Assembly (NCBI RefSeq): GCF_006345805.1
Contig: NW_021833239.1
Span: forward strand, 15,972 to 79,971
Length of the DNA stretch: 64,000 nucleotides
Direction: 5' to 3'
From: Octopus sinensis
Taxonomy: Eukaryota
A program made the position numbers and the translations under genes. The stretch's first letter is position 1; each line of letters opens with the position of its first letter. Shown here piece after piece: positions 1 to 64,000 of this stretch. The notes below the pieces were generated by a model. The model was not told the origin of the DNA. It did no database searches and saw only the letters and a program-made list of their open reading frames with translations.

Positions 1-19
1 ATATATACACACACACACG

Positions 20-71
<52 letters not shown>

Positions 72-117
72 TACATACACACACACACATATATATATAT
101 ATACATACATACATACA

Positions 118-149
<32 letters not shown>

Positions 150-154
150 CATAC

Positions 155-221
<67 letters not shown>

Positions 222-239
222 AAATAGTAAAAAGTGAAA

Positions 240-640
240 AGAACTACAGAAGGCTTGTTTTAAAAGGTTAAAAAAATATATATTTGAGTCAATATGTCTG
301 AAGAATGTTATAAATTTTTTTCATACAATGACATAGTTTAGAAGAAATGACCGGTTTCGCGTTCAGCTTTTCAAATTTCTTAAATCGTTATGTTTACGTT
401 GAGCGGAGATTTAGATAAGGGGAGGTAATAAGTGATTTCTTCCGGTGCAAGGGAGATAATCGCTTAAAATTATTTGCCTTTCTTTTGGACTGAGTTTCTC
501 TGTATAAGTATGTTGGAATGGTTAAGTTTGGGCTTGTATTTTTCAATGAAGAATGTTTCCTTGTTTAGTCTAATTTGTGTTGGTGTTCCGATAGCACATT
601 GGTAGAATGGAAAGATTAAAAATTGTGGTAGTAGTTGCTT
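240..640 (-). mobile_element. Penelope-like element 3' remnant (GIY-YIG C-terminus)
   Basis: Minus-strand translation includes ..QIRLNKETFFIEKYKPKLN, similar to the end of ORF 5964-6494. Confidence 0.5.
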
Positions 641-658
641 TGCGCACCAACTTTCTCA

Positions 659-697
<39 letters not shown>

Positions 698-1616
698 TGA
701 TATTCACGTCGTTGAATTTTTGAATTTCTGAATTCAATAGTGTTGTTGCAATAAAAGGCGTGTTTATGTATTTGGGTATTATATTAAAGTTTTAAAGTTT
801 TCTTGCGATGTTCGTTTGTCTGTCCAGTTGGCGAATACAGTAGCACTTTTTCAATGAAAAGGATGTTTACATTTTCGAATACTAAGGGAGAGTCAAAAAG
901 ACATGAAAACTACATAGTTATTCATAGTTTTAGCAATAAGCATTCACCCATTGTGGCCTAGAGAACATTACTGCTCTCATTGTTACCCTTCCTACAGAAG
1001 AAAAAAAAAATTAAAAAATAAGATATAAACATATGGCTAAAGTCAAAAACAAAACAGACGGATAACTTCAGTTTCAGGTAAGACAAAAAGATGTCCTCGG
1101 AAACATTAACATGAAACTCTATCGAGAAGAAAAGCACGCGCGCGCACAAATGTACACTTCGTATACAGTGAAACACGCTCACATATACATACATATAGGT
1201 GTGCATACAAACATGCATATGTGTGTCTGTCTGTGTGTATATGCATAGGTGTGCATGCATGTGTGTATGTATGTGTGTGTGTATGTATGTGTGTGTGTAT
1301 GTATGTGTGTGTGTGTGTGTATTCATGGGACTGCTCGATCAGTATTAACCAAGAAGTTAAACAACTATCATAGCTTGTATATGTATATTATATGGGGTAT
1401 TGTCACATTATGGCTATTGAGTAACTCATAGTCTACGTTAGGTAATCATAGCTTACTAGTCCTATGTTCATCGGAATACTCGACATCAGAATAGCAAGAC
1501 TACATGAAGGTACATCAACGAGATGAGGTCGCGTGACTTGCTTGCAAAAACAGCCTATATTTTTTCCGATCATACATTACAGTTTTTAAAAAGAGAAACA
1601 GCATATTGTATAATAT

Positions 1617-2725
1617 TGTTGTGGTTCAACTTAAGGACAGAGCTGGCGACCTACTTTGCTTGGCTTGGAGACTGAAAGTCTACAATGCAAAGTTATAGTC
1701 CTTTGTTTTAGAAAGGGTAATGAGCTTTTAGGGGACATTTGGGATTTGTGCCAGTCAGGGAAAGTTCGTTGTAAACACCCCTTAAAAGGGAGGAAGTCTG
1801 AGCTGTAAAGGCAGTCGGCATTTGGGATTCAGGGCAAGCAGTTAGCAGTTTGGATTTAGCAGTGGCTGTTCTGCTGGTGACAGTGTACTGAGAGATGACA
1901 GGAAGACAGTCATGAGAGAGTGAACAGTTGGGATTGTACAGCGAGTTAGTAATGGTTTGTTCTGCTGTGACAGAGAGAGATATACAGAGGATTAGGCAGC
2001 TAATAGAGATAGACTACAATGTGAGGCATTGGCTGATGTAACGGTATGTGTTAATTGTATGTTTTGATATGTGAAGAAAAAGAAAGAAAAAGAATCGATG
2101 TATTGAAATGTAAAAGAAATGAACATTGTTTATGTTGTTGATGGTTATAAAGAAAAGGCTAAAGAGAACTGTGTAAAGACATTGTGTACAGAGTTGTTGA
2201 AAAGAATTTAATGAACATTGAACGTATATGTGTTAATTGTCCTCTGAACTGTAACGTTAATGTGATTTGAAACAGAACTGTTGTCTCCGGACTGTATATT
2301 GCATCAATCTGAACCGTTATTGTACCCGAATGCTGTGATCTGTTGTATACCTGTATTGATTTGTTGTTTTCTTTAAATGCTGTTGTTATATTGCTTTGAT
2401 GTGTTGTTTCTTGCATGTATTTCGTCTTTGATGTACCTGATATGTATCTAAATGTATTTGATGCTGTAACAATTATAAAGTGTTATAAACTAGTAGGTTA
2501 AATGTAAGCCGATTGCCTTCCGCTGTATTTCTTTGTGCCTCTGTGTCTCTTCCTGCTGTTGTTGTTGTTGTTGTTGTTGTCTCTCTCCTCTCTGTGTTCC
2601 GTGGCGAACTCTTTCCGATCGATCGGGCCTGGTCAATCGTCGTCGCTCGACTTGTCGGGATCCCGGGTTCGATTTCGAGCGACGGCAGGTGGGATTCCGT
2701 AGCAACTTTCGGGGGTCCCGTAACA
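1617..2725 (-). mobile_element. Solo LTR (TG..CA) with ATAT target-site duplication
   Basis: Ends tgttacggg / cacaaca on the minus strand; the paralogous site near 40456 is empty with a single ATAT; same family as 48620-49627. Confidence 0.8.
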
Positions 2726-2935
2726 ATATGATAGTAATTCTTTTTTTTTAATCTGATTCAGTTTTTTAATTGCGATCATATCTGGGTGATGTGAGGGTTA
2801 TCATAGCTGTCATGTACTAAACAAACTACAATGACAACAGCAACACTGTAGACAACTGCAACAAAAGCATCAACTATAATTTTGTAGCTTATGAGTCATA
2901 CTTCCACATTCGTACCCACCGAATTTGTTTGTTTT

Positions 2936-3503
2936 ATAACTTCCAGAAAAATAGATATTTTTCAATGAAATGTGCTACAAATACGCTTCAGAAGACGTAG
3001 ATTATATTAGAACTTGTGCTCAAGATATAGTTCTAAGGTTGGAGTAGGAGTTTCGGAAACTTCTCCCGAGTCGATCTGTTTCCTCATAACCTTCGGAAAA
3101 ATGAATATTTTTAAAGAAAATCTTCTGCAAATGCCTAAAGTTAATATGAAAAAGAAAATTTCTTTCCAAATTTCCAGTTATGAGGTTTGTCATTATGTCA
3201 ATATGAAGTTTGTTATTATGTACGTGTATGAGGCCACCAATTTTGTATTTCATATTAAATTCCTATAAAACCGCAATCTAAACACTCTGAAAGGCATTTG
3301 AATAGAATTTCATTAAGAAGTACCTATTTTTCTAAAAGTTATGAGGAAAAACAGTGGACTTGTGTGAATTTTCCGAGATTCCTCTTCCAACCTACGAAAA
3401 TGTTTTTTTTTTTTACAATAAATTCTGATATAATCGAAATCTACATCATCTGAAGCGTATTTGTTGAAGATTTCATACAAAAACATATTTTTCTGGAAGT
3501 TAT
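2936..3503. mobile_element. MITE/foldback element with ~80-bp imperfect TIRs
   Basis: ataacttccagaaaaata..aaatacgcttcaga at the left end is the reverse complement of the right end. Confidence 0.6.
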
Positions 3504-4060
3504 GAGGCAACAAAGTCGGCGGGAAGCACATGTGGAGGTATGCTGCTTATGGTTAGTATATTATGGATTTTTATTCATTTATTCTTATACTCGTTTCAGT
3601 CATTTTGACTGTGGGCAAGCTGAAGCACCGCCTTTAGTCGAACAAATCGTCCCCAGAACTTACTTTTTGTAAGCCTAGTACTTATTCTATCGGTTTCATT
3701 TGCCGAACCGCTAGGTTACGGGGACGTAAACATACTGACATCGGTGGTCAAGTGATGGTGGTGGACAAACACAGACACATAAATATATACATACATATAT
3801 ATAAATATATAATATATATATAATATTATATATATATATAAATAAGGATAATATCGATATTATCAAGTGGCCAGCATGGGAATAAATACCATACAAAGGT
3901 AATAATTTTTTTACAACTATAAATAAGACACAACTTATTTATAGTTGTAAAAAATTATGTATATACTAAGTTTTTGTTTAAATTGATAGAGTTCCCTTCA
4001 TCATATACGCAGTCATCACATTCTGTGAAAATGTCTTATTGATGTGTTGGGTTTCTTTCA

Positions 4061-4146
4061 TTCCCTGATGAGAAGATTGCATTGTTTTACATAGTTTTAT
4101 TCCTTCTGGAATAATACCAATGTTTACTTCGAAATATATGTCAGAA
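4061..4146 (+). ncRNA. Decayed paralog of the 37314-37399 hammerhead
   Basis: TTCC-CTGATGA-GAAG..CTTC-GAAA-T-ATAT-GTC-AGAA; a mismatch in stem I and a wobble in stem III. Confidence 0.55.
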
Positions 4147-4183
4147 GTAAAAATATTTGAATAACAACTTTGTTTAACTCCAT

Positions 4184-4233
<50 letters not shown>

Positions 4234-4491
4234 GTCTATCTATCTATCTATCTCTCTATCTATCTATCTATCTATCTATCTATATATATATATATATATG
4301 TCTGTCTGTCTGTCTGTCTGACTGCCTGTCTATCTATCTATCTAGCTAGCTATATATATATATATATATATATATAAATTCAGAGTGAATACTTGATAAA
4401 TGTAAGCACCTGTATATGCCAGCTAGTAGCATAGGTGAGAGGATATATGTATCAAATGAAATAAAATGAAAAACAGGACACAAAGGATGTC

Positions 4492-4584
4492 GCGGTACAT
4501 ATGTTCCGAGCTTTATAGAACAACTTATTCTTACATCAATGCGTAATCGACATAACAGATAGTTCAAAAGCCCTCTTCAGCCGC
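4492..4584 (-). ncRNA. Inverted twin hammerhead ribozyme (core GAAA->GGAA)
   Basis: Left arm of the palindrome; GCGG-CTGAAGA-GGGCTTT..AAAGCTC-GGAA-C-ATAT-GTA-CCGC. Confidence 0.6.
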
Positions 4585-4671
4585 ATGCAATTGCTACACC
4601 AAAGAATTGTATCACAAACCTTTCTCAAACCCTTCATAATGTGATACAAGTCTTTGGTGTAGCAATTGCAT

Positions 4672-4764
4672 GCGGCTGAAGAGGGTTTTTGAACTATCTG
4701 TTATGTCGATTACGCATTGATGTAAGAATAAGTTGTTCTATAAAGCTCGAAACATGTGTACCGC
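4672..4764 (+). ncRNA. Type I hammerhead ribozyme, intact core, long stem II
   Basis: GCGG-CTGAAGA-[GGGTTTT..AAAGCTC]-GAAA-C-ATGT-G-T-A-CCGC: stem I GCGG/CCGC, CUGANGA and GAA core, A15.1-U16.1, GUA cleavage triplet. Confidence 0.75.
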
Positions 4765-5389
4765 GACATCCTTTGTGTCCTGTTTTTCATTTTATTTCAT
4801 TTGATATATACTCTTTTACTCTTTTACTTGTTTCAGATATATATATATATATTATATATATATATATTTATAATAAGATTAGCTCGTATACGAGTGGGTA
4901 TATATTTGTAAAAATTGAAGTTTGAAAATGCTGCTATATTAGACAAATTTTAATTTTTATATATACATTATTTATTTAACATGTTTCGGTTCTTGAAATG
5001 ACGAACCTTATCAAAAAAAATTATATATAAAAAAGATAGTTCATGCTATCAAATATAAAAAATTTCATACATAATATTCAATAGAGTCAAACATAAAAAA
5101 TTCATATATAGTAAAGCGAGTCCATGCTATATGTTTAAAGAGTATGATGTAGTAGTTCATAGTGGTGATATGCATTCAATAGAGTCAAATATAAAAGATT
5201 CATGTTCTTGAAAAAGCGAGGAATTCATTTTAGATTTTACCTTGTGTTCCAATGGGAGCAACTGTAATGATTTTTGGTTGGTGTCTGTTCGTATAGTTTT
5301 GGTGAATTTGGTTTATATCAGCTCAGCTTAGCTGTCTCACTTGCATTTTTCACTGACGTCATATAGTTCCCAACCAATCAAAACTCAGT

Positions 5390-5830
5390 CTCAACGAATA
5401 TATCCTGTTAGGAAACCAACCAAGCAGAACGACAGTTTGGCCACGGAAGAAATACGTCATCCTTGTTTTTGACGGATTGAAATTAGATCTGATCCATGAC
5501 TGTATCCTGTTAGGTGGCTAGTCAAGCGGAAAGAGACGTCATCAATGTTTTGACCAATCATCCCGTTAGGTGGCTAGTCCAGCAGAACGAGACGTCATCA
5601 ATGTTTTGACCAATCAGAATCGGGTCTGACCTATAGCTGTATTAGATCTGACCCATGACTGTATCCTGTTAGGTGGCTAGTCCAGCAGAACGAGACGTCA
5701 TCAATGTTTTAACCAATCAGAATCGGGTCTGACCCTTAGCTGTATCGTGTGTGGAAACCGACCAAGCAGGGTGACAATAGCTTGCCCACTGAGGTAATAC
5801 GTCATCAGTTTCTTGACGAATCAGGATTAG
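5390..5830. repeat. Imperfect ~110-bp tandem repeats rich in CCAAT and CRE-like (gacgtca) motifs
   Basis: ctgtatcctgttaggtggctagtc..gagacgtcatcaatgttttgaccaatca recurs 3-4 times. Confidence 0.75.
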
Positions 5831-6553
5831 ATCTGCTCGTAGAGATCTTTTTATAATTTTTTTCCCTTTCCCTAAGACATATCTCTGTAAGTGTGAGTGA
5901 CTGTTTAAGGCAGCGGCCGTGGTAGAATTTCGCTTCTCCTTTTCGGAGGACCAATGTTTTGTTTTAATATTCCTGGCCCAGGGTGTTCAAACTTGGTCTA
6001 AATTTTTTGATGAAATACAGTTCTTTATTTTGGCGTTGCGTGAAGGTTACGCTGTCACTGAATTTATAAAGCGGGTAAGTTGTAAATTTCGGATTTACAT
6101 TTCCAGCACATCTATCTATGTGTCCGCTGACCGGTATTTTCCGATATTCAGGGTTTCTAATTTGTGATTTATGCACCGCCATCCTGTTACGTAAGCTATT
6201 TTTTGTATGGCCTATATACTGCCTATTGCAGCCTGCGCATGCTAAGACGTAAATTAAGTTTTCTGATGCGCAGGTGAAGTTTGCTCTAATGGTGAACTGA
6301 TGGCCTTGTTCTAGTATAAATTCTGAACCTTCTATCAAGATGACACAGATTCCGCAGTTGGGCCTTCCACATTTTCTAACTGCTGGTTTTGTGGTTGATG
6401 TTGAGTGCAGTTTAGCTTGGGTTAAAATCCTTTTCAAGGATTTTGGTTGCCGTTTACTTTTAATGATGGTGTGTGTTTCGAGGATCCGGTTCATCTTTGG
6501 GTCTCCCTTTAGTAGGGCTGTGCTTTGTAGTATGGTGCTGAAGGCCTCATTGT

Positions 6554-6594
<41 letters not shown>

Positions 6595-6776
6595 CTTCTT
6601 TCAGTTTCTCACAAGATTTTGGTCGGCCTGAGGCTATACTAGAAGACACTTGCCCGAGGTGCCATTCAGTGTGACTGAAACCGGAACCATGTGATTGGGA
6701 AGCAAGCTTCTTACTTACGACTGTATTATATATTAAATGAATATATTAAATAAACAAATAATATTTACTATTGCAG

Positions 6777-6847
6777 GCACAAGTGAGTTCTGTTCCAATC
6801 TACTACAGTATGAAGCATCGAAATTTGCGGTCATATTCCAAGGTCCT
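6777..6847 (+). pseudogene. Inverted, truncated paralog exon 6
   Basis: ttgcag|GCA CAA GTG AGT TCT GTT CCA ATC TAC..AAG GTC CT (AQVSSVPIYYSMKHRNLRSYSKV), then fused to R4/Dong LINE sequence. Confidence 0.85.
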
Positions 6848-7258
6848 TGACAACATTTACGAGCACCTTGACAACAAGACTTTACTGCCAGAAGAACAGA
6901 AAGGTTACAGGAAGAAGGATAGAAGAACGTATGATCCATGAAGCAATTCGAAATGAAATAAAAGCTAGAAAGAACAATAGCATGGAAAGATTACAAGAAA
7001 GCTTATGACATGATCTCACACTCATGGTTAAATGAATGTTTGAGTATATTCAGCAAAGCAAACAACATAAGAGAATTAATTAACTTTAGCATGAAGAAAT
7101 GGAAAGTAGATCTCTACTCAGTTTTAGGAAAGATTAATATCAAGAGAGGAATTTTCCAAGGAGACTCGTTATCCTCTTTAATATTTGTCTTATGTTTGAT
7201 CCTTCTCAGTTTAGTATTAAGGAAGGCAAAGGCAAGGCATCAGTTCAGAAATAGTAAT
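6848..7258 (+). mobile_element. R4/Dong LINE RT fragment (paralogous to 28790-29200)
   Basis: ..AYDMISHSWLNECL..INIKRGIFQGDSLSSLIF. Confidence 0.8.
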
Positions 7259-7752
7259 CTTTATAATGAGACGTGCAAGTGGCTGTTGCCATTCTTATGG
7301 CTTCTTACTCGTTGATGCGTATATTTTGGAAGCATTTTCTCTGTTTCTGCGGGAGTATGAAATTTAAGTTGCCTCTCCTTGCGAGAAGCACATTTATACA
7401 CAACGTAGAAAGTATAATAGATCCTTCAACACAAGATTTTGCATCAAAACTTTGCAAAATACGGAAATAAAAGTTAATCCTTTAATATTTGGTAACCTCT
7501 GTCTAGATAGAAATTGAAGTTGACGAGTTTCTATATTGATGTCTAAGTCACAAAAGCAAAGTCTGAAGGCAATAGTTATTTCCTTTAATTCAAAGATAGA
7601 AGCAAATATGAAACAACACTAACTGACTGAAGACAACAAAAAAAAAGTTTAATTATGTTATACTGTGTAATGATTATTATATAAACTTCACTTTTTTTTC
7701 TCCCGTGTATTGTAGCTTGATTAATTTTTTTATGTTTCTGGTTGACTTTCAG

Positions 7753-7977
7753 CTATCTGCCTCTACCGATATAACAAAGCAAAAGGGAATAAAAAAGACT
7801 GGAAATACAATGCAACCATTGGACTTTGTATTTTTTTTTATTATTTCGGGATTATTTTTTGTCGGTCTATCATTAATTGCCATATTTTTTGAATATCAGA
7901 ATTTTAAAAGTAAATCTTCGTTATGTGAGACTTTTTCAAAGTCCACAGAATTCATTTCCACTGTAACATATCCCTAG
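7753..7977 (+). pseudogene. Inverted paralog terminal exon with +1 frameshift
   Basis: gactttcag|CT ATC TGC CTC TAC; the T run has 9 T versus 8 in the intact copy. Confidence 0.85.
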
Positions 7978-8342
7978 CTGGAAATGATTTCATTTCAATT
8001 TTTATAATATTTTAATCTAGAGAAACTTTCATAGCGATAGACTAAGCACAAGATTCTAAAAGAACACATAACTACTGCGGTCGATTCATTCGTTTAAAAA
8101 TTCCCCAAGTTTGTGCCCCAGAGGGCACGGAGGTGATTCAAACCGAGTGATATTTTTATGAGGAAGGACTCTTTTATGGGGATGGCACTTTTGGGTATAT
8201 TGTATATGCCTGAATATAGGGTGAGGGAGTTTCAAACTCAAAGGCTACCCCGGGTGGCACACACTGTAGCTAGGCCACCATTTCTTAATATATTGAGAAA
8301 ACGAAAGAGGGAGAGTGTGTGTATGAGAGAGAGAGAGAGAGA

Positions 8343-8383
<41 letters not shown>

Positions 8384-9518
8384 AAAGACTATATTATTAG
8401 ACGAGTGTAATTTGCGCAACTGTGTAATTTACGCAGGTGATTTTCGGGATAAAAATTGTTTAAAAAAAAGCTTCTACTCGTGTAAAATTCGCGCCAAAAA
8501 GTTTTCAGAATTGCCGCTTTGGCCAGGGGAAAATGGTTTCCAATTTAGTTGTATTTAGCGTCATTTCACTTACTTATGATTACATTTTATTACATTTTCA
8601 TCAGATAAAATAATTTCTGTTTAACAAGTATCACATTAAAAGCTATTAAATTACAAAGTTTGTTTGACATTTTGTAAGTGTGAAAGGGATTAAAATTTCG
8701 ATACTCCGTATCAAATGTTCCGACATAAACTTTATTTTACATTTCTTGCTCACAAAAATTATGTCCCATCTTTAGCATAATGTTGTATGTCCTCCTAAAT
8801 CACGATTACAGAAGTTGATGATAAGAATTATCAATAAAAACAAAGATGATAAATACGCACAGGTGTTGCAAATTAAATTTAATTACCAATAAACGTCAGC
8901 TTGGATGACACTTTATTCAACTGACAAATGAAGATGATCGACTAAACTGATTATGTAAACAGAATTCTGATTGGACGAAAGTGTCTTCTTGTCTCAAGCT
9001 CTGATTTTCCGCCTATTCTTGTCGGAACATTTGATACGGAGTATCGAAATTTTAATCCCTTTCACACTTACAAAATGTCAAACAAACTTTAAAATTTGTC
9101 ATAACCGTTTTAGCCGGAAGACCAAACTCTCAGTTTGGTAACCCGCTAAAATAAACATTACAAATCGAAAATAAACAGCTTTGCAAATTTAATTCAATGT
9201 TTATTAAAGAAGAAAGGTGGGAAATTTAAGAAGCGACTTGTATGTACATGTAAACATGTGTTTATGTATTGATGTGTGTGTCTCTTCATGTTGTATGTAT
9301 ATCTGTTATTCTGTCGAAGGTTATATATATATATATATATGTTCCTTTCAACACCTAACGGTGAATAAATATATCTTAGATACATACATGCAAATATAAA
9401 CCTACCTATACATATGTGCAAGCACACACGATCATATAAACACATATACACACACATATATACGTATAATCTTACAGTCTACACATATATAAGTTTATCC
9501 ATCTACACACACACACGC

Positions 9519-9632
<114 letters not shown>

Positions 9633-9709
9633 GTCTCTATTTTCACAGGCAACGGTTAAACTCAAATACATTTTTTATTTTGCATTTTACATAGACATAG
9701 ACATAAATA

Positions 9710-9740
<31 letters not shown>

Positions 9741-9789
9741 TCACATACCCATACGTACATTCATGTACACACTCATACACAAACATACT

Positions 9790-11110
9790 CACGTATGAGT
9801 ACTCACTTGCGTACACACACCTATCTCTTCCTTTGACTCAGATTTCTCTGACTCCGAAATTTCATTGCCAGGATATATCAGAATAATAATAAAGAGCATA
9901 TATATTAGAGATGTAAAGTAGTCAGATTGGAAAACACTATTTGCATTGCGACATACATACCAACGACAAAGATAGCTTTTGACTATTTCTTTGATGCGAA
10001 ACATGGAGATTGCGATTCCAAAGCTAAGTCGTGTGGTTTTAGACACAGATGTAAGCAAATCATTCAATGCGTTTGGATAGAAAAGGCACGGAGTTAAAAT
10101 AACTTCCCATTTTGATGAATAGCTGTCGGCACGTGCTATTCGATTCTAGGAAGATGTGTGCATTTTTTAGAACAATTCCTGGCTGCTTAGAGATAACAAC
10201 GGATCGGAGATAACGGGTTTAATACCAACTCGATAGCTTTTCACAGTTGTTGGCAGTAGAGGAACGATAACAGTATATAAGAAACGGTTAGAGATGCGTA
10301 ACACTATGAGGATTAAATCTGGTTTGAATGTTCATCTCAGTGAGCTTTATGGGTATGTGTCATACACTTCGTAGACGTTTACCATGACGCTGAAAACTGG
10401 GAACATTCTCTGATGCGTTGACTGACAAGGTGTGGTGTTACAGAGGAAAGACACAAGCAAAGGAAATATCGTGGACAGCATCTGATCCATAGCTCTGCTG
10501 CATGTAGAGTTTTGAGAGTTAGTGCAGGGCAGTGCTCGCGAAGAGACTGACGCTTGTCGTACTTGGTGTAGCTAGAAGCGCACAGACTTGTGCTATTTCC
10601 ATCAGATTTATTCACAACCACCTCCACCTCATGCCAGTCATCGTTGCGAAGTTGGCTAAAATAAAACTTGCTCTAGTGGGGCTCAAATCCCTTGGCATCA
10701 ATTCAAAGCTTTCGATAACACTTAGTGGCTCTTCTCAGTGTAGCTGGTTTTGGTGCCGTTTCGGAGGTTCATGGCCACCAGTCTGATCCATTTGGAATCA
10801 TACGCTCAGAGCGTGAGGTATCTACATTCAGAGCGTAAGGTGTCTACACTATAGAGGTTCTTGGACAGTGAACAGCTGTTGCTAGAATTCGTTGGGCATG
10901 TCTTTCCACAATTAATTTCTTTCATTGATCTGCTGTCTGGATCAAGTGAAGGTCAATATTGGGCATTTGTCGCTATCAGGAACGGACAGCTTTCTACCAA
11001 TCAAGCAAATGGTGATACGTCTGCTATTTCATGCCATAGATTCTACAAATCGACATTATTCGAGCCATCCAGGGTGGATAAGCACTTTTCTCAAAATCTA
11101 GTCTAGCATT
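9790..11110 (+). mobile_element. Degenerate Tx1/L1-clade RT fragment
   Basis: LAKRLTLVVLGVARSAQTCAISIRFIHNHLHLM resembles Tx1-type RT; paralog at 43480-45050. Confidence 0.65.
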
Positions 11111-11482
11111 GCCATTTCAGAATAAAGTCTAAAAAGAAATGCTGCCAACCGAAACTGCCTGAAATGTGCACAGAAAAAGGAAACCGTACAATAAACACTA
11201 GATCTGTATCCGAGCATTGTATAATTATATTGAGTAGTGTCGAATTTTTGTGCAGTAATTACGTTGACGCTGATTTCTTATGGAATTATGTTGAATAGGT
11301 GTTGTCTTAGAGGAATCTAGCTATGTACCAAATCGAAGTACTAATGTTGTATTTTAAGCTCCTGTTCTTTTATTTCTGATAACCTGACAAGTTTGAGAAA
11401 ATTTGCTAAAACAATTATTTTGATTAACGAAAGGAAAAGAATTGAACAATGTTAGTGAGCATATAAGAAGTGGAGAACTTAC

Positions 11483-11575
11483 GGCGTTTTGACTGGACTA
11501 GAAGATGAATGTGTTTGTGTATATTTCACAAAAACCAATAAGCTGACATACAGAAATGCTGCAGTACCGACAGTA
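11483..11575 (-). pseudogene. Paralog exon 4 (intact, nearly identical to 45405-45497)
   Basis: 2 differences in 93 nt; both splice sites intact. Confidence 0.85.
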
Positions 11576-12148
11576 CTATAATAAATATAAAAAATATCTT
11601 CATTTATTTGAAAGAAAATCTGGGCTTAAATTCTGCTTTGTATTTTACTAATTTTTTAAGAATTCAAGTACAGCACTTGTTAATTGTAAATTATGTAATC
11701 TGTTTCGATAAGTGTAATTATTTTGAACAGTGAAAAGTGTAAAGTTTCTAGATCTTTTCTTTAAGTGGGCACCAGAGGAAGATGAAATTGTAGCCTTGCT
11801 TGTAAATGAGGATAGAAGAAGGGAATACAATAAAGGAAAGCTATTAAGAATAAGGTATGGGGACAAATGTAGAGGCCTGCATCAAAACCAACAACACATT
11901 CGTCTTTCTCTAGACCTTCATAATTTTGGTGTTCTACCTGTGATGCCCATCGAAAAAGATTCAAACTTTGAATTCAATTCTCCAACAATCCTTATATATG
12001 ATCCTCAGGAAACAACGGATTTAATAAAATATTATTCTCAAAAGCTACTAAAATTAACTGTATTCTTTTAATATTATCATAGTTCTATCTGAATACGAAA
12101 ATGTTTTCTATATTTTTGTTTTCTCTCTAGTTCAATCATCTAAATACG

Positions 12149-12570
12149 TTCTGTGGAGGCGCAATGGCCCAGTGGTTAGGGCAGCGGACTCGCGGTCGGA
12201 GGATCGCGGTTTCGATTCCCAGACCGGGCATTGTGAGTGTTTATTGAGCAAAAACACCTAAAGCTCCACGAGGCTCCGGCAGGGGGGTGGGTGAACCCTG
12301 CTGTACTCTCTCACCACAACTTTCTCTCGCTCTTTCTTCCTGTTTCTCTTGTACCTGACACTCTGTGTCTCTTGACACTCTGTGTCTCTTGACACTCTGT
12401 GTCTCTTGACACTCTGTGTCACGCTGAATCTCCTCGAGAACTATGTAAGGGTACACGTATCTGTGGAGTGCTCAGCCACTTGCACGTTAATATCACGAGC
12501 AAGCTGTTCTGTTGATCGTATCAGCTGGGACACTCATCATCGCAACCGACGGAGTGCTCCTATACCTATA
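12149..12570 (+). mobile_element. Full-length tRNA-derived SINE with 12-bp TSD
   Basis: A box tggcccagtgg, B box ggtttcgattccc; TSD catctaaatacg at 12137-12148 and 12571-12582; absent from the paralog near 49930. Confidence 0.85.
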
Positions 12571-13085
12571 CATCTAAATACGAGAGCGTTCGAACTGAGG
12601 TTGCGATCCGTGGTTAGTTTATAACAAATGTGCTTTCTGTAACATAAAACGTGTGGTGTTAGCTTTAGATATTTCCGCTCCGATCCCTTGTTTTTAGTTT
12701 AATTTTAAACACATAACTCGATTTCTAACTACTTTCAGAATGGTAGTGCGAAATGTTTGTTACAGACATTGCAGGCGTCAATGCAATTTGTTTTATAACG
12801 CAGAATTAGGGGTTAAGTTATAGTTATTATTGCCTTCTTGCGTTTTATAGCAGATAAATTAAGTACGACCACTGATAATAAATGGAGCTTGTTTGTTCAG
12901 GGTAAAAATTAGCCCAATTAATATTTGTAAAAGAGATTCCTGAACGTACCAAATGGTAAAGTTTAATAAAATAAAAGGTTTGTGTAATTACAAAATCTCA
13001 GTCGGTTTTTTTTGGCCATAAAACAACAACAATAATCTTTTTCTAAGAAATAAAATACGAAATGAGAATGTATTGTACAATTAAC

Positions 13086-13224
13086 CTGACATATTTCAGA
13101 TAGTTAGTAAATTTTTGAAAGTTTAATGGTAAGATGATTATCGTAATAATTACTGTTATAAACTCTCTTCGTGTATACCATACTTGTTGATTGCAGTAAA
13201 AGTCACGGTTGATGAAAATTATAA
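13086..13224 (-). pseudogene. Paralog exon 3 (acceptor lost)
   Basis: VWYTRREFITVIITIIILPLNFQKFTNYLKYV open over 139 nt; donor intact; acceptor position reads AC. Confidence 0.85.
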
Positions 13225-13419
13225 GTGAATAAATACATAAATAAAGATAAAAATGAAACAAAAGCAAAAAAATTTAAAGAAAGGTAAATTGTTTAAACAT
13301 CACATTTTTTTTCGGGATTAACCGTTTTGTTAAGTAGACATTTTAGAATGCAATTTCAGAATTTATTCATATTCTAGTTTGTATTCAATTTAACCATCTT
13401 TAATATTATAAATACTCTT

Positions 13420-13640
13420 AAAGTGCCGAACTGGCAGAAATGTTAGCACGCCTCACAAAAAGGCTTAGCGGCATTTCATCTGTCTTTGTGTTCTGAGTTC
13501 AAACAACGCCGCGGTTGACTTTGTTTCTCATAGTTTCGAGGACAAGAAAGTAAGTACCAGTTGAACACTGGGGTCGATGTAATCAGCAATCTGTCTCGCT
13601 CTGAAATTTCTGGCCTTGTGCCAAAATTTGAAATCAATAT
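13420..13640 (+). mobile_element. tRNA-derived SINE (family with gagttcaaattccgccgaggtcgactttgcc core)
   Basis: Family copies also at ~14440-14740(-), 31900-32125(-), 39500-39720(+), 42965-43140(-), 43590-43810(+), 51190-51360(+), 59870-60490(-). Confidence 0.7.
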
Positions 13641-15971
13641 TACAAATATTTTGATGGTATATAGATATAATTTTGTTTGTTTGTTTGTTCTGTATTAAAT
13701 ATTCTCAAATCTTTTCCTGAAAACACTAGCAAGCGGCAAATAGCACTGTGTAACGAAATTTTTGCCTCTTTTTTGTCTTTGGTCAGTAAGTGTTATTTCC
13801 TATCTACTTCTGTCTAGAAATCAAAGGAAATGACTACTATTATCTTCAAACTTTGCATTTGTGGCCTGCACATCAACACTTTGAAACTGACTTATTTTCT
13901 ATAACATTTCAGACAGGGTCAGCATTGAGTTGCTGAGCAGAAATCTCTTTATAGCAAATATTCTGCTTAATACCACGGATTTGCTGCTCATTTGCTTAAC
14001 CTTAACTACTTGAGCATGTCTATTAGTGCCGGACAATATGTGCATCTCTGATCATAAGTAAGAGTAGTGGGTGAACATCATAGCCATGTGTTGACAGGGA
14101 ATTTTTGGAGTTTGAATAAATATCGTAACAAAAGCAAAGTTTGAAGGAAATATTAGTCATTTTTCATTTAGTTACAAGATGCAATAAGAAAATCATTGAT
14201 TAGCGATAATAAATTGGTCTTTACCCTAAAAGCTGACACCTATTTGAAGAAGATGCAAGGCTTTCAAAAAGAAAAGACCTTTCTTCAAGGAGAGCATTAA
14301 AATCAATGTAAAACGCATACCCGACAATCTGATAGATACATGACCGGAAATATAGATCATAGCAGCAGTGCGCAACGAGATATATGCAGATTAGAATGAT
14401 CATTGGTAATTCAAATGCAATTGCAGTTTCAATCAATGCAAAGACGTAAAGGCAAGCTAAGTATCTTGCTAACGATTTTGCCAGCTCGCCGCCTGACCTC
14501 GGTTTATTAATAATCCTTTCTACTTTAAGTACAAGATCTGAAATTTGAGAGGAGGGGTCTAGTCGATTACATTGACCTCAGTGCGTAACTGGTATTTAAT
14601 TTATTGACCCCTAAAGGATCAAAGGCAAAGTCAACTTCGGCGGAGTTTGAACTCAGACCGTAAAGACGGACGAAATGCCGCTAAGCATTTTGCCCGGCGT
14701 GATAACGATTCCGCTACTCGCTGCCGTCCTCTGGTTAGTAATAATGAAAGTAAAAGCGACCGATAATAAATGGAGTACTTCGTATGATAAAGAACGCGAA
14801 GAAAAAATATATAAAAGGAAAATAACAAACTATATCTCACTACGCAGAGTCAAAACATAACCTTCGGTTGACACTTTCAATGTAACAACTTGCTTTGCAC
14901 AATTCCCGCAAACACATTTTAAAATTCGTTCTCTATGCATTTATTACCAAATAAAATAAGAGAATGCGTGCTCAACCAAGATGTTTACCCGATACTGCAA
15001 TAACTGAATCGCCGCTAAAGCCTATAGCGGGGAAAAAGAAAATCCTGCTGTGCTCTTATCCTTTCACTCTATTTATACTTCTACTTTAAGACAGAGAGAG
15101 AAAAAAAAAGTTCAATGTCTTTCTGTATCTACCTCAATTCTTATAAATGGTTTGAAATTCTACATCATCCTGAAAAGAATCAGCTTAGATCGAAATGGGT
15201 ATGGGATTGAAATCTTATGATTTTATTATCTACAGAGTTAATGCAATATGTCTTAAAAACGAATCTGCGGTTGAACTGAAATTATTTCTTCAAAGAAACT
15301 AAATATGAAATGGACTTTCTGCACGCACTTCTTCATAAAGTAAAAGTCGGTCCAATGGCGGTTGATTTAATTTTCCTTTTCATGTTCGGTCGCATGTGAT
15401 TCTCGCTTTAATCATGTATGTATACCCCGTTTTCAGTTAATGGGGGTTAAGTGTTCAAGTGGTAATTGTAGAAAATTCCTATAGCGACGGCTTTATAAGA
15501 CACCAATTTCGGTACGATTTTGACCAGAAACAATTCGGTCTTCCCTCGCTTCAGTCGTAGACAAATTTACCTCTTAGGCTGTTCTCACATTTCCATACTC
15601 AAACCAGCGCGATTTTCCTAATAGCTATTTTCACAGCTATATACCAGCACGGAGATGATGAAGAATCAACGCCATACGTTTTTGCAGCAGTGTGCAAATC
15701 AGTTTAATCATGAGGATTTTTTTATAATTTGACGCTGTCTGTTTTTCATGAAGCCCCGTACAATTGTGGCAATAAATATGTATATTAACTACCACCAAGT
15801 CCTGTCAAACCACACGCTACAGTCCAATCAAAATAAAACTTCTGAAAACTTTTAAGGATTCTTGGAACAGTGTTCAAATTTATCAAGATATAAAGTTTAA
15901 TCGGAAAAAGAAATTATATCACCCAATGGTCTGTTCATTAAAAAAAACTATAAATTATAACATTTACTTAC

Positions 15972-16159
15972 ATTTTTCTATTTGGTCCCCAGTCAATACT
16001 AATGAAGTAACGCAGTAAAAATACAATTTAAGAAGGATAGTTACAGATGACAACGCACGAATTTTCTTTCCGTAGAAAACTAATATAATATCTTGAAAAC
16101 TTGATATTTGGGTTTTATCGGAGGTATATGCCACAATTAACATTAAGACCACTCACAAT
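15972..16159 (-). pseudogene. Paralog exon 2 (188 nt, frameshifted)
   Basis: ttttag|ATT..AAA T|gtaagt; MLIVAYTSDKTQISSFQDII..GDQIEK; 11 nt shorter than 61488-61686. Confidence 0.85.
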
Positions 16160-16578
16160 CTAAAATGAAATGATAAAAATATAGATGTTTAAAAGCATAG
16201 AGATGTGATATTTTTTTATTTCAGCATTCATAGTCATATATAGTCATATCTTCAGTCTATTCTGTGCTATATAAGAAATGGATATCATAATAAGATAATA
16301 TCTAAGTATTTGTTTGGGTCAAATATCTATAGACATTGCAGTTATTTTAGTAGAGAAACGTTTTAAAGTTTTCAATATATCTTTAAACAGTAAATAGCTG
16401 CCTCAAAGTTCAACAGAGAGGCTCTACGTGGTCACATGACCTATTAGAAAAGTAGATTATTCTGCACCTAACCACATTTTACCAAATTAAATAAGGAAAT
16501 AATATTTTGGATATTGTAGCCCTACATATTTCTAAAAGGCGAGGAGATCGCGACTGAAATGTCATTGGCACCTCTTTA

Positions 16579-16800
16579 GCATGCGGTCTACCTGGACATA
16601 TATACTTTATGCGTGAAGTCTAACCCTAACGTTAACTCTTACAGTAAACCGTAACTGTAATCCAAATCTCTAACTCTAACTGACCCTAAACCCTAACCCT
16701 AATCCAAAACTCTAACACAACCCTAAATCCCAACCCCATTCTTAACTTAGACCAGGTCATTTGACAACCTGGACCACAAATACTGCGGTAGACCGCACGC
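16579..16800. repeat. Degenerate telomere-like (TAACCC)n array flanked by 14-bp inverted repeats
   Basis: gcatgcggtctacc / ggtagaccgcacgc flank ~125 bp of taaccc variants; paralog at 62173-62403. Confidence 0.7.
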
Positions 16801-17647
16801 TCAAGTAGGAACATGGCATTAATCTAATCATAGATTTGTTTGAACTGGGCTGAATTGGGGATAAGCAACAACAACTGCGTAAAGACAAGCCAATGAGTAT
16901 GACCCTACTCTGTCGGCCATCTTTTTCAAACCACACCAACACACTTTAACAGAAAAGCTTCTGTGTAAAATAGTCCCACACAGGGAGGGTGTCTCGTAAT
17001 GATGGGACTCATTTTGAACGCAAGTAAATGGGACTCGAACAAGCACAGATATTAAGAAAAGTGTATAATAGCAAATCACTTATATGTACCCCATTATCAG
17101 GAGACCTTCACAGTAAATGCTGAGAAAAAGGCAGTTACTTTTATTGATCATATCATGTTTAAAGGCATCAAGCAATTCTGAAGTGAGTGTTTATATTTAA
17201 CTGATATATTTCGTTTTTTGAATAGAAACTTTCCTTACAGCAAGTAAATATTGTTCCATATTCTACAGGATAGAAGAATAATTGTGGTTATGGAGTTAAC
17301 TTCAAACTACATGGTTCCCGATCGACCCACTGTGTCATACCTTGCACAACTGTTGTCTACCATAGATTACATCTTACAAATGCCTTGTGTAAAATTAGGT
17401 AGATGGAAACTGTGTCGCAGCAAATTGCGTATGTATGTATGTATTTTCCCTTTCTCTTTTTACGTTAGAATAAATTTTGACTGGACCCTTACTTGGTAAC
17501 AAGGGGTGAAGGAAAGCAACCTATTTTAAACACTATCCTTTAGATATTAGGAAGGTCTTGCAGATGTTTAATGTCCAGATATCTTGATCATTTGTAGCAT
17601 ATGAATTAAAGAGTTGTGTTCACTCACCAAAATCCCAAGTTTAGCCA

Positions 17648-18010
17648 TTACTTACTTACTTACTTACTTACTAACTTGCTTACTTACTTACTTACTTACT
17701 TACTTGCTTACTTACTTACTTGCTTACTTACTAATTTGCTTACTTACTAACTTGCTTACTTACTTACTTACTTGCTTACTTACTTACTTACTTACTTGCT
17801 TACTTGCTTGCTTGTTTACTTGCTTGCTTACTTACTTGCTTGCTTGCTTGCTTCCTTGCTTGCTTACTTACTTACTTGCTTGCTTGCATACTTACTTACT
17901 TACTTTCTTACTTACTTATATACTTACTTACTTGCTTGCTTACTTACTTACTTACTTACTTTCTTGCTTACTTGCTTGCTTGCTTGCTTACTTACTTACT
18001 TGCTTGCTTC

Positions 18011-18044
<34 letters not shown>

Positions 18045-18214
18045 TTCTTGCTTACTTGCTTTCTTGCTTACTTGCTTGCGTGCTTGCTTACTTGCTTGCT
18101 TGCTTACTTGCTTGCTTACTTACTTGCTTGCTTACATACTTACTTGCTTACTTGCTTGCGTGCTTACTTACTTACTTGCGTGCTTGCTTGCTTGCGTGCT
18201 TGCTTACTTACTTG

Positions 18215-18249
<35 letters not shown>

Positions 18250-18289
18250 GCTTGCTTACTTACTTGCTTACTTACTTACTTGCTTACTT
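17648..18289. repeat. Compound (TTAC/TTGC)n tetranucleotide array
   Basis: About 640 bp of two interleaved 4-mers; source of the spurious LTYL ORFs. Confidence 0.95.
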
Positions 18290-18539
18290 TCTATGGCTGT
18301 ACTTTTCATGGCAAGTACTCATGTGCTATCTTCTTAGTGAACTGGTCCTCATTTTTATTCTGTTCTGATAAATAGATTTTACCTATGCGCCTTGGGAGAG
18401 ACATGTATCAGTTGTTATTTCATAACTCAAATTCATTAGCTAGTCTAACGTTTTGGGTTTCGCAGTCACAAACTTGGAAAGATAGTTACTGGCCTTCTTC
18501 ATCTGATGAAGTTGTTTCAGTATCAAAATACGTGCTTCA

Positions 18540-19480
18540 TATGACATTAGTACAGATTTGAGACACCGCTACCATCCTTGCATGGGAAGCATAGCCTATC
18601 TTCATCTCCATTTAGTAGAAGTTCGTACATCTATCTCATTGGGTGCTTCTGCTGACCAGTTCAGAAGACCAGACATAGGCGTGAAAATAGGCATTATAAA
18701 GGTGTTGGCAATATGCTTATGGGTCCATTATGTCTGACATTCTCATCTTGATCAAGATACATATAATTGTCACATAACTATAGAGGTTTTATTGTCAAGC
18801 CGTTCACTATTAGGCTTTCAGAGGAGGACACAATTGTTCCACGTCTTATAGTCAAATAAACACATTTGAACTCACACATTTCATTCCAATATCGGTAGAA
18901 AATTGTGCTATGCGGTACATTTGTTTTTTATATGGTTACTATTTGTCCCTTATAGCTTCAGCTCGTTAACAAAGAAAGGATAGGAGATACTTTTTGATCA
19001 ATTTCTATAGTCAGTGTTTTGTGAGCAGGTATGATAGAGAGTTTAATGAAAGGACCAAGAGCTACCGCGACTGTCTATCAACCCGATAGTCCGACTCGAT
19101 TTGTTCCTTATTACTCCTAAGGAGCAAAGTGATGTACGAAGTTTTGGCCTGACGTTCAATAGCACTCACTAGTGGCTGTGAAACGTTGGCTAACTGTAAA
19201 GCCTCGATAATCCTTCCATGTGCTATACTATCAAAAGTTTCTGGTAGTTTAGGCACACCACAGTTAAGTTCCTGTGATTTTTATTGTTTTTTTTTTCATG
19301 GATCATTTTGTTAATTAATTGCTGCTGTATACATCCACACACCTTTCTTCTAGCATGCTCAGGCGTTATAATGTTGTTGTTGTTGGTAAAATGATCCTGC
19401 AAGGATACACTGGCACCCAGTGTATAATTTGTCAATGATGTTCTGTCAGGCAATTGGGCGGTAGCTTAGCAAAAATGTTG
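18540..19480 (-). mobile_element. Degenerate R2/R4-group LINE RT remnant
   Basis: FDSIAHGRIIEALQLANV resembles YDSVPHSWILE.L; its 204-bp segment 18717-18920 is repeated at 19597-19800. Confidence 0.55.
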
Positions 19481-19856
19481 AGGCTATTTTGGTGGTATGA
19501 GGAGAGTAGTTGCATTTGATAACTCTTGGAGCAGTTCTTGTGTGTCCTTGATACTTTCTCCTTACAACCGTTGACAATATGCTTTTTGACCCTTATTTAT
19601 GGGTCCATTATGTCTGACATTCTCATCTTGATCAAGATACATATAATTGTCACATGACTATAGAGGTTTTATTGTCAAGCCGTTCACTTTTAGGTTTTCA
19701 GAGAAGGACACAATTGTTCTGCGTCTTATTGTCAAATAAACACATTTGAACTCACAAATTTCATTCCAATAGCGGTAGAAAATTGCGCTATGCGGTCCAT
19801 ACTTCTAACATAAGGGTATTCACATAGTGGTTTCCCTCTAATATGTATATATACAC

Positions 19857-19900
<44 letters not shown>

Positions 19901-19948
19901 GCATATATATACATACATAATACATATATATATATATATAATATATAT

Positions 19949-19982
<34 letters not shown>

Positions 19983-20089
19983 ATATATATATATATATAC
20001 GCATATATACGCATATATACACACACATGCACACAGCCCGCTAACTATTCAGTATATACTTATATAAAGTGTGGGTATAGGGGTATAAC

Positions 20090-21800
20090 TACCTACTACG
20101 TATATTTCCTATTTGCTACTGGGGATGTTACATTTATGAGGACGTACACCTGTATTTGTCTGAGTGTTGTGTCCTTCGGGTGCTTGGATAAAATGCGGAT
20201 GTCAAGTTGATCCAGGTTGCCTCCATGATGGTCTTTGGCATGTTGGTAGAGCATGGAGGACTGTTTTTTGTTATCATATTGTCTCAAATGTTCATTTAGT
20301 CTTTCCGTAATGCTCCTCGCTACCTTGCCTATGTATATCATGTTTTTGTCTTTACAAGCACCTTCTATGCGCCTTATGCTGTAGACTACATTTCTAGTTC
20401 TACAATTAATGCCAGGGTTAATCCTACACACCATGCAGTTATCATTAGTGCATGTGGTATTCTCAAAGGTGTAAGTCCTACATAGTTGTGATCTGATGGA
20501 GCTCCCTGGTTTTTCAACGATCTTAATGTTGAGTTTGGTCTCCTTCAGAGCTTTCCTAAATCTACGGGCTAGGTTTCCATGACATGTGGCCTCTACAAAC
20601 ATCGTTCCTTGATATTTGTCGGTCTTGTACCACGTGTTTGCTTTGTCATAAACTCTTTGTATTTTATTCCAGTCTTTATTTCTATATCTAGGGCAAGCAC
20701 CACTGGTTTAATTACATAGAATGTTATCAAACTTCTTTCTAGCACCCCTGTATACCCGAACCCTGTCTTTCTGATCATATTCAGAGAATTGCATGCGGTG
20801 CATGAAGTTCTGTACATATTTCTTTGCTTCATAGGGTCTGCATAGAGGGGACACATTATCCTAACTAAGTCTGTTACTATTATGCTGATTTTCATGTTGT
20901 GTGACAAAGCTGAGTTCTTGTGAACAACATATTTCGAAGCTATGGGTTCCATGTAATAGCAGTGGAGGAGCTACACTCCGTTGTTCACATCTCTAACCAA
21001 AGTTCAGAACCAAAGACCGGGAGTTTATTGTCAGAGTGCCTAGTGGGGTAATCTATAGTTACCTTGATTCTTTGGTGGATGGAGTTAGCTACATGCTGGA
21101 TTCTCTCCATTATGTTCCTTTCAGTTTCTACATTACCGTTACTAGAGTTGGTCTTAACTAGAATTTTAATGTCGTCTACATACTTACAGTAAAGTAAAAG
21201 AGTTGTGGATTGTTCTGTTAAGGATTGTTTAAGTTTTCTGTCCCACCAGGTCATGTAGAGGCCGGCCTCATCCTCAGCTATACCGACACCAATGGCTGCC
21301 CTTGAACCTGCGTGTATAGTTTTCTGTTAAACGTTACTATGTGGTTCTTCAAGATGATTCTTATGCTAACCCCTGTTGTATTATGCAATCATTCTTATCA
21401 TCTGATTGTTGTTCTCAGGGTCTTGGGTGGGATTAGTCCAGCCACTCCAGCGCTCTGCGGTGCTTTTCTTCACTGCTGAGGTGGTCTTTCCCTTTGTGAC
21501 CTCCTAGGGCAGAATCTACCAAAGTCATGGTTGTCTAGATAGTTACTGTCATAGCTTAGTTTGTGGAGGCTCAGTTCCTCACGGAACTCTACTTCACTCT
21601 CACAGATAATTTCAAGGCATTTTTCTACAACAAAAATTTATGTCTATAGATGGGTAGAGTGAAATTACAACCATACTACCTACTACACAAACTGTGAGGT
21701 CGTTAAAGTGGTTGTAACTACTGATTCTACTGAGTAGATCCTCCGTGCTCACACAGACATCTGGGGACATTTCAAAGAAATAGGAAGTATCTCCTTTTAT
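20090..21800 (-). mobile_element. Penelope-like element (RT + GIY-YIG), disrupted
   Basis: VGSMVVISLYPSID, YCKYVDDIKIL, CTNDNCMVC..NVVYSI..YIGKVARSITERLNEH. Confidence 0.85.
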
Positions 21801-22282
21801 TCTTCCATACTATTAGGAAAAATACATGTTATTCAAACGATTTATTCAGAAAAATCCTTATTCTCACTAGTATTATAAAACAAAAACTATTAATCATGGC
21901 TAAAGAGCAAAAAAAAAATTTTTTAATACTTTATCCTCACAAGGCCAATACATAGTATCATAATTTACATATTATAAATTACACTGTATTCATTATTTAC
22001 AACCACCCATAGTAAAAATGCAATTAAAAATTAAAATTTACGTAGTTTCATTAAGAAAATAACTTTCGATAAAATAAATATAACCATAAATATATGGTAT
22101 CAAAATATTGTATTATTATAATAGAAATTTACTAAAGTCATTCAAAAAGTCCCTTAACTATTTATTCAAAAGTTCGTTTATTTTAAACAATTTTATAAAA
22201 ATACGGTTATCTACTACCTATACTAATGTTTACATAAAAAAATAAACAAATAAATATAAATAAATGATCAAAATGTTACTTA

Positions 22283-24127
22283 CAGTGGCTTGAAAAAGTC
22301 TACATCCCCTTTGAAGATTTATATATTTTGTATAATTTAACAAGGAACAACACATTTTTTCAATTCCAATGATTGTTAAATAACAAGCAGATCCATCACA
22401 CTTTCCTTTGATATAAAAATTACCTTTTAAAAATTTCATACTGATTCTTAAAATCATTTAACTTAGAAAAATGTCTTTGCAAAAGTCTACACCCCACCAC
22501 CAGATATTATACTGTGTTATCAGATAGTTTGTATACAATCCAAAACAATCAAAAGTGACATGTGCGTTCTACCATAACAAACAAACTTGGCCTGTCTGTT
22601 ATTTTGCTATATAAGGTGATTTAACTGCCTACAAAATCATTCACCACATGGTTTTTGGGTATGTTGGTCTTTGGAATCTGACTGTAAACACAAGGTTTCC
22701 GACTCGGGAAAGAAAATGGGCAAGCCTCTGTCTCAGGAACTTAAAAACCTTATTATTCAAAAGTACAATGAAAATAATGGCTATAAAAAGATTGCAAAAC
22801 CTTTAGAATTGCCCATAAGCACTGTTAAAACTGTAGTTAAGAAGTGGTTAGTGCACAAAACCACTGCTACCCTACCAAGATCTGGGGGACCGAGCAAACT
22901 TACCAGAAAAGCAAAGTCAAAACTGGTCCGGGAGACAAACTCCAACCCTAGTGCAACACTGGAAGACTTGAAAGCTTCAGTTTCCAGTACTGGGACAGAT
23001 GTCCATGCATCTACAATTTCCAGAGTATTGCACCGGTCTGGCCTGCAAGGGAGGGTAGCTAGAAAAAAAGCCCCTTCTGAAGTCTTTACACAAGCAAGCT
23101 AGGCTAAACTTTGCCAAAAGTCACATTAATGATTCCATGACCGTGTGGCGAAAGATTTTGTGGTCAGATAAGACCAAAGTCGAGTTATTTGGCGGAAAAA
23201 AGGCACTGCTCACCAACCTCGTTACACCGCCCCCAGTGTAAAGACGGCGGTGGCTCGATCATGCTTTTCAGCTGCTTTTCAGCTGCAGGGCCTGGAGAGT
23301 TGGTAACCATCCAAGGTATCATGGACAGTGTCAAGTACCAAGAAATATTGGAGGCAAACCTGCTGAAGTCTGCTAGAGCTCTGCGCTTGGGTCGCAATTT
23401 CAAGTTTCAACAAGATAACGACCTCAAGCATGTGTCAAAAAGCACTGAAGCTTGGTTTGCTAGCAAGAAAATCACTGACCTCAATCCTATAGAAAATCTA
23501 TGGCGAAATCTAAAGCTGGCTGTGCACCGACGTTCCCTATCCAATCTGACACAGCTCGAGAAGTTCTGCCATGAAGAATGGCGAAAACTGACAGCAGACC
23601 ACTGCAGCAAGCTCCTGGAAGGCTACTCGAGGCGTCTACAGGCTGTAACTGACGCAGCAGGATCATCCACAAAGTCTTAGCTGAAAACATTCCAAAGGGA
23701 GTGTAGACTTTTGAAAAGAATTTTTTCAAAATTATCTTTGTTTAACCCTTTAGCATTTAAACAAGCCATATCCGGCCAAAAGTATTCTGCCTGTTTTATG
23801 TTCAAACTGGCCAGATCTGGTCTCTCACACCAACCCTACAATATCGTTTTAAAAATTAACAGCTACCTCATCAAAGACTCATAGCTACAAGATAAAGCAT
23901 GATTAGTTCAAAACAATGTGGATGAAGAGGCATTAATTTTGGCAGAATAATGCAAACACTAAAGAGTTAAGAATCAGTTTTAAATTTTTCAAATGTATTT
24001 TGTGTATTAAATAAAAGTGTAACATAACTGGTTATTAAAACAAATTATTGGAGTTTAAAATATTAATATCAAAATAAACAAAATACATCCAGTTTCCAAG
24101 GTGGGTGTACACTTTTGCAAGACACTG
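22283..24127 (+). mobile_element. Tc1-family DNA transposon with IR/DR termini and frameshifted transposase
   Basis: TA|cagtggcttgaaaaagtctaca..gtacacttttgcaagacactg|TA; inner DRs at ~22475 and ~23700; paired-like HTH, ILWSDKTKVELFG, FQQDNDLKH, DLNPIENLW. Confidence 0.92.
23746..23966. mobile_element. piggyBac-type MITE (TTAA TSD) inside the right arm of the Tc1
   Basis: TTAA|ccctttagc..cactaaagag|TTAA. Confidence 0.7.
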
Positions 24128-24237
24128 TAGTTTTTCAGAGGAAAATAACTTACTGTAAAACAATATGTTTATAATTTTTATGGATTCATACTTTCGAAAG
24201 AACAGAACAGGAGATGTATAATTTCATAATAGAAATT

Positions 24238-24299
<62 letters not shown>

Positions 24300-25897
24300 G
24301 TATGTATGTAAGTATGTATGCATACATACATATATGTATGTATATATACATATATATACTCTTTTACTTGTTTCAGTCATGTGACTGTGGCCTTGCTGGA
24401 GCACCGCTTTTAGTCGAGCAAATCAACCCCAGGACATATTCTTTGTAAGCCTGGTACTTATTCTATCGGTCTCTTTTGCCGAACCGCTAAGTTACGGGGA
24501 CGTAAACACACCAGCATCGGTTCTCAAGCGATGTTGGTGGGAGGGAGAACAAACACAGACACAAACATATACACACACATAAATATACATTTACATATAT
24601 ACGACGGGCTTCTTTCAGTTTCCGTCTACCAAATCCACTCACAAGGCTTTGGTCGGCTCGAGGCTATAATACGCACACACACACACATATGTATATACAT
24701 ATATGTATGTATATATACATATATATGCATATATATATATATATAATAAAATCAATTCATGTTTTTCGATTATTTATAGTTAACACACGTATTTTTCTAT
24801 ATTAATTTGATAATTAGTATAACTTAAGTACATTTATTCTATTATTATTATTATTATTATTATTGTTGTTGTTGTTGTTGTTGTTGTTATTTTAGGCCTG
24901 ATGAGTGACTATATTTTTAAATAGAATTAATTTTAAATCGATTAATTTTAATTCGAATTGATTTTATTGTTATCTATTTGAACATATATATATATATATA
25001 TATATATACAACCTTCGACAGAGTAACAGTCATATATTCAACTTGAAGAGACACACATATCAATACATAAACACATCTTTACATGTACATACAAGTCGCT
25101 TCTTAAATTTCCCACCTTTCTTCTTCAATAAACATTGAATTAAACCTTGCAAAGCTGTTTATTTTCTCCTTTCGATTTTTGATGTTTATTTTAGCGAGCT
25201 ACCAAACTGAGAGTTTGGTCTTCCGGCTAAAACGGTTATGACAAATTTTAAAGTTTGTTTGACATTTTGTAAATGTGAAAGGGATTAAAATTTCGATACT
25301 TCGTATCAAATGTTCCGACAAGAATAGGCGGAAAATCAGAGCTTAAGACAAGAAGACACTTTCGTCCAATCAGAATTCTGTTCACATAATCAGTTTGGTC
25401 GGTCATCTTCATTTGTCAGTTGAATAAAGTGTCATCCAAGCTGACGTTTATTGGTAATTAAATTTAATTTGCAATACCTGTGCGTATTTATCATCTTTGT
25501 TTTTATTGATAATTCTTATCATCAACTTTTCCTGTGATCGTGATTTGAGAAGACACAACAGTATGCTAAAGATCGGACATAATTTCTGTGAGCAAGAAAT
25601 GTTAAATAAAGTTTATTATAAACAACACAAACTCTTTGTAATTTAATAGCTTTTAATGTGATACCTGTTAAACAGAAATTATTTTTATCTGATGAAAATG
25701 TAATAAAATCTAACCATAAGTAAGTGAAATGATGCTAAATACAACTAAATTGGAAACCTTTTTCCCCTGGCCAAAGCGGCAATTCTGAAAACTTTTTGGT
25801 GCGAATTTTACACGAGTAGAAGCTTTTTTTTATAATTTTTATCCCGAAAATCACCTGCGTAAATTACACAGGTGCGCAAATTACACTCGTCTTTTCC

Positions 25898-25929
<32 letters not shown>

Positions 25930-26405
25930 ACCCTCTCACTCTCTCTCCCTCACACACACACTCTCCCTCTTTCGTTTTCTTAATATATTAAGAAATGGTG
26001 GCCTAGCTACAGTGTGTGTCACCCGGGGTAGCCTTTGAGTTTGAAACTCCCTGACCCTATATTCAGGCATATACAATATACCCAAAAGTGCCATCCCCAT
26101 AAAAGAGTCCTTCCCCATAAAAGAGTCCTTCCCCATAAAAGAGTCCTTCCTCATAAAAGTGTCACTCGGTTTGAATCACTTCCGTACCCTCCCATTTAGC
26201 TATGTTATCCCCATTTAGCATCTTTTATGTTTTATGTTTTACTTGTTTTAGTCATTAAACTGCGGCCATGCTGGGGCATCGCCTTGAGGAATTTTTAAAA
26301 GAATGAATCGACCACAGTAGTTAAGTTTTCTTTTAAAACCTTGTACTATCGCAATGAAAGTTTCTCTAGATTAAAATATAAAACATGAAATGAAATCATT
26401 TCCAG

Positions 26406-26608
26406 TTAGTGATATGTTACATTGGAAAGAGTCTCACATGACACAGATTTACTTTCACCGTTCTGATATTCAAAAACCATGACAATTACTGACAGTCCGA
26501 TAAAACATAATCCCGAAATAATAAAAAAAATACTAAGTCCAATGGTTGCATTGTATTTCCATTCTTTTTTATTCCCTCTATCTTTGGTGTAACGGTAGAG
26601 GCAGATAG
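26406..26608 (-). CDS. SLC38A7-like: SLC38A7/8-like transporter, terminal coding exon
   Basis: gactttcag|CT ATC TGC CTC..CAC TAA; ICLYRYTKDRGNKKEWKYNATIGLSIFFIISGLCFIGLSVIVMVFEYQ..TYH*; in frame with exon 7; final hydrophobic helix. Confidence 0.85.
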
Positions 26609-27414
26609 CTGAAAGTCAACCAGAAACATAAAAAAAATTAATCAAGCTACAATACACGGGAGAAAAAAATGTGAAGTTTATATAATAATCATTACACAGT
26701 ATAACATAATTAAACTTTTTTTTTTTGTCTTCAGTCAGTTAGTGTTGTTTCATATTTGCTTCTATCTTTGAATTAAAGGAAATAACTACTATTGCCTTCA
26801 GACCTTGCTTTTGTGACTTAGACATCAATATAGAAACTCGTCAACTTCAATTTCTATCTAGACAGAGGTTACCAAATATTAAAGGATTAACTTTTATTTA
26901 GCATTTTCATATTTTGGAAGTTTTTGATGCAAAATCTTGTGTTGAAGGATCTATTATACTTTCTACGTTGTGTATAAATGTGCTTCTCGCAAGGAGAGGC
27001 AACTTAAATTTCATACTCCCGCAGAAACAGAAAAAATGCTTCCAAAATATACGCAGCAACGAGTAAGAAGCCAGAAGAATGGCAACAGCCACTTGCACGT
27101 CTCAGACCTTTATAAAGATTCTCTATTATATGGGTAAATGGTTGACTCGAATTCGAGTCAAGAACGTACCGGTTCATCGAGATTCGGCAAGAGAATTAGC
27201 CATTCTCGAGGAGATTATCCACCCATATCTCAACAGGACTGGAATTCTTATGGAATTCTAGTTATTATTTTCTCTAGAAGAAATAAATCGTATACCGATT
27301 TTTCTGTTTCGAGGAATGCAAGAAGATGCCGGTGATCATAGAGGCGGAAAAATCCCAATTGCTTAATGAGAGGGTATACTAAGCCTTTTCGCCTGTTGTA
27401 GAGAAAGCACGATG

Positions 27415-27742
27415 CTATTATTATTATTATTATTATTGTTGCTGTTGTTGTTTTGATTCTCGCTGTTCTATTTACGGTTGTTCTCTGCTTGAAAGCAAGC
27501 AATAACAAATCACCAAAGGTTTCAAGCAGTGCCTTCTCCTGTGATTAAGAGAGACAATACTCTTCTTAGAATGCGAGCTGTACTCAACAATGCTGTCTTA
27601 TGGTCCACTTCGAGCTTGGCAGCAGTTCCAATATTCTTAGTATGTTTTTCAAAGCTCTTGGAAACTGCTCCCATTGCTCCAATTACCACCAGTATCACCA
27701 TTACCTTCCTCATGCCCCACAGTTCTCTTAACTCGTCCCACA

Positions 27743-27779
<37 letters not shown>

Positions 27780-30035
27780 TATTATTATTATTATTATTAT
27801 ACACACAACAGATTAGACTGTTAGCAAAGAAAAATTCCTAACATCGAACTACAACAGGTAACCTTAAATGCCAAGAACCCTCCTAACCATCCTCGCCATT
27901 CCTAATAACACTGTTTTCTGGAACTGTACTAAATTAGGTTTTATCTCTAATTCCTTTATCCATCTGTTGAAAACTTAAGGGATAGTCCCTAATGCACCTA
28001 TAACTACTGGGATGCATTTTACTCGCACTTTCCATAGTTTCTGTAATTCTATGGCTAGGTCCTGCTACTTTCCTGCTTTTTCTATACCTCTCATTGAATT
28101 TTTCATCATTTGAGACTGTAAAGTCAATTATCTGGCATATTCTATTCTCTTTATCTACAACTACGAAATTAGGCTTTGTAACTTCTATTACTCTTCAGTC
28201 TGAATGTTAAAGTCCCCCAACACCTTATATTTCTGACTTTCTAGTAGTTTATTAGGTTCGTGTTTATACCATTCATCAGTATGGTCAGATCCAAGCTTTC
28301 TACATAACTCTCATTGTTGTCATGTCTTTTCTGTATTCGTTCTGTGCCAGCGTACTATATTCACTTACTATATGAGTAACGCTTTCCTCTATTGATTTGC
28401 ATAAACTACATTGGAAATCTACTTGACTTTTGTCCATCTCGGCCTTTGTCTAGTTAGTCCTTAATGCTTCCTTACCCTTCCGATATACTCTTCAATTTTC
28501 ATTTTCATTTTCATTTTCATTTTCATTTCTATAGTTAGTACTATGTCAGATTTTAATATTCCTAGATACTTATAACACTTTTAATGATTTTAATGTCTGA
28601 CCATCTGGTAATTGGATACGTAACTGTTGACTACATGTCCCCTTTTCATGACTAATATTGCACACTTATCCATGCCAAAATCCATGCCTATATCTTTGCT
28701 GAAGAATGTTACAGTCTGTATTAAGGAATCTATCCCTTTTACATTCTTACTAAAAAGCTTCAGATCATCCATGTAGAACAAATGGTTAGTTTTTGCCTTA
28801 CTATTTCTGAACTGATGCCTTGCCTTTGTCTTCCTTAATACTAAACTGAGAAGGATCAAACATAAGACAAATATTAAAGAGGATAACGAGTCTCCTTGGA
28901 AAATTCCTCTCGATATTAATCTTTCTTAAAACTGAGTAGAGATCTACTTTCCATTTCTTCATGCTAAAGCTAATTAATTCTCTTATGTTGTTTGCTTTGC
29001 TGAATATACTCAAACATTCATTTATACATGAGTGTGAGATCATGTCATAAGCGTTCTTGTAGTCTTCCCATGCTATTGTTCTTTCTAGCTTTTATTTCAT
29101 TTCGAATTTCTTCATTGACCATACGTTCTTCTAGCATTCTTCCTGTAACCTTTCTGTTCTTCTGGCAGTAAAGTCTTGTTACCAAGGAGCTCGTAAATGC
29201 TTTCTGAAAGCATTCCAGTCAACAGCTTCAACACTAATGGTAAGCTAGTGATTGGTCTATAATTGCTTGCTGTATTACATTAGCTTTTATCTTTCATAAG
29301 GAGTATTGTTCTTCCTCTGGTCATCCAATCTGGTATTATTCTTACATTAAGGCAATACTGAAGTTGTTCCCTCAGCCTCCCATGTAAACTACTAAATTTC
29401 TTTAACCAGTACCCTTGAACTAAATCTGGTCCTAGGTCCTTCCATTTCGGCATTTTTCCTAATACTTTACTCATTAATGCAATAGTTAGTCTTAGATCTG
29501 GCTGCTGCTTCTTACTCACTACTTCTGCCCTCACTTTTTAAAACCATATTGCATCTCCAAATATTACTCCAGAAGGTTCTAGCTTCTTCTATATTATATT
29601 TCTCATTTTCAGTACTTTCTTCTCCATTATTCATTTAGTTATAAAATCTACTCTGGTCTGTCTCAAATAATCTATTCTGTTGATACTGATCTATTCTTTT
29701 CTGATATCTGGAAAGCTTATCTGCTACTGCTATGATACGTTGTTTCACCTCTTCTATGAGCGTTCCAAATCCTTTCTCTTTGAGTAAGTATCTTTTCTCA
29801 AGAGATTTAAATCTTGTGTTTCCTAGATTATTCAGTTTCCAGGCTTCTATTCTACTCAGATCTTGTCTTAAAATCTTCACTTTATTTTGTAATCTCCTTT
29901 TTCACATTTGCTCTTTTCTAATCTTTCCTTGTAGAATATCTAATCTTCTAGTAACTACAACTCCTCCCATATATATCAATATGTTAGTGTCTCCTATATT
30001 TTTAGTGTTGTTTGTCTTTCCTACTGCCTCTTTGG
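27415..30035 (-). mobile_element. R4/Dong-clade LINE (RT + restriction-like endonuclease), disrupted
   Basis: PGPDLVQGYW, HLFYMDDLKLF, and C-terminal VILVVIGAMGAV..KTALLSTARILRRVL; (AAT)n tail. Confidence 0.85.
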
Positions 30036-30439
30036 TGATGTGAAACAAGATAACAAACTACACCCAAGTAGGCTACAGAAGTCAAAGAGCTGAAATGAGC
30101 ATTGCAAAGTGATTCGTTTTAAAATCTTGCCAATTTACCATCTTGGATAAGTAATATTTTTTTTTAATGGACACCAGTATTCTTTGATAATGTATTTAGT
30201 AGCTCTATGTCTATCTGTTTGTCTGTCATAATTCAGTTTATTTCAAGATTTCTTGTTAATAGAAAAAAAGCCGGTTTTTAACCTAGAGCCAAAGCTCATT
30301 CACTGAAATTTGAACATCAACAGGGTATTTCTGCATGTGTATGCATACATGTGCAGTATTTGGAGTCAGTACATGTACAGATTTGTATATTTTGTTTTAT
30401 GTGTGTATTCTCAGACATATAATTGCATGTCTAGACATG

Positions 30440-31090
30440 AACATAACTATTTAACTGATAAACTTCTGGAAAGTTTTACAGACTCATAGTTCCAGTGATG
30501 GCTTGGATCTGTAGTCTTCGGATCAGCTTTCTCCTTTCTGATTATAGAAGCTTAATTTCTCAAGATTGGTACATAGGCAGTGTGTTATCTATCTTAGCGC
30601 CCCAATAATTATAGGTATTAATGTGAACTTATAATCTGGGTAGAGTAACTGTAGATTTCCCAATAGTTCAGCGTAGGTATTTTCTTTTTCTCTGATCATT
30701 AGCTTCATGTTAACATCTGCCGAGCAGTTGATTTCCACCACTATGTATGTATGTGGAGTCTGTGATAAAGGATGTGAGATTTGTGCTTTATGAACGAGAA
30801 AAATAGTTGCTGTGCTTTCTGTGTTGTTCTTGATTTTAGATTCTGTTCAGCACTAACGAAGAAGACTTTTGATTAAAGGTGCTCCAAAAATGATAATATC
30901 GTGTTTTTGTATAGGAACTGCATTATTCAATATATTTATTTCAGGCCGCAGAGTGTGGCTTATGAAAAATTTGGTTGCTATTTCTAGTAGAGTAAGCGAT
31001 CACGTAGAAGCTCTCTCGCTAGTTAGTGATTTTAATACAAGTTGGTGTATGAAATCAAGTTTGCAGCAAATATGCTAACTGTATGACGAA
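30440..31090 (-). mobile_element. R4/NeSL-like RLE C-terminal remnant
   Basis: VVEINCSADVN..YAELLGNLQLLYPDYKFTLIPIIIGAL; a related remnant at 63715-64000(-). Confidence 0.6.
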
Positions 31091-31516
31091 TTTAATTTGA
31101 ATTTAGCTATAAAACTGATTCTATGGTGTAATGGTTATCACTTTGGGCTCTGAATCCAACAATCTGATTTCCAGTTTCGGTAGAACCTAATTTTTTCCAC
31201 AGTGGCTTTCCTGCATGAGTGCAGATGCATGGCCGAAATGCATCAAAAGAATAACGCATTGAATTTATTAACAGTAATTTAGGGTTGAATATAATTGGTT
31301 TCTGAATATTCTGCACAATTTTATATTTTCTTACATTTTTGACAAAAACTCAGAATCTCTTTCATAACACCACTGAAATGCGCTATAGCTTGTCTGGTGC
31401 TTTCTAGAATTAATACTGTATCACAAGATGTTAAAAATTGGCAAAGAATTGCTTTAGGATATTTTAGACAACTTTTTCGGTAAGATACAAATAAAATATT
31501 TGGAAGCCAGACATAC

Positions 31517-31716
31517 CTGGGAGTATAAACGTAAGGGTAGAGGCGAATGGTCCCAAAAATGAGATAAAATATCTAATATTTGATAATAACATAGCCATCA
31601 AAGTATTAGAGGCGATCCAGAACGATGTAATTACGATAGTATGAATATTTTCTTTTCGTTCTGTTTCTTCATCGGAAAATTTCCAGTATTGACACCATAA
31701 GCTCCGGACAGCAGAT
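31517..31716 (-). CDS. SLC38A7-like: SLC38A7/8-like transporter, visible exon 7
   Basis: tatttttcag|A..CCA G|gtatgt; SAVRSLWCQYWKFSDEETERKENIHTIVITSFWIASNTLMAMLLSNIRYFISFLGPFASTLTFILP resembles [34 protein letters not shown]; 200 nt, phase 2 to 1. Confidence 0.9.
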
Positions 31717-33195
31717 CTGAAAAATACTAAAAGGGTTATAGGAACTTTTGACTGATTATTGAAAATGCAGAAAAAAAAAAAAGCAAAAACTTTTCGATAG
31801 GGTAATTCTTAGCCCACTCTTAAATTTCAATTATATCACTCCAAATTCTAGAGCCAGCCATTGCCCACGATCGAGTATAGTTTGGTAAAATGTACCTATT
31901 TCTTTATTACCCACAAGGGGCTAAACATAGAGGGGACAAACAAGGACAAACATAGATATTAAGTCAATTACATCGACCCCAGTGCGGAACCGGTACTTAA
32001 TTTATCGACCCGAAAGGATGAAAGGAAAAGTCAACCTCGGCGGAATTTGAACTCAGAACGTAACGACAGACGAAATACCGCTAAGCATTTCATCCGGCGT
32101 GCTAACGTTTCTGCCAGCCCGCCGTTTGGCAACATGTACCATGCTTTCGCTAACTGTTTTAGGTGCCGGTGGAATCGTGAGCAGGTATAGATACCATCTC
32201 GACACTCTCACATTTGACTCAGCAACGCATACACAATGTGACTACTGCAGAGAGATCGAGAGAACGACTTGCTCAAGGACATAACACTCCGTCCACTCTG
32301 ACACTGAATGCACAATTTTATGATCGTGAACCATTAGGTAACGCACCATAACTACTGATCTGACCAGAAAATATAATGTAACTTCATTTTATTGCCTTGA
32401 CCATTAAGGTTTGTTAATCTAAAATTTAACGTAATTTATTCCGTTATTAAATTTCAGTTACATACAAACTAAAACAAAATATTTACATTAGGATTAAAAT
32501 GGCTCAATCGAATTACAGATTTTTTTAAAGTTATATTTTATGTTGTTTTTCAGAAAGTATTGCTTCCTCCATTGAACCAGAGAGCTCTGTTAAATGTTGA
32601 ACAGAGTGATATACATAAATAATTTTCTCAACCGGCACAGAAAAATACTCCTACAAAACAGCTATTTGTAAGTAAAGACTTACAAATCAGTACAGCAGCA
32701 AGCTTTCAGTCAACCATGTCTACTTATATGAGTTTCATTTCACAAGTAGAACTTCCTGTATCGATAAGTCGTTTTGGCCAAAACATATCGTTTTCTAGGA
32801 ATGCTTACAAGTCTCGTCAATTAAATATATTTTTATTTAGCAAAATATAGTCCTATCAGCAATAATAATTTAACAACTTCCAAAACATGCTAAGTGAACA
32901 CTTATTCCACTTCAAAAATGCAATATACATATATATATATATAGTTACTGGGACGTAAACACGCCAACATCGGTTGTCAAGCGATGGTGCGATGACAAAT
33001 GAACACACACACACATATATACGACGGGCTTCTTTCAGTTTCTGTCTACCATATCCCCTCACAAGGCTTTGGGTCACTATAATAAAAGACACTTACCCAA
33101 GGTGTCAAAATTAAATGCTGGAAAAGTTAAAAGAAAAGTTTTTTTAAAGAATATTTGCATACTTATATTAAGAGAAATGTTTTTAAAATAATATT

Positions 33196-33311
<116 letters not shown>

Positions 33312-34144
33312 GGGAAAATAAATTAATAATTTATACACCAAAGTAGTATTCGGCATGTTAAAGGACCATTTTCAGTAAACTTGAACAATATTTTTTTATA
33401 ATTATGAGTATAATTATAATTAGGGTTCAGCAAAAAAATTTGCTTCACCGCATACCGAACATTAGAATAGCAGCCAAAGAATCTAGCTATTTCTTCTACT
33501 ATAAGAAGAAACTCTCAGACAACATATATCAAAAACAATTCACGTAGGCAGAGAGGAAAAACAACGAAATTCACTCGGCATTTGATTAACTGTAGACGCG
33601 TTTCGGAGTTAGATAGATATGAAAAATGAAACAATCACATTTACATTCGGTCATTCGGCACTGTCATGCCTTTGGGTGTCAGAAGTGAAAGTAGAGAAAT
33701 CTGACGTCAGACGTCAACTTCGTGTATTTACGTCGTCTTTCGTTTATTTACGCCGTTTATTTACGTACCACTGAAATGCAAGTAAAAGCTTGTATGTATG
33801 TAGTTATGTATGTATGTATATATAATACATACATACACACATATATATAATATACATGTATATATACATATATATATATATATTTAATACATACATATAT
33901 ATAATATATACATGTATTTTTACCGCCTTTAGTCGCACAAATCGACCCCAGAACTTATTCTATCGGTCTTTTTCTTAACCACTATACATTATATACATAC
34001 ATACAGATAGATAGATAGATACACACACACACACATATAATAGATATAAATGTGTACGTGTGTACATTTTCAGAAAAAATTCATACATTTTAAACAATAT
34101 CATAGCATTTCTCTTATTTTTTACATGAAGTTTTCGAAAAATGA

Positions 34145-34282
34145 ATTTAGAATGTAAAAATCAAATATATCAAATTAATAAACGCAAATTATTTAGAATG
34201 TAAAAATCAAATATATCAAATTAATAAACGCAAATTATTTAGAATGTAAAAATCAAATATATCAAATTAATAAACGCAAATT
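34145..34282. repeat. 3 x 46-bp tandem repeat downstream of the Merlin ORF
   Basis: atttagaatgtaaaaatcaaatatatcaaattaataaacgcaaatt at 34145, 34191 and 34237. Confidence 0.9.
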
Positions 34283-34381
34283 ATTTTCAAATATCATTTT
34301 CAACGGTGAGATTATCAAAATATAAACTTGAAGTTAAGTTTAAAAATAAATGCGATACTCATTCTGTCTTGATACTTATGC

Positions 34382-35284
34382 TCAAATACATGGATATAGC
34401 TGTCGAATTTGTTCTATCAACTTCCCGAATATATCATCCTTAAATTCATAGCGCCACATGAATTCGATGAGATGGGTCTGAAGTAAATTTCTGGCTGTTC
34501 CACATTCTCTCCTATTTCGAGTCTTTACGTGTTTCCATAAACTTCTATGTGGTTGGTTGTGGCAAATGTTACCGGATCAACAAAATTTATAGAATGATTC
34601 ACGGTCAAATGTCTGTATCCTAGCTGACTGAGTGTATTATACGAACGCCAAAGGTCGGATATTATTGTTGTACCAGGCAATATACGCTCGCGTATAATCT
34701 GTAATAGAGTGTCCGCTGTTCGATTTTCAACTGCCACTAAAATACATCTTCTACTATCTCTTTCTAATGCACCAAACACCCATTGCGTTTTAACCCGATG
34801 GCCAACATGATATTTTCTCTTAACAAACGCAGTTTCATCTATTTCAACGATTCTATGGGTCCTCCCAGTTTAATATTCTGTGCAACATAATATTCTGCAC
34901 ATACATCGCGGCAAAAATTCCTCCAATCGGTTACCGCTACATTTGCTAAATGACATTCCTGTCCTATTCCTTTTGCTAAATCTTCTTTGGCCCAGTAAAA
35001 CAAAATATCTATGATCTGTTGACACTTCGATTTGCTATTTTCTAAAATGTTCCTTTTCTAATTGACACGGATTTTCTACAAGGTCTTCCACACGACCATA
35101 TTATTTCATCAGATATACTTTTTTTCGTTACTTCTCTCATGGTAGCTCCACACGATGTACATATTTTCTGGGTATTCAAAAGGCCATGTCTCTTAAGCCA
35201 ATTAATGCTATCTGCTGTTGTAGCAGTGGAGACGGCAATATCGCGGTGACTAATTCCTCTTGAACTTGGATATGCAAAAGCCAT
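34382..35284 (-). mobile_element. Merlin/IS1595-like (ISXO2) DDE transposase with two single-base frameshifts
   Basis: CTSC..C zinc motif, GGPHRIVEIDET, WVFGALER, ILPGTTIISDLWRSY, HLTVNHS, TNHIE. Confidence 0.88.
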
Positions 35285-35286
35285 AT

Positions 35287-35682
35287 TAAAAATTGTTTAG
35301 CACGTGTTGATATCACACTGAAAGTTTCTAACTGAATAAATTTCAAAGTTTGAATTACGCACGTGGTGGTCAGTGGTCATTCTGATTGGTGTATGTAATC
35401 GCGGTGATGGTCATGGGGGTTCATTTGTGCAGATTTTGGTGTGATTTCTTTTTTAAAAACAATAATGAATAATGCAAGAATATATTTATTCTTGCATTAT
35501 TCATTATTGTTTTTAAAAAAGAAATCACACCAAAATCTGCACAAATGAACCCCCATGACCATCACCGCGATTACATACACCAATCAGAATGACCACTGAC
35601 CACCACGTGCGTAATTCAAACTTTGAAATTTATTCAGTTAGAAACTTTCAGTGTGATATCAACACGTGCTAAACAATTTTTA
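35287..35682. repeat. Perfect palindrome, 196-bp arms, 4-nt loop
   Basis: Arms read as exact reverse complements around tatt at 35483-35486. Confidence 0.92.
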
Positions 35683-36395
35683 TTTACGCCGTTAAATATT
35701 TACTTAAATTCCTTAATATGGAATCTGGATGTTAAATGGTAAGGGACATTGAAAACCTCTAGAGCACTAGTAGTCTATATTCCTCCTACCCCTCTAACTT
35801 CAACCTACTAGCTTTTTGCTATAATACATTCAAATATATCTAAACTGAATTCTTCAAAATGGGAATGGGTTTATGGTTTTGACATTTGTACTACCCCTTC
35901 CTATATCTATAAATAGAAAAAATTCTTGTTTGTCTCCATTCAACCAAGAATAAAAACCCCTCCCCACTGATAGATCTAAATAACAAAGTGAACTCAATGA
36001 TAAAATCTACAGTCAGAGAGTGAACATACTACTATCATGTTCTTAAGAATGAAATCAACCTCTCTGTCTGTATATCTACCCTCTTTATAATGTTGGTAAA
36101 TGAAATATGGATAAGAATGTGCATTGTCCGTTTAATTGGAAATTTCTATAAGTGACTGAAGATTTCTCGACATTTTAAAACAGATTTAATACTTACAGTG
36201 TTTAATAAAATGAAGAAGCATGAAATTGTACTACTCTACCTTGGATATACATGTTGCATATTTTGCTTATTTATATTATATATACACACAAACACACACA
36301 TAGAACCTCGGAGACCCTGTAAAGAGTCATGAGCACTGTCTCCTTTCCAGAAGAAAAGATATAAGAATACACTCATAAAGTCACGCATACACACA

Positions 36396-36448
<53 letters not shown>

Positions 36449-36520
36449 GCACACACTTACACACACACACACACACACACGCATGCATGCACGCTTACAC
36501 AAACTTATGCATATACATAC

Positions 36521-36783
36521 CTTCCTGGAAAGAATATAATTGTGTAGCTGCTAATTCCCTTGACAGCAAGTAGGATGACTGCTATCAATACTGGTACGTC
36601 TGGGTTTTTGTATGAAAGGAGGATATCACTGTGCACTTCAGAGCCGAACGACAATGATCCAAAGACTCCCATCAGCATGTAAAAGAACGTAGCGAGAGCA
36701 AAAGCTCCGCACAGGACCTTGGTATATGACCGCAAATTTCGATGCTTCATACTGGAGTAGATTGGAACAGAACTTACTTGTGC
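36521..36783 (-). CDS. SLC38A7-like: SLC38A7/8-like transporter, visible exon 6
   Basis: tttactattgcag|GCA..GGA AG|gtatgt; AQVSSVPIYSSM..GVFGSLSFGSEVHSDILLSY..SSYTIIFFPGR resembles CHVSSVPVFNSM..GFLTFG..DVLLSY..TSYPILHFCGR; 263 nt. Confidence 0.93.
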
Positions 36784-37046
36784 CTGCAATAGTAAATATT
36801 ATTTGTTTATTTAATACATAACATTCATTTAATATATAATGCAGGCTTAGGTAAAGAAATTGCTTCCCAACTACATGGTTCCGGGTTCAGTCCCACTGCG
36901 TGGCACCTTGGGCGAGTGTCTCCTAGTATAGCCTCAGGCCAACCAAAATCTTGTGAGTGGATTTGGAAAACAGAAACTGAAAGAAGTCAGTCATATATAC
37001 ATATATATATATATACATACACATATATACACACACACACATATAT

Positions 37047-37102
<56 letters not shown>

Positions 37103-37143
37103 TATATATATACATACATATATGTATGTATATACATACATAT

Positions 37144-37279
<136 letters not shown>

Positions 37280-37313
37280 ATGGAGTTAAACGCAGGTGTT
37301 ATTCAAATCTTAC

Positions 37314-37399
37314 TTCTGACATATGTTTCGAAGTAAACATTGGTTTTACTCCAGAAGGAATAAAATTATGTAAAACAATGCAATCTTCTCATCAGAGAA
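37314..37399 (-). ncRNA. Type I hammerhead ribozyme, intact core, long stem II, intronic and sense to the SLC38 gene
   Basis: TTCT-CTGATGA-GAAG..CTTC-GAAA-C-ATAT-G-T-C-AGAA; stem II extended by cattgttttac/gtaaaaccaatg; GUC triplet; palindromic loop 3. Confidence 0.8.
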
Positions 37400-37523
37400 T
37401 GAAAGAAACCCAACACATCAATAAGACATTTTCACAGAATGTTGATGACTGCGTATATGATGAAGGGAACGCTATCAATTTTTTTAAACCTTAGTGTATA
37501 TATACTGACTTTTTTTACCACTG

Positions 37524-39258
37524 CAGATATAAAATCAGAGGCGGCGACGATAGATTACATCGATATAAAGGAAGACGATGTAATCAAGGCTATAGATGAA
37601 ATGAAAACAGACTCAGCTACTGGCCCCGATGGATTCCCGGCAATCCTCCTAAAAGCATGTAAGAGAGTCCTAGCAAGACCACTGCAGTTCCTCTTTCAGA
37701 GCTTCCTTGCAGCTGGCAAACTCCCAAGAAAACTGAAAGAAGGTAAAATATGCCCCATTCATAAAGGAGGTAGCAGAGCTATAGACCTATCTCTCTGACC
37801 TCACACATCAGCAAGGTCATGGAACGAATAGTCAGAAGGAAGCTGATCACCTTCCTTGAAGAGAATGACTTGCTGCCCGATACCAAACATGGTTTCCGAC
37901 CAGGGAGAAGCTGTTTAACTCAGCTCCTACAACACTATGACTGGGTGCTGAAACGGCTGCTCAACCACTCAAATGTGGAAGTGATATATCTCGACTTTGC
38001 AAAGGCCTTTGATAAAGTCGATCATGGAATGATATGTCACAAACTGCGTGATCTCAACATAGTTGGAAAACTGGGAGAATGGCTTCATGACTTTCTGAAA
38101 GATAGAAGTCAGGTGGTAGTGGCCAATGGGGCCACTTCCATTAACACGCAAATAGTGAGCGGTGTTCCGCAGGGCACTGTTCTGGGACCACTACTGTTCA
38201 TAATGGCCCTCTCAGACATGCCCTCAGCCACGCAGAGAGCCACGATCACAAGTTATGCAGATGATACAAAAGTTTCACAGGCAATACAGAACCCTGAGGA
38301 CACTAAACACCTGCAATGTGAGCTAGACAAAATATACAAGTGGGCCGAAAAGAATAGCATGCAGTTCAATGCTGAAAAGTTTCAAGCTCTATACTATCAG
38401 CATGCAAAACTGAATGCAATACCCAATCAATACACTGGACCCGGAGGAATAGCAATCCCAGAGGCACAATCAGTGCGTGACCTAGGTATTTACATGAGTG
38501 ATGACGCGACCTTTCGTGTACATGTTGCTAAATTGGCAATGAAATGTAGACGACTGGCCGGATGGATCCTCAGAACCTTTAGAACAAGAGAACAAGAAAC
38601 CATGATGGTCCTCTGGAGGACACTTGTCCTAAGCCACTTTGACTACTGCTCTCAGTTATGGTCACCATCCAGTGTCAAGTTGATCACAGAGCTCGAGGCG
38701 ATCCAACGTAGCTACACGAAGAAGATAGCCTCTATGCAGAATGTAAGCTACTGGGAAAGACTCAAGAGATTAAAACTATATTCCCTGGAGCGTAGGCGGG
38801 AAAGATATGCCATAATATACATCTGGAAGATCCTGGAGGGAAGTGTCCTGAACTTTGGCATCGAGAGTTACGCAAATGCCAGAACTAGGCGCCACTGCGT
38901 GGTGCCTAGGACTCCAAACTTGCCATCAAGATGTAGGACAAGATTCTGTGATAGCCTGAGCTTCCGAGGCCCACAGCTCTTCAATATCCTCCCGAAGAAC
39001 CTGAGAGACCTGCATGGGGTGGATGCAGATGTCTTTAAAATGAAGCTGGATCTCTTCCTGTCAGGTGTCCCAGATGAACCAACTTCACGGCAGGAGGGGC
39101 AGATGAGGGCAGCTGCATCGAACTCTCTCATGCACCAAATAGCAGTTGCTAGAAAGCCTTCATGAAGTGAAACCAAGTAGCAACACCAAATGGCGGTGCC
39201 CCAGCATGGCCACAGCTCATAAGCTGAAACTAGAATCAATCAATCAATCAATCAATCA

Positions 39259-39269
<11 letters not shown>
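37524..39269 (+). mobile_element. 5'-truncated CR1-group LINE (RT ORF nearly intact) with (AATC)n tail
   Basis: 448-aa ORF with YLDFAKAFDKVDH, GVPQGTVLGPLLF, YADDTK; one small deletion near 37780. Confidence 0.9.
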
Positions 39270-39330
<61 letters not shown>

Positions 39331-40701
39331 TATATAGCACGTATGAGGAAGATGATGAGGAGAATATCTTCTATATATATACATATATATATATAGAAGA
39401 TATCCTCCTCCTCCTCCTCCTCCTCATCATCATCATCATCATCACCATTATTATCATCATCATAATCATTATTATCGTTGTTATTGTGGTTGTTGTTGTT
39501 GTGTATGGCGGCGAACTGACAGAATCGTTACCGCGCCGGTAAAAATGCTTAGCAGCATTTCATCCGTCTGTACGTGCTGAGGTCAAATTCCGCCGAGGTT
39601 GACTTTGCCTTTCATCCTTTTGGGGTCGACAAAATAAACACAAGTTTTGTTCTGGGGTCAATGCAATCGATTATCCCCCCTCCCTCAAAATTTCAATCTT
39701 TGTGCCTATAATAAGAAAGGATTATTATTCAGACACATTGTCTTGGACCATATTAATCAATGAGTCCTTTTATTTAAGCGAGTAAGTTGTGATTTGAGGG
39801 AGACATAACTCATAGTTATTCATAGTTTTAGCAATAAGCATTCACCCTTTGTGGCCTAGAGAACATTACTGCTCTAATTGCTACCCTTCCTACAAAAGAA
39901 AAAGAAAATTAAAAAATAAGATATAAGCATATGGCTAAAGTCAAAAACAAAACAGACGGATAACTTCAGTTTCAGGTAATCCTCGGAAACATTAAGAAAA
40001 GCACGCGCGCGCAGAAACCTACACTTCGTATACAGTGAAACGCGCACACATATACATACATATAGATGTGCATACAAACATGCATATGTGTGTCTGTCTG
40101 TGTGTATATGCATAGGTGTGCATGCATGTGTGTATGTATGTGTGTGTGTGTGTGTGTGTGTGTATTTGTGGGACTGCTCGATCAGTATTAACCAAGAAGT
40201 TAAACAACTATCATAGCTTGTATATGTATATTATATGGGGTATTGTCACATTATGGTTATTGAGTAACTCATAGTCTACGTTAGCTAATCATAGCTTACT
40301 AGTCCTATGGTCATTGGAACAGTCGATATCAGACTAGCTAGACTACATGAAGGTACATCAACGAGACGTGGTCGCGTGACTTGCTTGCAAATGCAGCCTA
40401 TATTTTTTCAGATCATACATTACAGTTTTTAAAAAGACAAACAACATAATGTATAATATGATAGTAATTTTTTTTTTTTTAATCTGATTCAGTTTTTTAA
40501 TTGCGATCATATCTGGGTGTTGTGAGGGTTTTCATAGCTGTCACGTACTAAACAAACTACAATGACAACAGCAACACTGTAGACAACTACAACAAAAGCA
40601 TCAACTATAATTTTGTAGCTTATGAGTCATACTTCCACATTCGTACCCACCGAATTTGTTTGTTTTATAACTTCCAGAAAAATAGATATTTTTCAATGAA
40701 A

Positions 40702-41070
40702 TCTCTCTATATATAAACGGCAGTTTGTCTGTGTGTGTTTCTGTGTGTCTGTTTGCTTATACCCTCACCCTGACCACGGCTTTCAACCGATTCTGATGAA
40801 ACTTGACACACACATAGCCCAATGTCATAATTCAAAACTAACGCAGCGAAAATTTTGAAAAGTTCCCCCAGTTCTGAAAAAAATCGATAAATTCGACATG
40901 GGGTCGAGAATCAGAAACACAAACCACAGACTGTCTAGGGGACGCAACTCGACCTTTTTAACTAAAAAAAATTTACCATCATATTTTTCCATTTTTTGGC
41001 TATAACTCTCTAAAAATGCTTTATAGTTATTTCCCTTACAAACCCGAGCAACGCCGGGCGATACTGCTAG
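40702..41070 (+). mobile_element. Non-autonomous Helitron
   Basis: A|TC start, 3' hairpin cccgagcaacgccggg then CTAG|T; the paralogous site near 2970 is empty. Confidence 0.8.
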
Positions 41071-41269
41071 TTTGTCATAAATACGCTTCAGAAGGTGTAG
41101 ATTATAATAGAACTTGTGCTCAAAATATATTTCTAAGGTTGGAGTAGGAGTTTCGGAACTTCTCCCGAGTCGATTTGTTTCCTTCGGAAAAATGAATATT
41201 TTTAAAGAAAATCTTCTGCAAATGCTTAAATTTAATACGAATAAGAAAATTTCTTTCGAAATTTCCAGA

Positions 41270-42708
41270 GTGGGACGTTCTTAGGAAAGTTTCCAGTCGT
41301 CTGAAGAAATCTGGTCGTCCTGTCCCTATTAGTGCAGAGACGGCAACTAGCCTGAAAATATGTCCTTCGCTGTCTGTCACATCCAGTACCACCGACTTCC
41401 AGATCCAGGAAGATTGTCTGTATTGCAAGACACAGATTTTTCCAAACCATTACGCTGACTCCGCCTCCCGCTCCCGGACGACTTGGAGATGCGTACACCT
41501 CGTAGTCACCTAAAATAGGTCGGAATTCCCGTGAGTCGGAAATTCTGGTTTCGCTAATGGCCACCACATTGACATTCAGCTCCTTGAGGTCGTTGAGCAG
41601 GTAAACCCGCTTCTAAAAATGACCCCAGGCAACGGTCATTCACACTGCCTACTTTTTACACGAGCATGTTGTCGGAAAAAGAGAAGAAAAGAAAGGGGAA
41701 ACTTACTTGGTTTTATTTGGAGGGGTGGATTGCTCGTCCTTCCTGTTGGCTTGGTGTGTTCCCAACAGCAAATCACCAAGAATTCTCTTGGTGACATTCC
41801 CTCGGAAATCTTCGATTTCCTGTGGGAATTGGGTTTTTAAGTGTGTGTATATGTTTTGCATTGTTTGAATGATTTGTATGTTTGCAGGTAGGGAGAATGT
41901 GGATATGACAAAATCTTTTGGTATAATGTTTGTGCATGATATATAGTTTATTAATTAATCATTTTTTTAGTTATTGCCATGTAATTCGTAATGTTACTGT
42001 CTTTAATTTGTGTTTGTTGCTGTTATTGTTGTGGTAGTGATGGTTGTGGTTGTGATTGTTGTGGTTGCGTGTGTGGAATGGCTTGTGTTTCAGGAGTTAG
42101 AGATGATGGTGTCGATGCAGTGTTTGTTTTTGTTGTTTTGATCTTTTCCTTTCCACTTCTAGTGTAGATGAAGACTGCTGATGTTGTTTGTCTGTATGTT
42201 TGTTTTTCCTCTTGTTTCTAACGTTCTTTTGTTTTTAACTGCCACTCTTCATCGCGGTCCGTTTCTTCAGCTGTGATGTCCACCCGCTCCTCAGCGGGAA
42301 ATGGAATATCTTCGGGCGCTGAGAAGTGTTTGGGTGAATACGGTGTCGGTATGGTTGTTGGTGTTGGTGTTGATCGTGCTACAGCTGAATCTGCTGATGG
42401 TGCTGCTGCTGTTGTCGCTGGAATTCTGGTGGCCGTTGTTGGTGTAGACAGGAGAGGTACCCGACACTCTCTTTTTCGTTTTGTTTAGGGTAGTCGGCTT
42501 TTAAATGCTCAGGTGAAAAGCAAAGGTGGCACTTTGCTTTTCTTCCATCTAATCTGACTGGAAGAAGGATCTGGTCTGGGATGAGATCCACATTCTTTTG
42601 TATTGTTTGAATGAAAAGTTCTACGGTCATTAACGACCTATTGTTATTGATATTATTATTATTATTATAATTATTATTATTATTATATTATTATTATTAT
42701 TATTATTA

Positions 42709-42741
<33 letters not shown>

Positions 42742-42745
42742 CAGC

Positions 42746-42776
<31 letters not shown>

Positions 42777-42970
42777 TGTTTGATTTTTGCTTTGTATTTG
42801 TACAAGTTGGCTCCAAGTCTCACCCAGAGACATCAAGACATAAGGTAGAAGTTCGTGTTGGTGTTATGCCTAGGGTGTCATGTATTTGGTTTGTACATAA
42901 TATTGTTCATGAGAATGTTTTATTATTATCATTATTATTATTATTGTCATCCTTTAATAAGGATATATCC
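41270..42970 (-). mobile_element. Tx1/L1-clade element 5' part (ORF1 zinc knuckle + APE N-terminus)
   Basis: CHLCFSPEHLKADYP; VAISETRI..SPSRPGAGGGVSVMV. Confidence 0.75.
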
Positions 42971-43178
42971 TAATAAAGGCACAAGGTCTGAAATTTAATG
43001 TTTCACTGGTACTTAATTTATTGACCCCAAAAATGAAAGGCAAAGCCGACCTCGGTGGGATTTGATCTCAGAACTTAAAGATTCGGGAAAAAATACTGCA
43101 AGAAATTAATTGCAACCCTCTAACGATTCGGTCAGCACGACTCACATATACATTGTAATAACAAAGATAGTATCTTAC

Positions 43179-43236
43179 CTCGTAGCAAACCAAAACATCT
43201 ATAATGAAATATATGATAGCTTTGCTGCGTTCATGT
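43179..43236 (-). CDS. SLC38A7-like: SLC38A7/8-like transporter, visible exon 5 (TM6 start)
   Basis: ttgtttccacag|A..GAG|gtaaga; HERSKAIIYFIIDVLVCYE is the same length (19 codons + 1 nt) as the PASW..FGFQ segment; phase 2 to 0 joins exons 4 and 6 exactly; sequence similarity is low. Confidence 0.75.
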
Positions 43237-45404
43237 CTGTGGAAACAAGTAAAATAAATAACAACATTAAAAATAAATCAAAAATATATGATAATAATTG
43301 TCAACATATTTACAAAGCTGGGAAAGGAAGAGTCGAGTATATCGACCAAATATTTTATTTATCGATCTCTGAATGATGAAAGGTAAAGTTGACTCCAGTG
43401 GTGGTTCACATACTCGATACCACTAGCCACTTTGGGGTCTTCTACATAGAGTAGAGAGCACTTACATGCGTGTAATTGCTCTTACATACGCAAACATATC
43501 ACTTCCCCTTCTCTCAGATTTTCTGACACCGAAATTTCATTGTCAGGATATATCAGAGTAACAATAAAGCACATATATGTTAGAGGGCGAGGCGGCGAGC
43601 TGGCAGAAGCGATAGCGCGCCGGGCGAAATGCTTAGCGGTATTTCGTCTGTCGTTACGTTCTGAGTTCAAATTCCGCCGAGGTCGACTTTGCCTTTCATC
43701 CTTTCGGGGTCGATAAATAAAGTACCCGTTTCGTATTGGGGTCGATGTAATCGACTTCTTCCCTTTGTTTGTTCCCTCTATATTTAGCCCCTTGTAGGCA
43801 ATAAAGAAATATATATATTAGAGGGCGACAAAGATAGCTTTTGACTATTTCTTCGATGCGGAACATGGAGATTGCTATTCCAAAGATAATTCGTGTGGTT
43901 TTAGATACAGATGTGAACAAATCATTCGATGTGTTCGGATAGAAAGGGCGCGCAGTGAAAATAAATCCTCATTTTGATGAATAGCTGTCTGTAGGTGCTA
44001 TTCTGGGAAGTTGTGCGCATTTTTAGAACAGTTCCCGACCACTTAGGAATAGCAATGGATCAGAGATAATGGGTCTCGTACCAACTCCATAACTTTTCGC
44101 AGTTGTTGGCAGTAGAGAAGCGATAACTGTATGTAAGAAACGGTTAGAGATGAGTAACATTGCGTGGGGCAAATCTTCTGCTTTACATCGTCATCGCAAT
44201 GGGCTTTATGGGTTCGTGTCATACACTTCGTAGACGTTTATCATGACGCTGAAAACTGGGAACATTCTCTGATACGTTGACTGACAAGGTGTGGTGTTAC
44301 AGAGGAAGGACACAAGCAAAGGAAACATCGTGGACAGCATCTGATCCATAGCTCTGCTGCGTGTAGAGTTTTGAGAGTTAGTGCAGGGCAGTGCTCGCGA
44401 AGAGACTGACGCTTGTCGTACTTGGTGTAGCTAGAAGCGCACAGACTTGTGCTATTTCCATCAGATTTATTCACAACCACCTCCACCTCATGCCAGTCAT
44501 CGTTGCGAAATTGGCTAAAATAAAACTTGATCTAGTGGGGCTCAAATACCTTGGCATCAATTCAAAGCTTTCGGTAATACTTAGTGGCTCTTCTCAGTGT
44601 AGTTAGTTTCGATATCATTTCAGAGGATGGATTTCATCAATCTATAGTAAAAACTGCTCTGTAGTCAGGATAAATGGCCACCTGTGTGGTCCATTAGGAA
44701 TCATGCCCAATCAGCCAGAGATTGAAGCATGTATAGGGGTTCCTGGATAGTGAACAGCTGTTGTTACAGTTTGATAGGCACATCTTTTCACAGTTGATCT
44801 CTTTCATTGAACTGCAGTCCCGGATCAAGTGAAGGTCAATATTGGGTATTTGACGCTACCAGGAGCTCGCAGTTTTCTACCAATCAAGCAAACGGTGATA
44901 TATCTCATGCTTTATAGAATTAAAGGTGGACAAGAGTATCAACGTGCAGTAGATTACATGCGTCGACGAAGATTAACTGAAAATTCTATTCCGGCCAGCC
45001 AGGGTACATAGACACTTTTCTCAAAATCTCCTTGCCTAGCATTGCCATTTCGGAATAAAGTCTAAAAGCTGCCGAAGCTGCATGAAATGTGCACAGACAA
45101 GGAAACCTTTCAATACACACTAGATCTATATCGCGGCGTTGTATAATTATATTGAATAGTGCCGAATTTTTGTGCAGTAATTACGTTGACGCTGATTTCT
45201 TATGGAATTATGTTGAATAGGTGTTGTCTTAGAGGAATCTAGCTATGTACCAAATCGAAGTACTAATGTTGTATTTTAAGCTCCTGTTCCTTTATTTCTG
45301 ATAACCTGACAAGTTTGAGAAAATTTGCTAAAACAAATATTTTGATTAACGAAAGGAAAAGAATTGAACAATGTTAGTGAGCATATAAGAAGTGGAGAAC
45401 TTAC

Positions 45405-45497
45405 GGCGTTTTAACTGGACTAGAAGGTGAATGTGTTTGTGTATATTTCACAAAAACCAATAAGCTGACATACAGAAATGCTGCAGTACCGACAGTA
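45405..45497 (-). CDS. SLC38A7-like: SLC38A7/8-like transporter, visible exon 4
   Basis: ttattatag|T..ACG CC|gtaagt; STVGTAAFLYVSLLVFVKYTQTHSPSSPVKTP resembles SFLSVVGTWYVTAIVIIKY; 93 nt, phase 2 to 2. Confidence 0.85.
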
Positions 45498-47049
45498 CTA
45501 TAATAAATATAAAAAAGATCTTCATTTATTTGAAAGAAAATCTGGGCTTAAATTCTGCTTTGTATTTTACTAATTTTTTAAGAATACAAGTACAACACTT
45601 GTTAATTGTAAATTATGTAATCTGTTTCGATAAGTGTAATTATTTTGAACAGTGAAAAGTGTAAAGTTTCTAGGTCTTTTCTTTAAGTGGGCACCAGAGG
45701 AAGATGTAATTGTAGCCTTGCTTGTAAACGAGGATAGAAGAAGGAAATACAATAAAGGAAAGCTATTAAGAATAAGGGGACAAATGTAGAGGCCTACATG
45801 CAAACCAACAACACATTCGTCTTTCTTCATAATTTTGGTATTCTAACTGAATTAAATTCTCTGATCATCATTCCTAATGTAGCTTTCTCTGGAATATATA
45901 TAATCAAATATAATCAAAATAAGCAACAGTACGATCGTTTCATGCTACTCCATTTAATTGAACAATGCAATCATTACATCAATTTAAAATGTAGAGCAAT
46001 CTTCAGCTGCATAAAAATATTAAATTTAATTAAACTAGAACAGATGGATACATTAGTATAATTATACCTAAAATCTCCAAGAAGTCAAGGAGATAGACAA
46101 AGAACATGTTGTCTCTACTTCAGCATAGAAGTTACTAAATTTATCAAGAAGACTCTGCTTGCCACTGATTTTTTTGTCTTTATGGGGTCAGTTTTAATTT
46201 ATAGACTAGTTTATGGTATCTGTGAATATTGATTAATTGGTATATACTGGTATTAATAAAGGAGTATTGGGATAAAGGAACATGCCAATTATATATTTAT
46301 AAAATTTTAATTTAAGCAGTATTTTTTATAAGTAGTGAATATACCAGTATATTTTTATATAAGCTAAGTATGAATTTATGGAGATACAAAAATTAGATTA
46401 ATTTTATAAATAAATAATGGCTTATTATAAAATAATAAAGAAATAAAATAAAATAATCAAGTAGGGCAGAACACCATAGAAAAGGAAATAAAATGGCTAA
46501 ATTACTAATACTACGGTAAAGTATATATATAGCTTGTTAACACCAATAGAGAAGATTTTTAGAAAAAGTATAATTATTCAAAATATATTAGACTAAAAAA
46601 TTATATATTTATTTATTTAGCTAATACCAATAAAAGACTGATGTTTGGTATCGGCTAAAGGAATATTTAAGTTATGGAACAATCATATTTTACACTAATC
46701 TTTTTTTGGAAACTAAGGGTTATATTATAGGTTTAAGAAGTTATTATTGTTACTCCCTGCATGATATTTATAGTTTCTTAGTGGCACTTGTTTAAAAGGA
46801 TTATTTATATAAAGCCCCTTATAAATACTAAAATCATGAGGGTAGAGCCATTTAAGAAAGAGATAAATCAAGTAATTTCTAAAGATCATTTGAAATAATA
46901 TTGTCATATTGTATAAAGTTAAATTATAGAAGAATTATAAGAATGAAATTTTAACAAAAGGATAAAACTTTTTGAATATTTCGAGTAGATGCCAACTTTT
47001 TACCACAACAGAGGGAGGAAAAGAAAATTGCAAAGAAATAGTTTAATAT

Positions 47050-47475
47050 TATTTACGTGGCTGTGTGGTAAGTAGCTTGCTTACCAGCCACATGGTTCCG
47101 GGTTCAGTCCCACTGCGTGGCACCTTGGGCAAGTGTCTTCTATAGCCTCGGGCCGACCAAAGCCTTGTGAGTGAATTTGGTAGACGGAAACTGAAAAGAA
47201 GCCTGTCGCATATATATATATATATTTTTTTTTTTTTTAATATATATATATGTATGTATATGTGTGTGCGTGTTTGTGTGTCTGTGTTTGTCCCCCCAAC
47301 ATCGCTTGACAACCGATGCTGGTAGGTTTACATCCCCGTTACTTAGCGGTTCGGCAAAAGAGACCGATAGAATAAGTACTAGGCTTACAAAAGAATAAGT
47401 CCTGGGGTCGATTTGCTCGACTAAAAGGCGGTGCTCCAGCATGGCCGCAGTCAAATGACTGAAACAAGTAAAAGA
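47050..47475 (+). mobile_element. tRNA-derived SINE (tggctgtgtggtaag..gggttcagtccc family)
   Basis: Further copies at 47727-48125(+), 24360-24680(-), 52135-52500(-), 3575-3790(-), 32945-33100(-), 36845-36990(+), 6590-6720(-), 57245-57385(-). Confidence 0.8.
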
Positions 47476-48619
47476 GTATCTAAATATTAATTATTATATG
47501 GTTTCTATGGAGATTAATCAACTGGATTTAACTGGTATTTAATAAGGGTATTTTTTGGATAACACCTTAAACAGTAACTCTAAATTATACAAATTAATGT
47601 TGTAGGGCAGGCTGCCTATTCACTGATTTTCAACTAAGAGCAATAAATTTTAAACTCAAGATCAATAAAGTGCTACATACTAAACCTTATGATATTGCTT
47701 ATAATAGATCTTGATTTTTTATGACTAGGCGCAGGAGTGGCTGTGTGGTAAGTAGCTTGTTTACCAACCACATGGTTCCGGGTTCAGTCCCACTGTGTGG
47801 CACCTTGGGCAAGTGTCTTCTACTATAGCCTCGGGCCGACCAAAGCCTTGTGAGTGGATTCGGTAGACGGAAACTGAAAAGAAGCCCGTCGTATATATGT
47901 ATATATATATGTGTGCGTGTATGTTTGTGTGTCTGTCTTTGTCCACCTAGCATTGCTTGACAACCAATGCTGGTGTGTTTATGTCCCCGTTACTTAGCGG
48001 TTCTGCAAAAGAGACCGATAGAATAAGTACTGGGCTTACAAAAGAATAAGTCCTGGGGTCGAGTTGCTCGACTAAAGGCGGTGCTCCAGCATGGCCGCAG
48101 TCAAATGAGTGAAACAAGTAAAAGAGAGGAAAAGAGAGAAAGATACTAACAAGAATGCCTGTCTACTCTCTCAGCCCTCTGTTCTCTCAGCCTTAGATAT
48201 ACAAGGGTTTTGATAAACTAGTCTATAAATTAAAACCGACCCCATAAAGACATAAAATAAGTGGCAGGCATTGTCTTCTTGAAAATCTTAGTAACTTCTA
48301 TGCTGAAGTAGAGACAACATCTTCTTTGTCTATCTCCTTAACTTCTTGGAGATTTTAGGTATAATCATACTAATCTGTTCTAATTTGATTTAATTCTGTC
48401 TTTGTGCAGCTGAAGATTGCTCTACATTTTAAATTGATGTAGTGATTTCACTGTTCAATTAAATGGAGTTACATGAAACGATCGTACTGCATTACCTCTG
48501 GATATCTTTGTTGCTTATTTTGATTTTAATCGCCTTACTTTGAAATTGTATGGATAATACCGTACTAAATTCTGGTGCCTCGACTTAAGTACCATATTCA
48601 TCTGAAACTATATATATAT

Positions 48620-49621
48620 TGTTACGGGACCTCCGAAAGCTGTTACGGAATCCCACCTGCCGTCGCTCGTATCACTCGAACCCGGGATCCCAACAAGTCG
48701 AGCGATGACGATTGACCAGGCCCGATCGATCGGTAAGAGTTCGCCACGGAACCCAGAGAGGAGAGAGAGACAACAACAACAACAGCAGCAGGAAGAGACA
48801 CAGAGGCAATCGAGACACAAAGAAATACAGCGGAAGGCAATTGGCTTATATTTAACCTACTAGTTTATAACACTTTATAATTGTTACAACATCAAATACA
48901 TTTAGATACATATCAGGTACATCAAAGAGGAAAAACATGCAGATACAACACATCAAAGCATTTAAACATGCAGATACAATATAACAACAGCATTTAAAGA
49001 AAACAACAAATCAATACAGGTATACAACAGATCAGATTGATGCAATATACAGTGCGGAGACAACAGTTCTGTTTCAAATCACATTAACGTTACAGTTCAG
49101 AGGACAATTAACACATATACGTTCAATGTTCATTAAATTCTTTTCAGACTACAACAGAGCCTTTCTTTTTCTCTCTTTCTTTTACATAGGTAACACAACT
49201 CAATAATCAACACATCAACAAGTCCTTTACTCACTTCTGTAACAGTTCGTTATAGTCTCTTTACATAATTCACATATCAACACAATTAACACATACCGTA
49301 CATCAGCCAATGCCTCACATTGTAGTCCATCTCTATTAGCCGCCTAATCCTCTGTATATCTCTCTCTGTCACAGCAGAACAAACCATTAGTAACTCGCAG
49401 TACAATCCCAACTGCCAACTGCTTGCTCTGAATCCCAAATACCGACTGTCTCTCCCACTCACAAACTGAACTGCTTATTTAAGGGGGCAACCCTCAAATG
49501 AACCCTAATTCACCTGAAAGGGTCGGGGAGTTTCCCCAGAGCTAATTAATCAACCCGCATCTGGCAGAACAATGGATTCATTCCCAAAAGTAGGTCGCCT
49601 GCTCTGTCTTTAAGTTGAACC

Positions 49622-49627
<6 letters not shown>
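48620..49627 (+). mobile_element. Solo LTR (TG..CA) with ATAT flanks
   Basis: atat|tgttacggg..gaaccacaaca|atat; homologous to 1617-2725. Confidence 0.8.
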
Positions 49628-49687
<60 letters not shown>

Positions 49688-49776
49688 CATACATACATAC
49701 ATACATACATACATACATGCATGCATGCATGCATACATACATACATACATACATACATACATACATACATACAACA

Positions 49777-49808
<32 letters not shown>

Positions 49809-50393
49809 ATATGACATTATTGATCTTAACAACCACCAAAATTAACTGTATTTTTTAAATATTATCATAGTTCTATCTGAATACGAAAATGTTTTCTATA
49901 ATTTTGTTTTGTCTCTAATTCAGTCATCGTTGATACTACTAAATACGAGAGCGTTCGAACTGAGGTTGCGATCCGTGGTTAGTTTATAACAAATGTGCTT
50001 TCTGTAACATAAAACGTGTGGTGTTAGCTTTAGATAATTCCGCTCCAGTCCCTTGTTTTTAGTTTTATTTTAAACATATACCTCGATTTCTATTTTCAGA
50101 ATAGCAGTGCGAAATGTTTGTTACAGACATTGCAGGCTTCAATGCAATTTGTTTTATATCGCAGAATTAGGGGTTAAGTTAGAGTTATTATTGACTTCTT
50201 GCGTTTTATAGCAGATAAATTAAGCACGGCCACAGATATATGGAACTCGTTTGTGAACGTGCCAAATGATAAAGTTTAATGAAAAAAATTGTTTAATTTC
50301 AAAATTTCAGTCGTTTATTTTTTGTCATAAATCAACAACAATGATCTTTATCTAAGAAATAGATATGAAATGAGAATAAATTGTACAACTAAC

Positions 50394-50532
50394 CTGATAT
50401 ATTTCAGATAGTTAATAAATTTGTGAAAGCAGAATGGTAGGAGGATTATCATAATAATTACTGTTACGAACTCTCTTCGTGTATACCATACATGATGATT
50501 GCAGTAAAAGTTATGGTCGAGGAAAATGGTAA
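50394..50532 (-). CDS. SLC38A7-like: SLC38A7/8-like transporter, visible exon 3
   Basis: tttgtttcag|TT..ATC AG|gttagt; FTIFLDHNFYCNHHVWYTRREFVTVIIMIILLPFCFHKFINYLKYI resembles PWYTDRKFTISL..ILPLS..KYAS; 139 nt, phase 1 to 2. Confidence 0.9.
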
Positions 50533-50561
50533 CTGAAACAAAACAAAAAGAAAGTCTTTAA

Positions 50562-51144
50562 CCCCTTACCCGGCAGAAACGAATATATGCGTTTTGACCG
50601 AAATCGTTTTTATCTATCTCTGGCGAGTTAACTCGTCAAAAGATAGACTCGCCAAAATCGACAGCAAACGAGTTCCTTTGTCTATTATAAACTCTTTTTT
50701 GACATATACGAGTATATTCGCTCAGTTTATACGTCTGGCAGTGACGATTTCTGCCACCTTTCGCTTGAGTAAGGCATTGAAGACCGAGTATGATTTAGTC
50801 ACCTGGAGACAGTCGAAGGGTTCGAAGGCACATTTTATGAATAGAAGTATTCACTTTGTTTTTACGTTGTTTTTTTTATACCTTTATATTATAACCCCAC
50901 CATGTCAATAACCAAATAAAATAACATGATTTTTTGTAAAAGTAATATGATTTATGAAAAAAACGGGTTAACTCGTTTCTGCCCAAAGCGGTAATTTAAA
51001 ATCAATATTATTGAATTAAAATTCATAATAAAAAAGGTTTGAAATATACCTCGAAATCACCATTCAAAACATAGTAAAATAAAACAATTAAAAAATATGT
51101 CTGAAAAAATACATTTATTTTCAAAATAATTGTTGGGTAAGGGG
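50562..51144. mobile_element. piggyBac-type non-autonomous element (TTAA TSD)
   Basis: TTAA|ccccttaccc..gggtaagggg|TTAA; single TTAA at the empty paralogous site near 13274. Confidence 0.85.
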
Positions 51145-51484
51145 TTAAAGAAAGGTAAGTTGGTTAAACATGACATTTTTTCCGAGATTAACTGTTTTGA
51201 TACCACGTATTTACGTTCTGAGTTCAATATCTGCCGAGGTTAACTTTGTCTTTCATCCGTTTGGCGTCGATAAAATAAATAGTAATTAAACACTGGAGTC
51301 TATGTAATCGACTTAATCCTTCCTACAAAAGTGCTGGTCATGTTTCAAAAGTTGAAACCAATATTAAGTTACTGTTCTTCGTTCTGTTATATTTATATAT
51401 ATAGTGCGTGTGTTTATTTGGCAAAATAAATAAATAAGATGATCATCCCGACATAAAACAATATATTTATAAATATATATATAT

Positions 51485-51628
<144 letters not shown>

Positions 51629-51663
51629 TATATATATAGATATATATGCATATATATATATGC

Positions 51664-51765
<102 letters not shown>

Positions 51766-52071
51766 CGGAGATGTACTTGCATAGCAAATGACCTGATCTG
51801 AGATCGTGTGGTGGAACGAAAACAATGGCAGCGTGGAAGGTGTTTATAAGCCATTTAAGAAACACACAAAAACCGTTAGATTCACTTCAACATCTAAATT
51901 GAATTTGTCAAAATATGTTGAAGTGAATCTAACGAATAATCCTATCAGGTGGTGCTATTAAGTTAGACATGGCCTGGACCAATCTTTGGTCGAAACATAT
52001 CTAAGTTTATCTAAGTTTAACGGTTTTTGTGTGTTTCTTAAATGGCTTATAAACACCTTCCACGCTGAAAT

Positions 52072-52110
<39 letters not shown>

Positions 52111-52519
52111 ATACATATTCTTCCTTTTATTCTTTTATTTGTTTCAGTCATTTGACTGCGGCCATGCTGGAGCACCGCCTTTAGTCGAACAAATCAACCC
52201 TAGGACTTATTCTTTGTAAGCGTAGTACTTATTCTATCGGTGTCTTTTGCCATACCGCTAAGTTACGGGGACGTAATCAAGCCAACATCGGTTGTCAAGC
52301 GATGGTGGGGGACAAACACACACACACACACATATATATACGACAGGATTCTTTCAGTTTCCGTCAACAAAATCCACTCGCAAGGCTAGGTCGGCCCTAA
52401 GCTATAGTAGAAGACACCCACACAAGGTGCCACGGAGTGGGACTGAACGCAGAACCATGTGTTTGGGAAGTAAGCTATTTACTACACTGCCACTCCTGCG
52501 CCTATGTACATTCATACAT

Positions 52520-52556
<37 letters not shown>

Positions 52557-52574
52557 TATATATATATATATATA

Positions 52575-52688
52575 CAGTGTACCTTCTCTTTCGCGGACCG
52601 GCATTCGCGGTCCAGGTTATTCGCGGAAACCGCTGCATATTCGCGGAATTGTAAATATCGTCTGCAATTTTTTACGACTTCTTTCGTG

Positions 52689-52740
<52 letters not shown>

Positions 52741-54380
52741 CTCTCTCTGTCTCCCTCTCTCTCTCTGTATCTTATTGTTATTATTATTATAATAGAGATT
52801 ACTGTATCTAGTGGTAATACAAACTAATTTTTTCAAAACCATGATTATTTTTAATTTCTGCTCAACCTTCCATTACTGGTAAGCGCATATTAGACGCAAA
52901 GAAGATCTTTTTTATACGTTTATTAGTGAAAAACTGCATCCAGTAGCTATCAGTAGTTTTGTTGAGTGTTGTATTTTTTGCAGCATGTTATTAAAGCCCT
53001 AAGATGCCACCCAAACGCCCTACACCTTCTATGGCTTCTGGCAGGGAACCTAAACGCCAGAAAAATGTTATGACGTTCCACGAGAAGGATCAACTGCTGG
53101 ATATGCTCCAGGAACGTAAAAGTTATGATGCAGTAAGTCGCTGTTATGATGTCAACGAAAGCACTACACGCCACATAAAGAAGAACGAGGTAGCGATCAG
53201 GTCTACCGTAGCAGTAAGTTTCTGTGCCAAAAAGATAACGACAGTGAGAAATAAGCACTTGGTCAGGATCAAATCCACCTTGGTATTGTGGATAAGTAAC
53301 TGCAAGAAGAAAAACATTCTGTTGAGTGGTAACATCATCCACAAGAAAGCGCGGAAATTATACTAGCAGTTGGACAGAGGAGACGGAGCAGAAGACATCG
53401 AAGAACCGCAACCAAGACCATTTACAGCACTGGACCAAAGATTTTCAAGCCAGCAAGGGATGGTTTGAAGGTCTCCAGAAACGTTTTAAAATAAAGTATG
53501 TTCCCCTGCATGGAGAGACAGCATCAGCCAACAAAGAAGCCACTGAGAAGTATTTGAGACCTTCAGGCAGATCATCGAGGACAAGGGATACAAGCTAGAA
53601 CAGGTTTTCAACATTGACAAGATTGGCTGTTCTAGAAGAAGATGCCTTCTAAAACGTACATCATGAAGGACGAAGCCAGAGCCCCAGGATTTAAGGCACA
53701 GAAGGGCAGAGTGACGCTAATTATGTGTGGCAATGCTGATAGCTTCATGATTTAACCAAGACTTATCTACAAATCCGCGAACCCCAGCGCCTTCAAAAAT
53801 AAGAACCCGAACCCTAATCCTAAAACCTGCTGCCTGTCTACTGGATGCACAACCCCCATGCCTGGATTACCAAAAGCCCAACTTTCAATTGGTTCCATTA
53901 ATGCTTCATCTCTCAAGCCAAGGAATACCTCCAGAACGTATGTATGGAATTCAAAGTGTTTCTTACTATGGATAATGCTGGTGGTCACTCTTTGGATTTG
54001 AATCACGAGGGTGTCCAAGTCGAGTTCCTCCTACTAACACCACCTCCCTCATCCAGCTTATGGATCAAAGCGTGATCCGTGCCTTCAAGGCACTTTACAT
54101 TCGAAACTCTCTTCAACACCTTGTGGACACAATGGATTTGGACACGAATTTCAAGTTGAAGGAGTACTGGCGTAACTTCACGATCGCAATGTGCCTGTCA
54201 GTCATCCACGCTGCTCTTAAAGACATGATAAAAGAAACCCTCATCGTATGTTGGAAGAAGGTGTGGCCAGAGTGTGTCCAGGACTACGAGGGCTTCTCAC
54301 CTGAAGATATTCAGCAGGAGGCTGTCAAGAATGAGGCGAAACTGGTAAAGGTACTTGGTGGCGAAGGTTTTTCCTGTTGA
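52575..54380 (+). mobile_element. pogo/Tigger (TIGD1-like) transposon, disrupted
   Basis: TA|cagtgtacc..ttcgcgga left end; CENP-B-like HTH, ASKGWFE, MDNAGGH, MDQSVIRAFKALY. Confidence 0.85.
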
Positions 54381-54479
54381 GGAAAATAAATTATGTCGCA
54401 GTGTACCTATATGTTGTGATCCTGAATTGGATAGGTTACTATGGCCCGTGGTCCCAGCCTTGGATGAACCTTGAAACTA

Positions 54480-55250
54480 ACGTTCAAGTCGTTTGAGCAA
54501 TGCTAGCGGTATATTCTCCACATAGTGCAAATGATGTACCGATCGCGGCGGCACTGGAGAGAGTAGAGTTTTAAGGCTTTAAGGTGGTCCCAGTAATCGA
54601 GATCAGTCATGCCTTCAATTCGTTCAGTGAGTGCCCACTGGGGTGACTCAATCTTCAAGATGTTTTGTTTTGTATGGGGAGACCACAAGGGGCAGCACTA
54701 TCGAAGTGTGGCCGTACAAAGGAGGGGAAAAGTGGAATGATGACCGGAAAATTCTTAAGATCCAGGCGCTCATCCTACGACCTATATCGACCTTATTGTT
54801 GATGTGGGCACTCCAACAATTACACCCAGGTCTCTGATATTATTAGATGCCGAGAGCGGTTCCCCTGAAGGGAGAGAGTATGGCTGCTTTAGTATAGACT
54901 TTCTTCCAAAATGCATCAGCTCAAATTTTCCCTCATTTAGTTGCATTTTGTTTTTGTCTGCCCATTGACTCACAGCATATAGATCAGACTGGAGTTGAGT
55001 TCGGTCTTTTTCATTGATGATTTTCTGAAGTTTAGTGTCATCGGCAAATATTTTCACTTTGCAGTGATTTACGACGCTGGAAAGTCATTTGTGTAAATTA
55101 TAAAGAGGAGCGGGTCCAAGATAGTCCCCTCAGGGACACCACTGGTGACTTTTGCTGCGCTTGAGTGGACTCCATCGACCATACTTCTTGTGTTCTATTC
55201 GCCAGGAAATACTTAATCCAGTGTAGAGGTTTTGGGAGATAGTTGACTGC
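54480..55250 (-). mobile_element. CR1-group LINE RT fragment
   Basis: GVPEGTILGPLLF, IFADDTKL, DLGVIV. Confidence 0.8.
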
Positions 55251-55279
55251 GAGGGATTTATTTCCTGGTTTCATTTGTA

Positions 55280-56270
55280 GTTAATTTATATACAAGTATA
55301 CCTCATAATTATGGTCTAGAGGCAATTCAGTTCTGGCTGGACTAATATCCAGAAGAATACCAAAAAGGATCACTAAAGAATTCATTACTAAATCGGTTGA
55401 ATTCATCCTACAAAATAACCACTTCATGTTTGACAATACGTTTTTACCGTCAAAAATACGGAATTGCTATGGGTACAAGGGCAGCACCAGTCATTGCGAA
55501 CCTAACAATGGGCTACCTGGAAGTAATAATATACCAGGAATCTTTATCTACCTTTGGAAACACCCTTCCAATACATTAAAGAAAACTGGAAAAGATTCCT
55601 AGATGACTGTTTTATACTCTGGAATGAAAACACAGATAAACTCCTAAAATTCAAAAACCTATTGAACAGCGTCAACCAAAATATACAGTTCACAATGGAG
55701 TACAACCAAAAGGAGCTTCCATTCTTAGATATAGTAATTAAAAATAAACCTAAAAATAGAAACGGACATATTTTACAAAACCACAGACGCTAAACAATAC
55801 CTACATTTTTATTCATGCCACCCAAGACACACTAAAACAAACATCCCCTTCAGCCTTGCAAGAAAGATATGCACAATAATGTCAGAACAAAATACCAGAA
55901 ACTTTAGACTGCAAGAACTCAAAAACACCATAATTGACAGACACTACCCAGTTCAACTCATACAGGATGCAATCAGACGTGCAACACAAATCGACATAGA
56001 AACCTTAAGAAAAGTTCAACACAGCAACACACCTTCCCCGAAAATTCTGCCATACATATCCACATACAACCCCAGAAACAAAGAAGCCTTCACCATCATC
56101 ACCCAGAATTTACCAATACTGCATAAGGATCCCAAATTAAAGGAAATTTTAAACATACATAAAATCATTAAAAGCTACAAACAACCGAAATCACTAAAAC
56201 AGATCCTCACAAAGGCAAAATTGTTTTCTGAAAAAACGGATGCAATAAATAGATATATAAGGCCATAAAT
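55280..56270 (+). mobile_element. Penelope-like element RT fragment
   Basis: QKYGIAMGTRAAP, WKRFLDDCFILW, LPFLDI, LPYISTYNP. Confidence 0.85.
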
Positions 56271-56328
56271 AGATACATGCATGCATACATACATACATAA
56301 CAACCTCTGTGTGTGTGTGTGTGGTGTG

Positions 56329-56359
<31 letters not shown>

Positions 56360-56493
56360 TGTGTGTGTCACTGAAGCCATTCATACATACATAACGTTCT
56401 CTCTCTCTCTCGCGCGCGCTTTTTCTCTGTCAATCACTCACACATTCACTCACTACAAAAACTGAATAAAAAGTTTCACTTCTCTCTCTCGCT

Positions 56494-56533
<40 letters not shown>

Positions 56534-57129
56534 ACGCACACCAGCAACATTACTCTCTCTTTCTCTTCATACACACTAACAAAAGCAATTCACATACACA
56601 CCACACATTTTGTCTCACCCCATCACACACACACACACACTCTCACACACACACACTCTCACACACACATGCATATGAATTCTTCCGCCTCACGCCAACT
56701 TCAAAAGAACTCATACAATCGCACTCTCCCTGTCTCTTTCGCTTTCACGCCGATTCAAAAGATCCCCTTTCCACCCAACCCCATATTCAAAATATAATTT
56801 TTTTACGGAAACTGACGATCATCCTCAAAAATGAAATAAACACACGTGGTTTGTAAATGGTTTGTAAATGACAGTCGTGCGTTCCCATATCGAAAGATCG
56901 CCCAATGTTTTAATTATTAGACAGAGGTCCAATAGAATAGCTCAAAGAAATAGACTACGTACAAATTCGTTCTTCACAACTCCTGAAGCTGTTTTCTGAC
57001 TAGGGGTGGGGTCAGGAAATTTTCATACAGCTGGAGGCTCCAATCAAAACAAGGGACCCAAAATGATAAGGTTGAGAAACACTGTTACAGATTATGCCTA
57101 ACCGAAAACGATCACAGCTACATCATCCA

Positions 57130-57162
57130 AACAGACCGGGTGAAACCGGGCTTAGCTACTAG
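57130..57162 (+). mobile_element. Helitron 3' terminus
   Basis: ccgggtgaaaccggg hairpin followed by CTAG|T; 5' end not located. Confidence 0.5.
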
Positions 57163-57186
57163 TATATATATATATATATATATCTA

Positions 57187-57242
<56 letters not shown>

Positions 57243-57384
57243 GAAGGGATTCTTTCAGTTTCCGTCCACCAAATCCACTCACAAGGCTTTGGTTGGCTCG
57301 AGGCTGTAGTAGAAAGACTTGCCCAAGGTACTATGCAGTGGGACTGAACCCGGAATCATGTGGTTGGAAAGCAAGCTTCTTTGC

Positions 57385-57419
<35 letters not shown>

Positions 57420-57532
57420 ACACACACACACTCACACACACATGGACATGTATATAGATACATACTACATACATACATACATACATACATACATACATAC
57501 ATACATACATACATACATACATACATACATGC

Positions 57533-57580
<48 letters not shown>

Positions 57581-57677
57581 CGGGAAGCTTTATGAAAATA
57601 AACAAAAGACGAAGGCAGGTGGAAAACAAACGAACAATTGTATTAGTATGGCGCTCAGGAAATATAAATAAAACAAG

Positions 57678-57715
57678 TCTTTAACGTTTCGAGCCTACGC
57701 TCTTCAACAGAAAGA
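57678..57715 (-). ncRNA. Minimal PLE-type hammerhead motif (core CTGTTGA, degenerate)
   Basis: TCTTT-CTGTTGA-A-GAGC-GTAG-GCTC-GAAAC-GT-T-AAAGA. Confidence 0.45.
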
Positions 57716-58264
57716 TACACAGAGAGAGAAAAACACAGAAAGAAGGAGAGAAAAAAATGCGTGCAGTAGCTAACGAATCAACATGGCGATCTGATTTCGG
57801 CCAGAGGTCAAAGATCAAACATGAGACGCGAGAGCGAAATAAGGGGAGATAATAGGGTTGATAAATGGGTTGAGGGACCAGCTAAAAGTGCGTGGGAGGG
57901 GTCTGGATGTGTGTATGTATAGGGTTGGTGTATGTATTAGTATGTATAAGGGTGTTGTGTGTGTGTGTGTGTGTATGAGAGAGTATTAGTGCGTAGGATT
58001 GATCTGGACGTGCGTATGTATGGGGTTGGTGTATGTATTAGTATGTATTAGTATGTATTAGTACGTATTGGTATGTATAGGTGTGTGTGTGTGTGAGAGA
58101 GTATAAGTGCGTATGCGGGGTCTGGACGTGTGTATGTATAGGGTTGGTGTAAGTATTAGTATGTACTAGTATGTATTAGTACGTATTAGTATGTATTAGT
58201 TGGTGTGTGTATTAGTATGGCACATCATATGTGATGTGATGTGATGTGTAAAGTCATGTGGTGT

Positions 58265-58500
58265 AGTGAGGAGAAGAGGGGGAGGGGGAGAAGAGGGGGA
58301 GGAGAAGGGGAAGAGGAGAGGATGGGGGAGAAGGAAGGGGAGAGAGGGAGCAGAGGGAAGGGGAAGAGGGAGGGAGAAAGAGGGAAGAAGGGAAGGGGAG
58401 TAGGGGTGAAAGGATGAAGGACTGAAGAAGTAGGGGTCGGGGGGAGAAAGGATAGGTGAGGAGGGGGGAGGGGGGTTAGATGAGGAGGGGGGAGAGTTGA
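58265..58500. repeat. G/A-rich polypurine tract
   Basis: About 235 bp almost free of pyrimidines, with many G runs. Confidence 0.9.
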
Positions 58501-58760
58501 GACCAAATGGCGTATAAGAGCGAAGAGAGAAGATTAATTCCTGTTCACGGCGCAAACGGGAATCCGGATGGCCTCTGTGTAAGGACAAACCGAACACAGT
58601 TAGGTGTTGCAAGAGTCAATCCACATATGAACAGGCAAGAAAAAAACAACAACGCGAGGACGTGGAATAAGTACAGGGTTATTGGACGCTCAGGAAACGA
58701 AAGAAACGAAAGAGGATTTCACGTTTCGAGCGGAGCTCTTCATCAGAAATATAGGAAAGT
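58500..58760 (-). mobile_element. Penelope-like element 3' end
   Basis: QHLTVFGLSLHRGHPDSRLRREQELIFSLRSYTPFGLN resembles a GIY-YIG C-terminus. Confidence 0.6.
58716..58750 (-). ncRNA. Minimal PLE-type hammerhead motif (position 17 = G, likely inactive)
   Basis: ATTT-CTGATGA-A-GAGC-TCC-GCTC-GAAAC-GT-G-AAAT. Confidence 0.5.
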
Positions 58761-59099
58761 CCAAAGAAAGAAAGACGGAGAAAGAAAATCGCCAACGATA
58801 CACATACGGTCACATATTGAAATGACCGGAAGGGAATAGGTGAAGAAAATTTTCTTTCAAAGACAGGAGAATGCAAGAGGAAGTATGCGTATGTATGTGC
58901 GTGCGCGCAGGTCTGTGTGCATGTGTGTGTGTGTGTGTGTGTGTAATGATGGCACATGTAAGTGCGCGCGCGTGTGTGTTTGGTTGTGGCTGTTTATGTA
59001 TGTGTGTGGTTGGACTTAATAGGAAGAATTTATAGTAAGAATATTGGTAGGAGTGGCTGTCTGTTGTGTGTCTACCAACATATGTGCGCAGGAGATTGG

Positions 59100-59790
59100 T
59101 CAGTAGAAAGGTACTGGTAGTTTGAAGTATGTGTGTGTGCGTGTATGTATATGTAGTATGTGTGTGCGTGTATGTATATGTAGTGTGTGTGTGTTTTGTT
59201 TGCAGTGTGTGTTGAGTCCGTACGTATGTCTGTGTGTGTACGAGTAGGTATGTGTGTACGCACGTGGTTGTGTCTGTGGAGTAACTGTACGTTACTCTGT
59301 GTGTGTGCACTTGTGTGTCCTTGTATGTGCATGTGTACATATGTGTTTGTACGTGTGTATTTTGTGTGCGTGCATATGTGTGTGCATGTGTATCTGTATG
59401 TGCGTGTAGTTGTGTGTGCGTGCATGTGTGCGTGTGTATGTGTGTGTGCGTATGCAGCTATGTATATGTGTATGCGTGGGGTTGTGGGTGTTAAGTATGT
59501 GTGCATTCGTGTGCGTGTGTGTATGTGCGTGTGTATACGTGCGTGTGTGTGTATGTGCGCGTGCGCATGTGTGTATGTACGTTCGTGTGTATATGTCTGT
59601 GTGAACGTGGGGATGTGTCGGGTTATGTATGTTTTGTTGCGTGTATGCGCGTGTGCTTGAGTATTATGAGTATGTGGTTGTGTGTACGTGTGTACGTTTA
59701 TGTGTATGTGTGTATATATATAAGTATGTGTGTCTGTGTGTGCGTGGGGTTGTGTGGGTTAGGTATCTGTGCATTACTGTGCGTATGTAT
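59100..59790. repeat. Degenerate (GT/RY)n array
   Basis: About 700 bp of mostly alternating purine-pyrimidine; source of spurious CV/HT ORFs. Confidence 0.9.
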
Positions 59791-61487
59791 CACACTTAGA
59801 TGAAGTTAAAGGTTGCTACATCGCCATCATCTTCATAGGATCTTCAGAGAACCTAGCCATAGCCGCAATGAACTTTGCAAAAATTTCTGATCTCAATCAA
59901 TCTTCTAACAAGTAATAATGATTTCAAATCTTGGCACAAGGCCATTAGTTTTAAGGGGAATGAGGTTAAAGGATTACATACCCGTCCAATGCTCAACCAG
60001 TACTTACATTATCGACCTGAAAGCATGAACGGCAAAATCAACGGAATTGAACTCAGGACGTAAAGGAAGGGAAGAAATGTCGCTATGCATTTTGTCCAAC
60101 ATGCACATGATTCAGCCAACTCGCCGATGTAACGATTCTGTTAGCTCCTGTCTGATTAGTAACAATGGTATCAAATTTTGGCACAAGGTCTGCAATTCCA
60201 GAGGAGGTCTATGTTGGTTACTAGCACTACGAGAATCATTGATTAACGATTATTCACGAGTCTTAACTTAATGCTTAACTGGTATTTATTTTATAGGCAC
60301 AAGGCCTGAAATTGAGGGGAGGAGCCTAGTCGATTATATCACTCCATTGCGTAACAGGTATTTATTATCGATTCCTAAAGGATCAAAGGCAAAGTCGACC
60401 TCGGCGGAATTTGAATTCAGAACGTAAAGACGGGCGAAATGCCGCTAAGCATTTTACTCGGCATGCTAAAGATTCTGCCAGCTTACCGCCTTCCTCTGAT
60501 TAGTAATAACGAAAGTAAAAACTATTGATAATTAATGGATGGTTATGTATGATAAAGAATACGAAGAAACATAAATAGAAAAAAATAACATACTATGTCC
60601 CTCAACTCAGAGTCAAAAAATATCCTTCAGATGACACTTTCAGTGTAACAGCTAGCTCTGCACAACTCCAGTAACACATTCTTAAACTCATTCTCTGTGT
60701 ATTTATAACCCAATGAAAAAACTCAATACACGCTCTATCAAAATATATACCCAACACCGTAATATTTGAATAACCGTTAAATCCTATAGCGGAGAAAAAG
60801 GAAATGCCATCGCGCTCTTACTCTTTCTCTCCGTTTATACTTCAACTTTTGGAGAACAATAAAAATGGTTCAATGCATTTCTGTATCTACCTCAATTCTT
60901 GTAAATGGTTTGAAATTCAACATCACCCTGAAAAGAATCGGTTTAGATGGAAATAGGTAATGAGATTGAAATCTTATGATTTTATTATCTACAGAGTTAA
61001 TGCAATATGTCTTAAAAACGAATCTGCGGCTGAACTAAAATTATTGCTTCAAAGAAACTAAATATGAAATGGACTTTCTGCACGCACTTCTTCATAAATA
61101 AAAGAGTCGGTCCAATGGCGGTTGATTTAATTTTCATTTTCATTTTCATGTTCGATCGCTTGTGATTGCCGCTTTAATAATGTGTGCATAACTGGAAAAT
61201 TCCTGTAGCGACGGCTTTATAAGAAGCCGATTTTGGCGCGATTAAGCCGAAAACAATTCGGTCGTAACTCGCTTCAGTCGTGGACAATTCTCCTCTCAAG
61301 CTGTTCTCATAGCTCCATACTCAAGCCAGCGCGATTTTCCTGATAGCTATTTTCACTGCTATATATTTGACGCTGTCAAATTTATTCAGATTTAAAGTTT
61401 CATAGGAAATAGAAATGATACCACTCAATGATTTGTTCAGTATATATATATATATATAAAAATATATAAATTATAATTTTTACTTAC

Positions 61488-61686
61488 ATTCTTCTATTTG
61501 GTCACCAATCAATACCATTAAACTGGTGCAGTAAAGATATATACTAACAAAAATAAATACAGATGTCAACGCACGACCTTTCTCTCCATAGAAATCAAAC
61601 ATAATATCTTGATAACTTGATCTTTGGGTTTTATCTGAGGCATATGCTACAATAAACATTGAAATGAACGAACAACCACAAATAAT
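61488..61686 (-). CDS. SLC38A7-like: SLC38A7/8-like transporter, visible exon 2
   Basis: catttcag|ATT..GAA T|gtaagt; IICGCSFISMFIVAYASDKTQRSSYQDIMFDFYGEKGRALTSVFIFVSIYLYCTSLMVLIGDQIEE resembles ILAYCS..TYQEVV..CG..IIIGDQ; 199 nt, phase 0 to 1. Confidence 0.9.
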
Positions 61687-63016
61687 CTGAAATGAAATAA
61701 TAAAAGGAAAATACGTATTTAAAAACGTAGAGATGTGATGTTCTTATATTTCAACATTCATCATCTTTAAACTCGTAAGTTCGTTATCATGACAGTACAG
61801 TCTCTTTAACCATGTAATCTCATACCGTATTGTCATATCTGCATTATATTCCATACAATGTGAGAAATTGATATCACAATAAGATAATATCTAAGTATTT
61901 GTTTGGGTCAAATATCTATAGACATTACAGTTATTTAACAGAGAAACATTTTAAAGTTTGCTATATATATTTAGACAGTAAAAATGATTTTAGAAATAAC
62001 TACAACGGAGCAGGCTCTACGTGGTCACGCTACCTTATTAGAAAAGTAGCTTAGTCTTCACTTAATCATATTCTACCAAATTAAATAAGGAAATAATATT
62101 TTGGATATTGTAGCCCTACATACTGCTAAAAGGCGAGGAGATCGCGACTGAAATGTCACTGGTGCCTCTTTAGCAAGCCGTCTACCTGGACATTTATACT
62201 TCAGCGTGAAGTCTAACTCACACGTTATCTCTAACGGTAAGCAGTAACTGTAACCCAAAACTCTAACTATAACTTAAAAACCCTGACCCTGACCCTTAAC
62301 CCTAATCCAAGATCATAACATAACCCAAAACCCTAACCCCATTCCTAACTCAGATCAGGTCATCTGACAATCTGGACTACAGATACTGCGGTAGATCGCA
62401 CGCAAAAGTAGCAACATGGCATTAATCTAATCATAGATTTGTTCGAGCAGGGCTGAATTGGGGATAAGCCACAACAACTGCATAAAGACAAGCCAATGAG
62501 TATGATCCTACGCTGTCGGTCATATTTCTCAAACCACACCAACACTCTTTAACAGAAAAGCTTCTGTGTAAAATAGTCCTATCTTTAAAATAGGATGTAT
62601 GTCGGTTGATGAGGATAGCATTGAAACTTAACTTAGTTCATAAATATGCATTAACCAGTATGATTGTGATCTCTTAAAGATTTCAAGATTAGAAAGTAAG
62701 CAATTCTTATATCTTTTCTTATGTGTATTAATACCAAACGATGAAATATAAATTGAACTTGGCGATCAAATATTTTGATCGTCCGTTCTCAGCTGCATTT
62801 CTGCACCACAAATGCATGAATAAAATACACAAGCAGCTCATTGATAAGAAATACAGGGTGGGTGTCTCATAATGATGGGGCACATTTTGAACGCAAGTAA
62901 ATAGAACTGGAACAAGCTCAGATATTAAGGAAAGTGTATAATAGTAGATCACTTATATGTGCCCCATTATTATGAGACCTTGTATTTGTACACGAAGAAA
63001 CAGAAAATATACTTAC

Positions 63017-63138
63017 GCAATGGATGCTGATGGCTAACGCTAAATTGTCTACTTGTTGATATGCTTCAGGAAGATTTATTATACCAATACCTACTGTTGC
63101 ATTGACTAAAAGAAAACCAACAGTACACTTCGTAGATT
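63017..63138 (-). CDS. SLC38A7-like: SLC38A7/8-like amino-acid transporter, visible coding exon 1 (TM1; ATG exon outside window)
   Basis: tttcag|AA..TGC|gtaagt; encodes ESTKCTVGFLLVNATVGIGIINLPEAYQQVDNLALAISIHC, resembling SLC38A7 FIVVNACLGAGLLNFPAAF; 122 nt, phase 1 to 0. Confidence 0.9.
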
Positions 63139-64000
63139 CTGAAATAAATACACAATAAAGTAAATACTGAGAAAAAGGCAATTACTTTTATTCATCATAT
63201 CATGTGGAAATGCATAAAGCAATTCTGAAATCAGTGTTTATATATATAGCAGACATATTTCGCTTTTCGAATGGAAATTTCTCCTACAACGAGTAAATGT
63301 GGTTTATATTCCATAGGATAGAAGAATAGTTGTGGTTATGGAGTTAATTCGAACTACATTCGATCGACCACTGAGTCATACATTGCGCGACTGTGGTCTA
63401 CTATAGATTACATCCAACAAATGACGTGTGTAAAATTAGGTAGGCGGAAACTGCATCGAAGCGAGTTGCGTATGTATGTATGTATGTATGTATGTATGTA
63501 TTTTTCTCTTTCTCTTTTTAAGTAGAATAAATTTCCACTGACCCCCTTACTTGGTAACAGGGGGGGGGTGAAGGAAAGCAACATATTTTACACACCATCC
63601 TTTAAATATTAGGAGGGTCTTGAAGATTTTTATAGTCTCAGATATCGTGATCATTTGTAGCAAATGAATTAAGGAGTTGCGTTCACTCACCAAAATCCCA
63701 AGTTTAGCCATTTTTTGCTCCAGACCGGTCGCTCCAATAATATTAGGTATCAACCTGAAACTGTATTTTGAGTATTGGATTTGCAAACTCTTTATCAATG
63801 GTAACCACATCTATTTCTAGAGGCCAACTGATTTCCAGAACAGATCAAAGGTTTTCCTTGTGGTCTCACACAGCAATATATGACCGGGTGTGTTTTAACT
63901 TGGTTGCTGTTTTAATTTTTAAGTTTCACCAATATTCCTTTTTTGACCAATCGGTCACAATATGCTCAACTTCATCTGTAGGTGATTTCTTCTTTGTTAT

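What the first reader, a model, noticed from the sequence alone, without database searches (positions are those of the whole stretch)
37314..37399. Core-intact hammerhead ribozyme lying sense inside an intron of the SLC38 transporter
Seen in sequence: all conserved core nucleotides (CUGAUGA, G10.1-C11.1, GAA, A15.1-U16.1, C17), a 4-bp stem I, an extended stem II and a palindromic CATATG stem/loop III. It is on the gene's strand, about 530 nt upstream of the exon 6 acceptor. Established: hammerheads with palindromic loop 3 can cleave as dimers, and intronic hammerheads exist in amniote genes. Inference: it could nick the pre-mRNA and affect splicing or transcript level.
Basis: partly seen in the sequence, partly recalled or inferred. 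Interest (0 to 1): 0.7.

Follow-up and report, generated by a model that had tools for sequence, protein, structure and literature searches.

The report
Retroelement-type hammerhead motif in a transporter intron
A complete hammerhead ribozyme motif does lie, in the sense direction, inside an intron of an amino-acid transporter gene, but it looks like the weak, dimer-dependent kind that retrotransposons scatter through invertebrate genomes, and nothing here suggests that the gene uses it.

Summary
On the minus strand, 37399->37314, there is a type-I hammerhead with every core nucleotide intact. It has a 4-bp helix I, a 59-nt extended helix II, a palindromic CAUAUG helix III and a GUC cleavage triplet (C17 = 37318). 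It is sense to an Aa_trans/SLC38-like gene and sits 534 nt upstream of an exon acceptor.

A strict descriptor gave 0 hits in 3000 shuffled windows, so it is not a chance match.

The proposed role in the host gene is not supported:
- The copy is solitary, so no cis dimer can form.
- Its hammerhead fold is predicted 8-9 kcal/mol above competing folds, as a monomer and as a dimer.
- Rfam models do not match it.
- The only other copy (4061-4146) belongs to a rearranged segmental duplicate of the gene. It has diverged at the neutral rate (5/86) and has lost the 1.1-2.1 pair.

A second, unrelated hammerhead with the same unusual architecture lies in a mobile inverted pair (4446-4810) that inserted into a (TA)n microsatellite. 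Penelope-like endonuclease ORFs are also present in the window.

Best reading: a relic of a Penelope-type or retrozyme-type retroelement, and a new member of a known kind. Its multi-copy family status could not be tested, because no cephalopod genome was reachable.

The parts
37314..37399 (-). Type-I hammerhead motif 'A'. Helix I: 37399-37396 / 37317-37314. CUGAUGA: 37395-37389. Helix II: 37388-37330. GAA: 37329-37327. A15.1: 37326. Palindromic CAUAUG: 37325-37320. U16.1: 37319. C17: 37318, with the predicted cut between 37318 and 37317.
   Evidence: Sequence read. Located by regular expression. Descriptor hit. Constrained folds.
37283..37533 (-). Unique sequence block of about 250 nt that carries the hammerhead. 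About 134 nt lie upstream of the motif and about 31 nt downstream. It is the presumed retroelement remnant; its 5' edge abuts a later LINE insertion.
   Evidence: Extent of homology with the paralogous copy at 3936-4186. No other similar sequence in the window.
36993..37282 (-). Compound microsatellite directly 3' of the element: (UCUA)n with a (UCUG)n stretch, then (UA)n/(UG)n. The paralogous copy has the same compound structure.
   Evidence: Tandem Repeats Finder; sequence.
36521..36784 (-). Aa_trans (SLC38-like) coding exon ('exon 6'), with its acceptor AG at 36786-36785. C17 lies 534 nt upstream.
   Evidence: Pfam PF01490, E = 5.5e-14, profile 213-295. Splice sites read.
61483..61743 (-). 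Upstream Aa_trans exon. It shows that the hammerhead lies inside the transcription unit.
   Evidence: Pfam PF01490, E = 1.1e-6, 28 bits, profile 37-113.
37537..39262 (+). 5'-truncated LINE (RVT_1 ORF 37819-39165, (AATC)n tail 39234-39262), head-to-head with the hammerhead element. It is absent from the paralogous copy, so it is a later insertion.
   Evidence: Pfam RVT_1, E = 1.6e-23; tail; absent next to copy B.
4061..4146 (+). Copy 'B' of the same hammerhead, inside a rearranged segmental duplicate of the gene. The core is intact, but U2.1->C breaks the 1.1-2.1 pair, C15.2->U gives G.U, and there are three changes in helix II.
   Evidence: Collinear inverted duplication 3943-9340 <-> 37522-24992.
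4446..4810 (.). Inverted pair of a second, unrelated hammerhead element. 'C' (4671-4765, + strand) has an intact core: CUGAAGA ... GAAA CAUGUG UA. C' (4585-4491, - strand) has GGAA in place of GAAA, so its core is broken. (TA)n flanks both sides. The pair is absent from the corresponding microsatellite of the main gene copy, so it is a true insertion.
   Evidence: Descriptor hit; 92% inverted repeat; sequence; coordinates; hammerhead-like MFE; absent from locus A.
5964..6494 (-). Fragment of a Penelope-like element ORF: a CX5CxxC finger plus a GIY-YIG endonuclease domain. It lies inside the same 2.2-kb insertion cluster in the duplicated microsatellite.
   Evidence: Pfam PF01541, E = 2.1e-6; translation; 18 homologues, 66% to 38% identical.

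Best explanation
This is a genuine type-I hammerhead motif carried by a short retroelement remnant, of the kind borne by Penelope-like elements (PLEs) and their non-autonomous derivatives ('retrozymes').

The remnant is about 250 nt here and possibly about 340 nt in the paralogous copy. It sits against a (TCTA)n/(TA)n microsatellite in an intron of an Aa_trans/SLC38-like gene.

In the life of such elements the hammerhead cuts multimeric or tandem transcripts. With a helix III of only 2 bp and a palindromic loop, it does so as a double hammerhead. Two copies pair through ACAUAUGU to form an 8-bp helix III.

The intronic copy is solitary and its helix I is only 4 bp. Its sequence also offers stronger competing pairings: UUACUUC with GAAGUAA, UUCUC with GAGAA, and UCUGAU with GUCAGA.

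It is therefore expected to be spliced out with the intron, essentially uncut. At most, cleavage would be rare, slow and without consequence for the gene.

Shown here: the motif, its strand, its intronic position, its non-random nature, the lack of a cis partner, the unfavourable predicted folding, neutral-rate divergence of the paralogous copy, and a mobile hammerhead element of the same architecture plus PLE ORFs in the same window.

Inferred: the retroelement origin of this particular copy, and its inactivity.
For: - Motif and coordinates.
- Non-random: 0 hits in 3000 shuffles with the strict descriptor. Two independent hammerheads observed against 0.25 expected with the loose descriptor.
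- Shape matches published retroelement hammerheads: type I, short helix I (4-5 bp), enlarged helix II, G10.1-C11.1, a 1-2 bp helix III with a palindromic loop, mostly found as dispersed single motifs (PMC4209133; PMC7229834).
- A second hammerhead (C/C', 4446-4810) has the same rare architecture: a helix II of about 64 nt, CAUGUG/CAUAUG at helix III, and the motif 35-50 nt from the element's end. It is demonstrably mobile: it is an inverted pair flanked by (TA)n, present in the duplicated microsatellite and absent from the original. Inverted, 5'-truncated pairs and a bias toward (TA)n insertion sites are PLE hallmarks (PMC8557442).
- PLE GIY-YIG ORFs are in the window. PLEs are abundant in Octopus (PMC13282606).
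- About 43% of Xenopus retrozyme copies lie in introns (bioRxiv 10.64898/2026.07.22.740005), so an intronic location is ordinary.
- Inactivity:
  - The only other copy is on the other strand, 33 kb away.
  - Folding penalty is +8 to +9 kcal/mol for the monomer. The dimer hammerhead fold is -37.4 against a dimer MFE of -54.4 kcal/mol.
  - PLE minimal hammerheads are inactive as monomers and weak as dimers in vitro.
  - Copy B has diverged at the neutral rate.
Against: - No PLE ORF adjoins this copy.
- It is not in a tandem array.
- It lacks the bulged nucleotide between A9 and G10.1 that is typical of PLE minimal hammerheads.
- No independent (transposed) second copy of the A-type sequence was found. 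The one other copy arose by segmental duplication, so multi-copy family status is unproven.
- Seven contigs carrying relatives of the window's PLE endonuclease showed no hammerhead and no similarity to the A or C elements.
- Secondary-structure energies ignore the tertiary stabilisation of the hammerhead core and co-transcriptional folding, so inactivity is predicted, not shown.
Confidence: 0.62

Rival explanations
1. It is a domesticated intronic ribozyme. The hammerhead is kept by the host gene and cleaves the SLC38 pre-mRNA, as a monomer or by pairing of two transcripts. This would modulate splicing of the downstream exon or transcript level, as proposed for the amniote RECK, CTCL and DTNB intronic hammerheads.
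For: It is in sense orientation in an intron, 534 nt from an acceptor, with an intact core. The core is also intact in the paralogous copy. The block formed by the hammerhead plus 81 nt upstream differs at 7/167 = 4.2%, against a 9.9% mean for the duplication. There is precedent in amniotes (PMC6155905).
Against: - The 4.2% figure is within the range of the adjoining duplicated blocks (4.0-6.2%). 20% of all 160-column windows of the duplication are at least 95% identical.
- The hammerhead itself differs at 5.8% (p = 0.28).
- Copy B sits in a broken, rearranged gene copy, so any conservation there cannot be due to a splicing function.
- Copy B has lost the 1.1-2.1 pair.
- The predicted fold is strongly disfavoured.
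- No canonical loop1-loop2 contacts can be recognised.
- From my own knowledge, not tested here: ribozyme cleavage inside an intron need not stop splicing unless cleavage is fast (Dye et al. 2006; Fong et al. 2009).
Confidence: 0.06
2. It is a chance hammerhead look-alike. AT-rich intronic sequence happens to contain CUGAUGA, GAAA and short complementary runs in the right order. No ribozyme ancestry is involved.
For: - The loose descriptor hits 0.25 times per shuffled window.
- Helices I and III are minimal (4 bp and 2 bp).
- No Rfam match.
- The MFE is not the hammerhead fold.
- No independent family copy was found.
Against: - The strict feature set gave 0 hits in 3000 shuffles.
- Helix II is a long, well-paired hairpin that closes exactly on G10.1-C11.1.
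- The palindromic CAUAUG and the long helix II recur in an unrelated mobile hammerhead 33 kb away.
- Retroelement hammerheads number in the thousands per invertebrate genome. The strict test implies at most tens of chance matches per genome.
Confidence: 0.1
3. It is a hammerhead-bearing SINE-like element moved by a LINE rather than by a PLE. In this reading the (TCTA)n run is the element's own microsatellite 3' tail, as in CR1/L2-type LINE-SINE pairs, and the element resembles the Schistosoma Sm-alpha type.
For: The element ends in a (TCTA)n tail that is shared by both paralogous copies. LINEs with microsatellite tails are present, for example (AATC)n at 39234-39262. The Octopus vulgaris repeat paper reports SINEs as 11.6% of the genome, with 893 'unclassified SINE' families among recently active insertions.
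Against: No tRNA, 5S or 7SL-like head was detected. No LINE in the window shares its 3' end. The tail may simply be the target microsatellite.
Confidence: 0.17

Closest known systems
Minimal and variant type-I hammerheads of Penelope-like elements (Cervera & de la Pena 2014, PMC4209133)
   Same: Type-I topology. Helix I of 4-5 bp with no defined loop 1. Enlarged helix II. G10.1-C11.1. A tiny helix III with palindromic 15.2-16.2 and loop 3, which implies a dimeric mode of action. Mostly dispersed single motifs. PLE ORFs lie nearby in the genome.
   Different: Helix II is far longer here: 59 nt, with about 20 bp in three segments, against 6-8 bp. There is no bulged nucleotide between A9 and G10.1. 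It is not inside a recognisable pseudo-LTR next to an RT/GIY-YIG ORF.
Metazoan non-LTR retrozymes (Cervera & de la Pena 2020, PMC7229834; Li et al. 2026 bioRxiv)
   Same: AT-rich non-coding unit of about 250-340 nt carrying one type-I hammerhead with a weak helix III. The published families include monomeric dispersed copies, many of them intronic.
   Different: There is no tandem repeat here. Helix I is 4 bp, not 6. Helix II is not the canonical 4 bp plus loop 2, so the conserved loop1-loop2 tertiary contacts cannot be assigned.
Conserved intronic hammerheads of amniotes (HH9 in RECK, HH10 in CTCL; de la Pena & Garcia-Robles 2010, cited in PMC6155905)
   Same: Sense orientation inside an intron of a protein-coding gene. 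Thought to derive from retroelement hammerheads.
   Different: Those are defined by deep conservation across orthologues and by canonical loops with tertiary contacts. They are also matched by Rfam models RF02275 and RF02277. None of these holds here, or could be shown here.
Newt satellite 2 and viroid-type double hammerheads (Forster et al. 1988, cited in PMC6155905)
   Same: A helix III too short for monomer activity. Its palindromic sequence allows two units to form an extended helix III.
   Different: Those act on tandem multimeric transcripts. This copy is alone in its transcript.

Membership tests
Hammerhead ribozyme, type I | Conserved core: C3 U4 G5 A6 N7 G8 A9, G12 A13 A14, A15.1-U16.1, H17 | tested here: met
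   CUGAUGA 37395-37389, GAA 37329-37327, A15.1 37326, U16.1 37319, C17 37318.
Hammerhead ribozyme, type I | Three helices around the core in type-I order (helix I open, helices II and III capped), with a G10.1-C11.1 pair | tested here: met
   Helix I is 4 bp. Helix II closes on G37388-C37330. Helix III is 2 bp plus an AUAU loop, or an 8-bp intermolecular helix.
Hammerhead ribozyme, type I | Match to curated covariance models (Rfam Hammerhead_1, _3, _II, HH9, HH10) | tested here: not met
   No hammerhead hit at gathering score, or at E<=10 in 1.1-kb and 126-nt searches. The C-type hammerhead is also missed, so the long helix II is the likely cause.
Hammerhead ribozyme, type I | The hammerhead fold is thermodynamically accessible | tested here: not met
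   Folding penalty +8 to +9 kcal/mol, P about 1e-6 to 1e-7. The dimer hammerhead fold is 17 kcal/mol above the dimer MFE. The energy model leaves out tertiary contacts.
Hammerhead ribozyme, type I | Loop1-loop2 tertiary contacts of natural fast-cleaving hammerheads | tested here: inconclusive
   There is no capping loop at the canonical distance. Internal loops lie after 4 bp in both helix I and helix II, but no known contact motif can be assigned from sequence.
Hammerhead ribozyme, type I | Site-specific self-cleavage after H17 | not testable with these tools
   Needs in vitro transcription, or mapping of RNA ends.
PLE-borne hammerhead | Located in the pseudo-LTR flanking an RT plus GIY-YIG ORF | tested here: not met
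   No PLE ORF adjoins it. The nearest are at 20096-20952 and 5964-6494. Most published PLE hammerheads are also solitary.
PLE-borne hammerhead | Short helix I, enlarged helix II, palindromic positions 15.2-16.2 and loop 3 | tested here: met
   4 bp; 59-nt helix II; CAUAUG.
PLE-borne hammerhead | Unpaired nucleotide between A9 and G10.1 | tested here: not met
   G10.1 follows A9 directly.
PLE-borne hammerhead | Member of a multi-copy consensus family with covariation | tested here: inconclusive
   Only one other copy was found, and it arose by segmental duplication. Metagenome and GTDB scans were empty or unrelated. No cephalopod genome was available.
Non-LTR retrozyme | Head-to-tail tandem repeats of about 170-400 nt, each with a hammerhead | tested here: not met
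   There is a single unit. No direct repeat of the unit was found.
Domesticated intronic hammerhead (amniote type) | Sense orientation inside an intron | tested here: met
Domesticated intronic hammerhead (amniote type) | Conservation beyond the neutral rate across species | not testable with these tools
   No orthologous loci were reachable. The paralogous copy shows neutral-rate divergence.

The most novel reading that the evidence does not exclude
The hammerhead may have been co-opted by the transporter gene. It would act as a slow, or dimer- or factor-dependent, self-cleaving switch in the intron upstream of exon 6. That would make it the first domesticated intronic hammerhead described outside amniotes.

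A lesser novelty is also not excluded. The A and C motifs may define a class of hammerheads with a helix II of about 60 nt that current Rfam models cannot see.
Probability: 0.05. Interest if true: 0.6.

Novelty: new member of a known kind. Interest (0 to 1): 0.22.

Why it matters
If the reading is right, the finding is ordinary. Retroelement-borne hammerheads are scattered by the thousand through invertebrate genomes, and many land in introns.

Two modest points of value remain:
- Hammerheads have not been explicitly described in cephalopods in the literature that could be searched here.
- Two unrelated motifs in one 64-kb window share a helix II of about 60 nt that all Rfam hammerhead models miss. 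Standard annotation may therefore undercount this class in such genomes.

Only evidence of conservation in orthologous introns, or of cleavage in vivo, would make the locus interesting for gene regulation.

Tried and rejected
1. Rfam at gathering score and at E<=10 on the window, on 1.1 kb, on 126 nt and on the C/C' region. There were no hammerhead hits, only spurious microRNA-like hits on microsatellites and on the inverted repeat.

2. I first took copy B (3943-4180) as proof of a dispersed repeat family. I rejected this after searches showed that it lies in a collinear, inverted segmental duplicate of the gene's 3' part.

3. I first read the junction at 6847 as a LINE template-switch chimera. 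I rejected this after one search showed that 6854-9340 continues the same duplication (it matches 29199-24992).

4. Metagenome scan with a 20-mer of the motif. The 11 hits are all unrelated coding sequence.

5. GTDB genome scan with a 24-mer: no hits.

6. Protein search with the exon-6 peptide, to reach orthologues: nothing found. Exact look-up of the LINE ORF: not on record.

7. Protein search with the PLE endonuclease ORF gave 18 homologues. Seven contigs were fetched (L012-L018). None has a hammerhead with an intact or one-mismatch core. None resembles the A or C elements beyond a 19-nt chance-level match.

8. Full-text search for the A and C hammerhead strings: no paper holds them. The Octopus vulgaris repeat paper has no sequence supplement.

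9. I considered a covariance model built from A, B, C and C'. I dropped it because MAFFT misaligns H17 and helix I, and there was no further sequence to search.

10. I looked for hammerheads 3' of the two PLE ORFs in the window and found none.

11. I tested for excess conservation of the hammerhead between the paralogues. It is not distinguishable from the background of the duplication.

Full report
**Observation**

The finding's coordinates, read on the minus strand (37399->37314), give 5'-UUCU-CUGAUGA-GAAG...CUUC-GAAA-CAUAUG-U-C-AGAA-3'. All invariant hammerhead nucleotides are present:
- C3-A9 at 37395-37389
- G12-A14 at 37329-37327
- A15.1 at 37326
- U16.1 at 37319
- C17 at 37318

G10.1 (37388) pairs with C11.1 (37330). 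Helix I is 4 bp. Helix II is a 59-nt imperfect hairpin: 4 bp, a 4x4 internal loop, 5-6 bp, a bulged C, 9 bp, then a UUCU loop. Helix III is the palindrome CAUAUG. In a monomer this gives only A15.1-U16.1 plus C-G and a tetraloop. Between two copies it gives an 8-bp helix, ACAUAUGU. The topology is type I.

**Gene context**

The gene is on the same strand. Pfam Aa_trans matches lie on the minus strand at three places:
- 61483-61743, profile positions 37-113
- 36521-36784, positions 213-295, E = 5.5e-14
- 31467-31808, positions 296-373

The motif is therefore intronic and sense. C17 is 534 nt upstream of the acceptor of the 36784 exon.

**Is it more than chance?**

A loose descriptor expects 0.25 hits per shuffled window. 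It finds two independent hits in the real window. A strict descriptor built on the listed features gave no hit in 3000 shuffles. That descriptor was written after the fact, so I use it only to say that chance matches of this quality should be rare: at most tens per genome.

Rfam's five hammerhead models do not match it at any threshold. They also miss the second hammerhead in the window, which shares the helix II of about 60 nt. I therefore attribute the silence to the architecture.

**Surroundings: the second copy is a paralogue, not a transposed copy**

The motif sits in a unique block of about 250 nt (37533->37283). A compound microsatellite, (TCTA)n/(TCTG)n/(TA)n, follows at 37282->36993. 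A 5'-truncated LINE on the plus strand (37537-39262, RVT_1 ORF, (AATC)n tail) abuts the block's 5' edge.

A second copy of the block lies at 3936-4186 on the plus strand. I first read this as proof of a repeat family, but it is not. Searches show two large duplications:
- 3943-9340 is a collinear, inverted, gapped duplicate of 37522-24992. [quoted passage not shown]
- 9964-17649 is a direct duplicate of 43826-63712.

The window thus holds the gene plus a rearranged partial second copy. Copy B is a paralogue made by segmental duplication.

Substitution divergence of the duplicated blocks is 4-16%, with a mean of 9.9%. The hammerhead differs at 5 of 86 positions (5.8%, p = 0.28). The differences are:
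- U2.1->C, which breaks the pair next to the cleavage site
- C15.2->U, which gives a G.U pair
- three changes in helix II

The 167-nt block of hammerhead plus 81 nt upstream differs at 4.2%. This is within the range of the adjoining blocks (4.0-6.2%). One fifth of all 160-column windows of the duplication are at least 95% identical. There is no sign of constraint. Copy B also lies in a broken gene copy, where a splicing function could not act.

**A second, mobile hammerhead with the same architecture**

In the duplicate, the microsatellite has received 2.2 kb of insertions that the original lacks.

One insertion is an inverted pair (4446-4810, arms 92% identical, (TA)n on both sides). Each arm carries a different hammerhead:
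- C (4671-4765, plus strand) reads UGCGG-CUGAAGA-[64-nt helix II]-GAAA-CAUGUG-UA-CCGCG and has an intact core.
- C' (4585-4491, minus strand) has GGAA in place of GAAA.

C shares no sequence with A outside the core, but it has the same rare design. Helix II is very long. Helix III is CAUGUG or CAUAUG. The motif sits 35-50 nt from the end of the element. Its MFE is already hammerhead-like.

Beside the pair lies a PLE ORF fragment with a CX5CxxC finger and a GIY-YIG domain (5964-6494). Another is at 20096-20952. Inverted, 5'-truncated pairs, a bias toward (TA)n targets, and hammerheads are described hallmarks of PLEs (PMC8557442; PMC4209133).

**Mechanism**

Published work shows that metazoan type-I hammerheads with a 1-2 bp helix III and a palindromic loop cleave as double hammerheads on multimeric transcripts. 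PLE minimal hammerheads are inactive as monomers and only weakly active as dimers in vitro.

Here no second A-type copy exists on the gene's strand within the window. A heterodimer with C' cannot close helix I, because the helix I strands differ; this follows from the geometry of the double hammerhead and is my inference.

Nearest-neighbour modelling puts the monomer hammerhead fold at -12.8 kcal/mol, against an MFE of -21.3. The ensemble penalty is +8 to +9 kcal/mol, giving P of about 1e-6 to 1e-7, and this holds with 0, 10 or 30 nt of flank. The double hammerhead comes to -37.4 kcal/mol, against a dimer MFE of -54.4. By the same test the penalty for C is only +2.6 to +3.

The competing pairings are UUACUUC with GAAGUAA, UUCUC with GAGAA, and UCUGAU with GUCAGA. 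These energies leave out tertiary contacts and co-transcriptional folding, so inactivity is a prediction.

From my own knowledge, not tested here: ribozyme cleavage inside an intron does not prevent splicing unless it is fast (Dye et al. 2006; Fong et al. 2009). A slow hammerhead would therefore have little effect even if it were active.

**Comparison with known kinds**

The motif meets the sequence and topology definition of a type-I hammerhead. It fails the Rfam models and the accessibility test.

It resembles PLE and retrozyme hammerheads in helix I, helix III and G10.1-C11.1. It differs from them in four ways:
- helix II is much longer;
- it lacks the bulged base after A9;
- it has no adjoining PLE ORF;
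- it is not in a tandem array.

It shares only its intronic, sense position with the amniote HH9 and HH10 ribozymes, which are defined by deep conservation.

Intronic location is itself ordinary. About 43% of Xenopus retrozyme copies lie in introns.

**What could not be done**

No cephalopod genome or proteome was reachable:
- The exon peptide found nothing.
- The LINE ORF is not on record.
- A metagenome scan gave 11 unrelated hits.
- A GTDB scan gave none.
- Relatives of the PLE endonuclease were found in metagenome and Logan contigs. The seven contigs fetched carry no hammerhead and no similarity to A or C.
- No paper holds either hammerhead sequence.
- A search combining 'hammerhead ribozyme' and 'cephalopod' returned nothing specific.

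Multi-copy status of the A-type element, and conservation in orthologues, remain the decisive open tests.

**Verdict**

The best explanation is a relic of a PLE- or retrozyme-type retroelement (confidence about 0.6). The rivals are a LINE-dependent SINE-like carrier (0.17), a chance look-alike (0.10) and a domesticated ribozyme (0.06). It is a new member of a known kind and of low interest.

Noticed in passing
window 3943-17649 versus 24992-63712: The window holds the Aa_trans/SLC38-like gene plus a rearranged partial second copy. 9964-17649 is a direct duplicate of 43826-63712 (the 5' exons). 3943-9340 is an inverted, gapped duplicate of 37522-24992 (the 3' part). The stretch 29200-36712, which carries most of exon 6 and the exon at 31467-31808, is missing from the copy. 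Substitution divergence per block is 4-16%.
   Followed up: partly
window 4446-4810: An inverted pair of a second hammerhead element, flanked by (TA)n. It inserted into the duplicated microsatellite after the duplication. One arm has an intact core (CUGAAGA...GAAA, GUA triplet) and the other has GGAA. Helix II is about 64 nt, and Rfam does not detect the motif.
   Followed up: partly
window 5964-6494 (-) and 20096-20952 (-): Fragments of Penelope-like elements. The first has a CX5CxxC finger plus a GIY-YIG domain. This is the feature Craig et al. 2021 describe for the Neptune and Nematis clades. The second is broken by stop codons. Both lie beside (TA)n runs. No hammerhead was found 3' of either.
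   Followed up: partly
window 5400-5840: Tandem repeats of about 80 nt, with UGAUGACGU boxes, lie downstream of the PLE endonuclease ORF on the minus strand. Their nature is unknown.
   Followed up: no
window 31117-31188 (+): A tRNA-Gln(CTG) gene or tRNA-like sequence (Rfam 40.3 bits; also called by ARAGORN). It lies antisense inside an intron of the transporter gene, about 280 nt from the exon at 31467-31808.
   Followed up: no
window 35287-35682: A near-perfect palindrome: 396 nt, 99.5% self-complementary.
   Followed up: no
window 36860-37012, 47077-47225, 47757-47910, 57223-57381, 6573-6714: A tRNA-derived SINE-like family (GGCCTGAGGCTATACTAG...GGGACTGAACCCGGAACC) with at least five copies. 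One copy lies in the same intron, between the hammerhead's microsatellite and the exon acceptor.
   Followed up: no
window 37537-39262 (+): A young LINE insertion with a 448-aa open RT ORF and an (AATC)n tail. It is absent from the paralogous copy. It sits exactly at the 5' edge of the hammerhead element and may have removed about 97 nt that the paralogue keeps (3846-3942).
   Followed up: partly
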